From Polyangia bacterium (GTDB lineage: Bacteria; Myxococcota_A; Polyangia; JAHFDS01; DATFWX01), in assembly GCA_035258845.1 (NCBI GenBank), contig DATFWX010000218.1, positions 17,354-81,353 on the forward strand: a DNA stretch of 64,000 nucleotides, given 5' to 3'. Shown here piece by piece: positions 1 to 64,000 of the stretch. The notes beneath the pieces are model-generated. The model saw only the letters and a list, made by a program, of their open reading frames with translations, was not told the origin of the DNA and did not search any database. How positions within the stretch are numbered: the stretch's first letter is position 1; the number at the start of each line of letters is the position of its first letter. Both the position numbers and the translations under genes were made by a program.

Positions 1-64
1 ACGGCACCGGCCCGGGCCAGCCGTCGATTGCTTTCGGTGGCATCCATTCCCGCGTCGTCCTCCC

Positions 65-472
65 CTAGAGCGGCATGGCGGCCACGACCGTGAGCTGGGA
101 CGGCCCCAGCGAGCTCCAGTCGCGACCCTGAAAAATCGGCGCCACCTGGCACAGCACGGTCACTTCCAGCGCCTGACCGCCCGGGTAGGCACCCGGGACC
201 ACCAGCGTGCGCACCTGCAGCGGCGCGCAGCGCGCCTGCTCGGGGCCCAGTCGGTTCAGGATGGTCTGCTGGATGGTGCCCGCATCGGTCTGCCGCGCCA
301 ACGCCGCCGATCGAGTGGCGTAGCTGACCGCGTCGGCCAGCCGGTGCCGTGTGACCAGCACCCGACCCAGCACGACGCCGCCTGCCACCACCAGCAAGAG
401 CACTGGCACGGCCAGCGCAAACTCGATGGCGGCGGCGCCGCGCTGTCGTCGGGATCGCTCGCATCTAACCAT
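65..472 (-). CDS. TadE-like pilus assembly protein
   Basis: Short N-terminal region followed by a hydrophobic segment, AAIEFALAVPVLLLVV, typical of the TadE/TadG family. It lies directly downstream of cpaA and flp on the same strand and overlaps the cpaA stop by 8 nt. Confidence 0.6.
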   Translation of the reverse strand: MVRCERSRRQRGAAAIEFALAVPVLLLVVAGGVVLGRVLVTRHRLADAVSYATRSAALARQTDAGTIQQTILNRLGPEQARCAPLQVRTLVVPGAYPGGQALEVTVLCQVAPIFQGRDWSSLGPSQLTVVAAMPL

Positions 473-974
473 GGATCCCTCCCGCGAAGATCATCACGAG
501 GGCCGCGGCCGCGCTCAGCGCGACCGCAAGCGGGATCGTGTGCTCGCGCGCGCGTCGCGGCACCTCGGGTGCGCTCTGGGTCAGAAGAGCAAAGCGCAGG
601 TTGTGCCCGACCTCGCGGCGCAGCGAGCGGCCGCCCCGCCACAGGATGACGAGCGCCAGCAGGCCTCCGCCCGCGAGCCCGAGCAGCGTGGCCGCGAGCA
701 CGCCGCCCGGTCCCAACCAGGCCCCGATCGCAACGGCGAGCTTGACGTCGCCAGCGCCCATCCAGCCGGCCGCGAACGGGAGCAGGAGCAGCGCGAGCCC
801 GGCCGCTGCGCCCACAAGGCCCGCACCGAGGGCGGGCGGGCCGCCCATCATCACGCGCACGCCCAGCCCGGCCAAAAGGAGGGCCAGGTTGAGCCGGTTG
901 GGCAGCCGCCGCTGGCGCAGGTCGAACGCCGCCGCAACAGCCATCCCGGCGCAGAACAGCGCTTGCACCCACAT
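465..974 (-). CDS. cpaA: prepilin peptidase, A24 family, CpaA-like
   Basis: Polytopic membrane protein with a GAGDVKL motif matching the type IV prepilin peptidase active-site region. Start set at the internal Met (MWVQALF...). Sits next to the flp pilin gene. Confidence 0.6.
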   Translation of the reverse strand: MWVQALFCAGMAVAAAFDLRQRRLPNRLNLALLLAGLGVRVMMGGPPALGAGLVGAAAGLALLLLPFAAGWMGAGDVKLAVAIGAWLGPGGVLAATLLGLAGGGLLALVILWRGGRSLRREVGHNLRFALLTQSAPEVPRRAREHTIPLAVALSAAAALVMIFAGGIHG

Positions 975-1005
975 GAGCTGAGGTCCGCGGCCGCGAAGCG
1001 CCGCC

Positions 1006-1179
1006 CTACTGCGCGTTGATCTGGTTCGACTGGCGATCGAACAGGCCGCGCACCGCGTTGCCGAAAAAGCGGAACGCCACGATGAGCGCGACGGCAATGA
1101 CCGCTGCAATCAGCCCATACTCTACGGCGTTGGCGGCGTCCTCTTCCTGCCATAAGCGCTTGAGCAAGCTCTGGTTCAT
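1006..1179 (-). CDS. flp: Flp/Fap family pilin
   Basis: 57-aa product MNQSLLKRLWQEEDAANAVEYGLIAAVIAVALIVAF... with a Flp-type prepilin motif (G/xxxxEY followed by a hydrophobic helix). Strong GGAG RBS 8 nt upstream of the ATG at 1177-1179. Confidence 0.7.
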   Translation of the reverse strand: MNQSLLKRLWQEEDAANAVEYGLIAAVIAVALIVAFRFFGNAVRGLFDRQSNQINAQ

Positions 1180-1308
1180 GCTGTCTTCTCCTGATGGAGT
1201 GGGACTGAGATGGCGGCGACCATAGCCGCACGGTTCGTGCTGGACAATACATTCCGTCGGTGAGTTGCGTTTCCGGTTTGGAAACGGCGTGCTTTCGGTC
1301 ACAGCTGG

Positions 1309-2241
1309 TCACGCGAGCTTCTCCAGCTCTGCGCGCACGGCGACGGCAATCGCCTTTTGGACGCGCGCGCGCACGCGATCGCCGTCGCACGCAAGATAAA
1401 GCGGCTGCCGCACCACCATATTTTCAACTGGCACGGCTTGCAGGCGGCCGCTGGCCACGTGCTCGCGAGCGGCCAGCGCGGGCGCAAACACGAGCTGGCC
1501 CGTGCGCGCCGCCAGATCGAGCGCGCGCGCGATGGTCTGCGCCTCGTGACCAGGCCTGCGATCGGCGCGTGACAGCGGGCAGCCGTCGTCCACGGCGATG
1601 CGCTGGCCGGCCGACCAGTAGGCCAGCCCGACAAACGGCAGATCACGCAGGTCGGCGATCGTGAGCAGCCCCGGCGGCAGCGACGCGGCCACGGCGGGGG
1701 CCGCGTAGAGCGCGAGCTCCAGCCGGCCCAGCGCGACCTTGACCCATTTTTCGGGCAGCACATCGATGGCGGTCGACAAGATCAGGTCGAACTCGCTGTC
1801 GCCTGCCAGCGCGCGCAGAAGCGGCGCCGGCAGCTCGAGACAGCGCACGCGGTGATCCGGGAGCGCCTCGGCCACCGCGGGAACGAACAGCGCCGACAGG
1901 TACGGGCTGGCGGCGATGGTGAGCTCGGGCTGGGCCTTGCGGTCGGCGTGTCGCATGCGTTCGAGTCGATCCACCACTTCGGCGATCTCGGGGCTCAGCC
2001 GCCGACCGGCCTCGGACAGCGAGACCCCGCGCGCGCCCCGCGTGACGAGCGTGGCTTGCAGCCGCTTTTCCAGGCGCGCGATGGCCTTGGACACGTACGA
2101 CGCGGTCACGGCCAGCTCGCGGGCGGCGGCTGTGAGCGATCCCGATCGTGCAACGGCCAGAAAGATCGAGAGATCGCTCAGCCGCAAGCCATCGAGCGCA
2201 GCGGCCGACTGGGCGGTTGGCTTGTCCCGCATTGTAACCAT
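1309..2241 (-). CDS. LysR-family transcriptional regulator
   Basis: N-terminal HTH (LSDLSIFLAVARSGSLTAAARELAVTASYVSKAIARLE) and C-terminal LysR substrate-binding-like region. Divergent from the small membrane protein gene at 2378. Confidence 0.8.
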   Translation of the reverse strand: MVTMRDKPTAQSAAALDGLRLSDLSIFLAVARSGSLTAAARELAVTASYVSKAIARLEKRLQATLVTRGARGVSLSEAGRRLSPEIAEVVDRLERMRHADRKAQPELTIAASPYLSALFVPAVAEALPDHRVRCLELPAPLLRALAGDSEFDLILSTAIDVLPEKWVKVALGRLELALYAAPAVAASLPPGLLTIADLRDLPFVGLAYWSAGQRIAVDDGCPLSRADRRPGHEAQTIARALDLAARTGQLVFAPALAAREHVASGRLQAVPVENMVVRQPLYLACDGDRVRARVQKAIAVAVRAELEKLA

Positions 2242-2377
2242 GTGTGAGAGCCGTCAATCCAACGACGCGCGCTGGGCCGTCTTGTCGCGCCGTGGCGACC
2301 AACTGTTTCATAAGTGGCCGAAACTGTGTGCGCCTTACCGAGAGTCACGCCGGCGCGGCGCCGCTCGTCTTGTGGTC

Positions 2378-2803
2378 ATGACGCGTTTCGTGATGGCCGT
2401 GGCGGCCGCGCACACGGCGGTCGTGATTGCGCACGGCGCCGCCCACGTGGGGCTGGGGGTGCTGGCGTCACCCGCGGAAAGCGTGTTCATCGCGCTGTGC
2501 ATTTATCTGGCGCCGGCGGCGGCCGGGCTGATCGCCTGGCGCGCCCGGGGACCGGGGTGGGCGCGGGCCGCGGCCGCGCTGCTCTCGGCGTCCCTTGCCG
2601 GCTCGCTGCTGTTTGGTCTGCACCATCACTTCGTGGCCATCTCGAGCGACCACGTAGGCCACCTGCCGCCCGGGGGTTGGCGACTGGTGTTCCAGCTGAC
2701 GGCGGTGCTGGCCGCTCTGGTCGACGCCGTCGGCGTGGTGGGCGGGCTGGTCAGCCTGCGCGCCTCCGCGTTGCAATCGCAAGACGGAGCGCGGAGGGGG
2801 TAG
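2378..2803 (+). CDS. small integral membrane protein (hypothetical)
   Basis: 141 aa with 3-4 hydrophobic helices (MTRFVMAVAAAHTAVVIAHG...). Divergently placed from the LysR gene. The longer ORF call 1916..2803 overlaps lysR antisense, so the start was trimmed to ATG 2378. Confidence 0.4.
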   Translation: MTRFVMAVAAAHTAVVIAHGAAHVGLGVLASPAESVFIALCIYLAPAAAGLIAWRARGPGWARAAAALLSASLAGSLLFGLHHHFVAISSDHVGHLPPGGWRLVFQLTAVLAALVDAVGVVGGLVSLRASALQSQDGARRG

Positions 2804-2805
2804 CG

Positions 2806-4587
2806 TCAAGGCAGCTGGATCTCGCGCACGCGCCGGTTGTAGAAGTCGCCCGCCACGACCCGCCGGCCGCTCACGGCCAGGCCCTCGACGTCAAAGAAAC
2901 GCGCGTCGCAGCCGTTGCCATCCGCGAATCGGATGGTGGTGGCGGTTCGCGCGGCGCCCGCCACCGGATCGGGGAGCGCGCTGCCCGCAGGGAGGAGATT
3001 GAGCGTGAAGCCGTCGTCGCTCATGAACAGCAGGGTGCCGGCGGCATCGACCGCGATGGCGGCCGGATTGCCGCGCGGGCCCAGCACGCTGGCCGCAAGA
3101 CGCGTCGTCACCGTTCCGGTGGTGGTGTCGATCTGCCGAATGCTGTTGCCGCTGAAATCGGTGACGTAGAGCGTGGTTCCATCCAGGGCGAGCCCCGAGG
3201 GCAACATGAAGCGGGCGCCCGTGCCCACGCCGTCGGTCGAGCCGAGCATGCCGTTGCCGGCCAGGGTCGTGGTCACGCCGGCCGGCGTGATGGCGCGAAC
3301 TCGAGCATTGCGCGAGTCGGCCACGTAGACGGTGCCGGCCGCGTCGACCGCAATGCCGAGCAGGCTGAGAAACCGAGCGCCCACTCCGGTGCCGTCCTGG
3401 AAGCCGCACGTGCTCGAGCCCGCGAGCGTCCTTACGGTTGCGTTCGCGTCGAGCGTGATGACGCTGCAGCCGGGGTCGAACAGCGCCACATAGAGCGTGC
3501 CCGCGCCGTTGATCGCGATGCCGGCCGGCGTTGCACCGACCCGGGCGAAGGTGGTGACGTCTCCGCTCGGCGTCACCCGCCGGATCTCCGAGTTGAAGGC
3601 GTCGGCCACGTAGGCGTCGCCGTTTGCCGCCAGTGCCACACCGGCTGGCGATCCGAACGTCGCGGTGGTGGCGTTGCCATCCAGGTTGCCCATGGCGCCG
3701 GTACCGGCCAACGTTCGCACCGAGACCTGCGAGCAGGTCGTGGTCCCGCCGTCAGAATTGGTGCCGCCGTCGGAGTTGGTGCCGCCGTCGGGCGACGGGA
3801 GCGGACACTGATTCTGGCTCGAGCTGAGCGCGGGCGGCGAATCAGCGGCCGGGCCGAACGTCGCTATCGCGAACGGCCGAACTCGGTAGCGGTAGGTCGT
3901 GAGCGCGCACGTCGTCCGGTCGATGAGCTGCATCTCGCCACCGCCGACCGAGGCGAACGGCCGGAAGTCGGTGACGTCACTTGCGCCCGCGAACCCGGGC
4001 ACGCTGGCGCGCTCGATGTCGTAGCGCTCGACGGCCCCGCCGCCACCCGCAAGCTGCCAGGTGACGAGCATGCTGCCGTCGCCTTGTGGGGTGGCGAGGA
4101 CGTGCACGACCGCCGACGGACAACCGAGTGGGCAGAAGATGATGCCATGCTGGCTGAACCCGTCCAGCGACGCCGCCACCGTGTGCGCGGCCGGATCGAC
4201 GGTGGGGACCGAGTCGAGCTGGTAGTGGCCGTCGTCGCGCAGCTTGGCGATCGCGTAGTGCGTATCGTCGAGCGCGGTTCCGTCGGCGCGTACGGTCATC
4301 GTCACCGGTTGCGCGAATGGGAGATGGTCCGGCTCCAGCGCATACCCGACCACGAGCGGCGCCACCGGCGCGACCGGCCGCACCGTGATGGCGGTGTCCG
4401 CGGACAGGGCGCCGGGCGGGAAGTCGAGCACGAGCCGGCCGTCGTCGAGAACGAGCCGGCCGCCGGCGGGGCCGATCACGGGGCCGCCTGCCGGGCTGCT
4501 GCAGGCAACCGGCCCGAGCGCGCACGCGAGCGCGAGCATAAGCGTGAGCGTGAGCGAGCGGGCGACAGTGAGCCAAAGTGATCGCAT
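2806..4587 (-). CDS. NHL-repeat lipoprotein (secreted)
   Basis: Signal peptide with lipobox-like LALACALGPVAC. Repeated NHL-type blades (GIAVDAAGTVYVADSRNARVRAI, LYVTDFSGNSIRQID etc.). GG(TNSD) low-complexity linker. Confidence 0.7.
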   Translation of the reverse strand: MRSLWLTVARSLTLTLMLALACALGPVACSSPAGGPVIGPAGGRLVLDDGRLVLDFPPGALSADTAITVRPVAPVAPLVVGYALEPDHLPFAQPVTMTVRADGTALDDTHYAIAKLRDDGHYQLDSVPTVDPAAHTVAASLDGFSQHGIIFCPLGCPSAVVHVLATPQGDGSMLVTWQLAGGGGAVERYDIERASVPGFAGASDVTDFRPFASVGGGEMQLIDRTTCALTTYRYRVRPFAIATFGPAADSPPALSSSQNQCPLPSPDGGTNSDGGTNSDGGTTTCSQVSVRTLAGTGAMGNLDGNATTATFGSPAGVALAANGDAYVADAFNSEIRRVTPSGDVTTFARVGATPAGIAINGAGTLYVALFDPGCSVITLDANATVRTLAGSSTCGFQDGTGVGARFLSLLGIAVDAAGTVYVADSRNARVRAITPAGVTTTLAGNGMLGSTDGVGTGARFMLPSGLALDGTTLYVTDFSGNSIRQIDTTTGTVTTRLAASVLGPRGNPAAIAVDAAGTLLFMSDDGFTLNLLPAGSALPDPVAGAARTATTIRFADGNGCDARFFDVEGLAVSGRRVVAGDFYNRRVREIQLP

Positions 4588-4930
4588 GCGCGGGGCCCAG
4601 AGCAAGCCGAGGGCCAGCCCGCTGTGCGCTCAGGGCATCGCAAGGGCGCGCTTCCTTTGGCCTGACCCAACCCGGCGCTCTGCCACGTCCCATGAGACGT
4701 CCACGCTCACCCATGAGACAGCTTCGGGGGCGCCAAACCGAACCGCGCGCGCGGGCACAAGTCAACGCGAGCGCGGGCGGGCCGCAGGCCGGCGATCCGG
4801 CTCACTGGACCACGCTGCGCAAGCTGCAGCGCCGGCTACGCGAGTTGCCGGCCTGCCGCAAGGGCCCTCTCTCTAGCGACGAAATCTCGTTACTCCGCCC
4901 TCTTGGCGGTGCTGCAACCGATCGAACCGA

Positions 4931-6247
4931 TTGGCACCCGAGTTGCTTGTCGCTCGCCCGTTGCGAAGCGCTCCCGCATTTGCGCTGGCCATCCTCCTGG
5001 CCATTCCGGCCCCGGCCTGGGCTGGGCCGCCCTCTGGCGCACCGCGCGTGCGCACCCGCAACGGGAGCAGCACACCCCGCGCACGCACGTACTTCGGGTA
5101 TCACGGCAAGGAGGTCCCCCACTACTACCATCCCGAAACCGGCGCGTTTCTCTATCGGCCCCCGCGCCCGCACGTGCTTCCGCTCGACAACGGCGACGAG
5201 CCGCTCCGTTTCGTCCGGCTCAACTTCCCGAGCTCCCAGAATCTGGAGGGGATGTTCCGGGAGGTGCTGACCGATTGGGTCCATGCGTTGACCAAGATCG
5301 GAAGCATGCGGCTCAAAATCCTGGTCAACGAGGGCGATCAGGCTCGGCTCGCCGCGCTGATGCAGGACCTGCCGCCGGGGCTGCGCGCGCGCATCGAACC
5401 GGTCCCGATCGCAGGCGACAACCACGTGCGGCCCTGGCCCCGCGACCCGTCGGTGCTCCTGGCGGGCGGCCGGAAGCTGCTCCTGCCGCGAGCGCGCATG
5501 CTTGGCCACGAGGAGGAGGAGCATGAGCATCCCCAGCGGATCGCGGACTACTTCGGGGTGGTCGAGAAGTACGCGCACGCCGCCGGGTTGCCGCTCGAAC
5601 GCTCGGCCTTCCGGTTCGAAGGCGGGAACATCCTGGTGGGTCGCCGCCACGTCTTCGTCGGCTCGGACATCGTTCAAAATGCCATGGCCGATTACGACAT
5701 CACGGAGGAGGAGGCAGTCGCCGCGCTCTCGCGCGAGTTTGGCAGACCCGTGCTCTCGATTGGCAGGCGTGATGCCCAACACCCGCGCTCCGAGCTACGC
5801 CAGCCCAGACAGCACATCGATCTCGCGATGGCCGTCGTGCGCGATCGCCGGAGCGGCCGGGAGGTTGTCCTGCTGGAATCGCCGAAGCTGGCGCGAGATC
5901 TACTGGGCGATCGCCTAGGGAGCGTTGAACCCGAAGGCGCGCTCTGGCGCGATGATGAGAATTCCGAGGCCGATTTCGATGCGGCCAGGCGGGCCCTGCG
6001 CGGTGAGGGCTACGAAGTCATCGACGTGCCGGGGCTGACCACCGGGTGGGCCAGCTCGCTCAACTATACCAACGCCGTGCTGGCCTCAGGTCACGCAATG
6101 ATTCCACAGCTCGATATCCCCGAGCTCGATGTTTATGCGGCCAACGTCTATCGCCGGCTGGGCTATGAGGTGATCCCGATGCGCTCGGCCCGTCGGTCGC
6201 TCGAGCTCAATGGCGGGCCCCGCTGCCTCGGCGAGCACTGCCGCTAA
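4931..6247 (+). CDS. secreted amidinotransferase-superfamily protein (agmatine/peptidyl-arginine deiminase-like)
   Basis: N-terminal signal peptide. C-terminal ...NYTNAVLASGHAMIPQL... NGGPRCLGEHC resembles the GGGxHC catalytic-Cys end of the Porphyromonas-type deiminase / guanidino-modifying fold. Assignment from motif resemblance only. Confidence 0.45.
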   Translation: MAPELLVARPLRSAPAFALAILLAIPAPAWAGPPSGAPRVRTRNGSSTPRARTYFGYHGKEVPHYYHPETGAFLYRPPRPHVLPLDNGDEPLRFVRLNFPSSQNLEGMFREVLTDWVHALTKIGSMRLKILVNEGDQARLAALMQDLPPGLRARIEPVPIAGDNHVRPWPRDPSVLLAGGRKLLLPRARMLGHEEEEHEHPQRIADYFGVVEKYAHAAGLPLERSAFRFEGGNILVGRRHVFVGSDIVQNAMADYDITEEEAVAALSREFGRPVLSIGRRDAQHPRSELRQPRQHIDLAMAVVRDRRSGREVVLLESPKLARDLLGDRLGSVEPEGALWRDDENSEADFDAARRALRGEGYEVIDVPGLTTGWASSLNYTNAVLASGHAMIPQLDIPELDVYAANVYRRLGYEVIPMRSARRSLELNGGPRCLGEHCR

Positions 6248-6662
6248 CCCTGGGCACTCGGCAACAACTTTCAGGTGGCCGGCGTGGCCAGCGTCTATCT
6301 CGTGATGCTTGGCTGCAGAAGCGATTTGCGGCTCACGAGCGCGGCCACATAGAGGCTGGCCAGAGGGTCCGAGCGCGCGATCACATAGGTTCCGTGCGGC
6401 TCTGCGTCGTGCACGCCCAGCTCAGGTCCACAGCCAGGCGGCACTTGTCGTGCACCGTCGACAACAGGGCGTAACCGGGAGAGAGCGGCCGGCAGTCCCC
6501 AGCCCTGGCTAGTCTAGTCAGGCGCAACCGGGGTGGTCATTGCGAGTCGCCTCGCGGCGACCGCGATCGCGATTAGACGCATAGCGGGGAACCCGGTGGA
6601 GGCGCGGACCGGTGCGGCCGGCGACGCGCGCGGATGTCAAAGTCTGGCCGCGCGGTCGGGTC

Positions 6663-6947
6663 TTACCACAAGCCGTAATAAGCGCAGGCAGGTCCGTTCC
6701 AAGCCGCGTTTGCGGCGTCGTTCGCCACGCTCCACGTGGCGTCGTTCCAATCGCTTACGTTAACACCTGGGGCAAAGTCTTCTCCCGCATTTGCCGCGGC
6801 GCGCCACACCGATTCGGTGCAGGAGTAAGTCGCCAGGTTATCGAACGCCCAGTAGTTCCACACATCTAAACCTTTGCCTCCAACCACGCTCCCGAGCACC
6901 GATGCTTCGATCGAAACCAACCGCGCCTGCTTGTTCTTCTTGTTCAT
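6663..6947 (-). CDS. double-glycine-leader bacteriocin-like peptide precursor (copy 1)
   Basis: MNKKNKQARLVSIEASVLGSVVGG followed by a 70-aa Trp-rich core with 2 Cys. Hydrophobic residues at leader positions -4, -7, -12, -15 and GG at -2/-1 fit the class II / GG-leader consensus. Paralog of 7058..7342. Confidence 0.6.
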   Translation of the reverse strand: MNKKNKQARLVSIEASVLGSVVGGKGLDVWNYWAFDNLATYSCTESVWRAAANAGEDFAPGVNVSDWNDATWSVANDAANAAWNGPACAYYGLW

Positions 6948-6988
6948 AAGATGTCCTCCAGACTCTGCCTCAGCCTGCCAACTGCTTG

Positions 6989-7004
6989 TGCAGCTCGCGT
7001 GCCA
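6989..7004 (-). promoter_or_regulatory. sigma-54-type -24/-12 promoter element (TGGCACGcgagCTGCA) upstream of peptide copy 1
   Basis: In gene orientation, ctcgcctcTGGCACGCGAGCTGCAcaag lies about 50 nt upstream of the ATG. GG and GC are spaced as in the TGGCAC-N5-TTGC consensus. The identical element precedes copy 2. Confidence 0.5.
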
Positions 7005-7057
7005 GAGGCGAGAACGCCCCGTCGGCGAATGTCAACGTCTGGCCGCGCGGTCGGGTC

Positions 7058-7342
7058 TCACCACCAGCCGTAATTGGCGCAGGCAGGTCCGTTCCAAGCC
7101 GCGTATGCGGCGTCGTTCGCCACGCCCCACGTAGCTTCGTTCCAATCGCTTACGTTAACACCTGGGGCAAAGTCTTGTCCTGCATTTGCCCCGGCCTTCC
7201 ACACCGCTTCGTAGCAGGAGTTACTCGCCAGAAAAGCGAACGTCCATTCGTTCCACACATCTAAACCTCGGCCTCCAGCCACGCTCCCGAGCACCGATGC
7301 GTCGATCGAAGCCAACCGCGCCAGCTTGTTCTTCTTTTTCAT
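7058..7342 (-). CDS. double-glycine-leader bacteriocin-like peptide precursor (copy 2)
   Basis: MKKKNKLARLASIDASVLGSVAGG followed by a 70-aa Trp-rich core ending ..NGPACANYGWW. About 75% identical to copy 1. Confidence 0.6.
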   Translation of the reverse strand: MKKKNKLARLASIDASVLGSVAGGRGLDVWNEWTFAFLASNSCYEAVWKAGANAGQDFAPGVNVSDWNEATWGVANDAAYAAWNGPACANYGWW

Positions 7343-7383
7343 GATATGCCCTCAAAGCTCTGCCCTGAGCTGCCAGCCTGAAG

Positions 7384-7399
7384 TGCAGCTCGCGTGCCA
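7384..7399 (-). promoter_or_regulatory. sigma-54-type -24/-12 promoter element upstream of peptide copy 2
   Basis: Same TGGCACGCGAGCTGCA 16-mer as at 6989-7004, in the equivalent position relative to the ATG at 7342. Confidence 0.5.
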
Positions 7400-7452
7400 G
7401 AGGGCGAGAACGCCCGTAGGCGGATGTCAACGTCTGGTCGTGCGGTCGGTTC

Positions 7453-7479
7453 TCACCACCAGCCGTAATTGGCGCAGGC
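7453..7479 (-). pseudogene. 3' remnant (last 8 codons plus stop) of a third GG-leader peptide gene
   Basis: The rc reads ACANYGWW*, identical to the copy 2 C-terminus. The sequence 5' of it (in gene sense) is replaced by unrelated DNA that belongs to the integrase fragment. Confidence 0.5.
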
Positions 7480-8008
7480 ATGGTGTTCGCGATGCGCAGC
7501 AAGGAGCAAAGACGAGGTATCCGGGCGTGCAGCGAATCAACGACACAACGTGCCGAGTGCGGATCAAGTTGCGCGATCCGCGCAGCGGGAAAACGCGGGA
7601 GGTGGACAGGCTCGTCGAGGCGACGAGCGTCAGAGAAGCCGCAAGAAAACGCGCACTGCTCATGTCCGAGAAGCGCGCGGAAAACTCCGAGAGAAATTGG
7701 GGCCTCCGATCAGGGTGGGTATTCCGGTCGGACAACGGAACGCTGCGTGAGCCGAGTTCGCTTCGCAAGGCGTGGCGGGGCAGCCTCAAGGCGGCGAAGA
7801 TCGAGAAGCACTTCACCGTCCACGGGTTGCGGCGCACCTTCAACGACCTCGCAGGGCGTGCAGGCGTCGATGCGGTCGTGACGCGGGCGATCACGGCCAC
7901 GTGACCGAGCAGATGCGCGAGCACGATTCGACGGTCGGTCTGGATGAGAAGCAGGCCGCCGTGGCAAACGTTCTGCGGCTCGTTCCAGCGACGAATGTCG
8001 GGACTTAG
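7469..8008 (+). pseudogene. tyrosine recombinase (phage-type integrase), 5'-truncated and frameshifted
   Basis: Only the C-terminal catalytic half is present (...[50 protein letters not shown] / [15 protein letters not shown]...). The H-x-x-R and GH boxes are split between two frames near 7895. No N-terminal domain or start codon. Ends 63 nt before the tRNA-Gly. Confidence 0.6.
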
Positions 8009-8070
8009 GTGGAGGCGCGAGGGATCGGCCTTGACACACGCCGATGATTCGCCAATGCTCTCCCAAGTTT

Positions 8071-8143
8071 GCGGGCTTAGCTCAGTTGGTAGAGCGTCGG
8101 CTTCCCAAGCCGAAGGTCGCCGGTTCGAGACCGGTAGCCCGCT
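8071..8143 (+). tRNA. tRNA-Gly (anticodon CCC)
   Basis: Hand-folded cloverleaf. Acceptor stem GCGGGCT/AGCCCGC (7 bp). D arm GCTC-AGTTGGTAG-GAGC. Anticodon stem TCGGC/GCCGA with loop TTCCCAA, giving anticodon CCC. T arm GCCGG-TTCGAGA-CCGGT. Discriminator T. No encoded CCA. Confidence 0.85.
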
Positions 8144-8875
8144 CCGCTGCGTGAGGCCCCGGGTTGACGCAACCTGGGCACCGCTCCAGGCGCCGGCCGC
8201 GCCCACGCCACCATCCGCCGTGGTCCTCGCTGTCGCGTGTCGACCCGTCGTCCAGCGGGGGTCCACCGTCCTTCTGATTCCCGGTGATCGACGCCGATTC
8301 GCATCCGGTCCAGCAGCCCGTCGCCATCGCCAGGCCGCAAAGAAGATTCGGCAAGCAGGGCCGAGGCATCTGCTTTCTGCCGTCAAGGCTAGCAGGAACC
8401 ACACCCACAGTCAGCGCCGCGGGCGGAGCGTCCGCTATGGGAAGCTGCGATCGTGTGGGCGGGGATGAGGGCGGCGGCGTACTTCAGCTCGTTGCTGATC
8501 TTCTTGCGTTCCTGCTCGAGCCGCTCGCGCCACTCCCGTTCCCGAGGAAAATCCCTCTGGTGAACGCCGCACCAGCCAGAACGAGGGGAATAGACGGGTC
8601 TTCATGAACGCGCGAGAGCATGATATATGTCACCTCTCGATCAGCTGCAATTGATGGCGTGACGGGGGCGTGGAGTGCGACATTCCTGTCCGATCGGCCT
8701 CGTTGGCCAGACGAAACGAGTGACGAGCTGCCCTGGAGGGTTCGATCAGACGTCCGGAACTCTGCTCGGATCACCCGAGCGTCTTTGTGGACGCCACGAT
8801 GGCCGAGCAGCAAGGGCTTCCCTGCGCAGAACTCTGCCCTCGCGGTCCTAACCATTTAGGGATGATTCCCATCGC

Positions 8876-9355
8876 GTGAAGACAGAAGACGTCGCAAGGG
8901 CATACAGGATGCACGGCTATCTGGTCTTGCGACGAGCGCGACGTGTGCTGGGCAACGAGAACGAGGCCGAGGACGTGCTCCAGGAGGTGTTTCTTTCCCT
9001 GCTCGACAAGCCGGCGCAATTCGAAGGTCGGAGCGCGCTGACCACCTGGCTGTATAGTGCGACGACGCACCTTTGCCTGAATCGACTGCGCAATCAACGC
9101 ACGCGGCGCGCGATCTTGGAGCGCGCCGCGCCCCCGTTAGCGTCCCACCCGGCGCCAGGGGCCGAGACCATGGTGGCGCTTCGATTGCTGCTCGCCCAGC
9201 TGCCCGACGCGGTCGCGCGTGTAGCTGTCTACTACTATTGCGACGAGATGACCCAGGACGAGATCGCACGCGTCATGGGCTGCTCGCGCCGCCACGTCGG
9301 CAACCTTCTCGAGCGGCTCAGCGCTGCTCATCAAGACGCGGGAGGATGCGTATGA
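8876..9355 (+). CDS. ECF (sigma-70 family group 4) RNA polymerase sigma factor
   Basis: Region 2 (DVLQEVFLSLL.. TWLYSATTHLCLNRLR) and region 4 HTH (EMTQDEIARVMGCSRRHVGNLLERL). The stop overlaps the start of the anti-sigma gene. Confidence 0.85.
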   Translation: MKTEDVARAYRMHGYLVLRRARRVLGNENEAEDVLQEVFLSLLDKPAQFEGRSALTTWLYSATTHLCLNRLRNQRTRRAILERAAPPLASHPAPGAETMVALRLLLAQLPDAVARVAVYYYCDEMTQDEIARVMGCSRRHVGNLLERLSAAHQDAGGCV

Positions 9356-10089
9356 GCCAGCCGTACCAGCGATCGCGCCCTCCCTCGTGCCCCTCCGATT
9401 TGCGTCTCGACCACTTCCTCCTCGGCGAGCTGGAGGAGCAGGAGACAGCCAGCCTCCGCGCTCATCTGGATAGCTGTTCACACTGCACCGCCCGCCTGGC
9501 CGCCATGGACTCGGAGCGCGAACAGTTTGGCAGACAGTTTGGCGCATGGGTGCCCAGCAAGCCGCGTGGAAGACGATTTCGATGGCGGTTGTGGCCGGTA
9601 TTGTCGCTCGCGGCGGCTGCTGCCGCGATCTTGCTGGTGGTCGAGCTGCGTCCCGAGCGCGGAGGCTTGCCCACCATCCGTGGAAAAGGGCAGAGTCGAC
9701 TGGAGTTCTATGTCCGCCACCAGGGAGTGGTCCGCAGAGGCTCGACGGGAGAAGCGGTGCTCGCAGGTGACGCACTCCGGTTTGCCTACTCCAGCGGCGC
9801 ACCCGGATACCTTGCCGTCATCAGCCTGGACGGCCGTGGACGCGCCACAGTCTACTATCCGCCCCAATCCACCATGATCCCGATCGCGGCCGGTGACGAC
9901 ATCCTCCTACCGGCGAGCACGATCTTGGACGACGCCCCCGGACCAGAGCAGATCTGGGGCGTGTTCTGCCGAGTACCGCTCGATCTCGAGCCGATCCGCG
10001 CTCGCGTGGAAAAAACACGAAGGGCGCCGACCCTGCCCGATGGCTGTCAAATCGACGCAACGTCGATCGAAAAGCGCACGTCGCGATGA
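9346..10089 (+). CDS. zinc-finger (ZAS-type) transmembrane anti-sigma factor
   Basis: N-terminal HLDSCSHC (HxxxCxxC) motif, then one TM helix (WPVLSLAAAAAAILLVV) and a periplasmic domain. Its start overlaps the sigma gene and its stop overlaps the next gene's ATG (ATGA). Confidence 0.7.
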   Translation: MRMSQPYQRSRPPSCPSDLRLDHFLLGELEEQETASLRAHLDSCSHCTARLAAMDSEREQFGRQFGAWVPSKPRGRRFRWRLWPVLSLAAAAAAILLVVELRPERGGLPTIRGKGQSRLEFYVRHQGVVRRGSTGEAVLAGDALRFAYSSGAPGYLAVISLDGRGRATVYYPPQSTMIPIAAGDDILLPASTILDDAPGPEQIWGVFCRVPLDLEPIRARVEKTRRAPTLPDGCQIDATSIEKRTSR

Positions 10090-11663
10090 GCCCTCACCGT
10101 CTTACGGTCACCCTACTCCCGGTCGCGGCCCTGGCTGTGTTCGAAGTGGCGGCGCAGGCGCGCGTGGAGCGCTACGCCGTACTGGTCGGCAACAATCACG
10201 GCACCGCGCAAGAGACGCCCCTTCGCTATGCCGAGGACGACGCGGTTCGCCTGAAGGATGTGCTCGAGCAGCTGGGGGGTTTTCCCGCAGAGAACCTGGT
10301 CCTTATCCGCAATGGAAGCGCCGACTCGCTCACGCGCGCTTTGATTGCGACCAATGATCGAATTCGCGCAACCACGAGCGGCGGCGGAAGAGCGGTCCTG
10401 TTCGTCTATTATTCGGGACATGCGGACGCTGAGGCGCTTCATCTGGGGGCGAGCCGCCTCGAGCTCAGGGAGCTCGAGCAGCTGGTTCGCGGCTCTGCGG
10501 CCGGCTTTCGCATCCTGGTGCTCGACGCTTGCCGTTCCGGCCGGCTCACCCACGTCAAGGGGGGAAAGCTGGCGCCACCTTTCGACGTCGAGCTCGAACG
10601 CACACTCGCCAGCGAGGGAACCGTTTTCCTGACCGCCAGCGCGGCAGGCGAGGACGCGCAGGAATCCGATGAGCTCGCCGCCTCGTTCTTTACCCACTAC
10701 TTCGTCTCGGGGCTGCTGGGTGCGGCGGATCAGGACGAAAATGGCGCGGTCACGCTCGACGAAGCGTACCGGTACGCCTACGAGAACACGCTCCGATCGA
10801 GCAGTCGAACGGCAGGGAACGTGCAGCACCCGACCTTCGAATACGACCTTCGGGGGCAAGGAACTGTCGTGGTGACCATGCCCGAGCGGGGACGGCCCGA
10901 CCGTGCAACCCTGTCGTTCCCGCCTGGACGGTTCTTTCTGGTCCTACAAGGCGATGCGGACGGGCGCGTGGTAGCTGAGCTGGGGGCGCGCGAGCGCACG
11001 CGGCGGCTCAGCGTTCGACCCGGCCGATACTTTCTTCGCAGCCGAGGTCCGACCAGCCTCCTCGAAGGAACCGTCACCGCGTCGGCAGGGCGGGAAACCC
11101 TCATCGATGAAAGCCGGCTGGTACGGGTCGAATACGGCCGGCTCGTCCGCAAGGGCGAGGGCATCCGCCGAGTGGCGCACGGACTCGAGGTCGGATACCA
11201 GGTAAGGACGCCACTCTACGAGGGAGCTTTTCTCTGCCAGGGCGGTTTCGTGGGCTACGTCCTCGAGCTCGCGGCCTTGAGCATCGAACCAAGGCTCGCG
11301 TTCTGTCGGGATACAATCGACGGCGTGAACATCGCAACCACCGCGTACGACGCTGATCTCGAGCTGCGGCTGACCCATGCTTGGGACATTGGGCGCTGGA
11401 CGCTGTCGCTGGGAGGCGGCGGCGGACTGGGCCTTCTGTATGAAACCTTCGTCATCCGGGGCAAGGCACCCGATCGGGCCAGTGCCGCCGCCCAGCTCGC
11501 GGGCGAAATTGGGGTTGGGCGTGATCTGGCGCGCCACCTTTACTGGCAATGCCGTGCTGAGGGGCTGCTGTTCCTCTTTGATCGCCAGGATGCCGAGGGC
11601 CGCGTCACGTTTGGATCTGCTCTTGCGGTCCGCGGCAGCCTGGGCCTGGGATGGCATTTTTGA
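10086..11663 (+). CDS. secreted caspase-domain (peptidase C14) protein with C-terminal beta-barrel-like domain
   Basis: Signal peptide. Caspase His/Cys dyad context (VLFVYYSGHADAEAL ... FRILVLDACRSGRL). The C-terminal ~270 aa show alternating hydrophobic beta-strand patterns and end ...SLGLGWHF, an aromatic-terminal outer-membrane beta-barrel signature. Confidence 0.65.
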   Translation: MSPHRLTVTLLPVAALAVFEVAAQARVERYAVLVGNNHGTAQETPLRYAEDDAVRLKDVLEQLGGFPAENLVLIRNGSADSLTRALIATNDRIRATTSGGGRAVLFVYYSGHADAEALHLGASRLELRELEQLVRGSAAGFRILVLDACRSGRLTHVKGGKLAPPFDVELERTLASEGTVFLTASAAGEDAQESDELAASFFTHYFVSGLLGAADQDENGAVTLDEAYRYAYENTLRSSSRTAGNVQHPTFEYDLRGQGTVVVTMPERGRPDRATLSFPPGRFFLVLQGDADGRVVAELGARERTRRLSVRPGRYFLRSRGPTSLLEGTVTASAGRETLIDESRLVRVEYGRLVRKGEGIRRVAHGLEVGYQVRTPLYEGAFLCQGGFVGYVLELAALSIEPRLAFCRDTIDGVNIATTAYDADLELRLTHAWDIGRWTLSLGGGGGLGLLYETFVIRGKAPDRASAAAQLAGEIGVGRDLARHLYWQCRAEGLLFLFDRQDAEGRVTFGSALAVRGSLGLGWHF

Positions 11664-11722
11664 TCTCCATGCCCAAAGGGAGGGATGGCGGTCCAAAGAG
11701 AAAAACGTTTCGGGAGGACGCC

Positions 11723-12748
11723 ATGCACGTTCGATGGAAGACGGTCCCGGTCATGCTCCTTTGTGGAGGCATCGCATGCGACGCGCAGACCGATCGGAGC
11801 TACCGGGGAGAAGTGTTGGCCACCATCCACGGCCGGATCACGAAAGCAGACGTGCCGACGCCGCCCGAGGTACGCGTCGCCCTGGCTTGGTATCAGCCTC
11901 AGGCGAGCTCATCGCAATGGCACCTGGTCACGCAAGATCAGGGGGTGCGCGCCCAGTTTCCAGCCAGTTTCACCTTGGACGTGACAGTTCTGCCGCCGGA
12001 GTCTGCATTCACTCATCCGAGCATGCATACCATCCAGACTTTCAATCTCGATCCCAACACCCGCTGGGCTTCTGGATTCCTGGTTGTCTACGAAGATGGG
12101 AACGGCAACCAGAGCCTGGATATCGTCTCGTCTGCCGACCAGACTTCACCCGATCGAATCCTCGCCGTGCCGTTCGATTACAACATCGAATATCTGGAAG
12201 GCACGCCATTCCCCAATACTGGGCTTGGAAAATACTTTCCCCACAGCGTGGGCTTCCAGCTGGTCAGACTGGCGCCCAACCAGGATCAACGCCCCGAGGA
12301 CTGCGAAGACCCGGTCGGTACCCACTATTACACCGCCTGCGATCCTGTGCCGGTTGGACCTCAAGAAGATTTGGCCGCGTCGACCGAGATCCCGATCGAG
12401 CTGACCGGATCGCCTGAACTGCAACATTACGCTTGCGACAGGTACTTCGGTGCAGGGGAGTGGGCGGATTGGTTTGTCTACGAGACCAAGAACAACATTC
12501 GGGATGGGTCCGAGCTCTGCGATCGGCCCGACTGCCCGTTTTGTGACAATCTCTTGGATGACAGTATGAGGTGTCCGATCGATCTTCCCCCGTCTGGCGC
12601 TCCGGTGACGTGCAGCCAGGATCGGCGAGCCTACGTCTACAAAACCTGCCAAATGGATGCTTCGCTGTGTGGAACCACAGTCTGCCATTTTGGTCACTGG
12701 GGCCTTGCTTCTACCGATCCGATTCCGGCGGGATGGCCTTGCCTCTGA
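11723..12748 (+). CDS. Cys-rich secreted lipoprotein (hypothetical)
   Basis: MHVRWKTVPVMLLCGGIAC signal/lipobox. About 14 Cys concentrated in the C-terminal half (CDRPDCPFCDN, CQMDASLCGTTVCHF). Third codon positions are noticeably less G/C-rich than in neighbouring genes. Confidence 0.5.
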   Translation: MHVRWKTVPVMLLCGGIACDAQTDRSYRGEVLATIHGRITKADVPTPPEVRVALAWYQPQASSSQWHLVTQDQGVRAQFPASFTLDVTVLPPESAFTHPSMHTIQTFNLDPNTRWASGFLVVYEDGNGNQSLDIVSSADQTSPDRILAVPFDYNIEYLEGTPFPNTGLGKYFPHSVGFQLVRLAPNQDQRPEDCEDPVGTHYYTACDPVPVGPQEDLAASTEIPIELTGSPELQHYACDRYFGAGEWADWFVYETKNNIRDGSELCDRPDCPFCDNLLDDSMRCPIDLPPSGAPVTCSQDRRAYVYKTCQMDASLCGTTVCHFGHWGLASTDPIPAGWPCL

Positions 12749-13070
12749 GGGGAACCGCCGAGCAGGAGGAGTAGCGCGAGCTGGATGAGGGAAATCTCAC
12801 TCCGCCAGCCCTCGACGAGCGATACGCAGAAATGCCCGGCCCGGGGATACCCACAGCGCGCCCGCGTCGATCCGCCCGGAAGCTCGCGGATCTCTGCCCC
12901 GGGGGCCTGCGCCCGAATCGGAGGCTCATCGCCGCGACTCGCAGCCGGGATCCCCATCAGGAGAGCCCAAGCCGACGAGCGCCGCTCAAGTCACGCGTCA
13001 GAACCTTCCCGAAACCGCGAGGCCGGTCAGCCCCTGGCGGCCATGGCTGCCCGGAAGCGCCCGCCCGGGC

Positions 13071-13310
13071 TCAGCCGATCCCCCAGCCGCCGTTCCCGTT
13101 TTCGTCCGGTACGACGTCAGTCGGGTCGAAATTGAACCACGGCCCATCGATAGGCAAATTCTCAGGCCACCACTCGCCATTTAGGTTTCTGTAGCCCCAG
13201 TCGCCGTCGATTTCGACGCCGCCGCCGTAAGGGTACAGGTCTGCACCCCCGCGTACGTTTTGGAGCTCCGAGACCGAAAGCTCTTGTTGCGTCCACGTCG
13301 TTTCTTTCAT
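13071..13310 (-). CDS. double-glycine-leader, Gly/Trp-rich bacteriocin-like peptide precursor
   Basis: MKETTWTQQELSVSELQNVRGG matches the LSxxELxxVxGG leader consensus, with GG immediately before a 57-aa Gly/Trp/Asp-rich core (GGGVEIDGDWGYRNLNGEWW..GNGGWGIG). Strong RBS GGAGGGAG 7 nt upstream of the ATG. Confidence 0.6.
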   Translation of the reverse strand: MKETTWTQQELSVSELQNVRGGADLYPYGGGVEIDGDWGYRNLNGEWWPENLPIDGPWFNFDPTDVVPDENGNGGWGIG

Positions 13311-13336
13311 GGTTGCTCCCTCCTTCGGCAGACGGG

Positions 13337-13352
13337 AGCAACGCGCGTGCCG
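13337..13352 (-). promoter_or_regulatory. sigma-54-type -24/-12 element (cGGCACGcgcgTTGCt) upstream of the Gly/Trp peptide gene
   Basis: In gene orientation, ccGGCACGCGCGTTGCTccc lies about 25 nt upstream of the ATG. GG-N10-GC spacing fits the sigma-54 consensus. Confidence 0.45.
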
Positions 13353-13633
13353 GCGCGCAATGAGGCCGAGTCGCGTGACTCGCCACGTCTCAGACAGGGA
13401 CCGACCACTCCACCCGCTGCGGTTTCGACACCGCACCTTCACAGGGGGGGTCGCGATGTCGACAGATGTTGACACTTTGCGCGCGCTTGCACGCCCGCCA
13501 AAGCGGATGCCTGCACAAAGAATCCCGAGCCACCATGAGACGCGTTTCTGGCCACCCGAGTAGCCGGCCAGCCCCCCCTGAGCGTAGCATAAGCTATTGA
13601 TTCGTACGGTTACCTCGTGGCCTCGGAATTGCT

Positions 13634-14803
13634 TTGCCTCACGCCGTGGGACGTTGTTACCTCATCCTGGTTGCGATCGCGATTCTCGCGACCGGAGCAC
13701 ACGCACAAACGCGGGGCGCCCGCGCTCGTGCGCCCAAAAAGACTCTCGAGCAGCGCGATTCGGAAGTCCTGCGCCGCGGCCTGCGCCTGCAGTACCGCGA
13801 CCACACGCGCGCCGTGGGAGTGCAGGCACAGCAGGTCAGCGCGCTGGAGCCGCACTATAAGGAGCTCGGCAGCTGGCACGGCCCGGCCGACGAGCAGGCG
13901 GTCATGGACGCGGTGAACCGGGTGCTGGCCAAGCTGCCCGCTTCTGTGACCAACGGCGCGCGTCTCCAGCCGGAGCGCGATCGACGGTCCTTCTTTGACG
14001 ACGGCCCGTCCACGCAAGCACGGACATGGTACACAGTCGTCAAGGGGGTTCTGGAAAACCTGCAGCAGCAACATCCGGACGTCATGCGCTCGCGTAGTGC
14101 GATCGCCGCGGTCGAAACCGAGCTGCACAAGCGCTTGGACAAGAAATTCCTGGAAGGCCGAGCGGCGTGGAAACAGCGGCTCCAGGAGGCGTCGCCCCAG
14201 GAGTTGTACGCGCAAGCGGTGGGGCTGATCCACCTTCTCGATGACTGGACAGCACGCAGCATCCGCAAAGAGCCGGTCGCGAGCGGATCCTTTTCATCTT
14301 CGGCCAGCGCGGGCACGCACGGGCTATTCAGTGGCAGCACCTTTTCGAGCTCCTCGTCCGGCGGCTTCAAGAGCAGTCAGCTCGTGATCGGGGCCGCAAC
14401 GTACGAGGTGGCGATTCGAGCCTTGCCGCCTCATGACATGGAGCGAGGGCCCAGCAACGTCGGGGAGTTCACCCCAATCGAAGCGCGCATGATTGCCGAG
14501 ATCGCACTCGAGGTCAGCGAGATCGGCCATGCGCTCCGGCGTTCTCCGGAGGTCGCTGCGACGCTCAACAATTGGGTGGAGAACTCGACGGTCCGTTTCG
14601 TACACTATGAGCCAGAGAATAGCTGGGACCTGAACAAGGGAGGCCCCAGCGTCCGGCTGAAACCGGTCACCACCGAGCTCCAGGTCATTCAGGCCGCGAG
14701 GGATTTCGAGAAGCTCGTCCCGCTCGGCATCATGTCAAAGGCGGTATCGAATCGGCTCCAGGGCGAGATCAAGCGTCGCGTCCGCGATCGCCTGGCCCAG
14801 TAG
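13634..14803 (+). CDS. secreted hypothetical protein
   Basis: N-terminal signal peptide (LILVAIAILATGAHA). Good GC3 bias in this frame. The antisense ORF 13610..14233 was rejected. No recognisable catalytic motif. Confidence 0.5.
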   Translation: MPHAVGRCYLILVAIAILATGAHAQTRGARARAPKKTLEQRDSEVLRRGLRLQYRDHTRAVGVQAQQVSALEPHYKELGSWHGPADEQAVMDAVNRVLAKLPASVTNGARLQPERDRRSFFDDGPSTQARTWYTVVKGVLENLQQQHPDVMRSRSAIAAVETELHKRLDKKFLEGRAAWKQRLQEASPQELYAQAVGLIHLLDDWTARSIRKEPVASGSFSSSASAGTHGLFSGSTFSSSSSGGFKSSQLVIGAATYEVAIRALPPHDMERGPSNVGEFTPIEARMIAEIALEVSEIGHALRRSPEVAATLNNWVENSTVRFVHYEPENSWDLNKGGPSVRLKPVTTELQVIQAARDFEKLVPLGIMSKAVSNRLQGEIKRRVRDRLAQ

Positions 14804-15087
14804 GCTTCCGCTTCCGCTTCCGGTTTCGGTTTGTCCACGAAATGGCCTGCCCCGCAACCGGTTCCTGCTGCAACACCACGAGTTGCGGTAGGCTCTAGCA
14901 AGCGTGTTCGCGCCACACGAAACCACCAGGGACCCCCAACCTTCCCGTTTCGCGGCCGCGTAGCCAGTCGGCGACATGAAGGCACGCTTCTTGCTGTTCT
15001 GCCCCCCAACATGTCTGGCCCCGCACAGCGGCGCCGCTCATCGACGGTCATGCCGCCGCAAAGTACAGGTGCAATCGGCATTTCCCC

Positions 15088-15756
15088 ATGATGAGCGCCC
15101 CCCTTCGTGAAGCACGGCTGGCCGGCCACTCCGGTCGCCGGCCCGGACGCGCGCGCTTGGCCGTCGCGGCAGGGCTCGTCGCGCTGCTCGCGTCTGCCTC
15201 GGCGTCCGCCGGCCAGGTCCGGGTGGTGCACAGCATTTCCGGGCGTGTACGAGTTCACTCGTCGAGCGTCTACGGCTCCCCCGATGAGGCCAACCGGATC
15301 CAGCGAAGCCTCGAACGTCTCAACGGTGTCGAGTCCGTCGAGACCAATGCGCTGACGGGCAGCGTGCTGGTTCGATACCGGCCTCAGGAGGTCACCGAGA
15401 CGCGCATCGTGCGTGCGCTCCGCGGCAGTCGGGCCCCATCCAAATCGGCCGCGCCACCGCAGGATCAACCCACCCAGCCCGACGGCCTCCCGACCAAGGT
15501 GGCTCACGCTGCCGTTCGAGCGGTCGCTCGCGAGACCGCCGAGCGGATGGCGATGAAAACGGGGGCAAAGGCTTTGGAGCGAATCATCGGTGAGGAAGCA
15601 GCCGAAGCCATCATTCCAGGGGTTGGTGTGGCGCTGACGGCCTTGGATCTCGTCTCGAGCGTGCGCAGCACTTCGCAAGCGAAGGCGGATCCGGTGCCGC
15701 CGTGGCTCAACTTGGGGGTCAAGCTCCTCGCGACCGCGCTCGTAGCGGCGTTCTGA
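15088..15756 (+). CDS. secreted hypothetical protein with HMA-like (ferredoxin-fold) domain lacking CxxC
   Basis: Signal peptide. The segment VHSISGRVRVHSSSVYGSPDEANRIQRSLERLNGVESVETNALTGSVLVRY follows the beta-alpha-beta-beta-alpha-beta pattern of heavy-metal-associated domains but has no metal-binding cysteines. Confidence 0.4.
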   Translation: MMSAPLREARLAGHSGRRPGRARLAVAAGLVALLASASASAGQVRVVHSISGRVRVHSSSVYGSPDEANRIQRSLERLNGVESVETNALTGSVLVRYRPQEVTETRIVRALRGSRAPSKSAAPPQDQPTQPDGLPTKVAHAAVRAVARETAERMAMKTGAKALERIIGEEAAEAIIPGVGVALTALDLVSSVRSTSQAKADPVPPWLNLGVKLLATALVAAF

Positions 15757-15824
15757 GTCGATGATAGGTCAAAGCTTCCCTGCAGCGACGCTCATCGTGA
15801 TGACGGACGCGGTCGTGGCCGCCA

Positions 15825-16079
15825 TCAGCCAACCATGTGAACGAGCCATCGCTTGAATTGAGGCCAGAGATTCAATCGCCCCACAACGCAAATGTCGCCG
15901 ACACGCAGGTCCTTTCCCTGCTCAAGTCGGTCTATCCCGTCTACGAGAGATTCATTCCACATGACCAGTATCGGAAATTCGTCGTTCTCGCGCAGGTTTC
16001 GAACAACTATCACATGGGTTGCGTCTTTCTCCCTGGCCTCTTGAAGCCAGCGCCGGATATCGGCGGCAGTCGCGAGCAT
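15825..16079 (-). CDS. small hypothetical protein in a lower-GC patch
   Basis: 84-aa ORF (..KDATHVIVVRNLRENDEFPILVMWNESLVDGIDRL..) in a ~300-bp stretch clearly lower in GC than its surroundings. The coding call is tentative. Confidence 0.3.
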   Translation of the reverse strand: MLATAADIRRWLQEAREKDATHVIVVRNLRENDEFPILVMWNESLVDGIDRLEQGKDLRVGDICVVGRLNLWPQFKRWLVHMVG

Positions 16080-16104
16080 TTCGGAACGCTATTTGAAATC
16101 AGCC

Positions 16105-17205
16105 CTAGCTCCGGATCCCGATGGGCGGGCAGCCGAAGATGGCGTGCACGTCGGTGATGCTGCCGCTCTGCAGCATGTTGCACCAGGACCCGTAGAACGT
16201 GATGGACATGTTGCCGGCACCAAAGTCCCAGCCATTCATGTGCGTCGTGTCGCGCGGCACAATCGTTCCGTTGGCCGTGACGCGAACCATGTTGGGATCG
16301 GGCGGCTGCATGGTCAGTTGGAACGTGCACGACACGACCTGACCCGTGATCGCGTTGATCGCATTCACGAAGTCGGACTGGTTGTTGACCGAGTAGTAGT
16401 AGGGCGGACCGCCCGCGCGCGCCTCACCGCCGTTTTGCGCCATCTGATTGAGCACGCCGTCGGCCATGCTGCCGGCCGAGATTCCGATGACGAAGGTACG
16501 GATGCCCATGTTGGCGGCATCGGTGACCGCCTGCTCGGCCCCTGCGTTGTCGTTGACCCCGAAGGAGCAGTTGGGCTCTCCGTCGGTCGACAGGACGATG
16601 TATCTGGGATTGCTGTCGGCAAGGCCCAGCAGGTACGAGGTGGCGTCGCGCACCGCGTGCTGCGTAGGCGTGGCCCCTCCAGGCGAAGTGCCCGCAATCG
16701 CCGACTGCACCGCACCCGCGTTGTTCGGGCCCACCGGCACGCTGGGCGTCGACGAGGTCCCGCACAGGATGTCGCTCGGGAAGAACACGAGCCCCCATCG
16801 AATCTGCGCCTGCGACATCACGACCGACATGCTGAGCGCGGTTGTGATCTGCTGCCACTTGGAAGCCCCGCCGCCCGACGGCGGATCATTCATCGATCCC
16901 GATTTGTCCTGCACGATGAGCAGGTCGGGCGGCAGCCGCTGTAGCGTGAAGTCCTGCATGCCGCAGCTCATGGCGTCGGGCGAGTTGTCGATGCCGCCGC
17001 CGCCGCCCGAGCCCCCGCTTCCGCCGAAACCTCCGGAGCCGCCGGCTCCACCGCCGCTGCCTGCGGTGCCGCCGCCGCCACCTCGGCCGCCGCTCCCGCC
17101 GCCGCTCGCGCCCCCGCTCCCGCTCCCGGTTCCGGTCGGTCCGCAGCCCAAACCCAAAAGTGCGATGCTTGCGCTGATCAGAAAGCTCACTGTCGCGCGG
17201 CGCAT
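16105..17205 (-). CDS. VWA-domain lipoprotein with Gly/Ser-rich linker
   Basis: Lipobox LLGLGC. Long GGSGG linker. MIDAS-type motif LLIVQDKSGSM. RBS GGAGGTG upstream of the ATG at 17203-17205. Confidence 0.65.
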   Translation of the reverse strand: MRRATVSFLISASIALLGLGCGPTGTGSGSGGASGGGSGGRGGGGGTAGSGGGAGGSGGFGGSGGSGGGGGIDNSPDAMSCGMQDFTLQRLPPDLLIVQDKSGSMNDPPSGGGASKWQQITTALSMSVVMSQAQIRWGLVFFPSDILCGTSSTPSVPVGPNNAGAVQSAIAGTSPGGATPTQHAVRDATSYLLGLADSNPRYIVLSTDGEPNCSFGVNDNAGAEQAVTDAANMGIRTFVIGISAGSMADGVLNQMAQNGGEARAGGPPYYYSVNNQSDFVNAINAITGQVVSCTFQLTMQPPDPNMVRVTANGTIVPRDTTHMNGWDFGAGNMSITFYGSWCNMLQSGSITDVHAIFGCPPIGIRS

Positions 17206-17314
17206 GGTCACCTCCTGCGCTGCCTGACCCCAGCGCGCATCATACGCGTCGACGCCGGGGTTGCAAAGCATCGTCCGACGGAAATGTGCTGATTCCGCGC
17301 TCGGACGACTCTGA

Positions 17315-20300
17315 TCACGCGGGCAATCGCCGCCCTTTCCAGGCCAAGTAAACCGCCGGATACACCATCAGCTCCAGAATGGCCGACGTCACCACGCCGC
17401 CGACCATGGGCGCGGCGATGCGCTTCATGACATCCGCGCCCGTGCCCTGCGACCACAGAACCGGCAGAAGGCCCGCCAGAATGGTCGCGACCGTCATCAT
17501 CTTGGGGCGGATGCGCTTGACGGCACCATGGAAAATCGCTTCCTTGGCCGCCTCGCGCGTCTGCGGCGCCCACTCGCGCCAGGCCAGGTCGAGGTAGAGC
17601 AGCATCACGATCCCGGTCTCGGCATCGAGCCCGGCCAGAGCGATGATGCCGACCCAGACCGCGACCGACAGGTTGTAACCAAGCAGCGACAACAACCAGA
17701 AGGCGCCCACCAGCGAGAAGGGAACCGCGAGCATGACCAGCAGAGCCTCGGTCACGCTGCGCGAGTTGAAGAAGAGCAGAATGAAGATGATCGCGAGCGT
17801 CACCGGGACCACGACCAGGAGGCGCGCTTTCGCTCGTTCCAGGTAGCGGTACTGCCCCGCCCACTCCAAGCGGCAGCCGGCCGGAAGCGTGAGCCGAGCG
17901 ATCGCCTTGCGGGCATCCCCGACGTAGTCCTCGATCGGCCGCGCGGTGTCGGCGAACACGTAGCCATAGAGCTGGCCGCCCTGGTCGCGCAGCATCGACG
18001 GGCCGTCGCGCGACGAAAGGCGGGCGAGCTGACCCAGCGGCACCTGGGCACCGTCCATCGTCGCCACCAGGACGCGCTCGAGATCGGGCACGCTGGCGCG
18101 GAAGTCGCGCGCGTAGCGCACGGTGACCGGGTAGCGCTCGCGCCCCTCGATGGTCGTGGTCAGGGTCTTGCCGCCGATTGCGCTCTCGATGGCATCCTCG
18201 ACGTCCTCGACATTGAGGCCATAGCGCGCAGCCGCGTCGCGGTCGATGTCGAAGTCCAGGTAGTGCCCCCCACCGAAGCGCTCGGCGAACGCGCTGCGCG
18301 TGCCCGGCACCGTGCGCAGCGCGGCCTCGACCTTGCGCGCGACCTCGTCGATCACGTCGAGGTTGGGGCCCAGGACCTGGATGCCGAGCGGGCTGCGCAC
18401 GCCGGTCGCCAGCATCTCGGTGCGGGTCTGAATCGGCATCCACCAGACATTCGGCATTCCCGGAAATTGCATCGCGTCGTCGAGCTTCTTGAGCAGCGCG
18501 TCCCAGTCCTCGCCCGGGGGCCACTTCTCGCGCGGCTGGAGCTCGACCACGGTCTCGAACATCTCGAGCGGCGCCGGGTCGGTCGCGGTCGAGAAACGGC
18601 CGGCCTTGCCGAACACGCGCCGGACCTCGGGGAACTGGGCCAGCACCCGGTCCATCCGCTGCAAGGTATCGCGCGCGGTCTCGCCGCTCATGCCGGGGAC
18701 CGAGCTCGGCATGTAGAGCAGCGTGCCCTCGTTGAGCGGCGGCATGAACTCGCTGCCCAGGCTCCTCACGATCGGCACCGTCGCCGCCACCAGCAGCGCG
18801 GCCGCGCCGATGACGAGGTACCGCCTGCGCAAGGCAAAGCGGCACACGGGCCCGTACAGGGCCGCCAGCGCGCGCGTGATCGGATTTTGGTCCTCGCTGC
18901 GAATGCGGCCCCGAATGAACAGCGCAGCAATCGCCGGCACCAGCGTGACCGACAAGATGGCGGCGAAGCCCATCGAGAAGGTCTTCGTAAAAGCCAGCGG
19001 CTTGAACAGGCGTCCCTCGGTGCCCTCGAGCGTGAACACCGGCAAGAAGCCGACGGTGATGACCAGAAGCGAGAAGAAGATGGGCCGACCAACTTCGGTC
19101 AGCGCCGACGTCACGACCTCGTGGCGCGGCTGCGGCCGGCCCGCCTGCTCCCAGCGTTCCAACCGCTTGTGGACGTTTTCGACCACGATGATGGCGGCGT
19201 CCACCATCGCGCCGATCGCGATCGCAATTCCGCCCAGGCTCATGATGTTTGCGGTCAGCCCCATGCGCGCCATCGGGATGAACGCCAGCAAGACCGCAAT
19301 CGGCAGCATGGCGACCGGCACCAGCGTCGAGCGCACATGCAGGAGGAAGACCAGGATGACCAGGCTGACCACGATCATCTCTTCGAATAGAGTGAGCCGC
19401 AGCGTGTGGATGCTGGCGCGGATCAGCTCCGAGCGATCGTAGGTCGGGACGACCTGGACGCCCGCCGGCAGAGTGGCTCTGAGCTCGTCGAGCCGGGCCG
19501 TGACCGCGCCGATGACGGCGAGCGCGTTCTCGCCCTGGCGCATGATGACCACCGCGCCCACGACCTCGCCCCTGCCGTCGAGCTCGGCCAGCCCGCGCCG
19601 CTGGGCCGGCCCGATGCGCACCCGTGCCAGGTCGCGCAGCATGATCGGCGTGCCCTTCTCGCTGCCCAGCACGACTTTCTCCAGATCGGCGGGCTGCTTC
19701 ACGTATCCGCGACCCCGGATGAAATGCTCGGTGCCCGAGATCTCCAAGACCCGCCCTCCCACGTCATTGTTGGATTTGCGCACCGCGTTCATGACCTGCA
19801 TCAGCGAGACGCCGAACTGCTGCAGGCGATTGGGATCGAGATCGATCTGGTACTCCTTGCCAAAGCTGCCCACGCTGGCGACCTCGGCCACGCCGGGCAC
19901 CGATTGCAGCGCGTAGCGCAGCGTCCAGTCCTGGAGCGACTGCAACTGCTCGAGCGTGTGCTGGCCGCTGCTGTCGGTCAGCGCGTACTCGAATACCCAG
20001 CCCACGCCGGTCGCGTCCGGGCCCAGAGTCGGCGTCACGCCGGCGGGCAGCTTGGCTCCGATCGCCGACAGGTACTCGAGCACGCGGCTGCGCGCCCAGT
20101 ACAGGTCCGCGCCCTCCTCGAAGATGACGTGGACGAACGACATGCCAAACATCGACTGGCCGCGCACCGCGGTCACGTGCGGGGCGCCGACCAGCGTGGT
20201 CACGATGGGATACGTGACCTGGTCTTCCACGAGGTCGGGCGAACGGCCCATCCACTCGCTGAAAATCGTGACCTGGACATCCGACAGGTCGGGCAGCGCG

Positions 20301-20410
20301 TCGAGCGGCGTCGCGCCCAGCGACTGCACGCCGTAGGCGCCGCCCAGCACGACCAGCGCGACCGTCAAGATGCGATGGCGCGCACAGAGCGCAATCAGGC
20401 GCGCGATCAT
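17315..20410 (-). CDS. czcA: heavy-metal RND efflux pump, CzcA/CusA family (HME-RND)
   Basis: 1031 aa, 12-TM RND architecture. Conserved stretches such as GAVVIMRQGENAL and AIGAMVDAAIIVVEN. Last gene of a three-gene operon whose coding regions overlap. Confidence 0.9.
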   Translation of the reverse strand: MIARLIALCARHRILTVALVVLGGAYGVQSLGATPLDALPDLSDVQVTIFSEWMGRSPDLVEDQVTYPIVTTLVGAPHVTAVRGQSMFGMSFVHVIFEEGADLYWARSRVLEYLSAIGAKLPAGVTPTLGPDATGVGWVFEYALTDSSGQHTLEQLQSLQDWTLRYALQSVPGVAEVASVGSFGKEYQIDLDPNRLQQFGVSLMQVMNAVRKSNNDVGGRVLEISGTEHFIRGRGYVKQPADLEKVVLGSEKGTPIMLRDLARVRIGPAQRRGLAELDGRGEVVGAVVIMRQGENALAVIGAVTARLDELRATLPAGVQVVPTYDRSELIRASIHTLRLTLFEEMIVVSLVILVFLLHVRSTLVPVAMLPIAVLLAFIPMARMGLTANIMSLGGIAIAIGAMVDAAIIVVENVHKRLERWEQAGRPQPRHEVVTSALTEVGRPIFFSLLVITVGFLPVFTLEGTEGRLFKPLAFTKTFSMGFAAILSVTLVPAIAALFIRGRIRSEDQNPITRALAALYGPVCRFALRRRYLVIGAAALLVAATVPIVRSLGSEFMPPLNEGTLLYMPSSVPGMSGETARDTLQRMDRVLAQFPEVRRVFGKAGRFSTATDPAPLEMFETVVELQPREKWPPGEDWDALLKKLDDAMQFPGMPNVWWMPIQTRTEMLATGVRSPLGIQVLGPNLDVIDEVARKVEAALRTVPGTRSAFAERFGGGHYLDFDIDRDAAARYGLNVEDVEDAIESAIGGKTLTTTIEGRERYPVTVRYARDFRASVPDLERVLVATMDGAQVPLGQLARLSSRDGPSMLRDQGGQLYGYVFADTARPIEDYVGDARKAIARLTLPAGCRLEWAGQYRYLERAKARLLVVVPVTLAIIFILLFFNSRSVTEALLVMLAVPFSLVGAFWLLSLLGYNLSVAVWVGIIALAGLDAETGIVMLLYLDLAWREWAPQTREAAKEAIFHGAVKRIRPKMMTVATILAGLLPVLWSQGTGADVMKRIAAPMVGGVVTSAILELMVYPAVYLAWKGRRLPA

Positions 20411-21849
20411 GGCGCAGCTCGCCAGCGCGGAAGCGCATCCCGGAGCTTGGCCTCGCTCGAGAGCAGAAAGGTGGCCGACAGCGCGACCCGGTCTCCGGCT
20501 GCAAGCCCCGCTTTCACCTCGTGGTACTCGCCGGCCTGCACGCCCACCTGCACCTCCACCGGCTGCAGCCGACCCTGGCCCCGATCCACGAACGCGTAGC
20601 GGTGCTCTCCCGACAAGAGCAGCGCGCTGTCGGGCACCGCGAGCGCGACGCCCAGCGGCACTTCGATGACGACATCGGCAAACATGCCCGGGCGCAGGGT
20701 CAGGCGCGGATTGATGAGCTCCAGGCGCGCCTCCAGCGTGCGCGTCTTCTGGTCGACGGTCGGCGCCACGAACGTCACCCGCGCCTCCAGAGCGCTGTCG
20801 GGCTGCGACGGCAGCGTGATGGTGGCGGGCTGGCCGACCGCGACCCGCGCGGCGTCACGTTCGTAGATGGCCGCCTGCACCCACACCCGTCCCAGATTGC
20901 CGATCCGGTACAGCATGGTGCCCGGCATCACGTGGGCGCCCTCGACCACGTTCTTCTCCAGGACCACGCCGCTGGCCGGCGAATAGATGGTGGCCCGGCC
21001 GTCGGCCTTGTCACGCCGTTCAAGGGCCGCGATCTGGTCCTTGGTGATGTCCCAGTGGGTGAGGCGCTGGGTGATTGCGCCCACGATCTCGGGCGCGCCG
21101 CCGGTGCGTCGCGCAGCCAGAAGCTCCTGCTCGGCCGCCAACAGGTCGGGGCTGTAGAGCGTTGCCAGCGCCTGCCCCGTTCGCACCGCCTTGCCGGTCT
21201 CGCCGACCAGGAGCTTCTCGACGAAGGCCTCGTACTTGAGCGTGACCTCGCCCACTTTGCGCTCGTCCACCTCGACCAGGCCGGCGGCGCGCAGGGTCAC
21301 CGCGAGTGGTCGCTGCTCGACGGTCGCGAAGGTGACGCCGATGAGCTGCTGGCGCTCGGGTGAGACTTCGATGACCGCGCCCGTGCCGGTGCCCGTGCCC
21401 GCACCCGCGCCCGCGCCCGCGCCCGCTACGCTGCCGCGGCCGCTCTGCACCCGGAACCCTTTGTGCGGGGGCGATACTTTGAGCCCGACCTCCTGGTGCG
21501 GATGGCCTTGCGCATCGATGCCAAGCGTGAGCGACCAGTCGCCAGCCATGGGCAGCCGGTACGTGATCTGGTAGCGCCCGCGGTCTTGCGGCTTGACCTC
21601 GCCGCCGCCCTTCATTTCGGGCATCGCGCCCATCGCAGGCATGCCATAAACGAACGCGATGTGGGCACCGTCGACCGGGTTGCCGCTCGCGTCCTTGATC
21701 GTGACCAGAAGCCGGTTGTCGCCGCTGGTCGGCGGATCGGGATCGATCGCGAGCGCGAGCTCGAGATCGCCGACGGCGGCCGTCTGCGGCGCGCCTTTGG
21801 CGCAGCTCAAAACCGCAAGCGCGGCCCAAAGGAGGGTTCTTGTCTTCAT
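20407..21849 (-). CDS. czcB: RND membrane-fusion protein (CzcB/CusB-like) with N-terminal FixH/YtkA-like Met-rich domain
   Basis: Signal peptide. N-terminal Ig-like domain with MPAMGAMPEM. (GA)n(GT)n linker. Then MFP lipoyl/beta-barrel regions. Overlaps czcA and czcC. Confidence 0.85.
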   Translation of the reverse strand: MKTRTLLWAALAVLSCAKGAPQTAAVGDLELALAIDPDPPTSGDNRLLVTIKDASGNPVDGAHIAFVYGMPAMGAMPEMKGGGEVKPQDRGRYQITYRLPMAGDWSLTLGIDAQGHPHQEVGLKVSPPHKGFRVQSGRGSVAGAGAGAGAGTGTGTGAVIEVSPERQQLIGVTFATVEQRPLAVTLRAAGLVEVDERKVGEVTLKYEAFVEKLLVGETGKAVRTGQALATLYSPDLLAAEQELLAARRTGGAPEIVGAITQRLTHWDITKDQIAALERRDKADGRATIYSPASGVVLEKNVVEGAHVMPGTMLYRIGNLGRVWVQAAIYERDAARVAVGQPATITLPSQPDSALEARVTFVAPTVDQKTRTLEARLELINPRLTLRPGMFADVVIEVPLGVALAVPDSALLLSGEHRYAFVDRGQGRLQPVEVQVGVQAGEYHEVKAGLAAGDRVALSATFLLSSEAKLRDALPRWRAAP

Positions 21850-23156
21850 GGCTCATGCTCCTCTCGGGTTCCAGATTGGGCAGCCTGGGCCAGGCCCAGA
21901 TCGGCCGCGACGGCCCGCTCCAGCTCGGCCAGGCGCTGCTCGTACATCGCCATGTGCGTCGCGAGATCGAGCTCGTGCATCTGGAGATCGCGGTCGGCAT
22001 CGAGCACCATCAGGAAGCTGCCCCGACCAGCCACGTAGGCGGCGGTTGCGCTGTGCAAGGCCTGCCGCGCCACCGGAATCAGTTGATGGTGCAGCTCGAC
22101 CTGCCGCTTTTCGGCTGCCACTTCGGCCGCGGCATCCGCGACCTCGGCCAGCACCTTGTTCTCGAGCGCCTTAAGGTCGGCGCGCGCGGCCTCGAGCTGC
22201 GCCGACGCGGCGGCTTGCTGGGGCTGATTCTTGCTGGCGCCGAAGATGGGCAGGTTGCCCTGGAGACCGACGAACAGGAAATCCGAGACGCCCGGCCCCG
22301 ACATTCCGAAGGTGTGCATCTCACCCGCGATCAGCCCCAGGTCGGGCACACGCTGCGCCTCGGCGAGAGTGATGTGCGCCTGCGCCTGCGCGATGGCGGC
22401 GCGCGCGGCCCAAAGCTCGGGGCGCCCGGAGAGCGCGCGATCGCGTAGCTCCGCGAAAGCCGGCAACGCGGGCACCAGGCTGGGCTCGGCGGTCGTCCCC
22501 ATCTCCGATCCGGGCGGACGGTCGAGCAGCGCCACCAGCTTGGCGTTGGCCGCCACCCGGCGCGCCTGCGCCGCTTCGCGATCCGACTCGACCTTGAGCA
22601 GCTCGGCCTGCGCACGCAACGCCTCCGACTGCTCGCCGCGCCCGGCCGCAATGCGCGCGGAGGCCGCGCCCAGCAGCGAGCGCAGCGTGCGCTCGATTTC
22701 GCGATCGACCTCGATCGTGCGCTCGGCCAGAAACAGATCGAAATAGGCCTTGGCCAGCCCGGCTTCGACGTCGCGCAGCCTGGCCTCGGCCTGGGCCCGC
22801 GCCATCGCCTCGGCGCCCCGCGCCAGGTCACGCCGGGCCGCGCGCTTGCCGCCCAGCGGAACCGTCTGGGTGAGCTGGAACATCACCGGCACGGTCGAGA
22901 AATCGACCGGCGCGTTCCACAGCTCCACCATCAGCATCGGGTCGTCGAGGGCGCCCGCGGGTGCGACCGAGGACGTGGCGGCGCGCGCTTGCGCCCGCGC
23001 GGCCCGCACCTCGGGATTCTTTTGACGGGCTTCGGCGATGAGCGCGGCCAGCCGGATCACGGGGGGCCGCTCCTGCGCGCGGGCGGGCCCGGCCAGCCCG
23101 ACCACGGCAAGACACAACGCGAGCTTTCTCATCTGACACCTCACGGACAGATCCAT
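21846..23156 (-). CDS. czcC: outer-membrane efflux protein (TolC/CzcC family)
   Basis: Signal peptide followed by two coiled-coil/beta-barrel repeats typical of OEP family proteins. First gene of the czc operon. Confidence 0.8.
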   Translation of the reverse strand: MDLSVRCQMRKLALCLAVVGLAGPARAQERPPVIRLAALIAEARQKNPEVRAARAQARAATSSVAPAGALDDPMLMVELWNAPVDFSTVPVMFQLTQTVPLGGKRAARRDLARGAEAMARAQAEARLRDVEAGLAKAYFDLFLAERTIEVDREIERTLRSLLGAASARIAAGRGEQSEALRAQAELLKVESDREAAQARRVAANAKLVALLDRPPGSEMGTTAEPSLVPALPAFAELRDRALSGRPELWAARAAIAQAQAHITLAEAQRVPDLGLIAGEMHTFGMSGPGVSDFLFVGLQGNLPIFGASKNQPQQAAASAQLEAARADLKALENKVLAEVADAAAEVAAEKRQVELHHQLIPVARQALHSATAAYVAGRGSFLMVLDADRDLQMHELDLATHMAMYEQRLAELERAVAADLGLAQAAQSGTREEHEP

Positions 23157-23207
23157 GCTCAGCGGACCGGCCGAAACCGGCCCGCGCCCAAGATCCGTGC
23201 GCGCGAA

Positions 23208-23630
23208 TCAGATCAGAAGGGCGTGCTTGAGGAGCACGAGCGGGGGCCCGTGCGTACGCCCGAGGTCGAGCTCGCCCGCGGGGCGGGCGGGCCTGGCAAT
23301 GGCCACCGCCAGCGCGGTGACGGCGTCGGAAATCGGGGGCGGCGCGAACGAGGGATTCGCGGTGCCCGACGGTTCGAGCGCGGCGTGAACGGTTTCGACG
23401 TCGCAGCAGCTGCGCGGCCGTACGGTGGCCAGGTCGGTCGCCTCGGACTCGGCCGGGCAGCAACAGGCGCGACGCGCCACGCCATCGGAGCGGCAGCGGA
23501 AAAGCTGTGCGCTCGCGCCCAGGCTCGCCCACCCCACCACGGGTACGAGCACGCCTGCCCAGAGCCGTCGCGCAAGAGCCTGGCGCCGCATATCCTCCAT
23601 CAACGTAAGCTCCCGATCCGACTCTGTCAA
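23208..23630 (-). CDS. small Cys-rich periplasmic protein upstream of czcCBA (hypothetical)
   Basis: TM/signal segment (LWAGVLVPVVGWASLGASA) followed by CRSDGVARRACCCPAESEATD...SCCDVETVH, i.e. CCC and CC clusters. Position suggests a role in metal sensing or binding. Frame choice versus 23213..23575 is uncertain. Confidence 0.3.
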   Translation of the reverse strand: MTESDRELTLMEDMRRQALARRLWAGVLVPVVGWASLGASAQLFRCRSDGVARRACCCPAESEATDLATVRPRSCCDVETVHAALEPSGTANPSFAPPPISDAVTALAVAIARPARPAGELDLGRTHGPPLVLLKHALLI

Positions 23631-23637
23631 ACCCGGG

Positions 23638-25611
23638 TCAGGGCCGAAAGCCCACGCTTTGCCACAGCGGTGCCGGATCGAACATGCGGCCGCGGGCGAT
23701 CACCCGCCGGAGGCGGCGCGTGTCGGCGATGTTCTCGAGCGGGTTCCCGTCGACCACGATGAGATCGGCGCGCTTGCCTGGCTCCACCGTGCCCAGCTCG
23801 CGCTCGCGCTTCATCACGCGCGCCGGGACCAGCGTCGCCGCCTGAATGGCCTCCATCGGCGTGAAGCCGGCCTGCACGTACAGCTCCAGCTCGCGATGCA
23901 GGCTGTGGCCGGGCACGGCCTGGTCGGTGCCGGCCACGATGCGGACGCCCGCGCGGTGGAGCGCGCGCAGAATCGCGAGGTGCTGGTCCCAGGACTTGCG
24001 CCGCTCGGCGGCGGCTGCGGGTGGGAAGGGCGCATCGGCAAAAACGGCCGCCAGCGCGGGCGGCAGCTTGCCCAGGCCGGGCTCTCGCGCAGCGGCCGGC
24101 CCGAGCGTGCCGATCTCGTAGAGCGCCATGGTCGGATCCACGACGGTCCCCCGTTGGGCCAGCACCGCCAGTTTCTGGCGCGCATCGGTCGACTCCGGGT
24201 CGACCCGTGCCACCGCTTGGGCACGCGCCGACCCGCGCAGCCCGCGCGCCTGGGGCGGCAGGAGGAGGCTTACGATGAAGCTGATGTGGTTGATCTGATC
24301 CATGCCGGCCGCCACCGCCTGCAAGGCGTCCATACCGCGCGGCACGTGCCCGGTCACGCTCAGGCCGCGCGCATGCGCCTCCGCCGCAATCACCGGCACC
24401 AGCGCCGGATCGAGCGACTCGTAGATCTTGATTTGTGCGAAACCGGCGGCGGCATAGCGCGCGACCAGCGCGCGCGCCTCGGTCGGGCTTTGGGCTCGAT
24501 CGACGCCGATCGCCATCGGGCCCTTGCCATCGACGATTCCGGCCAGCACGAGGCGCGGGCCCAGGCCGCGCCCGGCCTCGACGGCATCGCGCACGGCCGT
24601 GATGAACTCGAGCTCGTTGCCGCAGTCGCGCGCGCTGGTGACGCCCGCCGCCAGGTAGATGGGGCCCCACTCGACCTGCTCGAAGTGGGCGTGCATGTCC
24701 CAGAGCCCCGGCAGAATGGTCTGTCCATGCGCGTCGACGACCGTGGCACCGGCCGGTATCGTCACGCCGGCGCGCGGACCCGCCGCCACGATGCGGTCGC
24801 CCTCGACCACCACGGCTGCATCTGGGACCGGCGGCCGGCCGGTGCCGTCGACCAGCCGCCCGCCCACGATCGCGAGCCGGCCGCAGTCGGGCGGCGCCAG
24901 GCGGGCCCCGAGCCCGGCCAGAACCGCCATCCCGTCCTCGGCTGCGCGCGCCACGAAGCTGCGCAGGCTGGTCTCGAAGCCCTCGCGCACCGCTTCGAAA
25001 TGATCGAATTCGGCGTCGGTCGTGATCGCCGCCACCAGCGCGCCCGCATCGTCGAGCCACAGCCACTCGCGACCCCAGATCAGGCCGTCGATCGCAAAGC
25101 GGGTCAGGGTCACCTGGCGGCCTGCCGACTCGATCTGGTCGTGGCCGCGCCGCTCGATGGTGACCAGGCCGCGCGGGAACGTCTGCAGCCGCGCCGGCTC
25201 GCCGTGCTGCTGCCAGTAGCGCACGAGCAGCATCTGGACCGCGATGGGCGCATAGCCGTCGATGGTGAACGCAGGCGCGGGCGCGCTGGAGGGGCCCACG
25301 ATTTCGTTGATCGCGGATGAGCGCGACGTGCGGCCGCGGATCTCGAGCGCGATCGGCGTCAGGTCGGATCGCGCGCGCAGCGTGGCCGACAGCGGCACGC
25401 GGGTTCCCCGATCCGAGAACTCGAATTGCGTGCGCAGCGTGAGCGTGTCGCCGGCGCTCGTGATCTCGTAACGCTCCTCGCCGATGGGCTGCAGAAACTT
25501 GTGCAGGATGAAGCGGCCGGCCTCGATGCGCCGGGGCGGCGCCGCCGCGTGCGCGCACGCGACGGCAAGAGCGGCCACGAGCCAGGTCAGCTCCCTGCGA
25601 AAAGCCCGCAT
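23638..25611 (-). CDS. secreted amidohydrolase-family metallohydrolase
   Basis: Signal peptide. Metal-binding HxH (LWDMHAHF), conserved Lys/His (ITGHVP) and Asp (AGTDQ) positions of the amidohydrolase TIM barrel, preceded by an N-terminal beta-sandwich domain. Confidence 0.8.
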   Translation of the reverse strand: MRAFRRELTWLVAALAVACAHAAAPPRRIEAGRFILHKFLQPIGEERYEITSAGDTLTLRTQFEFSDRGTRVPLSATLRARSDLTPIALEIRGRTSRSSAINEIVGPSSAPAPAFTIDGYAPIAVQMLLVRYWQQHGEPARLQTFPRGLVTIERRGHDQIESAGRQVTLTRFAIDGLIWGREWLWLDDAGALVAAITTDAEFDHFEAVREGFETSLRSFVARAAEDGMAVLAGLGARLAPPDCGRLAIVGGRLVDGTGRPPVPDAAVVVEGDRIVAAGPRAGVTIPAGATVVDAHGQTILPGLWDMHAHFEQVEWGPIYLAAGVTSARDCGNELEFITAVRDAVEAGRGLGPRLVLAGIVDGKGPMAIGVDRAQSPTEARALVARYAAAGFAQIKIYESLDPALVPVIAAEAHARGLSVTGHVPRGMDALQAVAAGMDQINHISFIVSLLLPPQARGLRGSARAQAVARVDPESTDARQKLAVLAQRGTVVDPTMALYEIGTLGPAAAREPGLGKLPPALAAVFADAPFPPAAAAERRKSWDQHLAILRALHRAGVRIVAGTDQAVPGHSLHRELELYVQAGFTPMEAIQAATLVPARVMKRERELGTVEPGKRADLIVVDGNPLENIADTRRLRRVIARGRMFDPAPLWQSVGFRP

Positions 25612-25639
25612 GGTTGCCCGAGCCTACACCGAAGCCCGG

Positions 25640-25840
25640 TCAGCGGGTCGCGCTGAAGAACTGGCCCTGTCCGGCGCCGTCGGGAAAGCTGCACCACCCG
25701 TTGCTTTCACAAAAACCGGCGGTGCTATGAAACAGGCAGCTCGCCGACTGCGTGCAGCCATAGCTGCCCAGGTGGGTGCAGCCTCCCGGCGCCAGGACGG
25801 CAACCAGCGCAGCCAGCGGCGACGCGCGCACCCGCGACAT
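25640..25840 (-). CDS. small secreted Cys-rich peptide (hypothetical)
   Basis: MSRVRASPLAALVAVLAPGG signal-like N-terminus, then a 45-aa mature part with 6 Cys (CTHLGSYGCTQSASCLFHSTAGFCESNGWCSF). Lies 29 bp upstream of the amidohydrolase on the same strand. Confidence 0.3.
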   Translation of the reverse strand: MSRVRASPLAALVAVLAPGGCTHLGSYGCTQSASCLFHSTAGFCESNGWCSFPDGAGQGQFFSATR

Positions 25841-26129
25841 CGTACCACTCGTCACTACTGGCCGTTTGAATCCGTGATCAGGCGCGCTTCTCGCGCCCGC
25901 GCGCCGGCTGGCGCAGCTTGCGCCCCCGATTGCGCTCCAAGCGCCAGGATGGCACCTCGTGCGCCACCTGATCGTTTGTTGAATTCTTGATCAGGGCGCA
26001 TAGTTCAGGGTTCGGGCTGACGATTCGTCAAGGGGCTCGAGTTGGCGCGCTTCCTGCCCTCCATATACCTGGCAGGTTGGCGTCCATGGGGGAGGCTCAT
26101 CCGCCACCTACATCAGGAGGGAGCAGAAC

Positions 26130-27554
26130 ATGAAGAGAATGGCTCGGTGGGTCGGTGTTTTGTTACCGGGAGCGCTGCTGGTAGGGTGCAATACCGCACC
26201 CGACCCGAGCACCTCGCAAACCTCGCAAGCTGTCGACGACTGCGACACGGGGACTATGTTCTCCGACAGTGACTTCGCGCTGCTGCATACGCTCTCCCCG
26301 CTACCGGATCTCCCGGTCGACACCACGAACAAGTACATCGACTCGGCGGCGGCAGCGACTCTAGGCCAGAAGCTGTTCTTCGAGCCGCGGCTGTCGGGTC
26401 CCATCCAGACCGGCACGCCCGCGAACGGCCAGCTGGGCGCGATCGGCGAGAAGTTCAAGATCGCATGCCGCAACTGCCACATGCCGGAGTCGCGCTGGAT
26501 GTACGACATCCGCTCCAACAACCTCGGACCGATTCCGAATGCGACCGCGCTCGGCTCGCTGTGGATGACGCGCAATGTGTCGAGCGTCGTCAACACGGTC
26601 TTCTACACCGCGGGCGGCTTCGGCCGCAGCAACGCGCATTGGCGCGAGAACGACGGCTTCTCGGACTCGGAGTGGTTCGATGCGCAGAGCGAGCCGGAAG
26701 GGCCTCCGGTGCAGAACGGCAGCCGCCTCCAGCTCGCGCACGTGATCTTCGACCACTACCACAGCGACTACGAGGCCGCCTTCCCGGAGTGGCCACTGAA
26801 CCCCGCTCTGGGCAACCTGCAGCGCTTTCCGGCGACCGGCTCGCCCTACACCGACACCGCGAACTGGAACAGCCTGAGCCCGAGCGACAAAGAGACCGTG
26901 AACCGGATCCTGGTCAACTATGGCAAGGCGATCGAGGCTTATCTGCGCAAGCTGATCAGCCGCAACGCGCCCTTCGATCGTTTCGTGGCCGGTGATCGCA
27001 ACGCCATCAGCTGCGACGCCAAGCGGGGCCTGCAGCTGTTCATCGGCAAGGCGCACTGCGTGCAGTGCCACAATCAACCGCTGCTGTCCGACGACCTGTT
27101 CCACGTCATCGGCCTGCGCATCGATACCACCCTGTCGCCGCACGCCGATCCCACTGAAATCGGCCGCGCCTTCAATCAGGCTCTGATCTGCGATCCCACG
27201 GTCGCGGACGGCGACTTCAACGTCAACGGCCACTTCAGCGACGATCGAAACACGGGCCGCGACGGCAATTTCTGCAGCCAGACCATACCAATCGGGATGT
27301 GGCGCACCAAGGGGCTGCGGCAGGTTGCCGAGACGGAACCGTATTTCCGGGATGGCCAGGCGGCGACGCTCGCCGACGTGATCGAGTTCTACGACCGCGG
27401 CGGCGATCCCGAGGGCACGTTCCTGGGTGGACCGAAGGAGATCGTTCCGCTGCACCTGGGCAGGGGGGAGCACCGCCAGCTCATCGAGTTCCTGAAGACC
27501 CTGACCGGCGACCCGGTGCCCGCCCAGTTCATGGTCGACATGCACAATCCATAA
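26130..27554 (+). CDS. di-heme cytochrome c peroxidase (CCP/MauG family)
   Basis: Lipoprotein signal (LLVGC). Two CxxCH heme c motifs (CRNCHM, CVQCHN) in CCP-like spacing. C-terminal conserved Met/Trp region. Confidence 0.85.
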   Translation: MKRMARWVGVLLPGALLVGCNTAPDPSTSQTSQAVDDCDTGTMFSDSDFALLHTLSPLPDLPVDTTNKYIDSAAAATLGQKLFFEPRLSGPIQTGTPANGQLGAIGEKFKIACRNCHMPESRWMYDIRSNNLGPIPNATALGSLWMTRNVSSVVNTVFYTAGGFGRSNAHWRENDGFSDSEWFDAQSEPEGPPVQNGSRLQLAHVIFDHYHSDYEAAFPEWPLNPALGNLQRFPATGSPYTDTANWNSLSPSDKETVNRILVNYGKAIEAYLRKLISRNAPFDRFVAGDRNAISCDAKRGLQLFIGKAHCVQCHNQPLLSDDLFHVIGLRIDTTLSPHADPTEIGRAFNQALICDPTVADGDFNVNGHFSDDRNTGRDGNFCSQTIPIGMWRTKGLRQVAETEPYFRDGQAATLADVIEFYDRGGDPEGTFLGGPKEIVPLHLGRGEHRQLIEFLKTLTGDPVPAQFMVDMHNP

Positions 27555-27747
27555 GCGACCTAGCGACCCGCGATTGACCAGCCTGAACCTGTAAACCCGA
27601 CGAGACATCTTCTCGCGACCGCCGTCACCGGGTGGCAACAACAGAAGCCGCCGACCGCTGGCGCCGCCTGCTGGACAACTCCCTGATCTGCCGAGGTCGG
27701 GCGCTGGCACACCAGCTGCAGTTCGTCCCTCTCGAGGTGACGACGCC

Positions 27748-29127
27748 ATGGCCCACGCGCCGAGCGAAGCACGGATGTCGAAGCGGACGTGCTCCGCTGC
27801 GCAGCCGAGCCAGCGCACGCGGGCGACGGCTTCCTCCTCAGTCCTGCGTGCCCTGCGGCTGCTCGCCACCCTGTGGGCCGGCGTCGCCTGCCAGGCCCAG
27901 CCCGACCTGCCGGCCGCAGATCGGCTGACCGTCGAGGTGCGCGTGGATCGAGCCGCCATCGGCGTGGTGGCGGTGGCTCGTGCCGGCACGACCGGCGCAG
28001 CGCGCCCGAGCGAGGTCGGGCTGGGCCGTGGCGTCCTGGTCGGACGGCCGCTGTTCTTCGAGCTGCGCGGCGACAGGGGCCTTTTGATCGCTTCTGGAAG
28101 CACGGTCGATCCACGCGCGGTCCACGCCGAGCTGCCGACCCGGAATGGCTTGCGCCGCGTCGAGGCCCAGTCGGGCGTGGGCATGGTGGCACTCGACCTG
28201 CCCGCGCTCGCCGGCGACCTTTCCATGGCCGAGGATCTGAAGGCCGATGGCTCGCTGGGCAGCCTGGTCGGCCAGACCCATTTCGACCCCAGCCTGGGAA
28301 CCAGCTCGCCGAGCTTGCTCACGCCCGGCGACGTGCTCGGCGCGTCCGTCAAATTCGTGGATCACGGTGATGCGCGCAACAATCTCAATCTGCTCTTCCT
28401 GCCCGAGGGCTATCAGGAGGCCGAGCTGAGCGCGTTTCACCGCGACGCCACGCAGATGATGAACGGTCTGCTCGCACATCCGAGCTACCAGCGCTACGCA
28501 CAGCGTTTCAACGCCTCCTATCTGGATGTGCGCTCGCACGATTCCGGCATCGACGACCCGGATCAGGGCGTCAGCGTCGACACCGCTTTCGACGCCACCT
28601 TCGGGCACGGCGACCTGCATCGTTTGACCACGGTGGGCGACGCCGCCATCCCGCAGCTGTACGAGCTGGCCCGCTCCGCGGGCGCGGACGTGGTGGTCGT
28701 GATCGCCAACTCGGACCAGTGGGGTGGCTCGGGCGGACAGTGGACGGTCGTCACGCGCGCAACCGGGATCGCAAATGGTCTGAGCCACGAGCTGGGCCAT
28801 CGGTTGTTCGGGCTGGGCGACGAATACGAGTATCCCGGTGACGATTGTGACGGGTCGCGCCATTGGAGCCAGATGCCCGCCAACCTGTCGCCAGTCGGCA
28901 TGGGCGACGGGATCCCGTGGCAAGATCTGATTGCGCCGGGCACGCCGCTGCCGACGCCAAGCCAGGACGCCTATGCGGCCACCGTGGGTGCCTTCGCGGG
29001 AGCCGGTTACTGCTCGAGCTTCTATCGGCCGCAGCTGAGCTGCCTGATGCGGAGTGTCGACGCCCAGATGTGCGCGGTGTGCCGGCGCGAAATGGCTCGC
29101 TTCTTCGAGCGGCTCGTAGACCGCTAG
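27748..29127 (+). CDS. secreted zinc metallopeptidase (HExxH, M64-like)
   Basis: Signal peptide. HELGHRLFGLGDEY motif: HExxH followed by a GxxDEY-type third ligand. Family assignment is by motif only. Confidence 0.55.
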   Translation: MAHAPSEARMSKRTCSAAQPSQRTRATASSSVLRALRLLATLWAGVACQAQPDLPAADRLTVEVRVDRAAIGVVAVARAGTTGAARPSEVGLGRGVLVGRPLFFELRGDRGLLIASGSTVDPRAVHAELPTRNGLRRVEAQSGVGMVALDLPALAGDLSMAEDLKADGSLGSLVGQTHFDPSLGTSSPSLLTPGDVLGASVKFVDHGDARNNLNLLFLPEGYQEAELSAFHRDATQMMNGLLAHPSYQRYAQRFNASYLDVRSHDSGIDDPDQGVSVDTAFDATFGHGDLHRLTTVGDAAIPQLYELARSAGADVVVVIANSDQWGGSGGQWTVVTRATGIANGLSHELGHRLFGLGDEYEYPGDDCDGSRHWSQMPANLSPVGMGDGIPWQDLIAPGTPLPTPSQDAYAATVGAFAGAGYCSSFYRPQLSCLMRSVDAQMCAVCRREMARFFERLVDR

Positions 29128-29141
29128 ACCGCTAGCCTAGT

Positions 29142-32100
29142 CTAGCGCTCCGCGAGCGGGTGTTTGCGCAACCAAGTGGCCATCTCCTGCAGATGGCGCT
29201 GATTCGATGACTGCGGGTAGCTGTCGCGGGCCTGCCCGGCCAGCGCGAAGGCCCGCCTCTGATCGCCGCCGCTCTCCCACAGCGCGCGCGCCAGCGCGAA
29301 CCGGGTGTCGCTGAGCCGTTCGGGCGCGCACGCGCCGGCATGCTCGAGCAGCGCGAGCGCCCGCTCGAGCGGGGCCACAGCTGCGGTCGGGGCTCGTTGG
29401 GCCAGCTGCGCCTGCCCCAGGCCGAGCAGGGCCTCGGCCAGGCCCGGGTTGTCGCGACCGAGGTAATGCTCGCGCAGCGCGAGCGCCTGCCCGAGCTCGG
29501 CCAGCGCGGCCTCGGGATGACCACCCTCGAGGTGCCAGCGGCCCAGCGCTTCGCGCGCAGCCGCCTGCATGGCCAGCGACTCACGGCGGTCGCGGCGGGA
29601 AGAGGCAAGGGCCCGTTGCAGGAACCCCAGTGCCTCCGCATGCCGGCCCAGCGCCTCCAGCGAGCGGGCGACCTCGATGAGCAGGATGGCGCCGTGGTCA
29701 TCCTGGGGCGTGACCTGCTCGATCACGGCCAGCGCGCGCTGCTCGAGCTTGAGCCCCTCTACGGGCTTGCCGACGCGCACAAGCGCCATGCCGGTGTGGC
29801 CGTTCACCCACGCCGACAACACTGCAGACGAGCGCGGCCCGTGGCTTAACACAGCATCGGCGCGGCCAAATGCGGCCAGCGCCTCCTGGTAGCGCCCGAG
29901 CTCCATCTGGAGCACGCCCAGCTCGTCCCAGCTGCGGCCGGTCGATGGATGCTGGGGACCGAGCGCGGCTTCTCGCGCGGCCAGCGCGCGACGCTGATAG
30001 TCCAGCGCTTCCGACACCCGGCCCAGCTCGGCGAACAGCACGCCCATGTTGAACAGGGCCCGCGCGGTCTCGGGATGTCGGGCCCCCAGCGAGCGCTCTC
30101 GAATGGCCAGCGCGCGTCGGGCATGGGGAACCGCCATGTCGTACTGCTCGGCAATGCGGTACGCGGAAGCGAGCATGCTCTCGGTGGCGCCGACGTCGGG
30201 ATGGTCCAGTCCCAGGTACTTCTCGCGCAGGGCCAGCGCGCGCCGCAGGGGCTCGATGGCCTCCAGCGGCTTGGCCTCCGAGATGAGCAGCCCGCCGATC
30301 GCCATGTGAACCGTCGCCTCGGTCGACGGGTCGTGCTTGAGCCCCGCGAGCGCGGCCACCGCGGGCTCGCTCCACTGGCGCGCCAGCTCGCCCTTGGCCT
30401 GCGAGTACAGCACGCTCACGAGCGTCGACGAGGCGCGAGCGACCACGACCTGCTGCGAGCTGGCCTCGCCCGCCCAGACCGCGCGCATCAGAGTTTTTTC
30501 GGCCGCCGGCAGGTCGCCGAGCTTGTTCTGGAGCGATCCTTTGAGCTCGAGCGCCTCCGCCTCCAGGGATCGGTCCCCGAGCGGGCCGGCTTCGCGCGCC
30601 ACCGGCTCGACCAGCTTGAGGCCGTCCGCGTACTTGCCGGCATCGAGCAGCGACTTGGAACGCACCAGGGCGTAGCCGAACTGCTCGCTGCGTTTGCGCG
30701 CCACCGGGTCCAGCGGCAGCGGCGCTGGCGCGTGCATGGCATCGACCTCCAGGCACTGCTCGACCGGCGTCAGCGCATGCGCGGCCGAGATGGACTGCTC
30801 CAGAATCTGGTCGTCTGGCTGCGCAAGCAGATCGGTGAGCGCGCCCAGCTCCTGGCGACGCCGCTCGAGGCACACCATGCGCAGCGAAAGCGGGCTGTTC
30901 GAGCGCCCGCCCACTCCGAGGCCGGCTGCGCAGGCCTCGGCCCGGACAGATGCCCAGCGGCTTGCGAAGTCGTCGAGCACGCGGGCCGTGCGCGTCCAGG
31001 CTTCGGCCGCGTAGGATCTGCCGGTGGCCAAAAAAGCGCGCTCGAGCGCGAGCTTGCGGCTGGGGCTCCACACGCTGGCGAGCTGGTCGGCAGCGCTGGC
31101 ACCCCCGCAGATCCCAAGTTGCTCCGCCCGCCGCCCGCGGAGCGCGGCCGCGGCCTCGAATCCTGCGATGAGCAGCAGGGCGACCGCGAGCACGAGCTTG
31201 CCCCAGCGTGCACGCCCAACTTGCAAAAGCTCCGCCAGCAGCGCATCCATCGACGGATGGCGCGCCTCTGGCGACTCGCTCAAGCCGCGCACGAGGGCGC
31301 GCTGCACCCGTGCCGGGGCGCGCCGCTCACGCGGGGGGTGTAGGGTCCATCGATCCGCCTCGCCCGCAGGATGGCGCTCGAATGGGTGTTGACCGTTGAG
31401 CGCCTCGTAGAGCGCAACGCAGAAGCTGAACTGGTCGGCGCGGGCGTCGACCGCATGGCCGCGAAACTGCTCGGGCGACATGTAGGGCGGTGAGCCGACC
31501 ACAGCCCCCGCCTGGGTCAATGGCGTCACCAGAGCATCCCGATAGGGGATCGGCGAGGCGTCCTCGTCCTCCGAGGCCGGGGCAAGGTCAGGCTCGGCGG
31601 CGAGATCGCGCTCGTCGGTGGCCGCGCGCTCGATGGCGCGCACGACGCCGAAATCCATGATGCACACGCGGCCGTCGCGACGAATGATCACGTTGTCGGG
31701 CTTGAAGTCGCGATGGACCAGCCCGGCGGCGTGAACCGCAGCCAGGCCCCGCCCCGCCGCCACGAACACCTTGAGGACCTCGCTCGGAGGCGGGCGCGTC
31801 TCCAGCCATTTGCGCAGGGTCTCGCCCTCGACCAGCTCCATGGCCAGAAAAACCTGCCCGCCCACGCTCCCGACATCGTGGATCGCGACCACGTTCGGAT
31901 GGGAGACCTGCGCCAGCGCTTGCGCCTCGCGCAAAAGGCGCGTCTGCTGGGCGGGTTGGGGCTGGGCGCGGGTCCGGCGCGGCTGCACCATTTTGAGCGC
32001 GACCTTTCGATCGAGCTCCGGATCGTAGGCCGCGTAGACGGCGCCCATGCCGCCCCGGCCGATTCGATCGAGCACCACGTATCGGCCCAGGGTGGCGCCG

Positions 32101-32240
32101 CGCGCGAGCAGCTCGGGGGGCTGTGGCCAGGGCTCGGCGCGCACCGGGGCCAGGTCGACGACCGTTCCAGCCTCACTGCTCGCGGTCGAGCCGCTGCTCT
32201 CGCTGGAGCGACCCTCACCGTGTTCCCCAGAGCCCATCAC
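29142..32240 (-). CDS. Ser/Thr protein kinase with C-terminal TPR-repeat region
   Basis: Canonical Hanks motifs: GRGGMGAVY, VALK, HRDFKPDN, DFG, SPEQ. One TM segment. Roughly 600 aa of TPR-like repeats follow. Confidence 0.85.
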   Translation of the reverse strand: MMGSGEHGEGRSSESSGSTASSEAGTVVDLAPVRAEPWPQPPELLARGATLGRYVVLDRIGRGGMGAVYAAYDPELDRKVALKMVQPRRTRAQPQPAQQTRLLREAQALAQVSHPNVVAIHDVGSVGGQVFLAMELVEGETLRKWLETRPPPSEVLKVFVAAGRGLAAVHAAGLVHRDFKPDNVIIRRDGRVCIMDFGVVRAIERAATDERDLAAEPDLAPASEDEDASPIPYRDALVTPLTQAGAVVGSPPYMSPEQFRGHAVDARADQFSFCVALYEALNGQHPFERHPAGEADRWTLHPPRERRAPARVQRALVRGLSESPEARHPSMDALLAELLQVGRARWGKLVLAVALLLIAGFEAAAALRGRRAEQLGICGGASAADQLASVWSPSRKLALERAFLATGRSYAAEAWTRTARVLDDFASRWASVRAEACAAGLGVGGRSNSPLSLRMVCLERRRQELGALTDLLAQPDDQILEQSISAAHALTPVEQCLEVDAMHAPAPLPLDPVARKRSEQFGYALVRSKSLLDAGKYADGLKLVEPVAREAGPLGDRSLEAEALELKGSLQNKLGDLPAAEKTLMRAVWAGEASSQQVVVARASSTLVSVLYSQAKGELARQWSEPAVAALAGLKHDPSTEATVHMAIGGLLISEAKPLEAIEPLRRALALREKYLGLDHPDVGATESMLASAYRIAEQYDMAVPHARRALAIRERSLGARHPETARALFNMGVLFAELGRVSEALDYQRRALAAREAALGPQHPSTGRSWDELGVLQMELGRYQEALAAFGRADAVLSHGPRSSAVLSAWVNGHTGMALVRVGKPVEGLKLEQRALAVIEQVTPQDDHGAILLIEVARSLEALGRHAEALGFLQRALASSRRDRRESLAMQAAAREALGRWHLEGGHPEAALAELGQALALREHYLGRDNPGLAEALLGLGQAQLAQRAPTAAVAPLERALALLEHAGACAPERLSDTRFALARALWESGGDQRRAFALAGQARDSYPQSSNQRHLQEMATWLRKHPLAER

Positions 32241-32288
32241 CTGGGACGAGTATACTGGGGCCGGCCCCGCGCTGCCCAGAGCCCGCGT

Positions 32289-34310
32289 CTACTTCTTCGG
32301 CGGCTCGTCGAGATAGTGCTCGATGCGCCGGACGCCGTCGTAGTCCGAGTCGCGACCCTTCTGGAATCCGATGATGCCGCCGTGCCTCTCGAAGATCTGG
32401 TGCGCGATCTCGCTGCCCGGTGTGAGCGACAGGAGCGCGTCCTGGATGGATCGGACCAGGTCCCGCGCCACCCCCGGGTGCGTGCAGTAGGCGTCGTAGG
32501 GGATGCGCTCGGTGGTGGCAAGGATGCGAAACGTGTCGGGAGCGATGCCGTGCGCCTTGGCGTCGAACAAGATGGACGAATAGACAGCCGCGCCGTCGCA
32601 CGCACCGGTCGAGAGCGCCCGCAGCGCGGTCAGGTGGTCGCCCGCAAAGCGGGTGGCCGCAAACGCGCGATCGGGATCGATGCCGACCCGTTTGAACAGG
32701 GCGCGCGGATACAGGTAGCCCGAGGTGGAGCTGGGATTGGTGTAGCAGAAGATCTTGCCTTTCAAGTCGTCCAGATGCGCGATGCCGCTTTCGGCGCGCG
32801 CCAGGATGACCCCCTCGTAGGAAGCGCCCCCGCTCGTGACCGGCGTCGCCAGCAGCACGAGCTTGGGCAGCTTGCGCTTGACCCGAACGTACGAGTACGG
32901 CGAGAGCGCAACCAGGTCCAGCTCGCCGCGGCCGAGCCGCGTGTCCAGATCGAGGTAGTCTTCCGGGATCACGAGGCGAGCCGGCCGGCCCAGCCGCTGC
33001 GACAGATACTCCGTCAGGGGCGCGTAGCTGTCCCGGATCTGGTCGGTCGGTAGATATTGCGCGACGCCGAATCGAAGCTCCCGCGTTGGCGTGAGCGCGC
33101 CGATCCCGGCCCCGGCCGCCGCGCTGGCCGGCTGCCGGCTGTGGCGCCAAAACCAGAAACCTGCCGACGCCAGCGCCGCCAAGACCAGTCCGCCTGCCAA
33201 AAGCGCGCGCCGACTGGCCGCACGGCGGGCTGTGCGGTCGGCGGTGCGCCGGGCCTGCAGCGCCTGCGGGCTGGCCGCGACCGTTCTCTCGGCCGGATGC
33301 GGGGTCGCGGTTCCGACGGGAACCGGGATGTCGGTCACCCCTTCGGACGGGTCGCCTGCTACCGCCTCGGGCGCCGCGCCCGCGACCGAGAGCCGGTAGT
33401 GTCCGGCCACGACCGGGACGGCGCGCCCGAGGTCGGCCAGAAAAGCCGTCGCGTCGGGATAGCGATCCTCGCGGCGGGTGGCCATCGCGCGCAGGATCAC
33501 CTGCTCGAGCGCCTCCGGCAGCTCCGGGCGCAGCTCGCGCGGCTTCTGGAAGATGCCCTCGCGGATCAGCCGCGACACGTCGTCGGCGGTGTCCCCGGCG
33601 AACGGCAGCCGCCCGGTGGTGAGCGTGTACAGCGTGACCCCGACCGCGTACAGGTCGACGCGTTGATCCACCGACGGATTGTTGCCCAGCTGCTCGGGCG
33701 CCATGTAGCGCAGAGTGCCCACCATTGCGCCCGCCAGCGTGACCGTGATGTCGTGCAGGCCGTCCTCGAGCACCTTGGCGATGCCGAAGTCCAGGATCTT
33801 GACGCGCAGGGCTCCACCCGGCATCTGCGCGATCAGCATGTTGGCTGGCTTGAGGTCGCGGTGCACGATCTTGGCGGCATGCGCGACCGCGAGCCCGTGC
33901 AGAACCTCGGCCACGATCGCGGCCGCCAGCGTCGGGGGCAGCCGGCCCTGTCGTCCCAGCAGCGCCTGCACGCTCTCGCCCCGCAAAAGCTCCATGACCA
34001 TGAACGGCCGGCCGTCCTCGTCGGCATCGATGTCGGTCACGGCCACGATGTTCTCGTGGCGGACGGCGGCGGCCGCGCGCGCCTCGCGACGAAAGCGCGC
34101 GATCACCTCGGGATTCGCGCCCCACATAGAGCTCAGGATCTTGATCGCGACCTGCGTGCCCAGACCGATGTGCTCGGCCGCGTAGACGGCGCCCATGCCG
34201 CCCTCACCCAGTAGCTCATGCAGGCGGTACTTGCCCGCCAGCAAGCGCGTCGGAGCAATTCGATCGGTGCGCTCGAGCCTCTCTTCGGGCGGATTCGCCA
34301 TACCCCTCAA
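32289..34310 (-). CDS. Ser/Thr protein kinase fused to PhnD/SsuA-like periplasmic binding domain
   Basis: Canonical kinase motifs (GEGGMGAVY, VAIK, HRDLKPAN, DFGIAK), a TM helix, then a C-terminal domain resembling phosphonate/sulfonate ABC substrate-binding proteins (LRFGVAQYLPTDQIRDSYAPLTEYL...). Confidence 0.8.
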   Translation of the reverse strand: MRGMANPPEERLERTDRIAPTRLLAGKYRLHELLGEGGMGAVYAAEHIGLGTQVAIKILSSMWGANPEVIARFRREARAAAAVRHENIVAVTDIDADEDGRPFMVMELLRGESVQALLGRQGRLPPTLAAAIVAEVLHGLAVAHAAKIVHRDLKPANMLIAQMPGGALRVKILDFGIAKVLEDGLHDITVTLAGAMVGTLRYMAPEQLGNNPSVDQRVDLYAVGVTLYTLTTGRLPFAGDTADDVSRLIREGIFQKPRELRPELPEALEQVILRAMATRREDRYPDATAFLADLGRAVPVVAGHYRLSVAGAAPEAVAGDPSEGVTDIPVPVGTATPHPAERTVAASPQALQARRTADRTARRAASRRALLAGGLVLAALASAGFWFWRHSRQPASAAAGAGIGALTPTRELRFGVAQYLPTDQIRDSYAPLTEYLSQRLGRPARLVIPEDYLDLDTRLGRGELDLVALSPYSYVRVKRKLPKLVLLATPVTSGGASYEGVILARAESGIAHLDDLKGKIFCYTNPSSTSGYLYPRALFKRVGIDPDRAFAATRFAGDHLTALRALSTGACDGAAVYSSILFDAKAHGIAPDTFRILATTERIPYDAYCTHPGVARDLVRSIQDALLSLTPGSEIAHQIFERHGGIIGFQKGRDSDYDGVRRIEHYLDEPPKK

Positions 34311-34395
34311 CCGACCCCTAAGACAACCACTGTTTTTCGGCCACGGTCAAGGGGTCCAGTGCCGACGGCGGCCGAGGCAGGCTATCATCGCGCCC

Positions 34396-35580
34396 ATGCT
34401 GGGTGAAGCGAGCCAGATCTACGAGCAAACACTCTGTGAGCTGCGTGACGCCGGCCTGGAGAAGATCGAGCGTGAGCTCGAATCCGCGCAAGGAGTGGAG
34501 ATCCGGATTGGCGGGCGCACGGTCCTGAACTTTTGCAACAACAACTACCTGGGCCTGGCGGCGCATCCAGAGGTGCGGGCGGCGGCCCATGCCGCGCTCG
34601 ATCGGTGGGGCTTCGGCCTGGCGGCCGGTCGCCTGCTGAGCGGCACGCAAACGCAACACCGCGAGCTGGAGCGGCGGCTGGCCGGCTTCGTGGGCAGCGA
34701 AGACGCAATCCTGTTCTCGAGCTGCTTCGACGCCAACGGCGGCCTGTTCGAGGCGCTTCTGGGCCCGGACGATGCCGTGCTTTCGGACGCGCTCAATCAC
34801 GCTTCCATCATCGACGGCATCCGGCTGTGCAAGGCCGCGCGCTACCGCTATGCCAACTGCGACCTCACGGAGCTCGAGCGCCTGCTCGTCGAGACCCAAT
34901 CCCGGAGACTGCGCCTGATTGCAACCGACGGCGTGTTCTCGATGGATGGTGCGCTGGCGCCGCTCGACCGCATCTGCGCTCTGGCGCAAAAGTACCGCGC
35001 GCTCGTCATGGTCGACGACTCGCACGCGACCGGGATCGTGGGCCCGCGCGGCCGCGGGACGCCCGAGCACTTCGGCGTGACCGGAGAGGTCGATCTTTTG
35101 ACCTCGACGCTGGGCAAGGCGCTGGGCGGGGCGGCCGGCGGATTCGCCGCCGGGCGCGGCCCGCTCGTGGCCATGCTCAGGCAGCGTGCACGCCCGTATA
35201 TTTTTTCGAACTCGCTGCCGCCGGTCATCGTGGGCGCATCGCTGCGCGTGCTCGATCTGCTGGAGGCATCGAGCGAGCTTCGCGAGCGGTTGCAGGCGCA
35301 CACGCGCCGGTTTCGCCAGGCCCTGCAGTCGGCCGGCTTCCGCATTCTGGGTCAGGAGCACCCGCTGGTGCCGGTGCTGCTCGGCGACGCGCACCTGGCC
35401 AATGCGATGGCGGCCGCGCTGTTCGACCAGGGCATCAACGTGGTCGGCTTTGCCTACCCGATCGTGCCGCCGGGACAGGCGCGCATCCGGGTCCAGCTCT
35501 CGGCCGCCCACAGCCGCGAGCACATCGAGCGGGCGATTGAGGCGTTTGTGCAGGTGGGCCGCCAGCTGGCGGTCCTCTGA
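34396..35580 (+). CDS. kbl: glycine C-acetyltransferase / 2-amino-3-ketobutyrate CoA ligase (alpha-oxoamine synthase family)
   Basis: PLP-dependent AOS family signatures: NNYLGL, DALNHASIIDG, DDSHATG and the Lys motif TLGKALGG. The start was chosen at MLGEASQ, so the 5' extension of the ORF call is not used. Confidence 0.8.
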   Translation: MLGEASQIYEQTLCELRDAGLEKIERELESAQGVEIRIGGRTVLNFCNNNYLGLAAHPEVRAAAHAALDRWGFGLAAGRLLSGTQTQHRELERRLAGFVGSEDAILFSSCFDANGGLFEALLGPDDAVLSDALNHASIIDGIRLCKAARYRYANCDLTELERLLVETQSRRLRLIATDGVFSMDGALAPLDRICALAQKYRALVMVDDSHATGIVGPRGRGTPEHFGVTGEVDLLTSTLGKALGGAAGGFAAGRGPLVAMLRQRARPYIFSNSLPPVIVGASLRVLDLLEASSELRERLQAHTRRFRQALQSAGFRILGQEHPLVPVLLGDAHLANAMAAALFDQGINVVGFAYPIVPPGQARIRVQLSAAHSREHIERAIEAFVQVGRQLAVL

Positions 35581-35661
35581 GGGTGGCCGGGGGGTCGGCT
35601 CAACCTGTGATCTGCCGCACCCTTAGCAAGCCGAGCCTCCCGGGCGCGTAATAACAAGCCG

Positions 35662-37062
35662 ATGAGTCCAGCGTCGGTTACAATAGGCCTGCCGATGTCC
35701 GCGGAAACTTTAGGCCAGGCCGTGCGCATCGTGGTGGGGGCAGCGAAGCAGCCCGAAACCCACGAGTTCATCTACGATCACCTGCCGATCCGAATCGGAC
35801 GTAACCCGCTCAACGAGCTGCAGCTCGATGACCGACATGTCTCACAATGGCATGCAGTGGTGCTCTACCTCGACGGTGCGATCCGGGTCGCAGATGTAGG
35901 CAGCCGCAACGGCACCTATGTCGACGGCCGTTCACTGACCGTGGGCGAGGCGGTTCCGCTGCTCGGATCGAGCCGCGTCGAGATCCGCCCGTTCACGCTC
36001 GAGGTCGATCCGCTCGATGAGCCCGCGGCCGCCAAGCCGCAGATGCTGCGCGCGCAGGGCCGGCAATGGGTCGATCACACGCGCACCTATGAAGCCGAGC
36101 AGGCGGAGTCCGACTCGGCCTCGACCTCGCTGGTGACGGCATGGAAGGCCGACCTGCTCTCGCAGCTGCGGCCGCTCTACCTGGCCTACGAGGGCGACTG
36201 GGCTTTCCTGTGCGATCGGCTGCGCGAGTACCTCGATCAGGTGGGGCCGCAGATGCGCCTGGCGCTGCTGCGCGAGCTGCAGGCCGAGCTGCCCGCGTAT
36301 CGTTGGGACAGTGCCTTTCCGGAGCTGCGCGCCGACGAGAAAACGCCCGCCCCCTCTTTCGACCCCGAGCATCCCGCGATGCCCGCATTGCGCGATCTGG
36401 CGGAGCATCTGATGGGACGCAAGCACGCGCTGGCAAGCCCCGCGGAGGTGATCGCGTTTTTGGCCCGCGTCCGCGACATCACCGACGTGTTTTTGCATTT
36501 TACGCACAGCCTGCTCAAGGGCTCGCGCCAGATCGAGTCGAGCCTCGCGATGCCGCTGTTCGAGCGCGAGAGCAACCCACTGCATCGCGTGCGGGACGTC
36601 GGCGATCTGGGTGCGCGCCTGTTGGATTTCGAGGCCGATCGAGAGGGTCGCGCGCCGCCCTGGCTCGAAGCCGCTTTCAAAAGTGTGCTCATGCAGCAGA
36701 TCGTGATGCTGAGTGGGATGATGAACGGTGTGCGCACGCTGCTCGACGAGCTGGCGCCCGAGCGGGTGGCCGAGGAGCTGAAGCTGGGCAAAAAGCGCGT
36801 GGGGCCATTCCGCGCCCAAAGACTGTGGCAGGCCTATCAGGCGCGCCACCGCCAGCTCAGCCAGGAGGATAAGGCCACCTTCGAGCGCATCTTTGGTCCC
36901 CATCTCGCGCGCGCGTACGACGAGATCATGGGTGAATGCTACGACTCGCGAGGAGCCGGCAGGCCCGGGACGGCGAGCCAGCCCGGGGGGGCCACGGGCC
37001 CGACCCGCGTCGTGGTGGGGCCGAAGGCGCGTGCCAGCCGCGGCGGCCGCAAGCCGCGCTAG
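35662..37062 (+). CDS. FHA-domain protein (T6SS Fha/TagH-like)
   Basis: N-terminal FHA domain (IRIGRNPLNELQLDDRHVSQWHAVVLYLDGAIRVADVGSRNGTYVDG) plus a ~350-aa C-terminal region. Lies immediately upstream of the PAAR gene and near tssM/tssL and a PpkA-like kinase. Confidence 0.75.
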   Translation: MSPASVTIGLPMSAETLGQAVRIVVGAAKQPETHEFIYDHLPIRIGRNPLNELQLDDRHVSQWHAVVLYLDGAIRVADVGSRNGTYVDGRSLTVGEAVPLLGSSRVEIRPFTLEVDPLDEPAAAKPQMLRAQGRQWVDHTRTYEAEQAESDSASTSLVTAWKADLLSQLRPLYLAYEGDWAFLCDRLREYLDQVGPQMRLALLRELQAELPAYRWDSAFPELRADEKTPAPSFDPEHPAMPALRDLAEHLMGRKHALASPAEVIAFLARVRDITDVFLHFTHSLLKGSRQIESSLAMPLFERESNPLHRVRDVGDLGARLLDFEADREGRAPPWLEAAFKSVLMQQIVMLSGMMNGVRTLLDELAPERVAEELKLGKKRVGPFRAQRLWQAYQARHRQLSQEDKATFERIFGPHLARAYDEIMGECYDSRGAGRPGTASQPGGATGPTRVVVGPKARASRGGRKPR

Positions 37063-37189
37063 TGTCCTTTTCCGAGGACGTAGGCCCCAGTTTGCCGTCA
37101 ACGACCTTTCAACTCGCCACACTAAGCGGCGCAACGGCAGGGGATTCGCCCCTTTGACAGCCTCTGGGGGCCAAGTATCCTTAAGGGTT

Positions 37190-37810
37190 ATGAGCCGGGG
37201 AGGCCGGCCCGCGGCCCACGTCGGGAGCAAGACCAATCACGGGATCACCAGCGCGGACAAGCAGACCGTCCACGTAGGGGGCCGGCCGGTCTCGTACGTC
37301 AACGCCCCGCATAGCTGCAAAATGCACAAGGGGAAAGGCCGCAAGGTCGCCTCGGGCGCCCCCACCGTGCTGGTTTACGGTGTGCCCGTGACCCGGGTCG
37401 ACGAGAAGATGACCTGCAGCTGCAAGGTTGTGGACGGCGTCCAGAACGTGCTGGTCGGCGACGCCAAGCCCGAGCTGGGCCCGCTCGAGCCGGTCGATCT
37501 CTGGATCCGCCTCGATCTGGACCCCCAGGCGGCGTCGGTGTGCTCGGATCGCTACATCCTGACCGCGTCGGACGGCTCGTATCGACGCCAGAAGATTGTG
37601 CTGTCCAACCACATTCCCAACCAAGAGACGGTCGACCTGCATTACCTGGGCTTGCATCGCAGCAAGAGCTACAGCCTGGAGGTGATCGAAGAAGGCGGAG
37701 CCTCCACGTTCGTGTTCCAGAACGTGCCGTACCCACAGCTGGCGGGGCTCAAGGGACCCGCGCGCACGCCCCCGCCCGCAGGCGGCGGCTCGTGCTCCTG
37801 CCATTCCTAG
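37190..37810 (+). CDS. PAAR-domain protein (T6SS spike tip) with C-terminal extension
   Basis: N-terminal PAAR-like repeats (HGITSADKQTVHVGGRPVSYVNAPHSC ... VLVYGVPVTRVDEKMTCSCKVVDG). Start trimmed to ATG 37190. A vgrG is nearby. Confidence 0.65.
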   Translation: MSRGGRPAAHVGSKTNHGITSADKQTVHVGGRPVSYVNAPHSCKMHKGKGRKVASGAPTVLVYGVPVTRVDEKMTCSCKVVDGVQNVLVGDAKPELGPLEPVDLWIRLDLDPQAASVCSDRYILTASDGSYRRQKIVLSNHIPNQETVDLHYLGLHRSKSYSLEVIEEGGASTFVFQNVPYPQLAGLKGPARTPPPAGGGSCSCHS

Positions 37811-37811
37811 C

Positions 37812-38591
37812 ATGGCGGTTGCGCTGACCAGCGATCTGCAGGGGCCCGACCATCCCGGTCCGACCGTCCACGTTCAGAAGAAGATCAAGCTGGTCATGTA
37901 CCCGGGCGAGTCCACCAACGCCAGCGGTACGACGCTCGGGCATATCTACGTGGTGGGCGGCAACGGCGAGTCGTACGAGATTGCGGCCGGGCCGCCGGCC
38001 GGATTCGCCGACCGGGGCGGCCACTCGGCCATCCCGACCCCGGCTGGCAAGTACGTGCTCGGTCCCAAGCACCATCACGTGACGCCGGGCTGGCCGGCTT
38101 CGACGGTGCCGTGGGGCGCCGATCTGCGCACCGACACAAACGGCGAGGTCGAGTTCTCGCCCGATGGCGGCAAGAGCTGGCGCAAGGCGACCGGGATGAA
38201 TGGCGCCACCACGCAGGCGTCGATTCGGTTCCTCGAGAAGGATTGGAAGCGGCCGCTGACCGAGGACGAGAAGCAGCAGGTGAACGCCCAGGCGCGCGGC
38301 TTGTTCTACGACGACACGGGCAAGCTGCAGACCCCTTATCGCGGCAACGACTTTGGCAACTGGGCCTGGAACCTGACCCGAGGCGGGGCGGTCACACCGT
38401 ATTACCTGCACACCACCCCACCCGACGAGGCCGCGAGCGCGGCCGGGCAGCCGGTCAGCCTGGTCAACTCGCACGGCTGCGTGCACATCCGCCCGGCCGA
38501 CCGCGACGAGATGATGCAGAAGGGCTATCTGCGGAAGGGCGTCGAGATCGAGGTCAAGCCGTACGGGCAGAAGGGTCCTCCCAAACCGTGA
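37812..38591 (+). CDS. putative T6SS effector with L,D-transpeptidase (YkuD) fold, Tlde1-like
   Basis: C-terminal ...YYLHTTPP...SLVNSHGCVHIRP matches the YkuD catalytic SHGC(V/I)R motif, with a His about 20 residues upstream. The gene starts 1 nt after the PAAR stop. No signal peptide. Confidence 0.5.
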   Translation: MAVALTSDLQGPDHPGPTVHVQKKIKLVMYPGESTNASGTTLGHIYVVGGNGESYEIAAGPPAGFADRGGHSAIPTPAGKYVLGPKHHHVTPGWPASTVPWGADLRTDTNGEVEFSPDGGKSWRKATGMNGATTQASIRFLEKDWKRPLTEDEKQQVNAQARGLFYDDTGKLQTPYRGNDFGNWAWNLTRGGAVTPYYLHTTPPDEAASAAGQPVSLVNSHGCVHIRPADRDEMMQKGYLRKGVEIEVKPYGQKGPPKP

Positions 38592-39484
38592 CGTCCCTGC
38601 GCGGGGTTCTGCTGCTCGTCATGCTGGGCGGGACTGGCCCGGCGGCGGCCGCCGATTCGACCTGTGGGGCGCGCAGCCGTGAGGTGGCGGCCTCGCTCGG
38701 GCGGGCCCGGCTGGCCATGTCGCCCGAGGCAGCGGTGCGGGCGAGCTTCGAGGGAGCCGTGCGCGCGCTCGCCGAGTGCGTGGGCGACGAGGAGCTGTGG
38801 TACCTGCTGGTGCGGTCGGCCGAGCTCGGCGGCGGCGTGTTCCCGACGCAGGTTGCGAATAGCACGGTCGCCGACCTCAAGGCCGCGGTCGAGCTGGCGG
38901 CGCGTCGGAATCCCAGGTCGGCGCGCATCGCGACCATTCGCGCGCGCGTGATCGGGGGTCTGCAGGCGGCGCGCCAGGCGGTCGCGCTCGATCCGGCCTA
39001 CGCACCCGCCCAAGTGACGCTGGCGGCCGCGCTGTTCGCGGCCCGCGACGCCAAGGCGGCCCGCAGCGTGCTGGCGGCGCGTACCGACCTCGCGCGCGTC
39101 CCGGGCGCGTGCGCGCTGCTGGCGCGGGCCTGTCTGGCCGAGGGCGACGCGAGCGAGGCCATCGCGGTCGCCGAGCGGGAGCCGGCCCCGAGCGCGCTCG
39201 ATCTCTACGAGCCCGGCGCCCGCGACGAGCGGCCCCGGCGCGATGCGGTCGAGGTGGCCGGGCTGGCGTACCTGCACAGCGGACAGTTCGACCCGGCGGC
39301 CCAGCGGCTGCTTCAGGCGGCGGCCGAGGGCTCAGCGGCTGCGCGCACCGCACTGGAGACCGGAAGCCCCGAGCTCCGGCGGGCGCTGGACCGGCTGGCC
39401 CGACGCAAGGGGCTGGCGCCGCGCGAACGGGCCCTGCTGCGCGAGCTCAAAACCCCACCGGCCCGCCGCACTCACCCCCAGTAA
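38588..39484 (+). CDS. putative periplasmic immunity protein (helical/TPR-like)
   Basis: GTG start overlapping the effector stop (GTGA). Signal peptide LLLVMLGGTGPAAAA. Ala/Leu-rich helical repeats. Immunity function is inferred from position only. Confidence 0.4.
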   Translation: MTSLRGVLLLVMLGGTGPAAAADSTCGARSREVAASLGRARLAMSPEAAVRASFEGAVRALAECVGDEELWYLLVRSAELGGGVFPTQVANSTVADLKAAVELAARRNPRSARIATIRARVIGGLQAARQAVALDPAYAPAQVTLAAALFAARDAKAARSVLAARTDLARVPGACALLARACLAEGDASEAIAVAEREPAPSALDLYEPGARDERPRRDAVEVAGLAYLHSGQFDPAAQRLLQAAAEGSAAARTALETGSPELRRALDRLARRKGLAPRERALLRELKTPPARRTHPQ

Positions 39485-39512
39485 CGCCTTTCGATAGTGG
39501 TAAGAAGGCCGT

Positions 39513-40418
39513 TCAGGCGGCGGGCTCGCCGCCGCCCACGACGCCCTGATAGCTCGGGAAGTGATCGAGAAACACCTTCACCGAGGGAGCGCGCGCCATC
39601 GCGACCGCGTATCGGGGCGCCGGGTAGCCCTCGGCGAGCGCATCCGCGACGTCGGACATCCAGCCCAGCGTGGCGCGATAGTCCTCGAGCGGCCGGTGCT
39701 GATGCACGTACTCGTAGGCGACCTCTCCGTCGCGGGTGTCGATCGCGCACAGGATGGTCGCGCGCAGCCCGCCCTCGTGGCCCACCAGCGGATGCGTGGG
39801 CACGGCCAGCGCGGGCGCCGGTCGGATTTTCTCACGCAGCGGCCAGGGCAGAAGGCGCCAGGCTTTGCGCACCGCGTGGCTCAGCTCGCCCACCGCTGCC
39901 GCTGCCAGCACTGCCGCCTGCTGCGCCCCCGGCTGGCCGCGTACCGCTTGCTCGAGGTGCGCCAGAAAGCCCTCGAGCAGCTCGTCGCAGCCCGACAGCA
40001 CCCGGAACGGACGCTCGACGCCGCTCAAGATGAGCTCGAACAGGCCCTCGCATAGAATGGTCCGCACGTCTCCGGTGAAGCCGGGCGACAGCACGAACCG
40101 GCGCTCGTACAGGGTCGCCACCGGAAGGGTCGTGACCTGCAGGACGTAGGGCTCGGCGGCCCCGTCCGGATGCAGCACGAACTCGATCCAGCCTCGGATC
40201 CACTGCTGAGGCGCGTCCAGGTACAACTGATCCCGCACCTCGAGACGCCCGCCAAAGCTCTTGCGCAGGCGGCTCTCGAGCGTGCGGATCTCGTCGCCAC
40301 CGTCCGAGAGCCGGCCCAGGCACAGTCGGCCTACACCGACGTCGAAGAAGTCTCCATCCTTGCGCACGATCACGCCCACCACCTCGCGGTCGAGGATCTC
40401 ACTGAGGCGATCGTGCAT
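39513..40418 (-). CDS. hypothetical protein (T6SS-associated by position)
   Basis: 301 aa from MHDRLSEILD... Last gene of the minus-strand tssL-tssM operon. No recognisable motif. Confidence 0.4.
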   Translation of the reverse strand: MHDRLSEILDREVVGVIVRKDGDFFDVGVGRLCLGRLSDGGDEIRTLESRLRKSFGGRLEVRDQLYLDAPQQWIRGWIEFVLHPDGAAEPYVLQVTTLPVATLYERRFVLSPGFTGDVRTILCEGLFELILSGVERPFRVLSGCDELLEGFLAHLEQAVRGQPGAQQAAVLAAAAVGELSHAVRKAWRLLPWPLREKIRPAPALAVPTHPLVGHEGGLRATILCAIDTRDGEVAYEYVHQHRPLEDYRATLGWMSDVADALAEGYPAPRYAVAMARAPSVKVFLDHFPSYQGVVGGGEPAA

Positions 40419-41922
40419 CGGGCTCGTCGGGGCCTGGGGGGGCGGGCGCCGCCGCGGCGCGCATCCGGGGCGGCTTGGCCTTGCCGGACACCCAGACGCC
40501 GTGCAGCGCCAGCTCGGGCACACCGGTTTCGATGCGCCAGCCGCCCTCGCTTCGGGTCAGGATCACACTGTAGCCACTGCGCTTGCCCAGGGCCATAACG
40601 GTGCTTCCGCCACCGGCCGAAACCACTTCGTCGACCGGCAGCGTCTCCTGGGTCCAGCCGGCTGGACCCAGCACGAGCGCGGCGCCGCTCGACGAGACCA
40701 GCCCTTCTTCCCACTCCCAGCCGCTCCAGCCGCCCAGGATGGCGCCCACCGGGGGCACGCGGCCGTCGCGCGACCAGCGCCCACGCGAAAACAGCATGAC
40801 CTCGGCGCCCGCCTCCGACCCGCCGGCCGCGATCACGGTGCCGCCGACCGCGCTGATGCGATGGACGGTGGCCGCCACCGGCAGCTCCAATCGCTTCCAG
40901 CCGTAGCCGTCGAAGTGCACCACGTAGCCGCCCTCCTCGCCGATGTACACGTCGCCGGGGCGGCTCGAAAAGATGCAGCGCAACGAGCCCCGGCTCGGCA
41001 CCTCGACCCGCCGCCACCCGGCGTGGTCGAGCACCAGCACGGTGCCCTGGTCGCCCACCGCGCACAGCGAATTTTCATCGAGCGGCCAGAGCGCATGAAG
41101 GTCGGCCGTGGTCGGCGCCTGCAGGCGCCGCCAGCGACCGTCGCGCAGCTCGGTCACGGCGCCGCCCGCGCCCACCGCCAGCGCCCGGTCCTGAAAGCCG
41201 CACACCGCGCGCAGCTCGGCGTCGCAATCCGAGCTCATCAGCTTCCACACGCCATCGAAGCGGCCGAGCGCGGTCCCGTAGGCGCCCACCGCGAGTGCGT
41301 CCGCGCGCCGGTCCTCGGCCGCCTGACCCTCCGCCACCAGCAGAAATTCCTCGAGATAGCTCTGGCACCCGGTGAGCCGGCCCAGCAGCGGCTCGGGCGC
41401 CGAGGCCGCCGACGCGGTGGCCAGATCGACGCCCAGCTTGGCAAACAGCGGGCCCGCGTCCGTCCACGGCAGCCCTTCGCGGACCGACTTCCAGGCATCG
41501 CACAGATCGGTCAGCCGCTGCAGAAGCGCGCGCGCCTGGCCGACCTCGAGCCCCCGAAACAGCGCGACCGGAAACAGGGCCACCCGGCCCCGTTCGCTGC
41601 GCTCGAGCGCCCGCACCAGAAGCGCGCACGCGCTGCGCAGCCCATCGGCCTGCGCCGGGATCTTGGCCGCCAGCGCCTGCAGGCGCTCGCTCGCCACCCC
41701 AACCGGGCTGCATGCGAAGAAACACGCCACTCCGCCGGCGTCGGCCACCTCGGTCTCGTCGTAGTCGAAAAGAGCAGTCCAGAGCGGCGGTACATCGCCC
41801 TGGGTCAAGGCCACCGCCGCCTGCGAATGCGTGGCCACGGCCAGCGCCTCCGACTTGGAGGCAACCGCCAGAAGTCGCAGCTCGGGAGCCAGCGGGGGCG
41901 CCTTCTCGGCGGATCGAATCAT
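40399..41922 (-). CDS. hypothetical protein with beta-propeller-like repeats (T6SS-associated by position)
   Basis: 507 aa. C-terminal repeated G-x-x-G-x-V-x-x-DG-x-W-x-R blocks. Start codon 1 nt after the tssM stop. Confidence 0.45.
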   Translation of the reverse strand: MIRSAEKAPPLAPELRLLAVASKSEALAVATHSQAAVALTQGDVPPLWTALFDYDETEVADAGGVACFFACSPVGVASERLQALAAKIPAQADGLRSACALLVRALERSERGRVALFPVALFRGLEVGQARALLQRLTDLCDAWKSVREGLPWTDAGPLFAKLGVDLATASAASAPEPLLGRLTGCQSYLEEFLLVAEGQAAEDRRADALAVGAYGTALGRFDGVWKLMSSDCDAELRAVCGFQDRALAVGAGGAVTELRDGRWRRLQAPTTADLHALWPLDENSLCAVGDQGTVLVLDHAGWRRVEVPSRGSLRCIFSSRPGDVYIGEEGGYVVHFDGYGWKRLELPVAATVHRISAVGGTVIAAGGSEAGAEVMLFSRGRWSRDGRVPPVGAILGGWSGWEWEEGLVSSSGAALVLGPAGWTQETLPVDEVVSAGGGSTVMALGKRSGYSVILTRSEGGWRIETGVPELALHGVWVSGKAKPPRMRAAAAPAPPGPDEPDARSPQ

Positions 41923-41923
41923 G

Positions 41924-44900
41924 TCATCGCACCTGCGCGGGACAGGTCAGCGGGGGCGGACGCTGCAGCGGATTGGCGGTCCGCTCGGGCCGGATGTCGA
42001 GCCGCACCTGGGCTCCGGTCTTGAGCGTCCACGTGAGCTGGTAAATTCCACCGCTCGCCTTGACCATGTGGGCCGCATCAAACAGGTGAAACGGTGCCCA
42101 TTCGCCCTGGAACTGCAAGGCATCGATGACGCCGTTCGCTCCGGCCACGCTCAGGCGCGCGCCGTGCTTCTTGGTCGCCGACGGCCACTCGTAGTGCCAG
42201 CGCTCCTCGGGCGTGTTGCGGAACGTGTTCTTCTTGCCCTCGATCTCGAGGGTCAGCGCGCCCACGTTGCTGCCCACCGGCTGCGGCCGCACCTCGAACG
42301 CGAACTGCGGGGTGGCGGCGCCGGTAGGAAACAGCGCGTTCTGCCACATGGCGGCACTGTGCAGACAGGAAAGGAGCGAGCCCGAGAACATCTTGCCGTA
42401 GCGCGGCTCGGGACGAAAGATGACGCCGTCGCGCGGCAGATAGCGCGCCAGATGTTGGTCGTAATGCTTCCACAAAAGGCCGTTCTCGCGCAGAAACTCG
42501 CTGGAATCGGCGATCGTCGCATCCGGTCCATGATGCGCGAACGGATAGCGCCCGGCGATGCTGTTCGAGTAGGCCGAAAAGACCCCTTGACCCCACGACC
42601 CCGACAGCCGGTCGCTCGAGGTCCTGATGGTGGTCTGGGTCGACAGCGAGACCGGCTGCTCGAATAGCTGCCCGACCATCGAGCGCGTCTGCTCGTCCAT
42701 GGCCTCGTTGAGCAGGCGCTGCGTGAACTCCTGGGCGGCCCGGGTCTCGTCGCTGGCCTTGGTCGATTCGCCGGCGCCCATCTCCTGCTCCGAGCGCATG
42801 GCCGTGCCCAGCCGGGACAGGACGGCCAGATACTGCCCGAGCGGCGCGTCGGCCTTGCCGGGCGGCTGACCGGTCAGGCTGCGGATGCGCGCGAAATCCG
42901 ACTCCAGAGGAGCCACGATCTTGGGCAGGTCGGGCGGACGCATGCCCAGCCCGGCGTCGGGCAGGCCCAGGCGGCCCTCGATGCGGCCCTCCACCTTGGA
43001 GGTCAGCCGCCGCAGCGCAGCGTCCTCGGGCTCCTCGTCGGGCGGAATCGAGGTTTCGTCGATCACGTGCTTGAACAGGCGCACGTAGGGCGGATTGTCC
43101 CCGGTCAGGACCTGGATGTCGCGCAGCATGTCGTGCGGATTTCCGGTCGGGCGCACGGACAGGCCCCGCAGAAAGCTCTTCCAGGCGGCCGCGTAGCTGC
43201 GGAAATAGGCGGCGTAAAGGGCCTCGCGCGCCACGTCATGGCCGCTCGCGCAGTCGGTGGCCAAAACCCACGAGTCCTCGGACATGCGCGAGCGCACCTC
43301 GCGCAGGCGCCGTCTCACGAACTGCTCCCAGCCTCGGCGCGTGTAGCAGCCCGGCACCGAGCCGGCGGAGCGCACCACGGTCTGCACCAGGCCGTCGAGC
43401 GCATCGTTGAGCTCGAACGGCCGCACGCGGCTCTTCGCCTCCGCAATCGCCTCCTCGACCATGGATTCGTCGGCGCGAGCGCGCAGAAGCGAGGAGCGCG
43501 CGCCTGCGACCAGCGCCTCGTCGGGCGCCTGCGGCAGCTTTCCGTGCGCGATGGCGCCGCTCAGCATGCGCAGGTGCGGGCTCAGCTGCATGTCGGACGG
43601 CAGGCTGCGCCGCCGACGCAGAAAATCCTTCCACAAGGGCAAGAGCTGGCGCTCCAGGAACCCGCGATCGATGTGCTTCTTGCATTGCCCGTCGGCCAGC
43701 ATCAGATAGGTCTTGAGCGTGTCGAAATCCTCGCGGTACGACTCGGGTGTGCGGCGACCGCCGCCTCCAATCCAGGACAACCGCTCCTCGAGCATGGCGG
43801 TGACCGGACGGGTCAGGATGGTCGCCAGCTCGGTGAAGTAGAATCGTTCCACCGGCGGTTGGAGAATGCGCCCGCGAAACATCCCAAAGCCCAGCGACAG
43901 CGGCGGCCCGTCGGCGTTCCAACCCTCGATTTCCTCGAGCTGCGCGCGCAGCTTGTCGAGCCGCTCGAAGTCTTCGGCCGTCCGGTCGGCCTCGCCCCAG
44001 GGCACCTTGGCCACCTGACGGCTGTTCTCCTTGACGTCGGCGGAAAGACGCAGGTTGCTGTAGCCGGACACGATGCCGCCCAGCAGGATGAGGCCGCCCA
44101 GCGTGCCCGCGACCGCCGAAGCCACCATCTGCACGCGTGAGCGCGCGCGCCTTTGACCCAGCGACAGCCCGGCCAGATCGCCGTCGGGGAAGATGACCCG
44201 CGTGAACAGATCGTGCAAGAAGTAGCTCTTGCGCTCACGCTGGCCCTTGAACAGGTTTTCGACCGCGCGATCGGGCAGCCCGAACACTCGCCCCACCTCG
44301 CTCATCACGCGGTCGATGGGGCGGCCTTCCTGGGTGCCGCTGGTAAAATAGACGCCGCGCAGGATGGGCACCTGCTGGTACGGGTTGGGCCGGAACAGCT
44401 GTTGCAGGAAGTAGAGCAGATCTTCGCGTTGGCGCGCGAACTGGCGCGGGAACTGGAACACGGCCTCGCGCACCTCCAGCTCCGTCTCCTGCGACACCCG
44501 GTACAGCATGCGCTCGTACAGCTTGTCGCTCAAAAGGTCGAACTCGCGCGCGCACGCTTCCTCGGGATGCGCGGGCGTGTCGAGCGGCAGCGTGAAGCCC
44601 AGGATCTGCCCGGCGTCGCGGCCCATGTCGCCGAAGTACTCGACGAAACCGCGCAGAAGGTCGCTCTTGGTCACGAGCACGTAAGCGGGCAGGGTCAGCT
44701 CCAGCTTCTCCATGATCTCGCTCATGCGAGCGCGCACCTTGGCCGCCATGTCGCCGAGCTCGTTGCGGGGCGCGCCTAGCGACGGCACCGGCACCGCAAC
44801 CATGATGCCGTTGAGCGGCCTTTTGCGCCGATGCTTCTTGAGCATCTGCAGAAAGGCGACCCACTCCTCGGCGTCCTCGTCCTCGATCATGTAGCGGCCC

Positions 44901-45403
44901 GCGGTGTCGAGCAGGATGGCCTCGTCCGCGAACCACCAGGTGCAGTTGCGCGTCCCGCCCATGCCGCGGATGCCACGCGCGCCTGTGGGCAGGTAGGGGA
45001 ACGACAAGCCCGAGGCCAAAAGAGCGGTCGATTTGCCGGCCGAGGGCGGGCCCACGATCATGTACCAGGGCAGCGCATACAGCGCGGCCTGGCCTCGTCC
45101 GCGGCCCAGCGAGGAGCGCTTGAGCGCGCTCAGGGCGCGCTTCATCTCGCTTGCCAGCGCAGCGATCTCCTCGCGCCGGTCCGGGTGCGCCGCGCCCGGC
45201 TCCTCGATCCCCTTCTCGATCGCGCGCGCGCGCCGCACCCGCACGATGCGGCGCCAGATGAGAAGCACGATGAACGGGACCCAGATCAGCGCCAAGATCA
45301 GCAGGCGCAGAAGCACGCTCGAGAGCCCCAGGGGCGGCCCGAACAGCCAGATTAACAGCGACACGAAGACGAGAGCGACCAGGAGGAGGATGATCTTGAG
45401 CAT
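41924..45403 (-). CDS. tssM: type VI secretion membrane protein TssM (IcmF family)
   Basis: Three N-terminal TM helices, Walker A (GPPSAGKST), and a long periplasmic IcmF-like C-terminal region. Start taken at MLKIILLL (45401-45403). The longer ORF call adds an N-terminal extension that would overlap tssL. Confidence 0.8.
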   Translation of the reverse strand: MLKIILLLVALVFVSLLIWLFGPPLGLSSVLLRLLILALIWVPFIVLLIWRRIVRVRRARAIEKGIEEPGAAHPDRREEIAALASEMKRALSALKRSSLGRGRGQAALYALPWYMIVGPPSAGKSTALLASGLSFPYLPTGARGIRGMGGTRNCTWWFADEAILLDTAGRYMIEDEDAEEWVAFLQMLKKHRRKRPLNGIMVAVPVPSLGAPRNELGDMAAKVRARMSEIMEKLELTLPAYVLVTKSDLLRGFVEYFGDMGRDAGQILGFTLPLDTPAHPEEACAREFDLLSDKLYERMLYRVSQETELEVREAVFQFPRQFARQREDLLYFLQQLFRPNPYQQVPILRGVYFTSGTQEGRPIDRVMSEVGRVFGLPDRAVENLFKGQRERKSYFLHDLFTRVIFPDGDLAGLSLGQRRARSRVQMVASAVAGTLGGLILLGGIVSGYSNLRLSADVKENSRQVAKVPWGEADRTAEDFERLDKLRAQLEEIEGWNADGPPLSLGFGMFRGRILQPPVERFYFTELATILTRPVTAMLEERLSWIGGGGRRTPESYREDFDTLKTYLMLADGQCKKHIDRGFLERQLLPLWKDFLRRRRSLPSDMQLSPHLRMLSGAIAHGKLPQAPDEALVAGARSSLLRARADESMVEEAIAEAKSRVRPFELNDALDGLVQTVVRSAGSVPGCYTRRGWEQFVRRRLREVRSRMSEDSWVLATDCASGHDVAREALYAAYFRSYAAAWKSFLRGLSVRPTGNPHDMLRDIQVLTGDNPPYVRLFKHVIDETSIPPDEEPEDAALRRLTSKVEGRIEGRLGLPDAGLGMRPPDLPKIVAPLESDFARIRSLTGQPPGKADAPLGQYLAVLSRLGTAMRSEQEMGAGESTKASDETRAAQEFTQRLLNEAMDEQTRSMVGQLFEQPVSLSTQTTIRTSSDRLSGSWGQGVFSAYSNSIAGRYPFAHHGPDATIADSSEFLRENGLLWKHYDQHLARYLPRDGVIFRPEPRYGKMFSGSLLSCLHSAAMWQNALFPTGAATPQFAFEVRPQPVGSNVGALTLEIEGKKNTFRNTPEERWHYEWPSATKKHGARLSVAGANGVIDALQFQGEWAPFHLFDAAHMVKASGGIYQLTWTLKTGAQVRLDIRPERTANPLQRPPPLTCPAQVR

Positions 45404-45404
45404 G

Positions 45405-46304
45405 TCAGCGACCCTGTGCTTCGCCGTACTCCTTGAGCTGCGTTGCCGTGTCGGTGGCGCTCTTGTCCGAGAGCTGGGCCAGGCCAAACAAGAGCACCAG
45501 CACCCCGACCACGGCCAGGGCCACGGTGGCGAAGCCGGGCAGCCGCCGCTTCTGCGCGGGCGCCGTGTCGGGGCGCTCGCCATGGGGCGACAGCGACGGG
45601 CTGGTGCGCCGTCCGCGCTGCGGCAACACCTCGCGCCGAACTTCCTCGAGCAGCACGGCCAGCTCGGGCGTCGAGCCCAGCCGATAGCGGCCCTCGAATC
45701 CCAGGGCCAGGCACAGGTAGTACACCTCCAGCGCCTGGGCGGCGTCGCGTGCCTTCCGGATCTGGTCCAGATGCTGGAAAAACACCTCGCCGGCGATGTT
45801 TTCCGCAAAATACTGGATCTGCAGGGGCTGCTTGACCCAGTCGTCGCGGACCGGGGACTTGGTGTGCAGGATGGTCTCGTCGATCAGAGCGACCAGCCCA
45901 TACCGAGCGTGCTCGACCTCGGTGGGCGAGATCTGGTACTCGACCGCATCGGTGTCGAGCTGATCGAACAGCTCCTTGAGCTTGCGTGCCAGCAGGGAAG
46001 CCGCCGGTACCTCACCGGTCGTGCGGATACGCAGGACCAGCGAGAAAAAGTCCATGCAGAGCTGCGCCAGCCGCGGGGTCGAGCTCTCCTCCTCGTCCGC
46101 CGGCTGGGGCCGATCCATGCCGAGCGCGGACGCCCACCAGCGCGCATTCCGCGGGGGCTCGCTCATGGGCGGCGGACGCCGCGGCTCGTCCTCGGCACGC
46201 CCGCCCGCGCCCGCACCGTCGAACGACGCGGGTCGGGTCGAGCGGGCTCGGCCGCCTTGAGCTCCGGCAGGGCCGCGATCAGAGCGCCGATAGCCCGACA
46301 TCAC
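45405..46304 (-). CDS. tssL: type VI secretion protein TssL (DotU family)
   Basis: Cytoplasmic DotU-like domain (..LVALIDETILH.. YYLCLALGFEGRY) followed by a single C-terminal TM helix (VALAVVGVLVLLFGLA). Immediately upstream of tssM. Confidence 0.7.
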   Translation of the reverse strand: MMSGYRRSDRGPAGAQGGRARSTRPASFDGAGAGGRAEDEPRRPPPMSEPPRNARWWASALGMDRPQPADEEESSTPRLAQLCMDFFSLVLRIRTTGEVPAASLLARKLKELFDQLDTDAVEYQISPTEVEHARYGLVALIDETILHTKSPVRDDWVKQPLQIQYFAENIAGEVFFQHLDQIRKARDAAQALEVYYLCLALGFEGRYRLGSTPELAVLLEEVRREVLPQRGRRTSPSLSPHGERPDTAPAQKRRLPGFATVALAVVGVLVLLFGLAQLSDKSATDTATQLKEYGEAQGR

Positions 46305-47887
46305 TCCCTCGTGGGCTCGAGCGTGACGTCAATCGCGATCTGCTGACCTGGCTGCAAGGTCACCTCCCGCTCCACCGTGCGATAACCAGGGGCTGCCACC
46401 ACCAACCCGTGGGCGCCCGGCTCCTTGGTTTCGATACGCGCCCGCCGGACCGATCGCGCTACCATTTGGTGGTCGAGCCAGATCCGCGCCTCCACATTGA
46501 CCTTTAGTGTAATCACGCTGGGCTCGTGCCCTGGGGTGGGCGGCGTGTTGAGCTGCATCGGCGGCATGGATGGTCGCGCGCTCGACCCATCCCTGCCGTC
46601 CCAACGCTGATACAGCGCCCAGCCGGCCAGGATGACGCCCACACCCACCGTCAACGCGAGCAGGAACAAGAACACCGGCGAGATCCGCTCGTGCTCGGGC
46701 GCGGCCGTCACCTCGCGGCGCGGCTCCGGGGTGAGGCTCAGCTCGGGCTCGAGCTCGGGCTCGAGCTCGGGCTCAGGCTCGAGCTCGGGCTCAGGCTGGA
46801 ACTCGAGCTCGGGCTCGCGCTTGGGACCGGGACTGAGCACCCGCGCACCCGGCGACGAACCGCTCGGCGGCGACGGGCGCATGAGCGCGGGAGCCGGGTT
46901 GCGAACGATGGGGCCGGCCGGCCGCCGCACGGTTCGCGACCGCCGGGGCTCGGGCAGCTGCTGGTCGGGCGGAAGAACTTTGGTCTCGCCCACGCCCGCG
47001 AACGGGTTGAGCGCGCGCCGCGAAGGCGACGAGCCCGGCTCCTCGGGCAGGGAGGCGCTCTGATCGAGCAGCTGATCGCGCACATCCTGCACGGTCGGGC
47101 GCTTTTGCGGATCCTTGTCGAGCATGCGTAGGAGCAGGCGCTCGAGCTGCTGCGGGATGTCGGGCCACAGCTCGCGCGGCTCTGGCTCCACCACCGAGTG
47201 GGCCTTCACGGGACGGCGCCCCAGCAGCATCTCGAACGCCATCACACCGAGCGAGTAGACGTCGGATTCGGGGCTGATCGCGAGCGCGTGCGTCTGCTCC
47301 GGGGACGCGTAGGCAGCCGCGCTGAGCACCACGGTGGGCGCATTGTACGCGCGGTCACCGGACAGCAACTTGGCGATGCCCACATCCGCCACCTTCACCA
47401 GATCGAACCGGGTGGGCAAGAGAATCAGGAAAACATTGCTGGGATGGAGCCCTCCGTGCGCCACGCCCTGGCCATGGCAGAACTCGAGGCCATCGCACAC
47501 CTGCACCAGGATGTCGATCGCATCCAGGTGGCGCAGTCTGCGGTCACGCATCCGCGCGGCCAGCGTCTCCCCCTCGATCCAGTCGCGGATGACGTAGAAG
47601 CAGCCATCGGGCAGAGTCCCGAAGGCCAAAACATCCGCGAGGTTCGGGTGCCGGATGCGGTTCAGGATCCGGACTTCATCGAGAAAGCAGTGCACCGCGC
47701 CAGGGGGCAGACCGGCCGAGATGATGCGGAGTGCCACTTCTTTGCCCACGGAGGGCTGTCGCGCGCGGTAGACAGCGCTAAGCGCGTCCTCCGCGATCTT
47801 GTCATGCACCTGGTAGTCGACCGCAAACTCTCGAGGAACCCCAGGGCTCGGTAGGTCCCCAGCAGCCGGCCGCTCCCTCATCGCCAT
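46301..47887 (-). CDS. PpkA-like Ser/Thr pseudokinase with periplasmic C-terminal domain
   Basis: Kinase fold present but catalytic signatures are degenerate. Gly-loop IAEDALSAVY (no GxGxxG). VALR instead of VAIK. HGGLHPSN instead of HRDLKPxN. DVG instead of DFG. APE retained as SPE. A PEPELE tandem repeat is followed by a TM helix (VFLFLLALTVGVGVILAGWAL) and a ~100-aa C-terminal domain. Confidence 0.7.
   Translation of the reverse strand: MAMRERPAAGDLPSPGVPREFAVDYQVHDKIAEDALSAVYRARQPSVGKEVALRIISAGLPPGAVHCFLDEVRILNRIRHPNLADVLAFGTLPDGCFYVIRDWIEGETLAARMRDRRLRHLDAIDILVQVCDGLEFCHGQGVAHGGLHPSNVFLILLPTRFDLVKVADVGIAKLLSGDRAYNAPTVVLSAAAYASPEQTHALAISPESDVYSLGVMAFEMLLGRRPVKAHSVVEPEPRELWPDIPQQLERLLLRMLDKDPQKRPTVQDVRDQLLDQSASLPEEPGSSPSRRALNPFAGVGETKVLPPDQQLPEPRRSRTVRRPAGPIVRNPAPALMRPSPPSGSSPGARVLSPGPKREPELEFQPEPELEPEPELEPELEPELSLTPEPRREVTAAPEHERISPVFLFLLALTVGVGVILAGWALYQRWDGRDGSSARPSMPPMQLNTPPTPGHEPSVITLKVNVEARIWLDHQMVARSVRRARIETKEPGAHGLVVAAPGYRTVEREVTLQPGQQIAIDVTLEPTRE
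46738..46815. repeat. 12-bp tandem repeat (ctcgggctcgag / ctcaggctcgag, ~6 units) encoding (PELE/PEPE)n linker
   Basis: Read directly at 46741-46815. Lies within the pseudokinase gene, just upstream of its TM segment in protein coordinates. Confidence 0.7.
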
Positions 47888-47979
47888 ATCCAGAAGGAGA
47901 ATCTACTTCGGCCAAGGCTTCGGGTCAATTCGGGAAATAGGCGATCGACAGATGTGGGCCCGACACCTATAATCTCCCC

Positions 47980-48768
47980 ATGGCACAGAATCTGTCGCAG
48001 CCGAGCGGATGGAAAGGCTCGACGGTCACGGACCCCACGCGGCCGCGCGTGTACACGGGCTTTTTCGATGGCAGCAACGAAGCGGAGCGCCAGTTTCTGG
48101 CCGCCCTGCCCAAGGTGACCAAGTTCATCAACGATCGCTTGAAAGCGGGCGGCTATGCCTTCGACGTCCACCAGGCCGAGATCGCAACCAACTTCATCGG
48201 GGAAGGCGGCTACTATCCGCTGCACTGGAACTACTGGCAGCACATCGACGGCTTTGGCGCGCTGGGAATCGACACCTTCGTGCAGCGGCGCCAGGCGCTC
48301 AAGCGTTGGGTCCCCGATTCGGTCATGAAGCTGGCCGACGACCCCCACCACGTCGGCAAGACTCTGAATGAAAAGCGCGAGACGGTGACGTTCCTCACCG
48401 ATCTCGACATGGAGCAGGGCCTGTACGCGAACGCGGGCATGTTCGCGCTGTGCATCGCCACGGCTGCCAACGACATCCCCGGATTTGCGCAGCTCCCGCG
48501 CAAAGTCCGCTTCTTCTGGGCAACCGTCTACTACAATTCGGGCGAGGGCAAGGGACGCTCGCTGCTCAAGCAGCACGGCGTCGACTACTACAAGACTCCG
48601 TGGAAGGGCCCCGAGAACATGATGTCGCCGCTCTTCAACGCGCTCTGGCGCATGCGCACCATGGAGACGCTGCTGCAGGCGCTGTGGCCGGGAACCGATC
48701 GTCCCCCGCCGGCGGCGCCGTCCAGCAACCCCGACCCGGCGTCGAGCGAAAAGGACCCGAATTCGTAG
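47980..48768 (+). CDS. hypothetical protein
   Basis: 262 aa with good GC3 bias. No signal peptide or recognisable motif. Convergent with vgrG. Confidence 0.45.
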   Translation: MAQNLSQPSGWKGSTVTDPTRPRVYTGFFDGSNEAERQFLAALPKVTKFINDRLKAGGYAFDVHQAEIATNFIGEGGYYPLHWNYWQHIDGFGALGIDTFVQRRQALKRWVPDSVMKLADDPHHVGKTLNEKRETVTFLTDLDMEQGLYANAGMFALCIATAANDIPGFAQLPRKVRFFWATVYYNSGEGKGRSLLKQHGVDYYKTPWKGPENMMSPLFNALWRMRTMETLLQALWPGTDRPPPAAPSSNPDPASSEKDPNS

Positions 48769-48778
48769 CTTCGTTCGC

Positions 48779-50524
48779 TCAGCAGTTCAGCTTGACCATA
48801 CCGCCCTTGATGTCGTTGACGTTCTGCGCAACCGCATCGATGTCGGGCGCCGTGATGCTGATCCGGTCGGGCGTGAGAACGACTTTCGAGTTGCCGACCT
48901 GGATCTCGATCCGATCGGTCGCGGTGAGCGAGATGGTCTTGGCGGAGTGCTTGGCGTCGTTGACGACTTCGGTTTCCCAGTCGTGTCCGACCTGCATCCG
49001 GCTGTCTTTCTGCGCGCGGATGTAGACCTCCTCCGAGCCCGCCGCGTCTTCGAACCGCAGCTCGTTGTGCCCGTTGTTGCCCGGCGACGAGCTGGTCATG
49101 ATGGTCGAGATGGTCTTGGACTTGGGCAGATCGTAGGGCACCGGGTGGGAGCCGTTGTAGGTCTGGCCGACGATGACGGGCCGATCGGGATCGCCTTCCA
49201 GAAACTGGACCAGCACCTCCTGACCCACGCGAGGGATGAAGATGGCGCCCCAGCGTGCGCCTGCCCACGCCTGCGCCACCCGGATCCAGCAGGAGCTGTC
49301 GGGGTTGTCTCCGCCGCCGCGGTCCCACCGGAAGCGCACCTTGACGCGGCCGAACGAATCGACGTCGATCTCCTCGCCCGCCTTGCCCACGACTTCGGCC
49401 GAGTGGAGCCCGAGGACGATTGGACGCGGCGTGACGCGTGAAGGCCGGTACAGAACAGCCGCGCCGTCGTTGCCCTTGTCCTTGGTCGGCACCGCCAAGA
49501 AGTCGTTGGAATACCCGAGCGCGCCGCCGGCGTGGTTGACCGACTCGACCAGATACTCCTGGTTCAAGTCTTCGCGCGGGTAGCGCAGGCCCTCGTGAAC
49601 TGCGTCCCCCAGATCGAAGGTCAGGCCCGGCACCAGGCGGTTGCAATTGCTGTGACCGTGACCCGTGAACTTGGTGGCCTGGAGCTCTTCGAGGCGCACC
49701 TTGGCCAGGCGGGACGCCAGATCGGTGTCGACGCACTCGGCCGGATAGTCGTAGATCTGCCCGGCCGCCTCCTGCGCCGCGGCGGTGGCACCCACATCCA
49801 GACGCGGGCTCTTGAAGCTGTAGTCGCGCAGCGTGACCTGGTGCGGCCGCAGATCCTTGCGGAACGTCAGATCCCAGATCGAATCGAGGTCCTGCGACAT
49901 CCCGTGCTCGGGCGTATAGGCGATGGCGGCGTCGGTCTTGCTTTCGGAGATGGAACGGAAACCTGATACGTCGTCGGTGCAGACCATCTTCAGGTGGTCT
50001 TGGCTGTGCTCGAAGTAATAGGTGATGCCCTCTTCCTCGAGCAGGCGTGAGATGAACTCGAGATCCTGCTCGCGATACTGCACGCAGTAATCGCGCGGCG
50101 TGTAATTGGCCTTGAGCTTCCACTCCACCTCGGTCTGGATGCCGCCCTTCTGCAGCACGTCGGTGACGACCTGGCGGGTCGTCTTGTGCTGGTAGATGCG
50201 CAGGTTTCGGTTGAGCGACAGCCTGAGCAGCGGCGGCGTCAGCACGACCCGGTTGACCACATAGTTTTCGAGCGGTGTGCGCTCGTTGGCGATGGTTTGT
50301 ACGCGGAAGATGACACCGTGCACGTTCCGGGTGGCCTGGCGCCCGGGAACGATCAGGCAGCCCTTCTTTCCCAGCATGGATTCGAACGGATAAGACAATG
50401 GGAGCAAGAGGTCGATGTGAAACTGGTAGGGTGTCGAAAGCGCCTCGGTCCCCGAAAAGCTCTGGACACGAATCTGCTCGTCGGACCCTTCGACCGTGAA
50501 ACGAAAAGGGAATTGCAGTTGCAT
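48779..50524 (-). CDS. vgrG: type VI secretion spike protein VgrG (TssI)
   Basis: gp27-like N-terminal and gp5-like OB-fold regions (..VLTPPLLRLSLNRNLRIYQ.., ..GRVKVRFRWDRGG.., ..RVAQAWAGARWGAIFIPRVGQEVLVQFLEGDPDRPVIVG..). No long C-terminal effector extension. Confidence 0.85.
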   Translation of the reverse strand: MQLQFPFRFTVEGSDEQIRVQSFSGTEALSTPYQFHIDLLLPLSYPFESMLGKKGCLIVPGRQATRNVHGVIFRVQTIANERTPLENYVVNRVVLTPPLLRLSLNRNLRIYQHKTTRQVVTDVLQKGGIQTEVEWKLKANYTPRDYCVQYREQDLEFISRLLEEEGITYYFEHSQDHLKMVCTDDVSGFRSISESKTDAAIAYTPEHGMSQDLDSIWDLTFRKDLRPHQVTLRDYSFKSPRLDVGATAAAQEAAGQIYDYPAECVDTDLASRLAKVRLEELQATKFTGHGHSNCNRLVPGLTFDLGDAVHEGLRYPREDLNQEYLVESVNHAGGALGYSNDFLAVPTKDKGNDGAAVLYRPSRVTPRPIVLGLHSAEVVGKAGEEIDVDSFGRVKVRFRWDRGGGDNPDSSCWIRVAQAWAGARWGAIFIPRVGQEVLVQFLEGDPDRPVIVGQTYNGSHPVPYDLPKSKTISTIMTSSSPGNNGHNELRFEDAAGSEEVYIRAQKDSRMQVGHDWETEVVNDAKHSAKTISLTATDRIEIQVGNSKVVLTPDRISITAPDIDAVAQNVNDIKGGMVKLNC

Positions 50525-50739
50525 GACGTCTCCTCCCGGGCTTGTCCGCTGGTCCTACGGGCAGTGTAGCACCCCCCATCGGGCGGGGTGGCAGGGAACA
50601 CTTTTCGGGGTTCCGGGAAACGTGCGCTCGCTCACCGTTGGAGCTTTCAGCCGCCGTGGCTAGCGCGTGCGTTTATATCAAGGTAGCATGTCCGCCGCAC
50701 CAACCGCGACATCACCAAACCATCAACCAGGAGCGCACC

Positions 50740-51150
50740 ATGGGTCTTGCCGAGCGTCGTGCCGCTAAGGAGTACGAGACCAAGCATCTGCCCAGGCTCA
50801 AGCAGGAGATCGTGCAGGCAGCCGGGTTCGAGGTCCCCATCGAGATCAACTGGGAGTCTTTGAGCGCGCCCGACCAGGCTCATCTGTACGAGGAGTGTTG
50901 GACCAAGGTCTACTTCACGCCCCTTATCGGTGCCTTCAAGGCCATCTGTGTCGACGACCTAGGTAAGGATGCGCTCAAGGGCAGCCTGAAGAAAATCGTG
51001 ATCACCAACACCGCCGGGATCTACTACGGCGACCGCATGGCGAGCTTCATGGACGGCGTGCTCACGCTCAATCACGAGCCGACCACCAATGTCGACTCGA
51101 TCGAGGAGAGGCAGAAGGGCATCCAGAAGACCCTCGAAGCCGCCCTGTAG
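50740..51150 (+). CDS. hypothetical protein
   Basis: 137 aa. RBS caGGAGcgcacc upstream of the ATG. Divergent from vgrG. Confidence 0.45.
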   Translation: MGLAERRAAKEYETKHLPRLKQEIVQAAGFEVPIEINWESLSAPDQAHLYEECWTKVYFTPLIGAFKAICVDDLGKDALKGSLKKIVITNTAGIYYGDRMASFMDGVLTLNHEPTTNVDSIEERQKGIQKTLEAAL

Positions 51151-51164
51151 CCTCGCGTTCCCGA

Positions 51165-51884
51165 ATGGACCCGAAGCTGGACGTCCTTCAACGCCTGCCC
51201 CCGCGGCCCCTGAGTCGGCTGCTCGGCGACCTGGCGGCCCTCCGGCAGCGCGCTGCGGCCGGGGAGTCGGTTTCAGTGCCCCTGACTACCCTGCACCTGC
51301 GCACGGGACGCGATGTGGTGGGCTGGGTGGTCGCACTCGACCAGGCCGGATGGTTGCTCGTCCACGGCGCCGGCCCCGACCCGCGCCAACCCGGCTACGA
51401 CGCGGTGTATCTGCCGCTGGCGGCGGTCGAGGCGCTGACCGTGCACGATGCGCCCGCGGCGGCGCCGTTCCTGTCCGAGGGCCGACTGGCCGCGCCCGAG
51501 CAGCCCGCGCCCGGGCTGGGACCACCGCCCTCGCGTCTCGAGCTCAAGCGCAAGCTGGCCGAGCACACGAACGCGCTGCGCGCTGCGGTTGGCTCTTCCC
51601 TATCGGTCGAGGTGGAGTGGTCGGGCGTGGCGGCCGAGGGCGAGGCGTTGCGCACGCTCGACCGGCTGATCGAGGACACCGTCAAGGTCGCCATGGAGTT
51701 GGCGAAAGACGAGATGGGGCGGTCCGCGCTCGGTCGGCTCACCCGGCTGTGCTTTGGCGAGGGGTCGTCGCCCGACGTGCGGCTTGATGGGACGGCAGTG
51801 CTGGTGGTGGCGCGGCTCGCGCTCGGAGTCGCCGGCCGCCTCGGTCGCAGCCAGCTCAAGGAGGCGCTCGAGCGGGTGCTGTAG
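51165..51884 (+). CDS. hypothetical protein
   Basis: 239 aa, Ala/Leu-rich. No motif recognised. 14 bp downstream of the previous gene. Confidence 0.4.
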   Translation: MDPKLDVLQRLPPRPLSRLLGDLAALRQRAAAGESVSVPLTTLHLRTGRDVVGWVVALDQAGWLLVHGAGPDPRQPGYDAVYLPLAAVEALTVHDAPAAAPFLSEGRLAAPEQPAPGLGPPPSRLELKRKLAEHTNALRAAVGSSLSVEVEWSGVAAEGEALRTLDRLIEDTVKVAMELAKDEMGRSALGRLTRLCFGEGSSPDVRLDGTAVLVVARLALGVAGRLGRSQLKEALERVL

Positions 51885-51948
51885 GCGCGCCGGCCGCTGG
51901 CGGCGGGTTGCGAGGAGCGCGCGCCCGTCCTACTCTTCCAGGGCTGGC

Positions 51949-53178
51949 ATGAGCCCCTGGCAGCTTTTTCGGGTCGCCCTGCGCGCGCTCGCGCGCAACA
52001 AGGGCCGCTCGTTCCTGACCGTCCTTGGCATCATCATCGGGGTGGCGGCGGTGATCGCGATGGTTGCCATCGGCGAGGGGGCGCGCGTTCGGGTCAAAGA
52101 GGCTTTTTCCGCGATGGGCACCAACCTTCTCATCGTCCGATCGGGCAGCTCGCACTGGGGCGGCGTGCGCGGCGGCTTCGGCTCGCAGCCCACCATCACC
52201 TGGGACGATTTTCGGGCCATCCAGCAACTTCCGAGCGTGCGCCACGCGACCGTGCGGCCCGAGGTGAGGGCGCAGGTGCAGAGCGAAGAGTCGAACTGGT
52301 CGACCGATCTGGGCGGCGTGACGCCGGACTTTTTTCAGATCCGGATCTGGCCCATTCTGTCGGGCCGCCACATCAGTCAGAGTGACGTCGACAACGGCAA
52401 CAAGGTCATGGTGCTGGGCCAGACCGTGGCCGCCCGCCTGTTCGGCCCCGGCACCGATCCGCTCGGGCAGCAGGTGCGGGTCGGCAATGTTCCCTTCACG
52501 GTCATCGGGATCCTCACGCACAAGGGCCAGACGCCGCACGGCTCCGATCTGGACGACAACGCCTACATCCCGGCCTCGACCTTTCGCGCCAAGATCCTGG
52601 GCAGCCTGAAGAACTACATCGACGGCGCGCTGTTCGTGAGCGCGATCTCGGAAGCGGCGGCTGCGCGCACCGAGCAGCAGATCGTCGAGCTCCTGCGCGA
52701 CCGCCATCATCTGCAGGCCGGGCTCGACGATGATTTTCAGGTGCGCAACATGGTCGAGCTGGCGTCGGCCCAGGACGACGGCGTGCGCGCCATGCGAACT
52801 CTCTTGGCCGGCGTGGCGGCGGTGTCACTGGTCATCGCGGGCATCGGGATCATGAACATCATGCTGGTCAGCGTCACCGAGCGAACGCGCGAGATCGGGG
52901 TGCGGCTGGCGGTGGGCGCCCATGCACGCGACATTCTCTGGCAGTTTCTCGCGGAGGCGCTGATGCTGTCGCTGGTCGGGGGCGTGCTCGGCGTCGGCCT
53001 GGGCATCCTGGCCTCCGAGCGCATGAGCACGTGGTTCGACTGGCCGCTGCTCCTGCGGACCGACAGCATCGTGGCGGCGGTCTTGGTGAGCGCGACGGTG
53101 GGCGTCGTGTTCGGCCTCTATCCGGCCTGGCGGGCGGCCGCGCTCGATCCCATCGAGGCGCTGCGCTTCGAGTCCTAG
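51949..53178 (+). CDS. ABC transporter permease, MacB/FtsX family
   Basis: N-terminal TM helix, a large periplasmic domain, then 3 C-terminal TM helices with the FtsX-type conserved region (LVSVTERTREIGVRLAVGA). Confidence 0.75.
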   Translation: MSPWQLFRVALRALARNKGRSFLTVLGIIIGVAAVIAMVAIGEGARVRVKEAFSAMGTNLLIVRSGSSHWGGVRGGFGSQPTITWDDFRAIQQLPSVRHATVRPEVRAQVQSEESNWSTDLGGVTPDFFQIRIWPILSGRHISQSDVDNGNKVMVLGQTVAARLFGPGTDPLGQQVRVGNVPFTVIGILTHKGQTPHGSDLDDNAYIPASTFRAKILGSLKNYIDGALFVSAISEAAAARTEQQIVELLRDRHHLQAGLDDDFQVRNMVELASAQDDGVRAMRTLLAGVAAVSLVIAGIGIMNIMLVSVTERTREIGVRLAVGAHARDILWQFLAEALMLSLVGGVLGVGLGILASERMSTWFDWPLLLRTDSIVAAVLVSATVGVVFGLYPAWRAAALDPIEALRFES

Positions 53179-53189
53179 GCGGCGGGTGA

Positions 53190-54734
53190 TTGACCGTCCG
53201 GGCCGCCACGGCTACGCTCAGAAGCGCAGTGTTGCGACCACCACTGTCGCTGCTTGTTGGCAGTGCGTTGGCGCTCGCCTGTTCGGGTGATCCGCCCGCG
53301 CCGGCGACGTCGACGCATGTGCGCGCTCTGAACGGCGCGCTCAGCAACTGGACGCAAACGGGCGCGCTCAACGAGGGCAAGGTCGGGCACGGGGTCGCCA
53401 CCGCCAACGGCTACCTGTACGCGATCGGGAGCGCGAACGGCTCTGGCGACGTCGAGTACGCGCATCCCGATCCGAGCACCGGGGTGATCGCGAACTGGTC
53501 GCGCGGGAGCCCACTGCCGGCTGGAAAGCAGGCCCTGGGCGCCGCCGCCACAAATGGTTTTCTCTACGCGCTCAGCGGATCCAATACCAGCGGTGCGCCC
53601 GCCACCCCCGACGTGGTCGTGGCCCCGATCGACCCGGCCACGGGCGCGGTCGGGACGTGGACCTACACGACCGCGCTTCCCGACGCGCGCTCGGGCGCCG
53701 CCGCTGCCACCTCGGGCGGCTATCTGTACGTGATCGGGGGTGGAGCCAGAACCACCTGCTGCTTCAACACCGTCTTCTACGCGCAGATAAACCCGAGCAA
53801 CGGAACGCCGGGAAGCTGGAGCATGGCGACCATGCCTGTGCTCGTGCTGGGTGCGGCCGCCGTCGCCCACAATGGTTTCTTGTACGTCGCGGGCGGGCTC
53901 GGCGGCCCAGCGCTGCCACCGCACAACCTGAACACCGTGATGTACGCGCAGCTGCAAGCCAACGGAGCGCCCGGCGCCTGGACCACGGTGAGCGCGCCCT
54001 GGACCGCGCGCCGTGATCTGGCTGTGGCCGCCCTCGGCGACTACCTGTACGTGGTGGGGGGGACCGCCGACAACAACCATCCCGCCACCAGCGACCTGCC
54101 GGACGTGTGGGTGGCCCCGCTCAACTCCAATGGCTCCATCGGCACCTGGACCACCACCAGCGCGCTGCCGTCACCGCGGCGACGCGTCGGGCTGGCGGGG
54201 CTGGGCACCTTTCTGTACGCGACCGGCGGCACGGCAGGAAACGCATCCAACAAGACCTCGCAGGTGCTTTATGCCTCGGCCAGCCCGTGCATTGGCGCGC
54301 CCAACGGCACGCCCTGCTCGGACGGCGACCCGTGCAACGGGATGGAGACCTGCCAGGGTGGCGTCTGCATGCGCGGCACGCCGCTCACCTGCGATGACCA
54401 GAATCCGTGCACGGACGATTCGTGCGCGGCTCCGGGCGGCTGCCAGTATACGCCCCGACCCGACGGCACGCCGTGCCCGAGCGGGAGCTGCTCGGGCGGG
54501 CTCTGCCGGACCGGAGGCGGGGGCGCGGGCGGATTCGGGGGTGGAGTCGGCGGAGGCGGCGGCCACGCGGGATCGGGCGGGACGGCCGGGACGGCGGGCA
54601 ACCGCAACCAGCTCGGGGTCGAGGGCTGCGCATGCCGCGCGGCGGCAGCGCAGGCAGGCGAGACCGGCGGCGGTGGCTGGGCCCTTTTTGCCCTGGCGGT
54701 CGGCCTGATGGGGCGGCGGCGCCGTAGCTCGTGA
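53190..54734 (+). CDS. Kelch-repeat protein with Cys-rich stalk and MYXO-CTERM-like anchor
   Basis: Signal peptide. About 6 Kelch-like blades (GYLYAIGG, GFLYALSG, GYLYVIGG, GFLYVAGG, DYLYVVGG, TFLYATGG). Cys-rich EGF-like stretch. C-terminus GCACRAAAAQAGETGGGGWALFALAVGLMGRRRRSS*. Confidence 0.75.
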   Translation: MTVRAATATLRSAVLRPPLSLLVGSALALACSGDPPAPATSTHVRALNGALSNWTQTGALNEGKVGHGVATANGYLYAIGSANGSGDVEYAHPDPSTGVIANWSRGSPLPAGKQALGAAATNGFLYALSGSNTSGAPATPDVVVAPIDPATGAVGTWTYTTALPDARSGAAAATSGGYLYVIGGGARTTCCFNTVFYAQINPSNGTPGSWSMATMPVLVLGAAAVAHNGFLYVAGGLGGPALPPHNLNTVMYAQLQANGAPGAWTTVSAPWTARRDLAVAALGDYLYVVGGTADNNHPATSDLPDVWVAPLNSNGSIGTWTTTSALPSPRRRVGLAGLGTFLYATGGTAGNASNKTSQVLYASASPCIGAPNGTPCSDGDPCNGMETCQGGVCMRGTPLTCDDQNPCTDDSCAAPGGCQYTPRPDGTPCPSGSCSGGLCRTGGGGAGGFGGGVGGGGGHAGSGGTAGTAGNRNQLGVEGCACRAAAAQAGETGGGGWALFALAVGLMGRRRRSS

Positions 54735-54784
54735 TCGCACGCGCATTGACCTGAGCCACTGGCCGAGGTAGTATTTTTTTGTCG

Positions 54785-54850
54785 CCTGGGCGCTCGCGCC
54801 CGGGTTTTTTTTTGCCGTCTGGAGCCGACCTCCAGGCGGCGTTTTTCATT
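54785..54850 (+). terminator. two tandem rho-independent terminator hairpins after the Kelch gene
   Basis: Hairpin 1 is CCTGGGCG-ctcg-CGCCCGGG followed by T9 (54785-54813). Hairpin 2 is CTGGAG-ccgac-CTCCAG followed by gcggcgTTTTT (54819-54846). Confidence 0.6.
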
Positions 54851-54863
54851 TTGGAGGTTCGCG

Positions 54864-55139
54864 ATGGCGCAGGATGTCAGCAAGTACGAGCCCATCATCA
54901 CGCTGTTTCTGGCGGGCCGCCTGCCGCGCATGAACCACGCCCGTCATGTTGCAGTGGCCAACATCCTGCGCCACCTGCCCCATGGTCGCGCGCTCATGCA
55001 CCTGGGGATTCAGGTCACCGCGGTGCGCGCGGGCGTGCCCGAAAAATACAGCCGGGAAGTGACCGATTCCTACTGGGACCTACTGGACGGCGCGTTGCCC
55101 AGCCTCGACGAGTTCGCCGACGTGCTGCCCAAAGAGTGA
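54864..55139 (+). CDS. small hypothetical protein
   Basis: 91 aa. RBS GGAGGttcgcgATG. Good GC3 bias. Its 3' end overlaps the 3' tail of the convergent beta-helix gene by about 125 nt. Confidence 0.45.
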   Translation: MAQDVSKYEPIITLFLAGRLPRMNHARHVAVANILRHLPHGRALMHLGIQVTAVRAGVPEKYSREVTDSYWDLLDGALPSLDEFADVLPKE

Positions 55140-57105
55140 GCGCGCCCAGCACGACCAGGAGCGCGCGCGCGTCCCCCCCGGAGCCGGCCCGGCCGAGCGT
55201 GCAGCCGCAGCCGCCCGCAGCCTCGCCGCCCGCGCGATTGCCCCCGCTGCCCCCGCCGCCGCTGCCCGCGTTGCCCCCGCTGCCGCCACTTCCGCCCGCA
55301 CCCGCCGCGCCGCCGCCGCCTCCGCTGCCGCCGCTTCCTCCGCTGCCGCCGCCGCCAGGCGTGCAGCCGACCGGCTCGTTCGATTCGTCCGTGCCCTCGG
55401 GGCGGGGTCCATAGATCGGAAGCGGGCAGCCGACCTCGAATGCGCCCAGGTCGGGAGCGGCGCCGGTGAAGCCGTCATTGATGTTGGGCAGCACGGTGCC
55501 GTGATCGATCGCGTCGGACCCGGGCGCCAGCGTCACATCCTGCGGGGTCAGCATGATTTGATAGGTAGCCGGTGGCCCCAGGCCATTTGCAAACGCCTGC
55601 GCGCCCACGACCCGGCCGTGCATCTCCAGCCCCGCCGCCTGCACGGCCGCAAAATTTGCAAAGGTCTGATAAGTCCCGCCGATTGCGTACGAGAAGCGGG
55701 CGTCGGGGAAGTAGCCGTTCCAGTCGAACCGGCCGTCGTCGATGCCGCCGGTCCAGTCGACCGTGCGCATGGCGTCGGGTGCGGCGGGGCCGTAAAAGAG
55801 GTTGTTCCCGAGTGCAAAATGGTGGCTGGTTGCGGAGGTCTGCAGGCTCAGCGCATGCGCGGGGCTCACGAAGGTGTTGTGGTAAACCAGCATTCCGCTC
55901 GGCTCTTCCGGCGGCGTGCCGCCGAGCGCGTGGAACTTGAGCTGCTCGTTGGCCACGTTGACCACCACGTTGCGAATCGCATAGGCCGGGCCGCCGAAGA
56001 TGGGCTGAAAGCTGAGGGTGGCGTAGGTGTTCGTGAACCGATTTCGAAACGCGCGGGTGTTGCCTTCCGAGCCGTCGAGCTCGAGGCCGTTGTCATAGCT
56101 CCACAGCACCTCGTTGCCGTAAAAATCGACCGCGCGTGCGCCGTCCTGCTCGGTTTTCATGGCGTCGCCGAAGCCGGACAGGCGGTTGTGGCACACCACG
56201 TGGCCAAATCCTTCGACATGAATGCCGTCGTCGTTGGCGTGGGCTCCGCCGTCGCTCGTATACACGAGCGGCCACCCCAGAGTGGGCCCGACCAGGCGGC
56301 CCTCGAGCACGTTGTCACACAGATAGAAGTCGAGCTGGTTCGGCTGCGAGCCCACGCCCAGCGTCACGTCGTGGACGTGCACGCGCCGGACCACGTTGCC
56401 CTGCGTGCCCGGGCCCTGGAAGCGCAGCGCGCGCGACGCGTTGCGGATGCTCAGGCGCTCGAGATGCACGAAGCTGCCGTAGATCTCGACCACGTTGCAG
56501 CCCGTGCAGCCCATGCCGTCGAGGATGGTGCCGTCCATGCTGGCACCGCGGATCACGATCGGGTTTTGTGCGGTTCCGCTGGCGCTCGCGTCGAGCGTGA
56601 AGGGGCCGGCGTAGGTGCCGTCGGCGAGCGCGATCACGTCGCCCGGCTGGGCGGCTGCGAGCGCGGTGCGCAGCGCGGCCGCATCGCCGACCGGGACCAT
56701 GCGAGGCGTGGCCGGGTCGCCGGGCACGGCGCGCGTGGAGCCGCTCAGCAGCAGGCGCTGATCGACCGCGCCGTCGGGATCGACCGCGCGCAGCTCGATC
56801 TCGTAGCTTTGTGCCGGCTTGAGATCGAAGATCGAGCCGGCGAACTGGGCGGGCGGGATGTGGCCGACCACCGTGGAGCGAACGCGCAGAAGCGGCAGCG
56901 CGTCGTGCCAGGCGTTCTCGCCCACGCGGCGATAGCGCGCGGTCACGGTCGCATTGAAGTTGTCGTCGCCCGCGATGAAAAGTTGCACGCCCAGCGTCAC
57001 CACCGTCGGGCGATCGAGCTGCGCCATCTGCACGTGCAGCACATCATCGGCGCGCGCGAGGCCCACGCCGCTAAGCAGCAGCGAGAGAGCCCAGACAGCC
57101 CGCAT
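55015..57105 (-). CDS. secreted right-handed beta-helix (pectate-lyase-like fold) protein with Gly-rich linker and MYXO-CTERM-like tail
   Basis: Signal peptide. Parallel beta-helix repeat signatures (NVVRRVHVHDV.., IHVEGFGHVVCHNRL..). (GGSGGSGG)n linker. C-terminal GGCGCTLG..ALLVVLGALTLWAARRRTRRG followed by about 28 extra residues. Confidence 0.7.
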   Translation of the reverse strand: MRAVWALSLLLSGVGLARADDVLHVQMAQLDRPTVVTLGVQLFIAGDDNFNATVTARYRRVGENAWHDALPLLRVRSTVVGHIPPAQFAGSIFDLKPAQSYEIELRAVDPDGAVDQRLLLSGSTRAVPGDPATPRMVPVGDAAALRTALAAAQPGDVIALADGTYAGPFTLDASASGTAQNPIVIRGASMDGTILDGMGCTGCNVVEIYGSFVHLERLSIRNASRALRFQGPGTQGNVVRRVHVHDVTLGVGSQPNQLDFYLCDNVLEGRLVGPTLGWPLVYTSDGGAHANDDGIHVEGFGHVVCHNRLSGFGDAMKTEQDGARAVDFYGNEVLWSYDNGLELDGSEGNTRAFRNRFTNTYATLSFQPIFGGPAYAIRNVVVNVANEQLKFHALGGTPPEEPSGMLVYHNTFVSPAHALSLQTSATSHHFALGNNLFYGPAAPDAMRTVDWTGGIDDGRFDWNGYFPDARFSYAIGGTYQTFANFAAVQAAGLEMHGRVVGAQAFANGLGPPATYQIMLTPQDVTLAPGSDAIDHGTVLPNINDGFTGAAPDLGAFEVGCPLPIYGPRPEGTDESNEPVGCTPGGGGSGGSGGSGGGGGAAGAGGSGGSGGNAGSGGGGSGGNRAGGEAAGGCGCTLGRAGSGGDARALLVVLGALTLWAARRRTRRGWATRRPVGPSRNRSLPGCIFRARPRAPR

Positions 57106-57368
57106 GGCGCCATCATAGAGCGTCAGGGCGTTTCCTGGAACCTGCGCACTGCCTCCAGCGCGTTCGGCCGCACGTTGCCGAACACGGCCAGCTGGTTGCC
57201 GCTCGGGTCGGCAACCGTGAAGCAGGGACCATCCTCGACGAAGCGACTGCTGCCCATATAAAGGTACTTGAGCATGCCGAGCGGATGCATCCGGTTAGGC
57301 GGTCTGACCCGGCCCTGGGCGGCAAGCTCGAGGTAGCGCGCGCCGCGCCGAGGTGTTATGGGCTAGAC

Positions 57369-59117
57369 ATGCGCATCGCGCTTCACCTGCGGCTCGCCGC
57401 CACCTACGTGGCCGTGTCGGCGCTTGCGCTGGGCATCGGCGGGGGGCTGGTCGAGCATCGGGTGGCCGACCAGGTGCGGGACCAGATCGCTCAGCGGCTG
57501 CGCCAGCAGGCACGCTTTTTGGCGAGCGAGCTCGAGCACAGCGCTCCCGACGCCGCCGACGCCGACGCGTGGGCGGATGCGCGCGGGGCCCTGGCGGGCG
57601 CGCGGGTCACCTTGATTGCCGAAGACGGCCGCGTGCTCGGCGACTCCAGCCTGAGCCCCCAAGAAGTGCGGGCGATCGAGAATCACGGCACGCGGCCCGA
57701 GGTCGTGCAGGCGCGCGCCAGCGGGTTCGGCGAGTCCATGCGTTTTTCGTCCACGCTCGGGCAGGACCTCTTGTACGTGGCGGCGCGCTACCCGGGCGGG
57801 GTGGTGCGCGTCTCCATGCCGCTCGATCGGGTCACGCGCGCGGTGACGGCCGTGCGGGGCACGCTGGCGGCGGCGCTGGTGCTGGCGCTCGCGGCCTCGC
57901 TCGTCATCGCGTACCTGACCGCGCGACTGGTCACGCGGCCGGTCGAGGAGCTGACCGCGACCGCCCGCCAGATGGCCCAGGGCCGCTTCGAGCGCAAGCT
58001 CAGCCGGCACGCCAACGACGAGCTGCGCGACCTGGCCGAGGCCATGAATCAGCTGGCGACCGACCTGGATGCGCACATGACCAGCCTGCGCGACGAGGGG
58101 GCACGGCTGCGCGCGGTCCTGGACGGCATGGCCGAGGGCGTGATGGTGACCGATCACGACGGCCGCATCGCGCTCTGGAACGACGCCTTCGGGCGCCTGT
58201 TCCAGGGCATCTCGCCGGCCGGCCGGCTGCCCATCGAGGTGGTGCGCTCGGCGGCCCTGCAGGATGCGCTGGCCGAGGCTGCGCGCGAGCCGGCGCCGGT
58301 CGCGCGCGAGGTCACGCTCGGCGAGCGCACGTTCATCGTGCGGCTGGCGCGCATCCAGCGCGAGGTGGGACCGAGCGAGCGCATCGTGGCCGTGTTCAAC
58401 GAGGTGACCGAGCTGCGGCGTGCCGAGCGCATGCGCCGGGACTTCGTGGCCAACGCCTCGCACGAGCTGCGCACGCCCATCGCGACGGTGCGAGCGGCCG
58501 CCGAGACGCTCCTGGGCGCCGGTGACGCGCTGCCACCCGAGCTGCGCCGCTTCGCCGACATGATCCACCGGCAGTCCGAGCGCATGGGCCGGCTGGTCGA
58601 CGACATGCTGCGATTGTCGGAGCTGGAGTCGTCGTATCGACCCAGCCCGCAGTCGGTCGACCTGGCCCAGCTGGCGGATCAGGTGGTGGCGGCAGCGCGG
58701 GCTCGTCTGGGCGAGCGCGCGCCGCGGCTCGAGCTGGCCATCGAAAACGGTGTGCGGGCGTGGGCCGACCCGGCGGCGGTCGAGCAGATCCTGACCAACC
58801 TGGTCGACAACGCGTGCAAGCACACGCCGGAGGGCGGGCAGGTGTCCGTGCGGGCGCGCGGCGATGCCACCCGGGTGGTGCTGGAGGTGGCCGACACCGG
58901 ACCCGGCATTGCGCGCGAGCACCTGCCGCGCGTGTTCGAGCGCTTCTACCGGATTGATCCGGGTCGGGCGCGCGAGCAGGGCGGCGCCGGCCTCGGGCTG
59001 GCCATCGTCAAGCACCTGACGGTGGCCAATCGGGGCGAGGTGGCGGTCGACAGTCAGATTGGAAAGGGATCCGTGTTTTTGGTGCGACTGCCGGCGGCAA
59101 AGGCGGCGCGCCGCTAG
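57369..59117 (+). CDS. sensor histidine kinase (TM-HAMP-PAS-HisKA-HATPase)
   Basis: Two TM helices flanking a periplasmic loop. HAMP. PAS-like segment. H-box ASHELRTPI. N, G1 and G2 boxes (DNACKHTP, DTGPGI, GGAGLGLAI). Start trimmed to MRIALHLRL. Confidence 0.85.
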   Translation: MRIALHLRLAATYVAVSALALGIGGGLVEHRVADQVRDQIAQRLRQQARFLASELEHSAPDAADADAWADARGALAGARVTLIAEDGRVLGDSSLSPQEVRAIENHGTRPEVVQARASGFGESMRFSSTLGQDLLYVAARYPGGVVRVSMPLDRVTRAVTAVRGTLAAALVLALAASLVIAYLTARLVTRPVEELTATARQMAQGRFERKLSRHANDELRDLAEAMNQLATDLDAHMTSLRDEGARLRAVLDGMAEGVMVTDHDGRIALWNDAFGRLFQGISPAGRLPIEVVRSAALQDALAEAAREPAPVAREVTLGERTFIVRLARIQREVGPSERIVAVFNEVTELRRAERMRRDFVANASHELRTPIATVRAAAETLLGAGDALPPELRRFADMIHRQSERMGRLVDDMLRLSELESSYRPSPQSVDLAQLADQVVAAARARLGERAPRLELAIENGVRAWADPAAVEQILTNLVDNACKHTPEGGQVSVRARGDATRVVLEVADTGPGIAREHLPRVFERFYRIDPGRAREQGGAGLGLAIVKHLTVANRGEVAVDSQIGKGSVFLVRLPAAKAARR

Positions 59118-59118
59118 G

Positions 59119-59487
59119 CTACGCGCGTCCGGCCGGGTCCAGATCGGCCAGCCCCACCGGCTCCGGCGGCGGCTCCCGGTCCAGCTCGTCGCCATCCGCG
59201 TCGTCACGTGCAACGAATTGGTCGGCAATCAGGGCCACCCGCTCGCGGATGTCGGGATGGATGTCGCGGGCCCGGAACTCGCCGGGCTCGACCGCCGTCC
59301 ACTCGATCCAGATGGCGACCTTGGCGGCCAACCGCTCGAGCGAGCGCACGTTCGCGGGCGCGTCGTCGCGGCCCGGCGGGCCGCCGTGCGACTCCAACAG
59401 GTTGCCCAGCCGGTCGAGCTTCAGCACCGGGCATCCGAGCGAATCGGTGATCAGCACGTTCCGGCCGCGCCATGGCTTGAGCCTCAT
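59119..59487 (-). CDS. hypothetical protein
   Basis: 122-aa ORF convergent with the histidine kinase. No motif. The coding call is tentative. Confidence 0.3.
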   Translation of the reverse strand: MRLKPWRGRNVLITDSLGCPVLKLDRLGNLLESHGGPPGRDDAPANVRSLERLAAKVAIWIEWTAVEPGEFRARDIHPDIRERVALIADQFVARDDADGDELDREPPPEPVGLADLDPAGRA

Positions 59488-59570
59488 CGTGACCTCCCAC
59501 CTTCACAGATAAGCCAGTCACGCGCCCGCGCGGGCAACGATCTGCCGAATTCTTGGTAACAGTTCACCCC

Positions 59571-60287
59571 TCACCCACCCGCGGGCTGAAAGCGATACCC
59601 GAGGCCGCGCACGGTCTGGATGTAGGCCCCGGCCGGTCCCAGCTTTCGCCGCAGCCGCTTGATGCGCGAGTCAATCGCACGGCCGGACAGTGGCACTGCC
59701 CGTTTGGCCTGCACCTTGAGCGCGAGCACCTTGCGCGATAGCACCTCACCGGGCTGATTGAGCAGGAGCAGCAAGAGCCGGAACTCGAGCGCGGACAGGC
59801 GCACCGGCTGGCCCGCCACCAGCACCCGAAAGCCTTCCGGGTCGACCTGCAGCTCGCCCACGCGGCGCGCGCCCGGGGCCTTGGCGGTGGGCTCGGGTCG
59901 CACCTCGCTCAAACGGGCCCGCACGCGCAAGAGCAGCTCGCGCACGCTGAACGGCTTGGTGATGTAATCATCGGCCCCGCTCTCGAAGCCGCGCACCCGG
60001 TCCGACTCCTCGCACAGCGCGCTCTCGATGATGATGGGCGTGCGGACGAAGCGGCGATCACCACGCAGCTCACGGCACAGATCCAGGCCCGAGACCCCCG
60101 GCAGCGCCGCCTCGGTCAGGACCAGCGAAGGCAGCCACTCGTTCGCAATCGCCAGCGCGCGCGCGACCGTGTCGGCTTCCAAGACTCGATAGCCCTCGTT
60201 GCGCAGCGAGGCCCCGAGCAGGCGCAGGATCTCCGGGTCCTGGTCGACCAGCAGGATGCGATGATCGGACGGGCGAAACAAACGCAT
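59571..60287 (-). CDS. OmpR/PhoB-family response regulator with Glu at the phospho-acceptor position
   Basis: Receiver plus winged-helix. LVDQD acidic pocket and ITKPF Lys are conserved, but the usual LxxDxxMP is LVLTEAALPG (Asp replaced by Glu). Confidence 0.8.
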   Translation of the reverse strand: MRLFRPSDHRILLVDQDPEILRLLGASLRNEGYRVLEADTVARALAIANEWLPSLVLTEAALPGVSGLDLCRELRGDRRFVRTPIIIESALCEESDRVRGFESGADDYITKPFSVRELLLRVRARLSEVRPEPTAKAPGARRVGELQVDPEGFRVLVAGQPVRLSALEFRLLLLLLNQPGEVLSRKVLALKVQAKRAVPLSGRAIDSRIKRLRRKLGPAGAYIQTVRGLGYRFQPAGG

Positions 60288-60518
60288 CTTGGGCACCGAC
60301 GCCCACACACCCTATCTCCGAGCGATGGGAGTTCGGTTACGAGCGGGTGACAGTTTCGCGAACTTGCAACCGATTGATGCTGTACACAGGAATCACCAGT
60401 TCCCTTTCAGGCGATTCACAAGCCATGAACAGAGCGCCCGGTGTCAAAAATTTGCGAAGTGTTCACGGTCATGTTGCCATGATGCAGCGAGGCTTGGGCA
60501 TACTGGGAGACCGAAGCG

Positions 60519-60956
60519 ATGGCAGCAGCTCCCCGTTTATTTGCGATCGCGCCGGCCGGAAAGTGGATCTCCGCGGGTGGAGTGGTGTTCGATCAAAAGG
60601 GGCGGATCGCTCTGGTGCGGCAGTGGGACCGTTCCAGCCGGCTGCGCTGGACCCTGCCCAAAGGCCGGCTCGATCCCGGCGAGACGCTCACGGCGGCGGC
60701 GCTGCGCGAGGTGTACGAAGAGGCCGGGGTGCGCGTGCGCATCACGTCCTATCTGGGCCGCTACAAGGGCAAACGCCACTTCACGCACTACTTCCGAATG
60801 CTTTTGGTGCGCGACGATGGCTGTCACGACACCAGCGAGACCGCGGAGGTGCGCTTCGTCAAGCCGGCCAAGGCACGCCGGCTGATGCGCTCGCGCCGCG
60901 ACCGGACCGTGCTCGAGTGGGCGCAGGCGGTCAGTGCGCAAGCGCGCGCAGCCTGA
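60519..60956 (+). CDS. NUDIX hydrolase
   Basis: Nudix box GRLDPGETLTAAALREVYEEAGV. Confidence 0.75.
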   Translation: MAAAPRLFAIAPAGKWISAGGVVFDQKGRIALVRQWDRSSRLRWTLPKGRLDPGETLTAAALREVYEEAGVRVRITSYLGRYKGKRHFTHYFRMLLVRDDGCHDTSETAEVRFVKPAKARRLMRSRRDRTVLEWAQAVSAQARAA

Positions 60957-62379
60957 GCTCGGGCTCCTCGGTCACCTCGCGCACCAGGTACGGGGCCAGC
61001 CAGTCGGGCACCTCCAGAGCGGCTGCATCCACGAGCGGCCGCGCAACCGCCAGGCATAGCTCGCGATCGCGCAGCTTGCGGATGTCCCAGCTGGCGGCGT
61101 CCTGGCCGATCGCATAGCTTTGGAAGCGCACTCGCCGGCCCGCGGTCAGCGGCCACAGCGCACGAAAAACCGGGCTTTCAATGGGCTCGACAACCGCACC
61201 GTCGCGCGCGCGCACGATGCGCTGACAGCGCTCGCCGGCCGGCTCGCTCACGCGGCGCACCTGCTCCTCGATGGTCTGTCCGGGCAAGAAGCCCACTTCG
61301 ATCTCGACCGGCTCGGCGGCGGCTGCACGCTCGGGCAGGGCGCGCAGAAGGTAGATGCGCGCGCCCGTTTCGTCGTCGCCGCCGGAAGCGGCCAGGCGAT
61401 ACGCGATCTGGCGCAGCTCGGCAAAAAGCGCGTCGCCACGCCCGGCCAAAAAGTGCGCCTCCAGATCGCCAAACCGCTTGTCGCGGCGCTGTTTGACCAA
61501 CCGCGCCAGCGCGAGCAGCCCCGGGCGGGCGTCGCTCCCTGTGCGCGCGTCCGTGGGCGAGTCCGCAACCGCGAGGTCGTGCACCTGACGGGCGCGCTCG
61601 GCGGCCGCCTCCTCCACGGCCGGTCGGATCTGGTCGGCCAGCACCACCGCGTCGTGCAGGTCGCCCAGCACCTCCTGGAGCTGCTTCATGTGGGCGATGG
61701 CGGCCGCGCACGCGGGCACCTGGGCGCGCAGGGGCTCGAGCAGGTAACGCAGCCGTTTGGCGCTGATGCGGGCTTGATGGGCTTCGGTCTCGTCGGCCGG
61801 CGAGCGGACGTGTTGCAGGTGATCCTCGAGATCGGCCACGTGAGTGTGCACAAGCTCGGCGGTGACCTGTGCAAAGCTGCGCAGGGCGGTCGCGTGATCG
61901 CGGCGCACCGGCGCCTGATAGACCGACAGGCGTCGCGTGAGGCGCCGGCGCAGGTGGGCAAACTCGGCCGCCACCTGGCCGCGGATGTGCCGGTATGCGT
62001 CCTGGCGGCGCTGCTCCAGCCGGTCCACCAGCCAGCGCAGGCCGGGCCGCTGGCGCGGATTGAGCTTTTTCTTGTGGGCGGTCTTGGCCAGCCACTCGAG
62101 CTGCACCTCGGTGTCGCGCCCCACGGTGGTGGCGGCCGCGAGCTCGCGCAGCTGGCGCCGCAGCTTCTTGGGCAGGCTGCGCCGGAGGTAGGGCCGGTAG
62201 GCGCGCAGCGAGCTGCGCAGGCGCCGCAGGGCGACCCGAAAGTCGTGCAGGGCCTCGGCGTCGTCGGGATCGGCCAATCGGCGCAGCCCCTCGGCGGCCG
62301 CGTCGAGATGGTCGAGCGCGATCAGGCGCGCCGCCTCTTCGGCGGGTCGGCCCAAAAGGTCATGCGTTGCGGTCGTCAT
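60931..62379 (-). CDS. CHAD-domain protein
   Basis: CHAD signature helices with conserved His (ALHDFRVALRRLRSSLRAY, ..TEAHQARISAKRLRYLLEPL). Start at MTTATHDLL overlaps the sixA-like stop (TGATG). Confidence 0.65.
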   Translation of the reverse strand: MTTATHDLLGRPAEEAARLIALDHLDAAAEGLRRLADPDDAEALHDFRVALRRLRSSLRAYRPYLRRSLPKKLRRQLRELAAATTVGRDTEVQLEWLAKTAHKKKLNPRQRPGLRWLVDRLEQRRQDAYRHIRGQVAAEFAHLRRRLTRRLSVYQAPVRRDHATALRSFAQVTAELVHTHVADLEDHLQHVRSPADETEAHQARISAKRLRYLLEPLRAQVPACAAAIAHMKQLQEVLGDLHDAVVLADQIRPAVEEAAAERARQVHDLAVADSPTDARTGSDARPGLLALARLVKQRRDKRFGDLEAHFLAGRGDALFAELRQIAYRLAASGGDDETGARIYLLRALPERAAAAEPVEIEVGFLPGQTIEEQVRRVSEPAGERCQRIVRARDGAVVEPIESPVFRALWPLTAGRRVRFQSYAIGQDAASWDIRKLRDRELCLAVARPLVDAAALEVPDWLAPYLVREVTEEPELRLRALAH

Positions 62380-62885
62380 CAGCCGCCCAGCTTGCGCAGC
62401 TGCGCCGGCGTGAGCGCGCAGCGCAGCCGGGCCGCGCCCGCGCGTCCGCCCTCGGGCAGGTCCAAAAGGCAGGCGCCTCCTTTTTTCAAAATCAGAAAGC
62501 CGCTCGCGCCACCGGTCAGGAGCAGCCCGATCAGGCGCGACAGATGCGGCTCGTGGCCGACGACCGCCAGATTGGCGCTCGCCTTCTGTTTGCCCAGCCA
62601 CTCCAGCAGCTGGGCCGGATCGCGCTCGGGCTCCAGGGCCTCCAGCTCGACCGGCGTCCCCGTGCCGAGCACGTCCGCGACGACGTCGGCGGTCTGACGG
62701 GCGCGGACCAGCGGGCTCGACGCGAGCAGGTCGAGCGCAGGTGCGATCTCGCGCAGGCCGCGGGCCGCGCGCGCCATCTTTTTCTTGCCGGCCCGGGTCA
62801 ACGGACGGAGCCCGTCGTCCTGACCGGTGGTTGCAAACACCTCGCGGTCCTCCGCAATCGCGTGGCGAATCACCAGCAGCTTCAT
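62379..62885 (-). CDS. sixA: histidine phosphatase family protein (SixA-like phosphohistidine phosphatase)
   Basis: N-terminal LVIRHAIAE (RHG-like catalytic His), a downstream RAG motif and GHEP segment, consistent with the SixA branch of the PGM/histidine phosphatase superfamily. Confidence 0.65.
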   Translation of the reverse strand: MKLLVIRHAIAEDREVFATTGQDDGLRPLTRAGKKKMARAARGLREIAPALDLLASSPLVRARQTADVVADVLGTGTPVELEALEPERDPAQLLEWLGKQKASANLAVVGHEPHLSRLIGLLLTGGASGFLILKKGGACLLDLPEGGRAGAARLRCALTPAQLRKLGG

Positions 62886-62927
62886 GGGATGCTCCGGGGA
62901 CAGATCTACCGCAACCGGAGCGGGTTT

Positions 62928-63143
62928 TCACGCCCCGCGCAAGCGCGCCGGGTCGCCATGGAAACGGCTGGCGATCTGCTCGAGGGCAGCCTTGGCCTCC
63001 GCGAGAGTATCGAAGGGGCCCAGCGACAGCTCACCCAGCGCCTGCGAGGTGTAGGCGCGCCAGCGCCGGTCACGCGTCGCCAGGATGACGCCGATCTCGT
63101 CCAGCACATGGGCGCCGTCGGGCAACACGACCCACTTCGGCAT
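62928..63143 (-). CDS. small hypothetical protein
   Basis: 71 aa from MPKWVVLPDG.... The longer ORF was trimmed. Weak support. Confidence 0.25.
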   Translation of the reverse strand: MPKWVVLPDGAHVLDEIGVILATRDRRWRAYTSQALGELSLGPFDTLAEAKAALEQIASRFHGDPARLRGA

Positions 63144-63205
63144 GCCCTTTTGGGATAGCCGGCGGCTCGGGTCCAGGCCGCAACAAATCTGTGACAATTG
63201 TGCGA

Positions 63206-63430
63206 CTATCGCGTGCCGGATGGAGCTTGTGGGGCCGCGCGCCGACCGCGCTGCTTCTCGGCGCGCAGATAGAGCCAGCCGCAGTGCGCGCAACTGCGCG
63301 CGCGCACGGTGACCGTGAAGACCATCCCGGTTACGCCCTCCACCGCTGGGAGATCGCGACCGCATCTGCCGCATTTCATGCCGACCACCATCCCCGATCG
63401 TACGCGCGTAGCCAAGCGAACTTCCTGCAA
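63206..63430 (-). CDS. small zinc-ribbon-like protein (hypothetical)
   Basis: CGRCG ... CAHCG pair of CxxC motifs within about 50 aa. Weak support. Confidence 0.25.
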   Translation of the reverse strand: MQEVRLATRVRSGMVVGMKCGRCGRDLPAVEGVTGMVFTVTVRARSCAHCGWLYLRAEKQRGRRAAPQAPSGTR

Positions 63431-63533
63431 ATTCGCAGTGACGTCCCTGTCGATTGATCATTTGCCAACAACTTTCGAAGAGTTTTCTGGTTTGCGGCCA
63501 TGCTGTCACTGTGGCCGTTCACAATTGTCAGCA

Positions 63534-64000
63534 ATGATGAGCACAATCAGTTTGGCTCTGCTTGTCCTGGCAGCGGGCGGCTTTGCCCTTTTGGCCGTGC
63601 AGCTGGCGGCGCTGGTGGAGCACATGCGGCAGCCGGTTCCCAAGCTCGCGCACTCAGCGCCCATCTCGATCCTCAAGCCGCTCTGCGGCCTCGACGACAA
63701 TCTGGCCGCCAACCTGGAGAGCTTCGCGAGCCTGGCCTACCCCACCTACGAGGTGCTGCTCGGGGTCAAAGATACGCGCGACCTGGCCTATCCGCTCGCG
63801 CGCTCGATGGCCACCCGCTACCCGGGCCTGATGCGCCTGGTTCTGCAGCAGGGCGAGCCCGGCCTCAATCCGAAGGTGAATCAACTGATGACGCTGGCCG
63901 CGGCCGCGCGCTACGACACTCTGGTCGTCAGCGACTCCAACGTTCGGGTCGCGCCCAGCTACCTGGCCGAGATCGCCGCGCACCTGGCCGACCCCGAAGT
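63534..64000 (+). CDS. family-2 glycosyltransferase (ceramide glucosyltransferase / HpnI-like), 3'-truncated by window end
   Basis: Hand translation: MMSTISLALLVLAAGGFALLAVQ...PISILKPLCGLDDNLAANLESFASLAYPTYEVLLGV..GEPGLNPKVNQLM... This gives an N-terminal TM helix followed by the GT2 SILKPLxG..D motif. The frame runs past position 64000. Confidence 0.55.
   Translation, partial: MMSTISLALLVLAAGGFALLAVQLAALVEHMRQPVPKLAHSAPISILKPLCGLDDNLAANLESFASLAYPTYEVLLGVKDTRDLAYPLARSMATRYPGLMRLVLQQGEPGLNPKVNQLMTLAAAARYDTLVVSDSNVRVAPSYLAEIAAHLADPE

Follow-up and report, generated by a model that had tools for sequence, protein, structure and literature searches.

Class IIa microcins, of which MccV (colicin V), MccL and MccN are examples, are peptides of 5-10 kDa that are mostly neutral or anionic, approximately 61% hydrophobic and modified by disulfides only (PMC10233263). 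For class II microcin-like peptides of this sort, validation is almost confined to Enterobacteriaceae (PMC10233263, PMC12219008). The class IIa microcin genes have linked genes for immunity, a peptidase-containing ABC transporter (PCAT) and a membrane-fusion protein (MFP) and are under iron (Fur) or stationary-phase control. A different organization is found in the prochlorosins, the Nif11/NHLP families of cyanobacteria and the pneumococcal GG peptides, which are dispersed multi-copy precursor sets with one distant transporter. Myxobacteria are prized for antimicrobials, and sigma-54 control of natural-product genes has been demonstrated experimentally in Myxococcus xanthus (PMC7910581). Here we describe a tandem array of small double-glycine (GG) leader peptide genes, each behind a sigma-54-type box, in a 64-kb window (the whole stretch of DNA that was analysed) of an uncultured Polyangia genome, together with the family to which these genes belong.

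The family resembles the class IIa microcins in several respects: the producers are Gram-negative, the N-terminal leader is predicted to be cleaved at GG/GA, the size (7.1-7.7 kDa), the neutral-anionic charge and the hydrophobicity (approximately 55-60% on the AVLIMFWPG scale) are comparable, disulfides are the expected sole modification, with two invariant Cys in the family, and paralogues may lie side by side, for which PMC10233263 cites three MccV-like genes of Xylella as a parallel among the microcins. However, neither sequence nor profile comparison shows any similarity between the two groups of cores. When the family was compared by hhalign with pre-MccV, for which we used a sequence that reproduces the length and hydrophobicity of the review table (PMC10233263), the leader end fell in register with the MccV GG site, over 14 leader columns only and with a probability of 2.4%. 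The published enterobacterial and pediocin leader expressions M...Rx[IL]x9G[GAS] and M...[KEQI]x[IL]x9G[GAS] (PMC12219008) match none of the 25 aligned family members, the mismatch being the A, V or G that the family has at residue -14. The genetic setting also differs, as the family genes are chromosomal, dispersed and preceded by sigma-54-type promoters, and have no linked immunity, PCAT or MFP gene, and the host is an uncultured member of the class Polyangia rather than one of the Enterobacteriaceae.

The likeness to other described systems is more partial. With the Gram-positive class II bacteriocins and GG pheromones (PF10439 and PF03047) the family shares the leader architecture, the only region with weak HMM similarity, and the leucocin A leader ...LDNSALEQVVGG is close to ...IDNSVLSRVAGG in the present peptides. 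In contrast, these Gram-positive peptides are short and cationic, whereas the family cores are acidic, Trp-rich and 50-72 aa long; the cell envelope and secretion route are also unlike those of the family, and the HMM matches lie below curated thresholds. The acidic cores are closer to Gram-negative class IIa microcins than to typical cationic Gram-positive class II bacteriocins. As in the dispersed GG-leader sets, many paralogues per genome are found at unrelated loci with no transporter of their own and combine a conserved leader with hypervariable cores. The leader, however, is short and classical and unlike the Nif11/NHLP type, nothing points to a lanthionine synthetase or another modifying enzyme, and every gene examined has its own sigma-54-type box. 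The sigma-54/enhancer-binding protein (EBP) control of PKS/NRPS genes in M. xanthus matches the family in phylum and promoter class; however, that case concerns large biosynthetic operons with mostly intragenic promoters and defined Nla28 sites (PMC7910581), whereas the boxes described here are intergenic, stand one before each tiny ribosomal peptide gene, and have no activator site that we could find.

The array lies on the minus strand, a point on which the initial annotation was silent, and has a head-to-tail period of 395 bp comprising two intact 94-codon genes and a third that is reduced to its final 8 codons (Table 1). This is the arrangement of two complete paralogs and the tail of a third that had been described from the letters, and the repeat search upheld it. 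The repeat units at 6630-6929 and 7025-7324 are 89% identical, and the third copy extends for 68 nt (7413-7480) at 93% identity. The translation of this remnant ends in ...ACANYGWW*, with unrelated sequence before those codons; promoter, leader and most of the core are missing, and homology stops at 7480, where the integrase remnant region starts. Approximately 40 nt on the 3' side of each stop codon (GAcCCGACCGCGCGGCCAGACgTTGACAT...) are conserved in all three units. Copy 1 corresponds to locus tag VKN99_20150 of a Polyangia metagenome-assembled genome (MAG), and a GGAGG-type motif is found upstream of all family genes. Two plus-strand open reading frames, 6612-6869 and 6986-7264, overlap the genes; they are rich in Arg and were set aside as antisense artefacts of high-GC sequence. 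Across the family, conservation is confined to the minus-strand frame.

Table 1. Features of the peptide gene array and its boundary, in window coordinates.
Feature	Position	Strand	Basis or detail
Whole array, two full units and one truncated	6623..7480	-	Repeat search
Peptide gene copy 1, 94 aa	6663..6947	-	Identical to GenBank HJZ87503.1
Copy 1 stop codon	6663-6665	-	
Copy 1 core, start KGLDVWNYW	6666-6875	-	
Copy 1 leader	6876-6947	-	
Copy 1 Shine-Dalgarno GGAGG, 7 nt before ATG	6955..6959	-	Read directly
Copy 1 -24/-12 box TGGCACGCGAGCTGCA, starts 57 nt upstream of ATG	6989..7004	-	Pattern search
Peptide gene copy 2, 94 aa	7058..7342	-	ORF and leader/core analysis
Copy 2 stop codon	7058-7060	-	
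Copy 2 core, 70 aa, start RGLDVWNEW	7061-7270	-	
Copy 2 leader codons (MKKKNKLARLASIDASVLGSVAGG)	7271-7342	-	
Copy 2 Shine-Dalgarno-like GAGGG, 6 nt before ATG	7349..7353	-	Read directly
Copy 2 -24/-12 box TGGCACGCGAGCTGCA, starts 57 nt upstream of ATG	7384..7399	-	Pattern search
Third copy, 3' remnant, 8 codons (ACANYGWW) and stop	7453..7480	-	Repeat and translation
Tyrosine integrase remnant, decayed and frameshifted	7500..7990 (approximate)	+	PF00589, E = 7.7e-5, below curated cutoff
tRNA-Gly(CCC)	8071-8145		

The family is small, rare, unannotated and unnamed, with approximately 30 clusters among 5.8 billion proteins, all from soil metagenomes or the one Polyangia MAG. HMMER, run exhaustively against 1.84 billion representatives, gave only 11 matches, one of them spurious, and profile searches recovered 25 clusters and then 4 more, all of 77-96 aa and none with a Pfam family; conservation extends down to approximately 32% identity. 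No relatives were found in the GTDB representative genomes and viral contigs that were scanned. The 746-aa repeat protein P0010, which aligned five times over with the leader part of the profile only (the best stretch being 4-31), was judged spurious on inspection of its sequence. The family genes are dispersed and have unrelated neighbours, and pairs or arrays are frequent.

We propose, with a probability of roughly 0.55, that the array encodes peptides that are controlled, unusually, by sigma-54 and an activator, are exported by a PCAT, and are like the class IIa microcins in their size, their charge and their composition. According to this model, each gene would be transcribed separately from its own sigma-54 (-24/-12) promoter. 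Because a sigma-54 promoter requires an ATP-dependent enhancer-binding activator, expression would probably be off until a specific signal is received. A PCAT whose gene lies elsewhere in the genome would recognize the leader of approximately 24 aa through its C39 peptidase domain; the leader would be cut after Gly-Gly, and the core of approximately 7.6 kDa would be exported through a type I secretion conduit. The core may then fold as a small domain of three helices, which a single disulfide joining the two invariant Cys probably holds together, and act outside the cell, most likely as a receptor-dependent, microcin-like antagonistic or strain-discriminating effector whose paralogues would diversify quickly. 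An antibacterial role as such we put forward tentatively, at somewhat below even odds. The family adds a group of novel sequence, with a confidently predicted structure, from predatory soil myxobacteria. It also offers a comparative-genomics case of a ribosomal secreted-peptide family with a sigma-54-type promoter on every member examined; in the literature that we searched, no sigma-54-driven GG-peptide or bacteriocin precursor genes are described. If confirmed, the conserved box would offer a simple means of tracing the remaining regulon and its activator in the genome, and would give secreted effectors an expression logic that is tightly off and gated by an activator. As the cores are probably unmodified, they should be directly testable in existing E. 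coli microcin secretion platforms.

The divergence of the paralogues and the content of their neighbourhoods bear on whether the peptides act against other cells or inform their own population. Comparison of the window copies gives 27 nonsynonymous and 5 synonymous differences, in line with the duplication and diversification suggested initially, and dN/dS is approximately 1.2-1.6, a value statistically indistinguishable from 1; such a ratio in tandem paralogues is compatible with arms-race or specificity evolution. As had been noted for the surroundings of the array, no C39 exporter or immunity gene is present, and this holds for the window and for every other family locus. Specifically, neither an ABC ATPase nor a C39 peptidase was detected anywhere in the 64-kb window by a six-frame motif scan and Pfam scans of essentially all sizeable open reading frames, and no PCAT, membrane-fusion protein or C39 domain was detected on any related contig; the exporter is therefore assumed rather than seen. 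No conserved adjacent membrane protein of immunity type was found in the window or at the other family loci. One open reading frame with two transmembrane segments occurs at a single locus, L033.

These observations leave some room for an alternative in which GG/PCAT export and sigma-54 control operate as proposed, but in which the producer's own population would sense the secreted mini-proteins as intercellular signals or kin-recognition cues, for instance in development or social behaviour. The family would then consist of sigma-54/EBP-gated, disulfide-pinned mini-proteins of a new fold that serve as polymorphic identity or developmental signals of an uncultured Polyangia lineage and not as toxins. 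If this were true, the sigma-54 developmental cascade of myxobacteria would have a code of ribosomal, PCAT-exported signals wired directly into it, with allelic diversity generated by the tandem arrays. Sigma-54 and many activators do drive that cascade (PMC7910581; PMC3162934), no copy is accompanied by an immunity gene, the cores are acidic, soluble and predicted to be folded rather than membrane-active, and the many paralogues have a conserved scaffold and variable loops. GG-leader peptides also include pheromones such as ComC, to which there are weak matches in the family. However, known GG pheromones are much shorter, approximately 17-26 aa, than the family cores, a receptor kinase is linked to no family locus, and tandem multiplication with dN/dS of at least 1 is more typical of antagonistic effectors. 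The lack of immunity genes is shared by some Gram-negative GG-leader bacteriocins, among them peptides of Bacteroides that PMC10233263 cites. We regard a purely signalling function as unlikely, although it is the most probable of the alternatives.

The cores themselves are predicted to be folded and are probably unmodified. As first described, the window cores are Trp-rich, with 70 aa, 7-8 Trp and two Cys; throughout the family the cores are acidic and rich in Trp and Ala. The cores have a pI of approximately 4, a net charge of -3 to -6 and 56-60% hydrophobic residues on the scale used above. Family members share a C-terminal WNGPxCxYYGW motif and the invariant residues C43, C88, V47 and W83. 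AlphaFold2, run on 25 sequences, predicted a confident small helical domain with a core pLDDT of 87-94. No known fold matched the predicted core (a Foldseek search of the first model against the PDB gave nothing with E < 3), and the Pfam and NCBIfam searches of both window peptides returned nothing significant. A PDB sequence search gave only chance matches to levansucrase signal regions (E ~0.16). The impression that the cores are unlike any nameable bacteriocin held at the level of sequence, profile and fold. In addition, a search with a profile of the core alone brought up no larger protein in which this domain occurs, so that the core can be discounted as a module of polymorphic toxins.

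It has little chance, in our view, that the peptides are instead RiPP precursors whose GG leader recruits distant modification enzymes, for example for Trp/Cys cross-linking, and whose active product is heavily modified. The leader region does have weak similarity to TIGR04139 (E = 0.073) and, in three members, to TIGR04497 (best E = 0.024), the cores are rich in Trp, and the prochlorosins provide a precedent for distant enzymes that serve dispersed multi-copy precursors. These matches are nevertheless far below the curated cutoffs (13.6 bits against a cutoff of 40 for TIGR04139), the conserved Cys number only two, and the cores of 50-72 aa are predicted with high confidence to be folded helical domains. 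Moreover, no modification enzyme adjoins any of more than 12 distinct family loci, and there are no radical-SAM or ATP-grasp neighbours.

The strongest part of the proposal is the promoter. The identical element that had been noticed before each gene, at the distance expected for a -24/-12 promoter, is present as exactly two copies of TGGCACGCGAGCTGCA in the 64-kb window, where a search for further copies of the 16-mer returned only those before copies 1 and 2. The consensus pattern TGGCACGNNNNYTGCW has a chance expectation of 0.05 in the window, and none of 100 shuffles reached two matches. Both window boxes match 11 of 12 positions of TGGCACG-N4-TTGCW, the consensus TGGCACG-N4-TTGC(T/A) being the one used in PMC7910581. 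A GG-N10-GC box precedes all 14 distinct family genes scored, a count that omits the five most divergent members, all from sample 3300047160; 8-11 of the 12 consensus positions are matched, and the box lies 44-57 nt from the ATG in 12 cases and at 78 and 100 nt in the other two. Three further genes in the tandem array L037 carry the box as read by eye. A relaxed form of the pattern had two non-family matches in 128 kb of window sequence, both strands counted. In upstream alignments of homologues that are 55-60% identical, the box is the sole conserved block, the flanks having diverged beyond alignment. On these grounds, we consider the boxes very probably to be sigma-54 promoters.

A reading in which the 16-mer is an operator for another regulator, or simply part of the duplicated cassette, with transcription by a sigma-70-family factor, would fit the -12 element of most copies, which is CTGCA instead of TTGCA, the spacer in the window, in which only approximately 54 nt separate the upstream stop codon from the box, and the result that no UAS was identified: a k-mer search upstream of the family genes for enhancer motifs gave generic GC-rich words only. 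However, all 17 boxes examined keep the GG, the GC and a distance of exactly 10 nt between them, whereas the flanks have diverged, the boxes of the divergent subfamily (TGGCCCCAAACTTGCA and TGGTCACGAACTTGCA) differ and still obey the GG-N10-GC rule, and no sigma-70-like promoter or -35/-10 candidate was found, so that this reading has only a very slight chance of being correct. A CGACGGG-like candidate element recurs at -20 to -50 from the box at several loci. The 64-kb window contains no GAFTGA or EBP Walker motif. The spacers contain no intrinsic terminator, and their RNA folds no better than shuffles (z = -1.5, -0.5 and 0.1).

The leader likewise retains its architecture throughout the family. 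In the window copies, V, L, I and L occupy positions -4, -7, -12 and -15, the spacing that the initial annotation called a textbook GG-type leader. Among the 25 aligned members, G at -2 and G or A at -1 are found in all, as are the pattern [IL]-x9-G-[GA], V/I/A at -4, L at -7 and I/L at -12; L/F/W occurs at -15 in 24 of 25. The divergent member P0032 has a classical leader, ELSTEELGSVNGG (LSTEELGSVNGG), the same core motifs as the rest of the family and a precomputed Pfam ComC (PF03047) match. Comparison with the curated GG-leader HMMs (PF10439, PF03047 and TIGR families), which had been suggested as a check, gave a mixed outcome: three members each match ComC and Bacteriocin_IIc weakly (E ~0.009, below threshold), and the window peptides have no match. 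Taken together, these sequence features suggest that the peptides are probably GG-leader precursors exported via a PCAT. That the N-terminus is instead a Sec-type or other signal, or is never removed, with an incidental Gly-Gly, is hardly tenable: although the N-terminus is positively charged (KKKNK) and small Ala/Gly residues lie near the putative site, the leader is polar and predicted to be disordered, carries conserved R, D/E, S and N in the would-be hydrophobic region (maximum Kyte-Doolittle 19-residue mean 0.84-1.05 in the window copies) in place of the uninterrupted hydrophobic core of approximately 10-15 residues of a Sec signal, combines the G-G/A site with hydrophobic periodicity across the 25 members, and varies in length (20-34 aa) solely on its N-terminal side.

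Rfam identified the tRNA only, and no att-like repeat of the tRNA 3' end was found. The decayed tyrosine integrase remnant abuts the truncated third copy and reads toward the tRNA-Gly(CCC) gene.

The strongest new result of our analysis is that a sigma-54-type (-24/-12) box precedes every distinct gene of this peptide family for which upstream DNA was at hand. The 16-mer TGGCACGCGAGCTGCA occurs exactly twice in the 64 kb, starting 57 nt upstream of each ATG with a GGAGG or GAGGG ribosome-binding site in between, and its consensus-type pattern would be expected by chance 0.05 times in this window, the GC content of which is 63-74%. A survey of these genes (n=14) turned up a GG-N10-GC box in all 14, and the boxes agree with TGGCACG-N4-TTGCW at 8-11 of its 12 specified positions. 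In 12 genes the box lies 44-57 nt before the ATG (TGGCACGTGAGCTGCA, CGGCACGCGACCTGCA, CGGCATGCGAGCTGCA, TGGCACACCACCTGCA, TGGCACATCACCTGCA, TGGCACGTGACCTGCA, TGGCACATCGCGTGCA, CGGCACACGAGCTGCA and similar variants), and in a divergent sub-family the two genes carry TGGCCCCAAACTTGCA at 100 nt and TGGTCACGAACTTGCA at 78 nt. In the three-gene tandem array of contig L037, each gene has its own box. Where homologues with 55-60% protein identity were aligned upstream, the box was the sole conserved island besides the ribosome-binding site. The sigma-54-like promoter that the initial annotation placed before each gene was borne out in sequence. A relaxed pattern yielded just two non-family matches in the whole window, both strands counted, and neither a sigma-70-type promoter nor an intrinsic terminator was detected in 6300-8200.

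This regulatory signature is unusual and well supported. Full-text literature searches turned up no description of GG-peptide or bacteriocin precursor genes driven by sigma-54; the known link between rpoN and bacteriocins is target sensitivity via the mannose PTS. Peptides with GG leaders are a known kind, as are tandem paralogues and dispersed orphan precursors; the sequence family, its predicted fold and the family-wide boxes are new within the databases and literature searched.

The tandem duplication of two paralogues plus the tail of a third was confirmed. The two complete ORFs within 6612-7480 have 94 codons each and repeat head-to-tail with a period of 395 bp (89% identity between 6630-6929 and 7025-7324). 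In the third unit, the most upstream in the direction of transcription, the coding part is only ...ACANYGWW*, homology ending beyond, and it abuts a decayed, frameshifted tyrosine-integrase remnant pointing toward a tRNA-Gly(CCC) gene. Several tropical-soil metagenomes yielded contigs with the same arrangement (L001-L005 and L016), 99.7-100% identical across the array stretch, so the array is not an assembly artefact. Between the two copies there are 27 nonsynonymous and 5 synonymous differences (dN/dS 1.58 overall, 1.20 in the core); the copies are therefore diversifying or relaxed, without strong purifying selection. The family scaffold is nevertheless constrained, judging by motif conservation across the family. 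About 40 nt right behind the stop codon are also kept in all three units, as GA(C/A)CCGACCGC(G/A)CG(G/A)CCAGAC(G/T)TTGACAT..., with the near-palindrome GACCGCGCGGCC inside. This element is not a terminator; it could be a protein-binding site or an enhancer part for the promoter of the next gene.

Coordinates of the array and other features (in the window unless a contig is named)
Feature	Position	Strand	Remark
Peptide gene, copy 1	6663-6947	minus
Peptide gene, copy 2	7058-7342	minus
Third unit, partial	7413-7480	minus	68 nt, repeat search
TGGCACGCGAGCTGCA boxes	6989-7004; 7384-7399	minus
Post-stop elements	6623-6662; 7018-7057; 7413-7452	minus
Relaxed box CGGCACTTGTCGTGCA	6439-6454	plus	non-coding gap downstream of array, antisense toward copy 1
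Relaxed box TGGCACACCAGCTGCA	27705-27720	plus	within M64 peptidase gene
PAD_porph-like gene	4931-6247	plus	E = 1.7e-4, below curated cutoff
Tyrosine-integrase remnant	7480-7990	plus	PF00589, E = 7.7e-5
tRNA-Gly(CCC)	8071-8145	plus
ECF sigma factor operon (apparent)	8876-11663	plus
RND efflux operon	17315-23207	minus
Type VI secretion cluster	35611-50554
MacB_PCD/FtsX-type permease	51754-53178	plus	no ABC ATPase adjoining
Three-gene array, L037	900-2083
Same three-gene array, L035	1888-2229
75-aa ORF, L033	1660-1887	plus

On the searches made, the peptide genes are a real, rare gene family. Copy 1 has an exact counterpart in GenBank, HJZ87503.1 ("hypothetical protein VKN99_20150, Polyangia bacterium"), from a MAG that carries at least one further paralogue at a different locus (P0019, VKN99_07640). 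An initial search gave 5 family clusters. HMMER, run exhaustively against 1.84 billion representatives, gave 11 matches, of which one was a spurious repeat protein; profile searches brought the family to 25 clusters and, with 4 added, to about 30 in total. All members have 77-96 aa and none has a Pfam family; their sources are this MAG and soil metagenomes, for the most part the same samples of Panama soil. Scans of 185,579 GTDB representative genomes and of IMG/VR viral contigs found no members, and a core-only profile search found no larger proteins containing the core domain.

The cores, initially described as Trp-rich with two Cys, proved to be so: each window copy has 7-8 Trp, and C43 and C88 (precursor numbering) are invariant across the family, as are V47 and W83. 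They are 50-72 aa long (7.1-7.7 kDa in close relatives), rich in Ala, Trp and Asn, acidic (pI 4.0-4.7, net charge -3 to -6) and free of transmembrane stretches. Conservation extends to W-x-[FW]-x(1-2)-[LF]-A-S-x-S-C-x-x-A-V and to A-W-N-G-P-x-C-x-Y-Y-G-W-[WF], whereas the length of the middle loop is variable.

The proposed GG-type leader with hydrophobic residues at -4, -7, -12 and -15 likewise held among the 25 aligned members, whose leaders all end in G-G except one in G-A: Leu occupies -7 in 25/25, V/I/A -4, I/L -12, and L/F/W -15 in 24/25. This pattern is the classical double-glycine periodicity; processing by a non-GG route is a rival to this reading. The leader, a polar segment in which R, D/E, S and N are conserved, reaches a 19-residue Kyte-Doolittle mean of at most about 1.05 in the window copies and is disordered in the AlphaFold2 prediction; it is thus not a Sec signal. 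Searches with leader HMMs, suggested initially, gave weak matches: three members each for ComC and Bacteriocin_IIc (E about 0.009). The divergent member P0032, with a precomputed ComC Pfam match, combines a canonical leader (...ELSTEELGSVNGG) with the core motifs CQDAV...AWNGPACADYGY. In hhalign against the precursor of microcin V, the leader end alone aligned, in register at GG. Owing to A, V or G at position -14, the leaders satisfy neither of two signal regexes derived from enterobacterial microcins and pediocin-like bacteriocins (PMC12219008).

In the best-supported mechanism, every family gene would be an independent sigma-54 transcription unit, silent until its cognate enhancer-binding activator fires; the leader would be recognised by a peptidase-containing ABC transporter (PCAT) encoded elsewhere, the precursor cleaved after Gly-Gly and exported, and the helical core of about 7.6 kDa, probably with one disulfide, would act outside the cell. 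The peptides probably act in the manner of class IIa microcins or of other secreted effectors with a GG leader. Size, charge, Cys content and GG leader fit class IIa microcins as described in PMC10233263, and so does the hydrophobic fraction, 56-60% versus about 61% for microcins over the same residue set. However, they are not filed in that class because three other defining features fail: neither an immunity gene nor an exporter is linked, and homology is lacking. The lack of immunity genes and the sigma-54 developmental context make an alternative role in signalling or kin recognition plausible. Another rival holds that the peptides are RiPP precursors that enzymes modify in trans; TIGR04139 and TIGR04497, two RiPP-target models, matched weakly (E 0.02-0.07), and no modification enzyme, ABC transporter, C39 peptidase or HlyD-type protein was found at the family loci. 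A further rival reads the box as something other than a sigma-54 promoter. No activator-binding site could be defined upstream of family genes, and the window encodes no enhancer-binding protein (GAFTGA motif absent in a six-frame scan); on the other side, Myxococcus xanthus natural-product genes have sigma-54 promoters of exactly this consensus, validated by mutation (PMC7910581).

Family genes lie in mutually unrelated neighbourhoods. The array in the window is flanked by a PAD_porph-like gene on one side and the integrase remnant and tRNA on the other; neighbours elsewhere include an RCC1-repeat protein, a Ser/Thr kinase with cytochrome c domains, nitroreductase and His_Phos_1, glyoxalase and DoxX, M16 peptidases, and SurE and rubrerythrin. 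The genes are often paired or arrayed (convergent P0004 and P0011 on L010, two on L018 and on L034, at least two on L026, three on L037). The initial annotation saw no C39 exporter or obvious immunity gene near the array, and we agree on both: motif and Pfam scans found no ABC ATPase in the window, the MacB_PCD/FtsX-type permease standing alone, and no small membrane protein recurs at family loci. Among all loci only L033 shows an immunity-like candidate, which is not conserved elsewhere: a 75-aa ORF, predicted to have two transmembrane segments, that lies immediately upstream of family gene P0016. The three-gene array on L037 and L035 consists of P0007, P0022 and a frameshifted upstream copy, with a conserved GGCGACACCTC-GCGTCGACGGGGGATGAC element just upstream of each box; on L035 a DDE_3 transposase fragment follows it.

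In the window, the integrase remnant, with its N-terminal arm-like and C-terminal HGLRRTF...catalytic segments in separate frames, lies immediately 5' of the tRNA and cuts off the third peptide gene at 7480. No att-like repeat of the tRNA was found, and GC falls from about 0.70 to about 0.63 between roughly 6 and 17 kb. The PAD_porph (agmatine/peptidyl-arginine deiminase-like) match, on the array's low-coordinate flank, is distant; a 599-aa NHL-repeat lipoprotein-like protein precedes it on the opposite strand. Just downstream of the tRNA are genes for an ECF sigma factor (Sigma70_r2/r4), a zf-HC2 anti-sigma factor and a caspase-like Peptidase_C14 protein. The CusCBA-like RND operon (AcrB-family pump, HlyD_D23 membrane-fusion protein with an N-terminal YtkA domain, OEP outer-membrane factor) is not a PCAT system. 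The type VI cluster encodes an FHA protein with T6SS_FHA_C, a PAAR protein, a YkuD-domain protein, TssM/IcmF (1319 aa), TssL/DotU, a Ser/Thr kinase with a PEGA domain, and VgrG.

Follow-up and report, generated by a model that had tools for sequence, protein, structure and literature searches.

Upstream of the tRNA-Gly(CCC) gene in this DNA lie the remains of a tyrosine integrase, and we think it likely, with a probability of roughly 0.8, that they belong to a decayed element of a Myxococcota integrase family that targets tRNA-Gly, cut by a deletion at position 7480, its integrase having been inactivated, then or also, by further lesions of its own. The evidence lies in the anatomy of the integrase gene, in the link of its family to tRNA-Gly, and in a junction with a neighbouring peptide-gene array that independent contigs reproduce. 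We use "the window" for the whole stretch of DNA that was analysed, 64 kb in length. The finding is an ordinary genomic remnant, and the recurrence of its upstream position among relatives is the one side observation of wider interest.

Results

An integrase pseudogene with an internal deletion

A preliminary description of the window had recognised a tyrosine recombinase after the repeat array, with a frameshift near 7895, and both were borne out. The reading frame matches PF00589 at 29.4 bits (cut-off 27.1), spanning only profile positions 72-161 of 172, and has 195 homologues with E-values down to 3e-70, the closest of which (P0002) shares 76% identity. The same description took the gene to lack a start codon and an N-terminal domain, with the sequence running directly into the catalytic half, but comparison with full-length relatives revealed both of the supposedly missing parts (Table 1). 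The ATG at 7492, which opens MRSK, matches the MRSKG start of the relative L079, whose protein begins MRSKGTVTKYPGV. In the DNA alignment L079 reads ATGCGCAGCAAAGGGACC and the window ATGCGCAGCAAGG-AGC, with one G lost at 7503/7504 and a consequent shift of frame. The arm-binding domain that follows is 47% identical to residues 4-58 of full-length L079 (tblastn, E = 4e-14) and is collinear with eight full-length relatives. Internally the gene has lost about 225 codons, those for the core-binding domain and for the first half of the catalytic domain; this gap was sized with MAFFT against L079, L014, L022, L018, L017, L020, L009 and L049. A first alignment, made without N-terminal sequences, had assigned the N-terminal stretch to the catalytic domain, an assignment that the full-length relatives overturned.

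Table 1. Features of the integrase, peptide-array and tRNA-Gly region, with positions in the window
Feature	Position	Strand	Remarks
Direct repeat of 8008-8019, 12 nt (GGTGGAGGCGCG)	6595-6606	+	weak far-end arm-site candidate
Repeat unit 1	6623-7017	-	94-aa peptide gene at 6663-6947 (minus), Gly-Gly-type leader
Repeat unit 2	7018-7412	-	94-aa peptide gene at 7058-7342 (minus)
Truncated repeat unit 3	7413-7480	-	3' flank, stop codon (7453-7455) and last 8 codons (7456-7479)
Tyrosine integrase pseudogene	7492-8008	+	~190 of ~416 codons left
Original start and first codons (MRSK), then 1-nt deletion GGG -> GG at 7503/7504	7492-7505	+	
N-terminal arm-binding domain (AKTRYPGVQRIND...EAARKRA)	7506-7655	+	tblastn and alignment with full-length relatives
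Internal deletion junction, about +/-10 nt	7655-7656	+	MAFFT alignment with eight full-length relatives
C-terminal half of catalytic domain (HGLRRTF...VLRLVP)	7656-8005	+	
Tandem short repeats in integrase tail (GTCGGGAC..GGTGGAGGC), spanning TAG	7997-8019	+	
Stop codon TAG	8006-8008	+	
tRNA promoter	8031-8059	+	-35 TTGACA (8031-8036), 17-nt spacer, -10-like AATGCT (8054-8059), 11 nt before tRNA
tRNA-Gly (anticodon CCC), intact, sole tRNA in window	8071-8145	+	ARAGORN; Rfam RF00005, 70.1 bits
Gene-free spacer, ~730 nt, up to ECF sigma factor gene	8146-8875		

The gene carries four lesions: 1-nt deletions at 7503/7504 and 7894/7895, the internal deletion at ~7655/7656, and replacement of the catalytic Tyr by Asp. 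At 7894/7895, the DNA alignment showed one C to be absent from ATCAC[C]GGCCAC when compared with three relatives (the window reads ATCA-CGGCC). The catalytic Tyr codon is now GAT, at 7925-7927 (TAC -> GAT; CACGAT in the window versus CACTAC), at a position (Y141) where Tyr is present in at least 90% of homologues. The internal deletion took Arg-I (TGLR) and the beta-hairpin Lys, and HGLRR and GH are still present; the complete catalytic set (Arg-I, Lys, His, Arg-II, His/Trp, Tyr) is not, and there are two frameshifts besides. A 96% identical protein from another sample (P0001) differs from the window at three amino acids, all by non-synonymous changes, which is the pattern expected for a pseudogene. 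Judged by its sequence, the integrase is a pseudogene derived from the PF00589 family and not a functional member of it. The short tandem repeats in its tail correspond to repeats of its relatives that are putative arm-type sites.

Relatives in Myxococcota and their tRNA-Gly genes

The full-length relatives are Myxococcota integrases of 400-450 amino acids. We collected 67 genome loci, nearly all from MAGs labelled Myxococcales, Kofleriaceae, Haliangiales, Polyangiaceae or Deltaproteobacteria. A tRNA-Gly gene stands near the 3' end of the integrase in about 37 loci, and within ~220 nt of it in all but one. In the usual layout the integrase is downstream of tRNA-Gly and convergent with it. There are also attP-like forms, in which tRNA-Gly positions 31-73 adjoin the integrase and the tRNA-like core comes 40-190 nt after the stop codon. 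An excisionase-like ORF ending in ...ELDRFV, located just upstream of the integrase in relatives, is missing in the window. The tails of the relatives encode VGTEVGN, GGVSGGVSE and similar motifs. The underlying DNA repeats recur beyond the core in the attP forms L109, L112 and L116, which implies that site elements overlap the 3' coding end of the integrase, and the reading frames of P0023, P0025 and P0064 run into the tRNA complement.

In the window the integrase pseudogene is found upstream of the tRNA promoter and codirectional with tRNA-Gly(CCC), its stop codon 62 nt from the tRNA on the same strand, close to the 63 nt given in the preliminary description. Its place on the 5' side of the tRNA is indeed unusual, as had been suggested: the upstream codirectional layout is a minority one, seen in 10 of the ~37 tRNA-Gly loci, the window included. 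The nine others consist of five members of the window's integrase family and four distant second integrases. Six of these nine are integrase/tRNA/integrase sandwiches, and intact integrases are present in five, L017 and L049 being examples of intact upstream-type integrases. Upstream-type elements are carried by the contigs PNAM01000009.1 (around 55-67 kb), CANKMW010000080.1 (in the first 8 kb), WYBA01000362.1, JAKSDA010000540.1 and CAWKDB010000010.1 (around 2.54-2.55 Mb), the last of which has only a C-terminal fragment of the upstream integrase. Because the layout recurs in unrelated loci with intact integrases, a local deletion does not explain the 5'-side position. Neither in 25 attP-like loci nor in viral contigs did we find an attP carrying the 5' half of the tRNA, or an integrase adjoining a complete tRNA-Gly or the 5' half of one.

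The tRNA-Gly(CCC) gene and its promoter are intact. About 35 tRNA-Gly loci have a like arrangement, with TTGAC as the -35 element, a -10-like hexamer ~17 nt on and the tRNA ~11 nt later, spacings that were read by eye; a generic promoter scan made no call at 8031-8059. The stretch of about 700 bp after the tRNA was rightly described as having no convincing gene, given that 8146-8875 contains no Pfam-supported ORF (the longest one has no Pfam match) and no Rfam match. Its six-frame translations held nothing integrase-like, and it contains no copies of the integrase-tail repeats.

The peptide-gene array and its junction with the integrase

A unit of 395 nt occurs in three tandem copies to the left of the integrase, and copy 3 ends early at 7480, where the preliminary description had seen a break at 7479. 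Units 1 and 2 are 89% identical in DNA, their peptides 77% identical at the protein level. Unit 3 is 93% identical to the matching part of unit 2, and by tblastn peptide residues 87-94 match 7479-7456 within it; the remaining part of the third peptide gene was not found elsewhere in the 64-kb window. The unit 1 peptide matches P0122, from a MAG named 'Polyangia bacterium' at NCBI. The peptide genes resemble host genes rather than island cargo, as the few homologues they have occur singly in ordinary surroundings.

The integrase start codon follows 12 nt after the break at 7480/7481. Three independent contigs from other soil metagenomes (L001, L077 and L078) match the junction at 99.7-100%, and all metagenome contigs of the same population share it. 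Because independent soil-metagenome contigs reproduce it, the junction is not an assembly artefact. One of these contigs, L077, departs from the window exactly at the 3' end of the tRNA, and its tail may be a chimeric join at the conserved tRNA. Clustered differences between the window and contig L080 were set aside as a contig-end artefact, all 17 of them falling in the first 70 nt of that contig.

The suggestion that neighbouring DNA is island-derived is not upheld by the host-like character of the peptide genes, nor by composition: GC content is 59-67% across 6600-9000 versus ~70% to the left, a modest drop with no sharp island boundary. No mobile-element genes were found nearby, and a synteny search with the PAD-like flanking gene as query returned no close relative in the genome collection.

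A repeat of the tRNA 3' end had been put forward as a possible att site. No second copy of it (at most 3 mismatches in 24 nt) occurs in the 64 kb, the window contains no attL/attR direct repeat of any part of the tRNA, and no disrupted tRNA-Gly was found there. When the tRNA and its flanks were compared with the window by short-word BLAST, the longest matches were 12-nt chance ones. The array and the integrase together are flanked by a separate 12-nt direct repeat (Table 1). When the 7.5 kb upstream of the junction are searched, 29% of shuffles reach an equally good score, and p falls to ~0.009 only with a post hoc restriction to the 160 nt left of the array; this repeat is not significant over the 7.5 kb, and we keep it only as a weak lead.

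Discussion

Origin of the locus

The likely history of the locus is as follows. An integrative element whose integrase end lay against the promoter of tRNA-Gly(CCC) has probably decayed in place. In this scenario, one deletion would have removed the rest of the element along with most of the third peptide gene; on the left it would have spared the last 8 codons of that gene, and on the right it would have stopped 12 nt before the integrase start codon. The excisionase-like gene was probably among the losses, given that relatives carry one immediately upstream of the integrase. The integrase was inactivated, then or also, by the ~225-codon internal deletion, the two 1-nt deletions and the loss of the catalytic Tyr. 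From the anatomy we infer a deletion, not an insertion, at the 7480 break; the body of the element would have lain to the left, and the order of events is probably the one given here. With the integrase inactive and att repeats absent, nothing at the locus can still recombine.

The proposal of an integrative-element remnant, made in the preliminary description, is supported by a pseudogene that adjoins the tRNA its family targets. The more specific claim, that a deletion or recombination fused the element to the array, survives in part: position 7480 is most plausibly a deletion junction cutting the third peptide copy, but the loss within the integrase is separate and internal. Nor do the peptide gene and the integrase share a point of truncation, as the 5' coding end of the integrase is intact and the break is 12 nt upstream of it. 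Some observations speak against the decayed-element reading as a whole. No att repeat or tRNA fragment marks any boundary in the 64 kb, the minority upstream geometry is not derivable from the observed attP forms, and the GC profile has no sharp boundary.

Comparison with known integrases

Lambda-type tyrosine integrases of prophages and genomic islands recombine within tRNA genes (Islander database), and scars in the form of a decayed integrase beside a tRNA are common. An anticodon-loop class of sublocation within the tRNA is reportedly among those distinguished by Williams 2002 (Nucleic Acids Res). The family in the window shares with these systems a PF00589 catalytic domain with an N-terminal arm-binding domain, an integrase 3' end that in the relatives points at the tRNA, and, also in the relatives, an attP with tRNA positions 31-73 by which the tRNA is rebuilt on integration. 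In contrast, the integrase in the window is dead and is accompanied by no displaced tRNA fragment or att repeat. It adjoins the tRNA gene that its relatives target, but from a position upstream of the tRNA promoter instead of downstream of the tRNA 3' end.

Within the same phylum, the myxophage Mx8 is said to target the 3' ends of tRNA-Asp genes and Mx9 to target tRNA-Gly, and the integrases of both reportedly have attP inside the int coding sequence, in work attributed to Tojo et al. 1996, Magrini et al. 1999 and Julien 2003. The window's family resembles them in that tail repeats recur beyond the attP core and some frames enter the tRNA complement. It differs from them in the crossover region, which in its attP forms comes after the stop codon and not far inside the integrase gene. 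Kinship with Mx8/Mx9 was rejected, as a tblastn search with a full-length family member against 50,697 phage records found no close relative (best identity 27%); Myxococcus was not among the ten most frequent organism names in the matches.

Alternative explanations

The tRNA-Gly gene and its promoter could themselves belong to the element, whose true boundary would then be downstream of 8145, perhaps in the 730-nt gene-free stretch. Phages carrying a tRNA of the same type as their target are documented among actinobacteriophages with tRNA-dependent lysogeny (Guerrero-Bustamante and Hatfull 2024, PMC10865867). A tRNA-targeting integrase combined with a complete element-borne tRNA of the same type would likewise give an integrase beside a whole tRNA, the arrangement seen, upstream and codirectional, in the nine other loci, five of them with intact integrases. 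The divergence of L077 exactly at the tRNA 3' end also fits such a boundary, but a chimeric join at the conserved tRNA may account for it. However, the tRNA carried by the actinobacteriophages is not reported to adjoin the integrase stop codon (PMC10865867), and the attP forms of the window's family rebuild the tRNA classically. The promoter layout is also that of tRNA-Gly loci without an upstream integrase, the integrase-tail repeats are absent downstream of the tRNA, and neither the viral contigs nor the attP-like loci place an integrase beside a full tRNA-Gly or its 5' half. We consider this origin of the tRNA improbable.

An insertion is very improbable. If the element, or its integrase end, had entered the third peptide gene, 7480 would be an insertion boundary, which agrees with the clean break and with the weak 12-nt direct repeat that brackets the array and the integrase. 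However, the missing 258-nt 5' part of the peptide gene was found neither beyond the integrase nor anywhere in the window, there is no element body between 7480 and the integrase start, and the sites at which this family's integrases recombine are tRNA anticodon stem-loops, not peptide genes. It is hardly credible that a single event fused a 5'-truncated integrase, reduced to its catalytic half, to the truncated peptide gene at one shared cut point. In its favour, the repeat does end at 7480, integrase-related sequence follows within 12 nt and the Pfam match is confined to the C-terminal part of the catalytic domain. Against it, 7492-7655 still hold the start codon and arm-binding domain, and the main loss occurred inside the gene, at ~7655.

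The upstream position

We considered several ways in which an integrase might come to lie upstream of a tRNA and rejected each. Mirrored integration at the tRNA 5' end by way of acceptor-stem symmetry is contradicted by the integrase-to-tRNA spacers of L017 and L020, which are not homologous, and by the promoter, which is laid out as in tRNA-Gly genes that have no integrase upstream of them. If pairing had been inverted, at the near-palindromic anticodon stem-loop, a palindromic half-tRNA would be expected, whereas the observed tRNA is intact with a normal D-arm. A secondary site at the -35 box, used with a classical attP, predicts a spacer and a tRNA 3' half between the integrase and the -35 box, and these are absent. 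An attP that supplies the tRNA 5' half has no representative in the 25 attP-like loci or the viral contigs.

In the upstream position the integrase stop codon is 0-25 nt from the -35 box. The 3' end of the integrase faces the tRNA in both positions, and both may be filled at once, giving the sandwiches. These features raise the tentative and, in our view, rather unlikely idea that tRNA-Gly genes of Myxococcota have two mirror-image docking positions, the classical one downstream and one directly upstream of the promoter, either of which would be used by the same integrase lineages, with the window as a decayed upstream example. If site-specific recombination produced the upstream position, it might have worked through an attP that brings in the promoter along with the tRNA 5' half, or through a further att site located at the promoter.

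Implications

For annotation, the remaining integrase-like ORFs are best treated as one pseudogene rather than as genes, and the case illustrates that an internally deleted integrase can pass for a 5'-truncated one if only its catalytic domain is recognised. For the organism, a mobile element seems to have come and gone here, taking along part of an array of small secreted-peptide genes. If the upstream position reflects site-specific recombination, it would be a mode of integration outside the known tRNA sublocation classes, and a class of elements in this phylum would escape island-finding tools that map only the 3' sides of tRNA genes.

The integrase remnant

Between the truncated peptide-gene array and tRNA-Gly(CCC) lies a tyrosine integrase pseudogene whose 5′ end is intact. 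The pseudogene has an internal deletion and two frameshifts, and its catalytic tyrosine is gone. It sits right against the promoter of tRNA-Gly, the gene targeted by its family. In three-frame translation the recombinase-like reading runs through ~7506-7898 in one frame and from 7895 to a TAG stop codon (8006-8008) in another. When joined, the two readings give a conceptual product of 167 aa, which scores just over the PF00589 threshold, with only the second half of the profile matched, and has 195 homologues. The full-length relatives, from 67 genome loci, are 400-450 aa long, with N-termini of the form '..TRYPGVfrlD..tyrIRakv.DPRTGK.kE.dR.leGv...EAa..R..l'.

The preliminary description took the integrase to be 5′-truncated, lacking a start codon and N-terminal domain, and the repeat to run straight into its catalytic half. 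Neither point holds, as the N-terminal arm-binding domain intervenes and the large loss is internal. The original start codon is present, given that the window at 7492 matches the gene start in L079 (L numbers denote the genome, metagenome and viral loci compared with the window). MAFFT alignment with eight full-length relatives gave a single internal gap, between '...EAARKRA' and 'LLMSEKRAE...', that takes out the core-binding domain and, along with the first half of the catalytic domain, Arg-I and the beta-hairpin lysine. An alignment made without N-terminal sequences had placed the arm-binding stretch on the catalytic domain, which was dropped once full-length relatives were aligned. DNA alignment with three relatives confirmed the frameshift previously described near 7895 and located the change in the tyrosine codon. 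As read from these alignments, the gene carries four independent inactivating lesions (table). A protein copy from another sample (P0001, 96% identical) has three amino-acid differences from the window, all non-synonymous; this is compatible with neutral decay, three being too few for a test.

Features of the window around the integrase pseudogene
Feature	Position	Strand	Details
12-nt direct repeat	6595-6606 and 8008-8019		GGTGGAGGCGCG, exact
Repeat unit 1	6623-7017		
Peptide gene in unit 1	6663-6947	minus	94 aa, Gly-Gly-type leader
Repeat unit 2	7018-7412		
Peptide gene in unit 2	7058-7342	minus	94 aa, Gly-Gly-type leader
Repeat unit 3, partial	7413-7480		3′ flank, stop codon and last 8 codons (7456-7479)
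Integrase pseudogene	7492-8008	plus	
Integrase start	7492		ATGCGCAGCAAGG-AGC; L079 equivalent ATGCGCAGCAAAGGGACC (MRSKGT)
First 1-nt deletion	7503/7504		one G gone from a GGG run (vs L079)
Arm-binding domain	7506-7655		47% identity to L079 integrase residues 4-58, E = 4e-14
Internal gap	~7655/7656		~225 residues
Second 1-nt deletion	7894/7895		ATCAC[C]GGCCAC
Catalytic tyrosine codon	7925-7927		now GAT (Asp)
Tail-repeat pair	7997-8019		degenerate
tRNA promoter -35 box	8031-8036		
tRNA-Gly(CCC)	8071-8145	plus	
Spacer to ECF sigma factor gene	8146-8875		
Coding-looking stretch	8440-8560	minus	REWRERLEQERKKISNELKYAAALIPAHT, short, without start codon context

The probable deletion junction and the peptide-gene array

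The array (6623-7480) consists of 2.17 copies of a unit of 395 nt. The third unit does break off, as had been noted; from 7481 on there is no relation to the unit, and a search across the 64 kb gave no match to the missing remainder of the third peptide gene. The integrase start codon comes 12 nt after the junction at 7480. At the place of the junction, relatives have an excisionase-like ORF ending '...ELDRFV...' and then the integrase ribosome-binding region, neither of which is present in the window at that position. Since independent contigs from several soil metagenomes reproduce the junction at 99.7-100% identity, the junction is no assembly artefact and has become fixed in that population. 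In the simplest reading, one deletion, starting within the third peptide gene and ending shortly ahead of the integrase start codon, would have taken both the element body and part of the host peptide array.

It appears that the peptide genes belong to the host and are not element cargo. Their family is tiny and lineage-specific (5 clusters in a collection of 5.8 billion proteins), and its other members (L120-L126) are single genes in ordinary neighbourhoods of the same soil metagenomes, beside kinase, RCC1 or PDZ genes. The 94-aa peptides have no Pfam match, and a dedicated transporter gene was not found among the neighbouring ORFs scanned. Other mobile-element genes were likewise absent near the junction and the integrase remnant.

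The arrangement in the window is supported by two other contigs, L080 and L002. Contig L077 is identical to window 7070-8144 and departs from it exactly where the tRNA acceptor stem ends; the sequence that follows (L077 1076-1304) encodes, on the minus strand, a CarboxypepD_reg-like C-terminus. L077 may represent a strain variant, or else a chimera joined at the conserved tRNA.

The single tRNA in the window was identified in agreement by ARAGORN and Rfam. A second copy of its 3′ end, which had been suggested as a sign of an att site, is not found in the window. An exact 12-nt direct repeat flanks the array and the integrase remnant, with its downstream copy coinciding with the second tail repeat, but it is not significant, with 29% of shuffled versions of the 7.5 kb that precede the junction scoring equally well, and we regard it as no more than a lead. 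The GC content is ~70% to the left of 5000 and lower, 59-67%, over 6600-9000, with no sharp edge. Beyond the tRNA, the spacer contains no supported ORF, RNA family, integrase remnant or tail-repeat copies, in line with the earlier view that no convincing gene lies there; a short coding-looking stretch was seen on its minus strand (table).

The integrase family and its attachment site

Almost all family loci are from Myxococcota MAGs labelled Kofleriaceae, Haliangiales, Polyangiaceae or Myxococcales, and no phage relative above 27% identity was found in a collection of 50,697 records. In ~37 loci the integrase 3′ end has a tRNA-Gly nearby, usually of anticodon CCC, at most ~220 nt away in all but one; more distant family members adjoin tRNA-Val, Leu, Cys, Pro, Ala or Phe. 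In loci without a full tRNA and in IMG/VR viral contigs we see the attP form, in which tRNA-Gly positions 31-73 (anticodon stem to 3′ end) come 40-190 nt after the integrase stop codon, almost always convergent with the integrase. To judge from these forms, the family attP is of classical design, with the tRNA predicted to be rebuilt by crossover at the anticodon stem-loop.

Integrase C-terminal tails, those of L017, L020, L022, L016, L054, L073, L049 and L009 among them, encode short tandem peptide repeats, such as GGVSGGVSE, VGTEVGN, GGTNGGTND, SVNSGVN and KTVDQTVD. At the DNA level these repeats are seen again past the attP core, on its far side, in L109, L112 and L116. The tail repeats are likely to be arm-type integrase sites overlapping the 3′ coding end, and the window keeps a degenerate pair of them.

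Position relative to tRNA-Gly

The first description correctly placed the integrase 5′ of the tRNA, a position that is no oddity of the locus. All loci tabulated have the integrase with its 3′ end toward the tRNA. The integrase is only downstream and convergent, the classical form, in ~27 tRNA-Gly loci; in 10, the window included, one lies directly upstream and codirectional. The other nine comprise full-length genes with all catalytic residues (L009, L017, L049), family fragments (L054, L073), a C-terminal fragment of a distant integrase (L040) and distant second integrases (L022, L036, L037). Six of these loci (L009, L022, L036, L037, L040 and L049) are sandwiches, where a second integrase faces back to the tRNA from the other side. 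The upstream form occurs in none of the 15 non-Gly tRNA loci in the set.

Two unrelated decayed upstream remnants share the change of tyrosine to aspartate (REHDS in the window; QDHDSS in L040, ~6421-6738), which is probably a coincidence. The tyrosine is kept in the fragments of L054 and L073.

In the upstream loci, 0-25 nt separate the integrase stop codon from the -35 box of the promoter that serves the tRNA. The promoter layout (TTGAC, ~17 nt, TAnGGT-like, ~11 nt, tRNA) is equal in tRNA-Gly genes without an upstream integrase, and the window promoter fits it. The integrases of L017 (upstream) and L020 (classical) show 82% DNA identity, and an upstream gene is common to both loci, whereas tRNA and promoter are inverted between the two loci and the spacers are unrelated.

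We were unable to obtain the upstream geometry from the observed attP through either normal or inverted pairing. No attP carrying the tRNA 5′ half or promoter was found, nor were tRNA or promoter fragments within the available flanks of the loci. One possibility is an element-borne whole tRNA, by analogy with tRNA-dependent lysogeny, which provides a precedent (PMC10865867). Alternatively, an attP may have supplied the promoter and tRNA 5′ half, or a second att site may lie just upstream of the -35 box.

A GGTGATC motif was observed ~20-30 nt upstream of the tRNA-Gly -35 box in L027, L028, L030, L032, L037 and L039, with no upstream integrase detectable. It resembles the tail repeats (GGDRGGD) that the distant integrases upstream of the tRNA have in L022 and L040. 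The motif may belong to the host promoter or have been left behind by elements since lost.

Taken as a whole, the preliminary observation of a deletion junction beside tRNA-Gly is confirmed in part, and its interpretation is partly supported. The window holds a further case of a well-known kind, an integrase pseudogene beside its family's target tRNA, here adjoining a probable array-clipping deletion. The remnant itself is ordinary, and the aspect of wider interest is only the recurrent upstream arrangement of integrase and tRNA-Gly.

Follow-up and report, generated by a model that had tools for sequence, protein, structure and literature searches.

Asplund-Samuelsson et al. described four metacaspase operons in M. 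xanthus in a 2012 survey, with ECF sigma factors common to them (PMC3501461). Two of these, MXAN_4949-4952 and MXAN_6681-6684, were given as sigma factor, transmembrane protein, metacaspase, and lipoprotein, and an equivalent operon structure was noted in Anaeromyxobacter, Haliangium, and Sorangium (PMC3501461). The type of cassette analyzed here is thus already described, and the statement in the initial annotation that it was not a described module has to be withdrawn. Two further known systems are mechanistic analogs. In DdvA-DdvS, a caspase-fold protease is wired to an ECF anti-sigma factor, and in M. xanthus the periplasmic CHAT domain carried by DdvA is proposed to cut DdvA itself in the juxtamembrane linker, ahead of the action of RseP (PMC11506125). 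In craspase (Csx29-Csx30-CASP-sigma), the anti-sigma-like Csx30 is cleaved by Csx29 (PMC10028731). DUF4384 domains, one of the types of C-terminal domain found in Csx30, recur in association with caspase-fold proteases. A mutant of the orthologous ECF sigma factor of M. xanthus, MXAN_7214, is listed only in a strain-library table, and the passage found singles out no phenotype for it.

Gene order and conservation of the cassette

In the 64-kb stretch of DNA analyzed here (the window), four genes lie in one direction on the + strand, to which all coordinates refer, between positions 8876 and 12748. They encode an ECF sigma factor (159 amino acids [aa]), a ZAS anti-sigma factor (245 aa), a Peptidase_C14 protein (525 aa), and a Cys-rich lipoprotein (341 aa); the open reading frames and their Pfam and TIGR matches agree with the identities first assigned from the sequence. 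The product of the sigma gene (8876..9355) belongs to ECF group 4 and matches Sigma70_r2 (3.8e-16), Sigma70_r4_2 (1.3e-7), and the sigma70-ECF model TIGR02937 (75 bits; cutoff, 42.9), and it reached no equivalog model in NCBIfam. The first three genes are translationally coupled, as had been proposed. The two junctions have the sequence ATGA. At the first, the ATG of the anti-sigma gene (9352-9354), preceded by a GGGAGG Shine-Dalgarno sequence, overlaps with the TGA stop codon of the sigma gene (9353-9355); at the second, the ATG of the caspase gene (10086-10088) overlaps with the anti-sigma stop codon (10087-10089). These overlaps are consistent with a putative cotranscription of the three genes.

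Conservation was assessed across 80 loci retrieved with the caspase protein as the sole query. A sigma factor homolog lies directly 5' of the caspase gene in 74 of these, with an anti-sigma-sized open reading frame between the two in 73, which is more than chance would produce. Conserved neighborhoods of the kind that the initial annotation had recommended looking for therefore exist across a phylum: the loci with the cassette span Polyangia, Nannocystaceae, Anaeromyxobacter, Labilithrix, Corallococcus, and Bradymonadia. Four-nucleotide start/stop overlaps join the sigma and anti-sigma genes at about 59 loci and the anti-sigma and caspase genes at about 49, and the layout is identical in independent gene calls from the three closest relatives.

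The fourth gene (11723..12748; frame open from 11651) encodes a probable lipoprotein for which no match was found in Pfam or NCBIfam. Its lipobox reads G-I-A-C19, whereas homologs have the canonical A-A-C-G/D. The N-terminal domain of about 200 aa is conserved and carries a YED-x-NGNG-x-LD loop (12095-12121), and the C-terminal half contains 12 Cys (12302-12742). The initial count of 14 Cys was correct, the other two being in the signal peptide and including the lipobox Cys19. The atypical codon usage reported for this gene was likewise seen, as its GC3 is 0.67 versus 0.73 to 0.76 for the sigma, anti-sigma, and caspase genes and 0.77 to 0.91 for the flanking genes measured. The N-terminal domain of this protein is encoded directly 5' of the sigma gene or directly 3' of the caspase gene at 37 of the 80 loci.

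It is possible that the sigma and anti-sigma factors sense some other signal through the anti-sigma DUF4384 domain and that the caspase-barrel protein and the lipoprotein are only their cotranscribed output, acting as envelope-remodeling or degradative effectors without a part in sigma release. ECF sigma operons often include members of their own regulon. The lipoprotein behaves like accessory cargo in that it moves position and is absent or unrecognizable at around half of the loci, and no caspase neighbor has been reported for the DUF4384 anti-sigma factors known in ECF25. However, a near-obligate linkage and overlaps kept across a phylum would not be expected of cargo, and DUF4384 is recurrently linked to caspase-fold proteases, by fusion or by association. 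We consider this explanation unlikely.

The cassette lies in a stretch of low GC3, adjoining a tRNA-Gly gene and an integrase remnant, and genes for peptides with double-glycine leaders occur on its flanks. This setting would suit an island-borne cassette that controls neighboring bacteriocin-like or defense genes, here the flanking peptide genes (compare DdvS-DdvA and a defense island), as would the prediction in M. xanthus of a "bacteriocin" cluster, MXAN_4951-4960, that starts at a gene of a metacaspase operon. Such a role is very unlikely, as the three-gene core is constant over the 80 loci and its flanking genes vary widely, and no promoter motif common to the peptide genes and the sigma gene was found.

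The caspase-family protein and its predicted barrel

The third gene (10086..11663) encodes a metacaspase/orthocaspase-like C14 protein with a Peptidase_C14 match of 38.5 bits (cutoff, 21.4) and a predicted outer membrane anchor. Among 8,000 candidates scored, 2,358 homologs had E values of ≤0.001, and wherever these were named by organism they came from Myxococcota. Structure prediction, which had been suggested for this gene, gave an AlphaFold2 model (pLDDT 84) containing a caspase fold and a C-terminal domain in the form of an eight-stranded barrel. The caspase/hemoglobinase-fold catalytic domain (residues 27 to 250; 10164..10835) is supported by conservation, profile, and fold matches, the last of these (Foldseek) being to metacaspase 9, caspase-3 and -6, and legumain. 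The family profile pairs LRYAEDDA with the metacaspase LRGC(I/V)ND, YYSGHA with HYSGHG, and LDACRSG with FDSCHSG. The His/Cys dyad read from the sequence is retained: H112 (10419-10421, in YSGHADAE) and C149 (10530-10532, in LVLDACRSG) are invariant in 60 homologs, as are the metacaspase-type S1 aspartates D52 and D147. Cleavage after Arg or Lys is established for metacaspases and orthocaspases.

Two further features of this domain stand out in the same 60 homologs. The first is a loop 6 to 11 residues past the catalytic Cys, T155-H-V-K158-G-G160 (10548..10565), in which T155, K158, G159, and G160 are invariant and which we propose as an autoprocessing or substrate-mimic site; it falls within a low-confidence segment of the model (residues 152 to 177). 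The pattern DxC-x-SG-x-x-T-R-x-K-G-(G/A) is present at about 70 of the 80 loci, and K-G is present at 77. The second is an EF-hand-type loop, D215-Q-D-E-N-G-A-V-T-L-D-E226 (10728..10763), which may bind Ca2+. D215, L224, and E226 are invariant, Asp/Asn at position 219, G220, and V222 are nearly so, and nine of the homologs match EF-hand_5.

A plausible Sec-type signal peptide occupies residues 1 to 25 (10086..10160), with a hydrophobic core at residues 6 to 23, a modeled helix at residues 5 to 22, and a predicted cleavage site at A-Q-A|R; these features favor the extracytoplasmic location proposed in the initial annotation. The catalytic domain is followed by a middle beta-sandwich (residues ~260 to 350; 10863..11135) that is without a Pfam match, its strands (262 to 349) being modeled at high pLDDT. 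Residues 364 to 525 (11175..11660), ending in GLGWHF, are modeled as eight long strands whose top Foldseek matches in the PDB are the OmpA transmembrane domain, Ail (TM-score, 0.73), OmpX, NspA, and OmpW. OMP_b-brl is matched by 6 of the 60 homologs, and 56 end in L, W, or F. The protein had been called secreted, which is incomplete, as the last ~160 residues form a predicted outer membrane barrel that probably tethers it beneath the outer membrane. It follows from this predicted barrel that the caspase domain most likely faces the periplasm, an orientation assumed from the general topology of eight-strand barrels. The signal peptide, the barrel, and the hydrophobic or aromatic C terminus would together put the protease into the compartment that also contains the anti-sigma DUF4384 domain.

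This predicted location bears on a role in cell death or developmental lysis, in which an envelope caspase, turned on by the sigma factor, would kill or lyse the cell. The evidence for such a role is circumstantial: developmentally complex bacteria show an enrichment of caspase homologs, and a tie to developmental autolysis in M. xanthus was the subject of speculation in the 2012 survey (PMC3501461). However, a protease tethered in the periplasm would be held away from cytoplasmic targets. The module is also present in Anaeromyxobacter and Bradymonadia, for which, to our knowledge, fruiting-body development is not described. In PADLOC, these proteins gave a single weak and generic match to a caspase (PDLC02987; E = 9.8e-6) and no defense or abortive-infection system, and none of the papers found in a literature search links the M. 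xanthus orthologs to lysis. We judge an executioner role to be very unlikely. The initial annotation had suggested a circuit for regulated proteolysis or cell death; nothing at this locus supports the second, and the first is favored by a motif common to the protease and the anti-sigma factor.

The anti-sigma factor and the common motif

The second gene (9352..10089) encodes a single-pass ZAS anti-sigma factor with a predicted periplasmic DUF4384 domain (AlphaFold2 pLDDT, 85). Its zf-HC2 match is 23.8 bits (cutoff, 22.2), and its DUF4384 match in Pfam is weak; homologs have PF13490 and PF14326. The zinc-binding motif H38-x3-C42-x2-C45 (9463..9486) was found in 72 of the 74 syntenic anti-sigma factors. 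The transmembrane segment L80-V97 (9589..9642) is a hydrophobic run, LWPVLSLAAAAAAILLVV, in which A89 is invariant and A88, A90, and A91 are nearly so in the family alignment; model confidence is low in this region. The periplasmic beta-sandwich (residues 116 to 245; 9697..10086; pLDDT, >90) is related to 3,555 representative clusters, and its structure matches are to generic beta-sandwiches only (every E value, >1e-3), among them a weak match to a Bacillus subtilis proteinase inhibitor (E = 0.014).

At the juxtamembrane position lies R110-G-K112-G113 (9679..9690), for which we propose site-1 cleavage at K112|G113. Across 32 aligned anti-sigma factors, K112, G113, and D193 are the only invariant periplasmic residues, and R-x-K-G is found 1 to 54 residues (mostly 5 to 27) past the transmembrane segment at 61 of 74 loci. 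The model shows it as coil, at the N-terminal border of the DUF4384 domain and just before the beta-strand at residues 116 to 123. A nonorthologous protein (P0190) lacks the motif ahead of its four DUF4384 repeats, and the motif is therefore not required by the DUF4384 fold. At the family level, this motif matches the T-R-x-K-G-G that follows the catalytic Cys of the caspase, so that most of the few invariant periplasmic residues of the anti-sigma factor copy the protease's own loop, which argues against the protease being cargo. The copies in the window, T-H-V-K-G-G in the caspase and I-R-G-K-G-Q in the anti-sigma factor, differ at flanking positions, and covariation between the two motifs across the loci was not evident. 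A match of three to four residues could be a coincidence or reflect another common partner.

Taken at the level of sequence, the common motif suggests that the caspase-family protease cuts the anti-sigma factor and so turns the envelope-stress-type sigma/anti-sigma switch on, for which it would be the dedicated site-1 protease. The topology, specificity, cleavage, signal, and regulon that we infer would fit the following scheme. The sigma factor would be held at the inner membrane by the single-pass anti-sigma factor with its periplasmic DUF4384 beta-sandwich, and the third gene product would be a Lys/Arg-specific, probably Ca2+-dependent metacaspase-type protease that is exported and anchored in the outer membrane by its barrel. 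Activated by a signal, possibly sensed with the flanking lipoprotein and/or via Ca2+ or the status of the outer membrane, the protease would process its own T-R-x-K|G-G loop and would cut the anti-sigma factor at the matching juxtamembrane R-x-K112|G113. This site-1 cut would remove the DUF4384 domain and leave a short stub on which intramembrane cleavage of the RseP type could act, after which the sigma factor would be released. We have about even confidence that the cassette is a trans-envelope signaling cassette conserved across Myxococcota in which the caspase serves as the anti-sigma protease.

The same motif could be read the other way, with the anti-sigma R-x-K-G and DUF4384 docking in the caspase active site and keeping the caspase inactive, as securin does with separase. 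The anti-sigma factor would then control the protease, or the two would sequester each other, and the anti-sigma factor would not be destroyed. The translational coupling, which implies stoichiometric production of the partners, would suit such an arrangement, and control of separase by securin and of CHAT domains by bound partners has been discussed (PMC11506125). Nevertheless, a bond between Lys and Gly that is exposed in coil beside a membrane anchor resembles a substrate, and in the DUF4384 domain, whose weak proteinase-inhibitor match is one of its generic sandwich matches, no inhibitor-like feature was found. We regard inhibition by docking as improbable.

DNA upstream of the sigma gene

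The sequence GAACTCTGC occurs only twice in the window (0.59 copies expected), both times within 120 nucleotides 5' of the sigma start, and we infer a promoter role for these copies. The second (8829..8837), 47 nucleotides 5' of the sigma GTG, is a candidate ECF-type −35 element. The first (8757..8765) contains a −35-like GGAAC element and is a putative promoter part; it overlaps a terminator-like hairpin (8763-8781), and it lies at an atypical distance from any CGTC or GTC element. A search 5' of the operons for a family-wide upstream motif or a conserved sigma-dependent promoter found none, so that autoregulation by the sigma factor and cotranscription of the genes are putative; one Bradymonadaceae locus (L058) has a similar arrangement, CAGAACTCTG-N7-(G/T)GTC, at −53.

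Operon structure and distribution

The initial annotation proposed four co-directional genes, and these are confirmed as open reading frames on the forward strand: a sigma factor (8876 to 9355), an anti-sigma factor (9352 to 10089), a caspase-domain protein (10086 to 11663), and a fourth gene (11723 to 12748). Pfam matches agree with the identities assigned to the first three, namely, Sigma70_r2 and Sigma70_r4_2, zf-HC2 with a weak DUF4384 match, and Peptidase_C14, respectively; gene 4 is an open reading frame without a family match. The proposed translational coupling can be read directly from the sequence in the form of ATGA at both the sigma/anti-sigma and the anti-sigma/caspase junctions. 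The sigma stop codon at 9353 to 9355 overlaps the anti-sigma ATG at 9352, which is preceded by a GGGAGG Shine-Dalgarno sequence, and the caspase ATG at 10086 overlaps the anti-sigma stop codon at 10087 to 10089.

The first gene encodes an ECF (group 4) sigma-70 factor, with Pfam scores above the cut-offs for both Sigma70_r2 (59.1 bits) and Sigma70_r4_2 (31.6 bits) and a TIGR02937 score of 75 bits versus a cut-off of 42.9; at 159 amino acids it has no room for sigma-3. ECF216, according to its group description, is found in Myxococcales only, with a ZAS anti-sigma factor at +1, "two EF-hands" in its context, and no conserved promoter (Casas-Pastor et al. 2021). Judged from that description alone, the window sigma is compatible with ECF216. 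In the portion of the supplements to that classification available to us, anti-sigma factors combining ZAS with DUF4384 appear for ECF25 only, and the terms "Caspase" and "Peptidase_C14" do not occur (Casas-Pastor et al. 2021). CHAT proteins have also been described in connection with ECF54.

No conserved promoter stood out above shuffled controls when 58 to 71 sigma-upstream regions were examined by enumerating bipartite 4-mers, scanning for GAAC-N10-19-GTC, and testing for enriched 5-mers. Two copies of GAACTCTGC lie upstream of the window's sigma gene, a motif held in common only with one other locus, L058. A terminator-like hairpin on the forward strand (8763 to 8790; TGCTCGG-ATCAC-CCGAGCG and then TCTTTGTGG) overlaps the first of these copies, approximately 90 nt upstream of the sigma start, and the nearest feature upstream of it on the same strand is a tRNA.

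The module was surveyed by using the caspase protein alone as a query against 185,579 species genomes, followed by tblastn and open reading frame analysis, which yielded 80 loci from Polyangia, Nannocystaceae, Labilithrix, Anaeromyxobacter, Corallococcus, and Bradymonadia. Synteny is retained in these relatives: a sigma gene directly precedes the caspase gene at 74 of the 80 loci, and at 73 an anti-sigma-sized open reading frame lies between the two; the ZAS motif is present in 72 of the 74 syntenic anti-sigma factors. Overlaps of 4 nt recur at the sigma/anti-sigma junction (approximately 59 loci) and at the anti-sigma/caspase junction (approximately 49 loci), and the three closest metagenomic relatives have the same layout in independently called gene tables. 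Some genomes carry paralogous modules, two or more per genome (L003 and L009 in MAG DATEOF01; L037 and L062 in MAG JAYUUT01), in agreement with the four copies reported in Myxococcus xanthus; a search for a second copy in the window found none. Typical myxobacterial modules also occur in L080, labeled "Comamonas sp. KCTC 72670" and with Corallococcus/Myxococcus-like synteny, and in several MAGs labeled Enterobacterales (L045, L049, L059, and L063), and the taxonomic labels of these five loci are probably wrong. The DdvA paper names "one Comamonas species" as the sole nonmyxobacterial carrier of DdvA-like anti-sigma factors.

The least constant member of the operon is gene 4. It is Cys-rich (14 Cys) and atypical in codon usage, as the initial annotation had remarked, with a GC3 of 0.67 versus 0.73 to 0.76 in the other three genes; the flanking genes measured, at 0.77 to 0.91, are above all four. 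The window protein has G-I-A-C19, with a noncanonical residue at −3 of the lipobox ([LVI][ASTVI][GAS]C), and the aligned homologs (11 were available) have canonical A-A-A-C and T-A-C-G lipoboxes. Its N-terminal domain of approximately 200 residues, with a conserved YED-x-NGNG-x-LD loop, was found in 37 of the 80 loci, either immediately upstream of the sigma gene or immediately downstream of the caspase gene. Other loci have unrelated-looking lipoproteins in these positions, and the Cys-rich C-terminal half is common to few relatives. Since the sigma, anti-sigma, and caspase genes are constant and the lipoproteins change, the core of the module is three genes with a variable lipoprotein partner.

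This gene order is not new, contrary to the earlier suggestion that the module was undescribed. Of the five metacaspases of M. xanthus, four were reported to share operons with ECF sigma factors, and Anaeromyxobacter, Haliangium, and Sorangium were found to have the same operon structure (Asplund-Samuelsson et al. 2012, PMC3501461). The supplementary table of that survey lists MXAN_4949-4952 and MXAN_6681-6684 of M. xanthus DK1622 as ECF sigma, transmembrane hypothetical protein, metacaspase, and lipoprotein, and lists MXAN_7214-7216 and MXAN_7454-7456 without a lipoprotein entry (PMC3501461). The gene order of the window cassette is identical to that of the M. xanthus metacaspase operons, and on this comparison of gene order the locus almost certainly belongs to this set. 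The survey tabulated the Pfam domains of operon neighbors and limited its treatment of mechanism to speculation about cell death (PMC3501461). A cell-death circuit was likewise put forward in the initial annotation, and our analysis gave that reading no support; we regard it as very improbable that the cassette is a cell-death executioner. The architecture, coupling, and conservation in that interpretation stood, and the cell-death reading and the undescribed status did not. What the present analysis adds to the survey is the anti-sigma factor, DUF4384, the outer-membrane barrel, the EF-hand loop, and the shared R-x-K-G motif. No functional study of the M. xanthus sigma/metacaspase loci was found in the literature searched.

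Predicted architecture of the protease and the anti-sigma factor

The caspase protein belongs to Peptidase C14 (38.5 bits versus a Pfam cut-off of 21.4), with the caspase-hemoglobinase fold and a His-Cys dyad. The dyad reported earlier is indeed retained, H112 and C149 being invariant in 60 sequences, as are the S1-pocket aspartates D52 and D147. A single-sequence phmmer search against the PDB gave no matches, and a family profile was needed to align the protein with Arabidopsis metacaspase-4 and yeast or Candida metacaspase-1. In that alignment LRYAEDDA corresponds to LRGC(I/V)ND, YYSGHA to HYSGHG, and LDACRSG to FDSCHSG, which indicates retention of the dyad and of both S1-pocket aspartates. 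In metacaspases the S1 aspartates give Arg/Lys specificity, and the window protein would be expected to share it. A canonical, conserved EF-hand-type loop (D215-x-D-x-N-G-x-V-x-x-x-E226) may bind Ca2+, in keeping with the Ca2+ dependence that metacaspases typically show. The protein is related to the NCBIfam subfamily NF047832 ("caspase, EACC1-associated type") yet is not a member of it (73.9 bits versus a curated cut-off of 140), and PADLOC identified no defense system, its single match being a weak one to a generic caspase entry (PDLC02987; 23 bits, E = 9.8e-6).

The initial annotation described this protein as a secreted caspase; the signal peptide and caspase domain are present, but the protein is not simply secreted, as an outer-membrane barrel anchor is predicted. 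The AlphaFold2 model (mean pLDDT 84; built on 60 homologs) consists of a signal-peptide helix, the caspase domain (residues 27 to 250), a beta-sandwich (approximately 260 to 350), and eight long strands (364 to 524) with high pLDDT. Foldseek searches of the PDB matched the C-terminal part to the OmpA transmembrane domain, Ail (TM-score 0.73), OmpX, NspA, and OmpW, with E-values down to 8.6e-8 and TM-scores up to 0.73, and matched the N-terminal part to metacaspase 9, caspases 3 and 6, and legumain. The Pfam family OMP_b-brl was matched in 6 of the 60 homologs, and 56 of the 60 end in L, W, or F, as expected for an outer-membrane protein beta-signal. These features place the C-terminal part in the class of small eight-stranded outer-membrane beta-barrels, for which membrane insertion is predicted from the model. 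In small barrels with an even number of strands both termini are periplasmic, and so the protease domain would hang under the outer membrane, on its periplasmic side.

The anti-sigma factor matched zf-HC2 (23.8 bits versus a Pfam cut-off of 22.2) with H38-x3-C42-x2-C45 in that region, and its AlphaFold2 model (pLDDT 85) has cytoplasmic helices at residues 16 to 63. It falls among the ZAS factors, with zinc and sigma binding predicted from sequence. The window derives from a Polyangia (Myxococcota) MAG, and a homolog identical to its anti-sigma factor carries the annotation "Polyangia bacterium." The membrane region, which covers the hydrophobic stretch L80 to V97, is poorly modeled; residues 116 to 245 form a confident beta-sandwich of approximately 130 residues. 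The window protein reaches 16.5 bits against DUF4384 (PF14326), below the cut-off of 27. Homologs combine PF13490 with PF14326, the latter with a precomputed match in 15 of 39, and several are named "DUF4384 domain-containing" by NCBI; we therefore assign the window protein to DUF4384 by homology and not by its own score. The DUF4384-type family is large (3,555 representative clusters at E ≤ 1e-3), and fold searches matched generic beta-sandwiches alone, all with E above 1e-3, from which no function could be inferred. Homology among the DUF4384 domain, the middle sandwich of the caspase protein, and the gene-4 domain was rejected (hhalign probabilities of <2%).

DUF4384 is present in some orthocaspases and in pseudo-orthocaspases, and it co-occurs with kinase domains (PMC6426788). 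The latter association is echoed on a 208-kb contig (JGI 3300047160; a relative of P0005), where a Pkinase-plus-FGE-sulfatase gene followed by a separate DUF4384 gene adjoins a sigma/anti-sigma/caspase module on the opposite strand. The protein P0190 (758 amino acids) has an architecture unusual for the DUF4384 family, with two tandem anti-sigma-like N-terminal segments, one transmembrane segment, and four DUF4384-like repeats.

A shared motif and a possible proteolytic switch

In 32 aligned anti-sigma factors, the only invariant periplasmic residues are D193 and the pair K112-G113, which lies within a juxtamembrane consensus T-R-T-K-G-G and, in the model, in a coil just before the first strand. 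The R-x-K-G motif was found in the anti-sigma factors of 61 of the 74 loci, 1 to 54 residues (mostly 5 to 27) after the transmembrane segment. The caspase proteins contain D-x-C-x-S-G-x-x-T-R-x-K-G-(G/A) from the catalytic Cys onward in approximately 70 of the 80 loci (K-G in 77), and T155, K158, G159, and G160 are invariant. The T-R-x-K-G segment falls in a low-confidence loop of the model (152 to 177), and the post-Cys loop is the typical autoprocessing region of caspases and metacaspases. None of the four DUF4384 repeats of P0190 is preceded by R-x-K-G, so that the motif is no requirement of the DUF4384 fold. A presumably Lys/Arg-specific protease with R-x-K-G in both its own loop and its operon partner suggests that the anti-sigma factor may be its substrate. 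The same motif in the partner might instead mark the anti-sigma factor as a pseudosubstrate or inhibitor of the protease, which we consider unlikely. If the anti-sigma factor is a substrate, it would lose the DUF4384 domain when cut at K112|G113, and the remaining stub, approximately 15 residues long, would resemble the one on which RseP acts after site-1 cleavage of RseA.

The best-supported model, which we judge about evenly balanced between right and wrong, is that the cassette is a trans-envelope proteolytic switch. The outer-membrane-tethered, Ca2+-binding metacaspase-type protease would be activated first, perhaps with the involvement of the flanking lipoprotein, which likewise has a DxNxNG loop; it would then clip the anti-sigma factor, and RseP-type cleavage would follow and release the sigma factor. 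More tentative, and a little short of even, is the specific proposal that the Ca2+-gated outer-membrane protein is the dedicated site-1 protease of the ZAS/DUF4384 anti-sigma factor, acting at R-x-K|G by the inner membrane. Weak points of the switch model are the shortness of the shared motif, the lack of covariation evident by eye between the two R-x-K-G motifs across loci, and the failure of the promoter searches to recover a conserved element. It is possible, at a distinctly lower probability, that the caspase protein and the lipoprotein are cargo, merely members of the sigma factor's regulon.

The proposed switch would be a protease-gated ECF anti-sigma system with a caspase-fold protease, a kind that is already known. 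In DegS-RseA-RpoE and FecA-FecR-FecI, an extracytoplasmic signal leads to a site-1 cut of a single-pass anti-sigma factor, RseP cleavage, and sigma release, and the cleavage logic proposed for the window is the same. The FecA systems also resemble the window in having an outer-membrane protein as a third operon-linked component. However, the site-1 protease proposed here is a caspase-fold cysteine protease where those systems use a serine protease (DegS or Prc), an eight-stranded barrel takes the place of the TonB-dependent transducer in the outer membrane, and the anti-sigma factor is of the ZAS/DUF4384 type rather than RseA or FecR type. Pfam and NCBIfam searches found no TonB-dependent receptor or FecR domains in the four window proteins. 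Assignment to the cell-surface signaling class was rejected, as the cassette has no 22-strand TonB receptor with an N-terminal signaling domain and no FecR-type anti-sigma factor.

With cyanobacterial orthocaspases (such as MaOC1) and eukaryotic metacaspases (AtMC4/AtMC9 and Yca1), the window protein has in common the catalytic His/Cys and two S1 aspartates implying Arg/Lys specificity; it probably also shares their dependence on Ca2+ and their autoprocessing after a basic residue. MaOC1-type orthocaspases and these metacaspases are cytoplasmic. We know of no physiological substrate defined for a bacterial orthocaspase and of no orthocaspase or metacaspase reported with a fused outer-membrane barrel or with sigma/anti-sigma coupling.

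DdvA of M. xanthus is a ZAS anti-sigma factor with a fused periplasmic TPR-CHAT caspase-fold module (PMC6061681, PMC11506125) and has been proposed to cut its own juxtamembrane linker ahead of RseP (PMC11506125). DdvS-DdvA and the window system, both from Myxococcota hosts, share an ECF sigma factor, a single-pass ZAS anti-sigma factor, a periplasmic caspase-fold His-Cys protease, and a juxtamembrane-linker cut proposed as the site-1 step before RseP. In DdvA, TPR-CHAT is fused to the anti-sigma factor (total length about 1,000 amino acids) and operates in trans within dimers, whereas the window has a separate outer-membrane C14 metacaspase-type protease and an anti-sigma factor with DUF4384. 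DdvS controls a CBASS/CRISPR island, and such genes are absent here. A DdvA-type anti-sigma factor (NZASD plus periplasmic TPR-CHAT) is excluded, as the 245-amino-acid window protein comprises only ZAS, a transmembrane segment, and DUF4384. In the type III-E craspase (Cas7-11-Csx29), Csx29 cleaves the anti-sigma-like Csx30 and thereby frees the ECF factor CASP-sigma (PMC10028731; bioRxiv 10.1101/2022.08.17.504292). Craspase and the window cassette thus both pair a caspase-fold protease with an anti-sigma-like protein holding an ECF sigma factor, cleavage being proposed in our case, and DUF4384, the family of the window's periplasmic anti-sigma domain, makes up one class of Csx30 C-terminal domains. 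However, craspase is cytoplasmic, RNA guided, and CHAT based, cuts after Met or Leu, and has no membrane component, whereas the window enzyme is C14. No Cas7-11, Csx29 (TPR-CHAT), Csx30/Csx31, or CRISPR genes were found among the neighboring genes scanned in the window. The cassette departs from these analogues in three respects: a C14 enzyme, its own outer-membrane barrel, and a protease and anti-sigma factor encoded by separate, translationally coupled genes.

The role of bacterial caspase homologs is a long-standing question, and to our knowledge almost none has a known substrate. The cassette predicts a protease together with its defined partner and the residue pair (K|G) at which that partner would be cut, and M. 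xanthus, with four cassette copies, is a genetically tractable model. Should the site-1 proposal prove true, it would define a physiological substrate and a signaling role for a bacterial C14 caspase homolog, for which no report was found in the literature searched. It would also add a new protease class to the regulated proteolysis of anti-sigma factors, one that bridges the two membranes and is represented by several copies in a myxobacterial genome, and a caspase-fold cysteine protease would join the short list of anti-sigma site-1 proteases. DUF4384 would gain a function as a protease-recognized or protease-removable sensor domain, and the split arrangement would be linked with the fused DdvA and the cytoplasmic craspase, which would suggest a recurring caspase-fold/anti-sigma/ECF partnership. 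Should it prove false, what remains is an operon family that is well delimited and extends across the phylum.

Surroundings of the cassette

Neighboring genes encode an NHL-repeat protein (2806 to 4605, reverse strand), a protein with a weak, below-cut-off match to Porphyromonas-type peptidyl-arginine deiminase (4931 to 6247, forward), an HMA_2 heavy-metal-associated domain protein (15088 to 15756, forward), and a VWA-domain protein (16105 to 17271, reverse); none of these is conserved beside the module in the other loci. Upstream of the cassette, a truncated tyrosine-recombinase (Phage_integrase) remnant within 7326 to 8145 retains the C-terminal part only (E = 5e-5) and is followed by a tRNA-Gly(CCC) gene at 8071 to 8145. 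The stretch from approximately 6.5 to 13.5 kb, which includes the cassette, has a GC3 of 0.65 to 0.76 versus 0.77 to 0.91 in the genes measured on either side. Together, the remnant, the tRNA gene, and the lower GC3 suggest an old integration hotspot or island.

Small peptide genes lie on both sides of the cassette. A tandem 395-bp repeat (6623 to 7480; two full copies and the 68-bp start of a third) encodes two reverse-strand peptides (6663 to 6947 and 7058 to 7342) of 94 amino acids each, 77% identical and without Pfam matches. Their Lys-rich N terminus, double-glycine leader LGSV(V/A)GG|K/R, and Trp/Asn/Ala-rich core with 2 Cys make them look like bacteriocin-type precursors. A further small open reading frame (13071 to 13310, reverse strand; no Pfam match), close to the downstream end of the cassette, has a leader of the double-glycine type (...SELQNVRGG|ADLYPYGGG...) followed by a core rich in Trp, Gly, and Asn. 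A cassette derived from a genomic island might regulate these bacteriocin-like neighbors, a reading that we consider improbable. In a genome-mining table, MXAN_4951-4960 is a predicted "bacteriocin" cluster; in a parallel, possibly coincidental, to the double-glycine-leader genes flanking the window cassette, that cluster starts at the metacaspase gene of a sigma/metacaspase operon.
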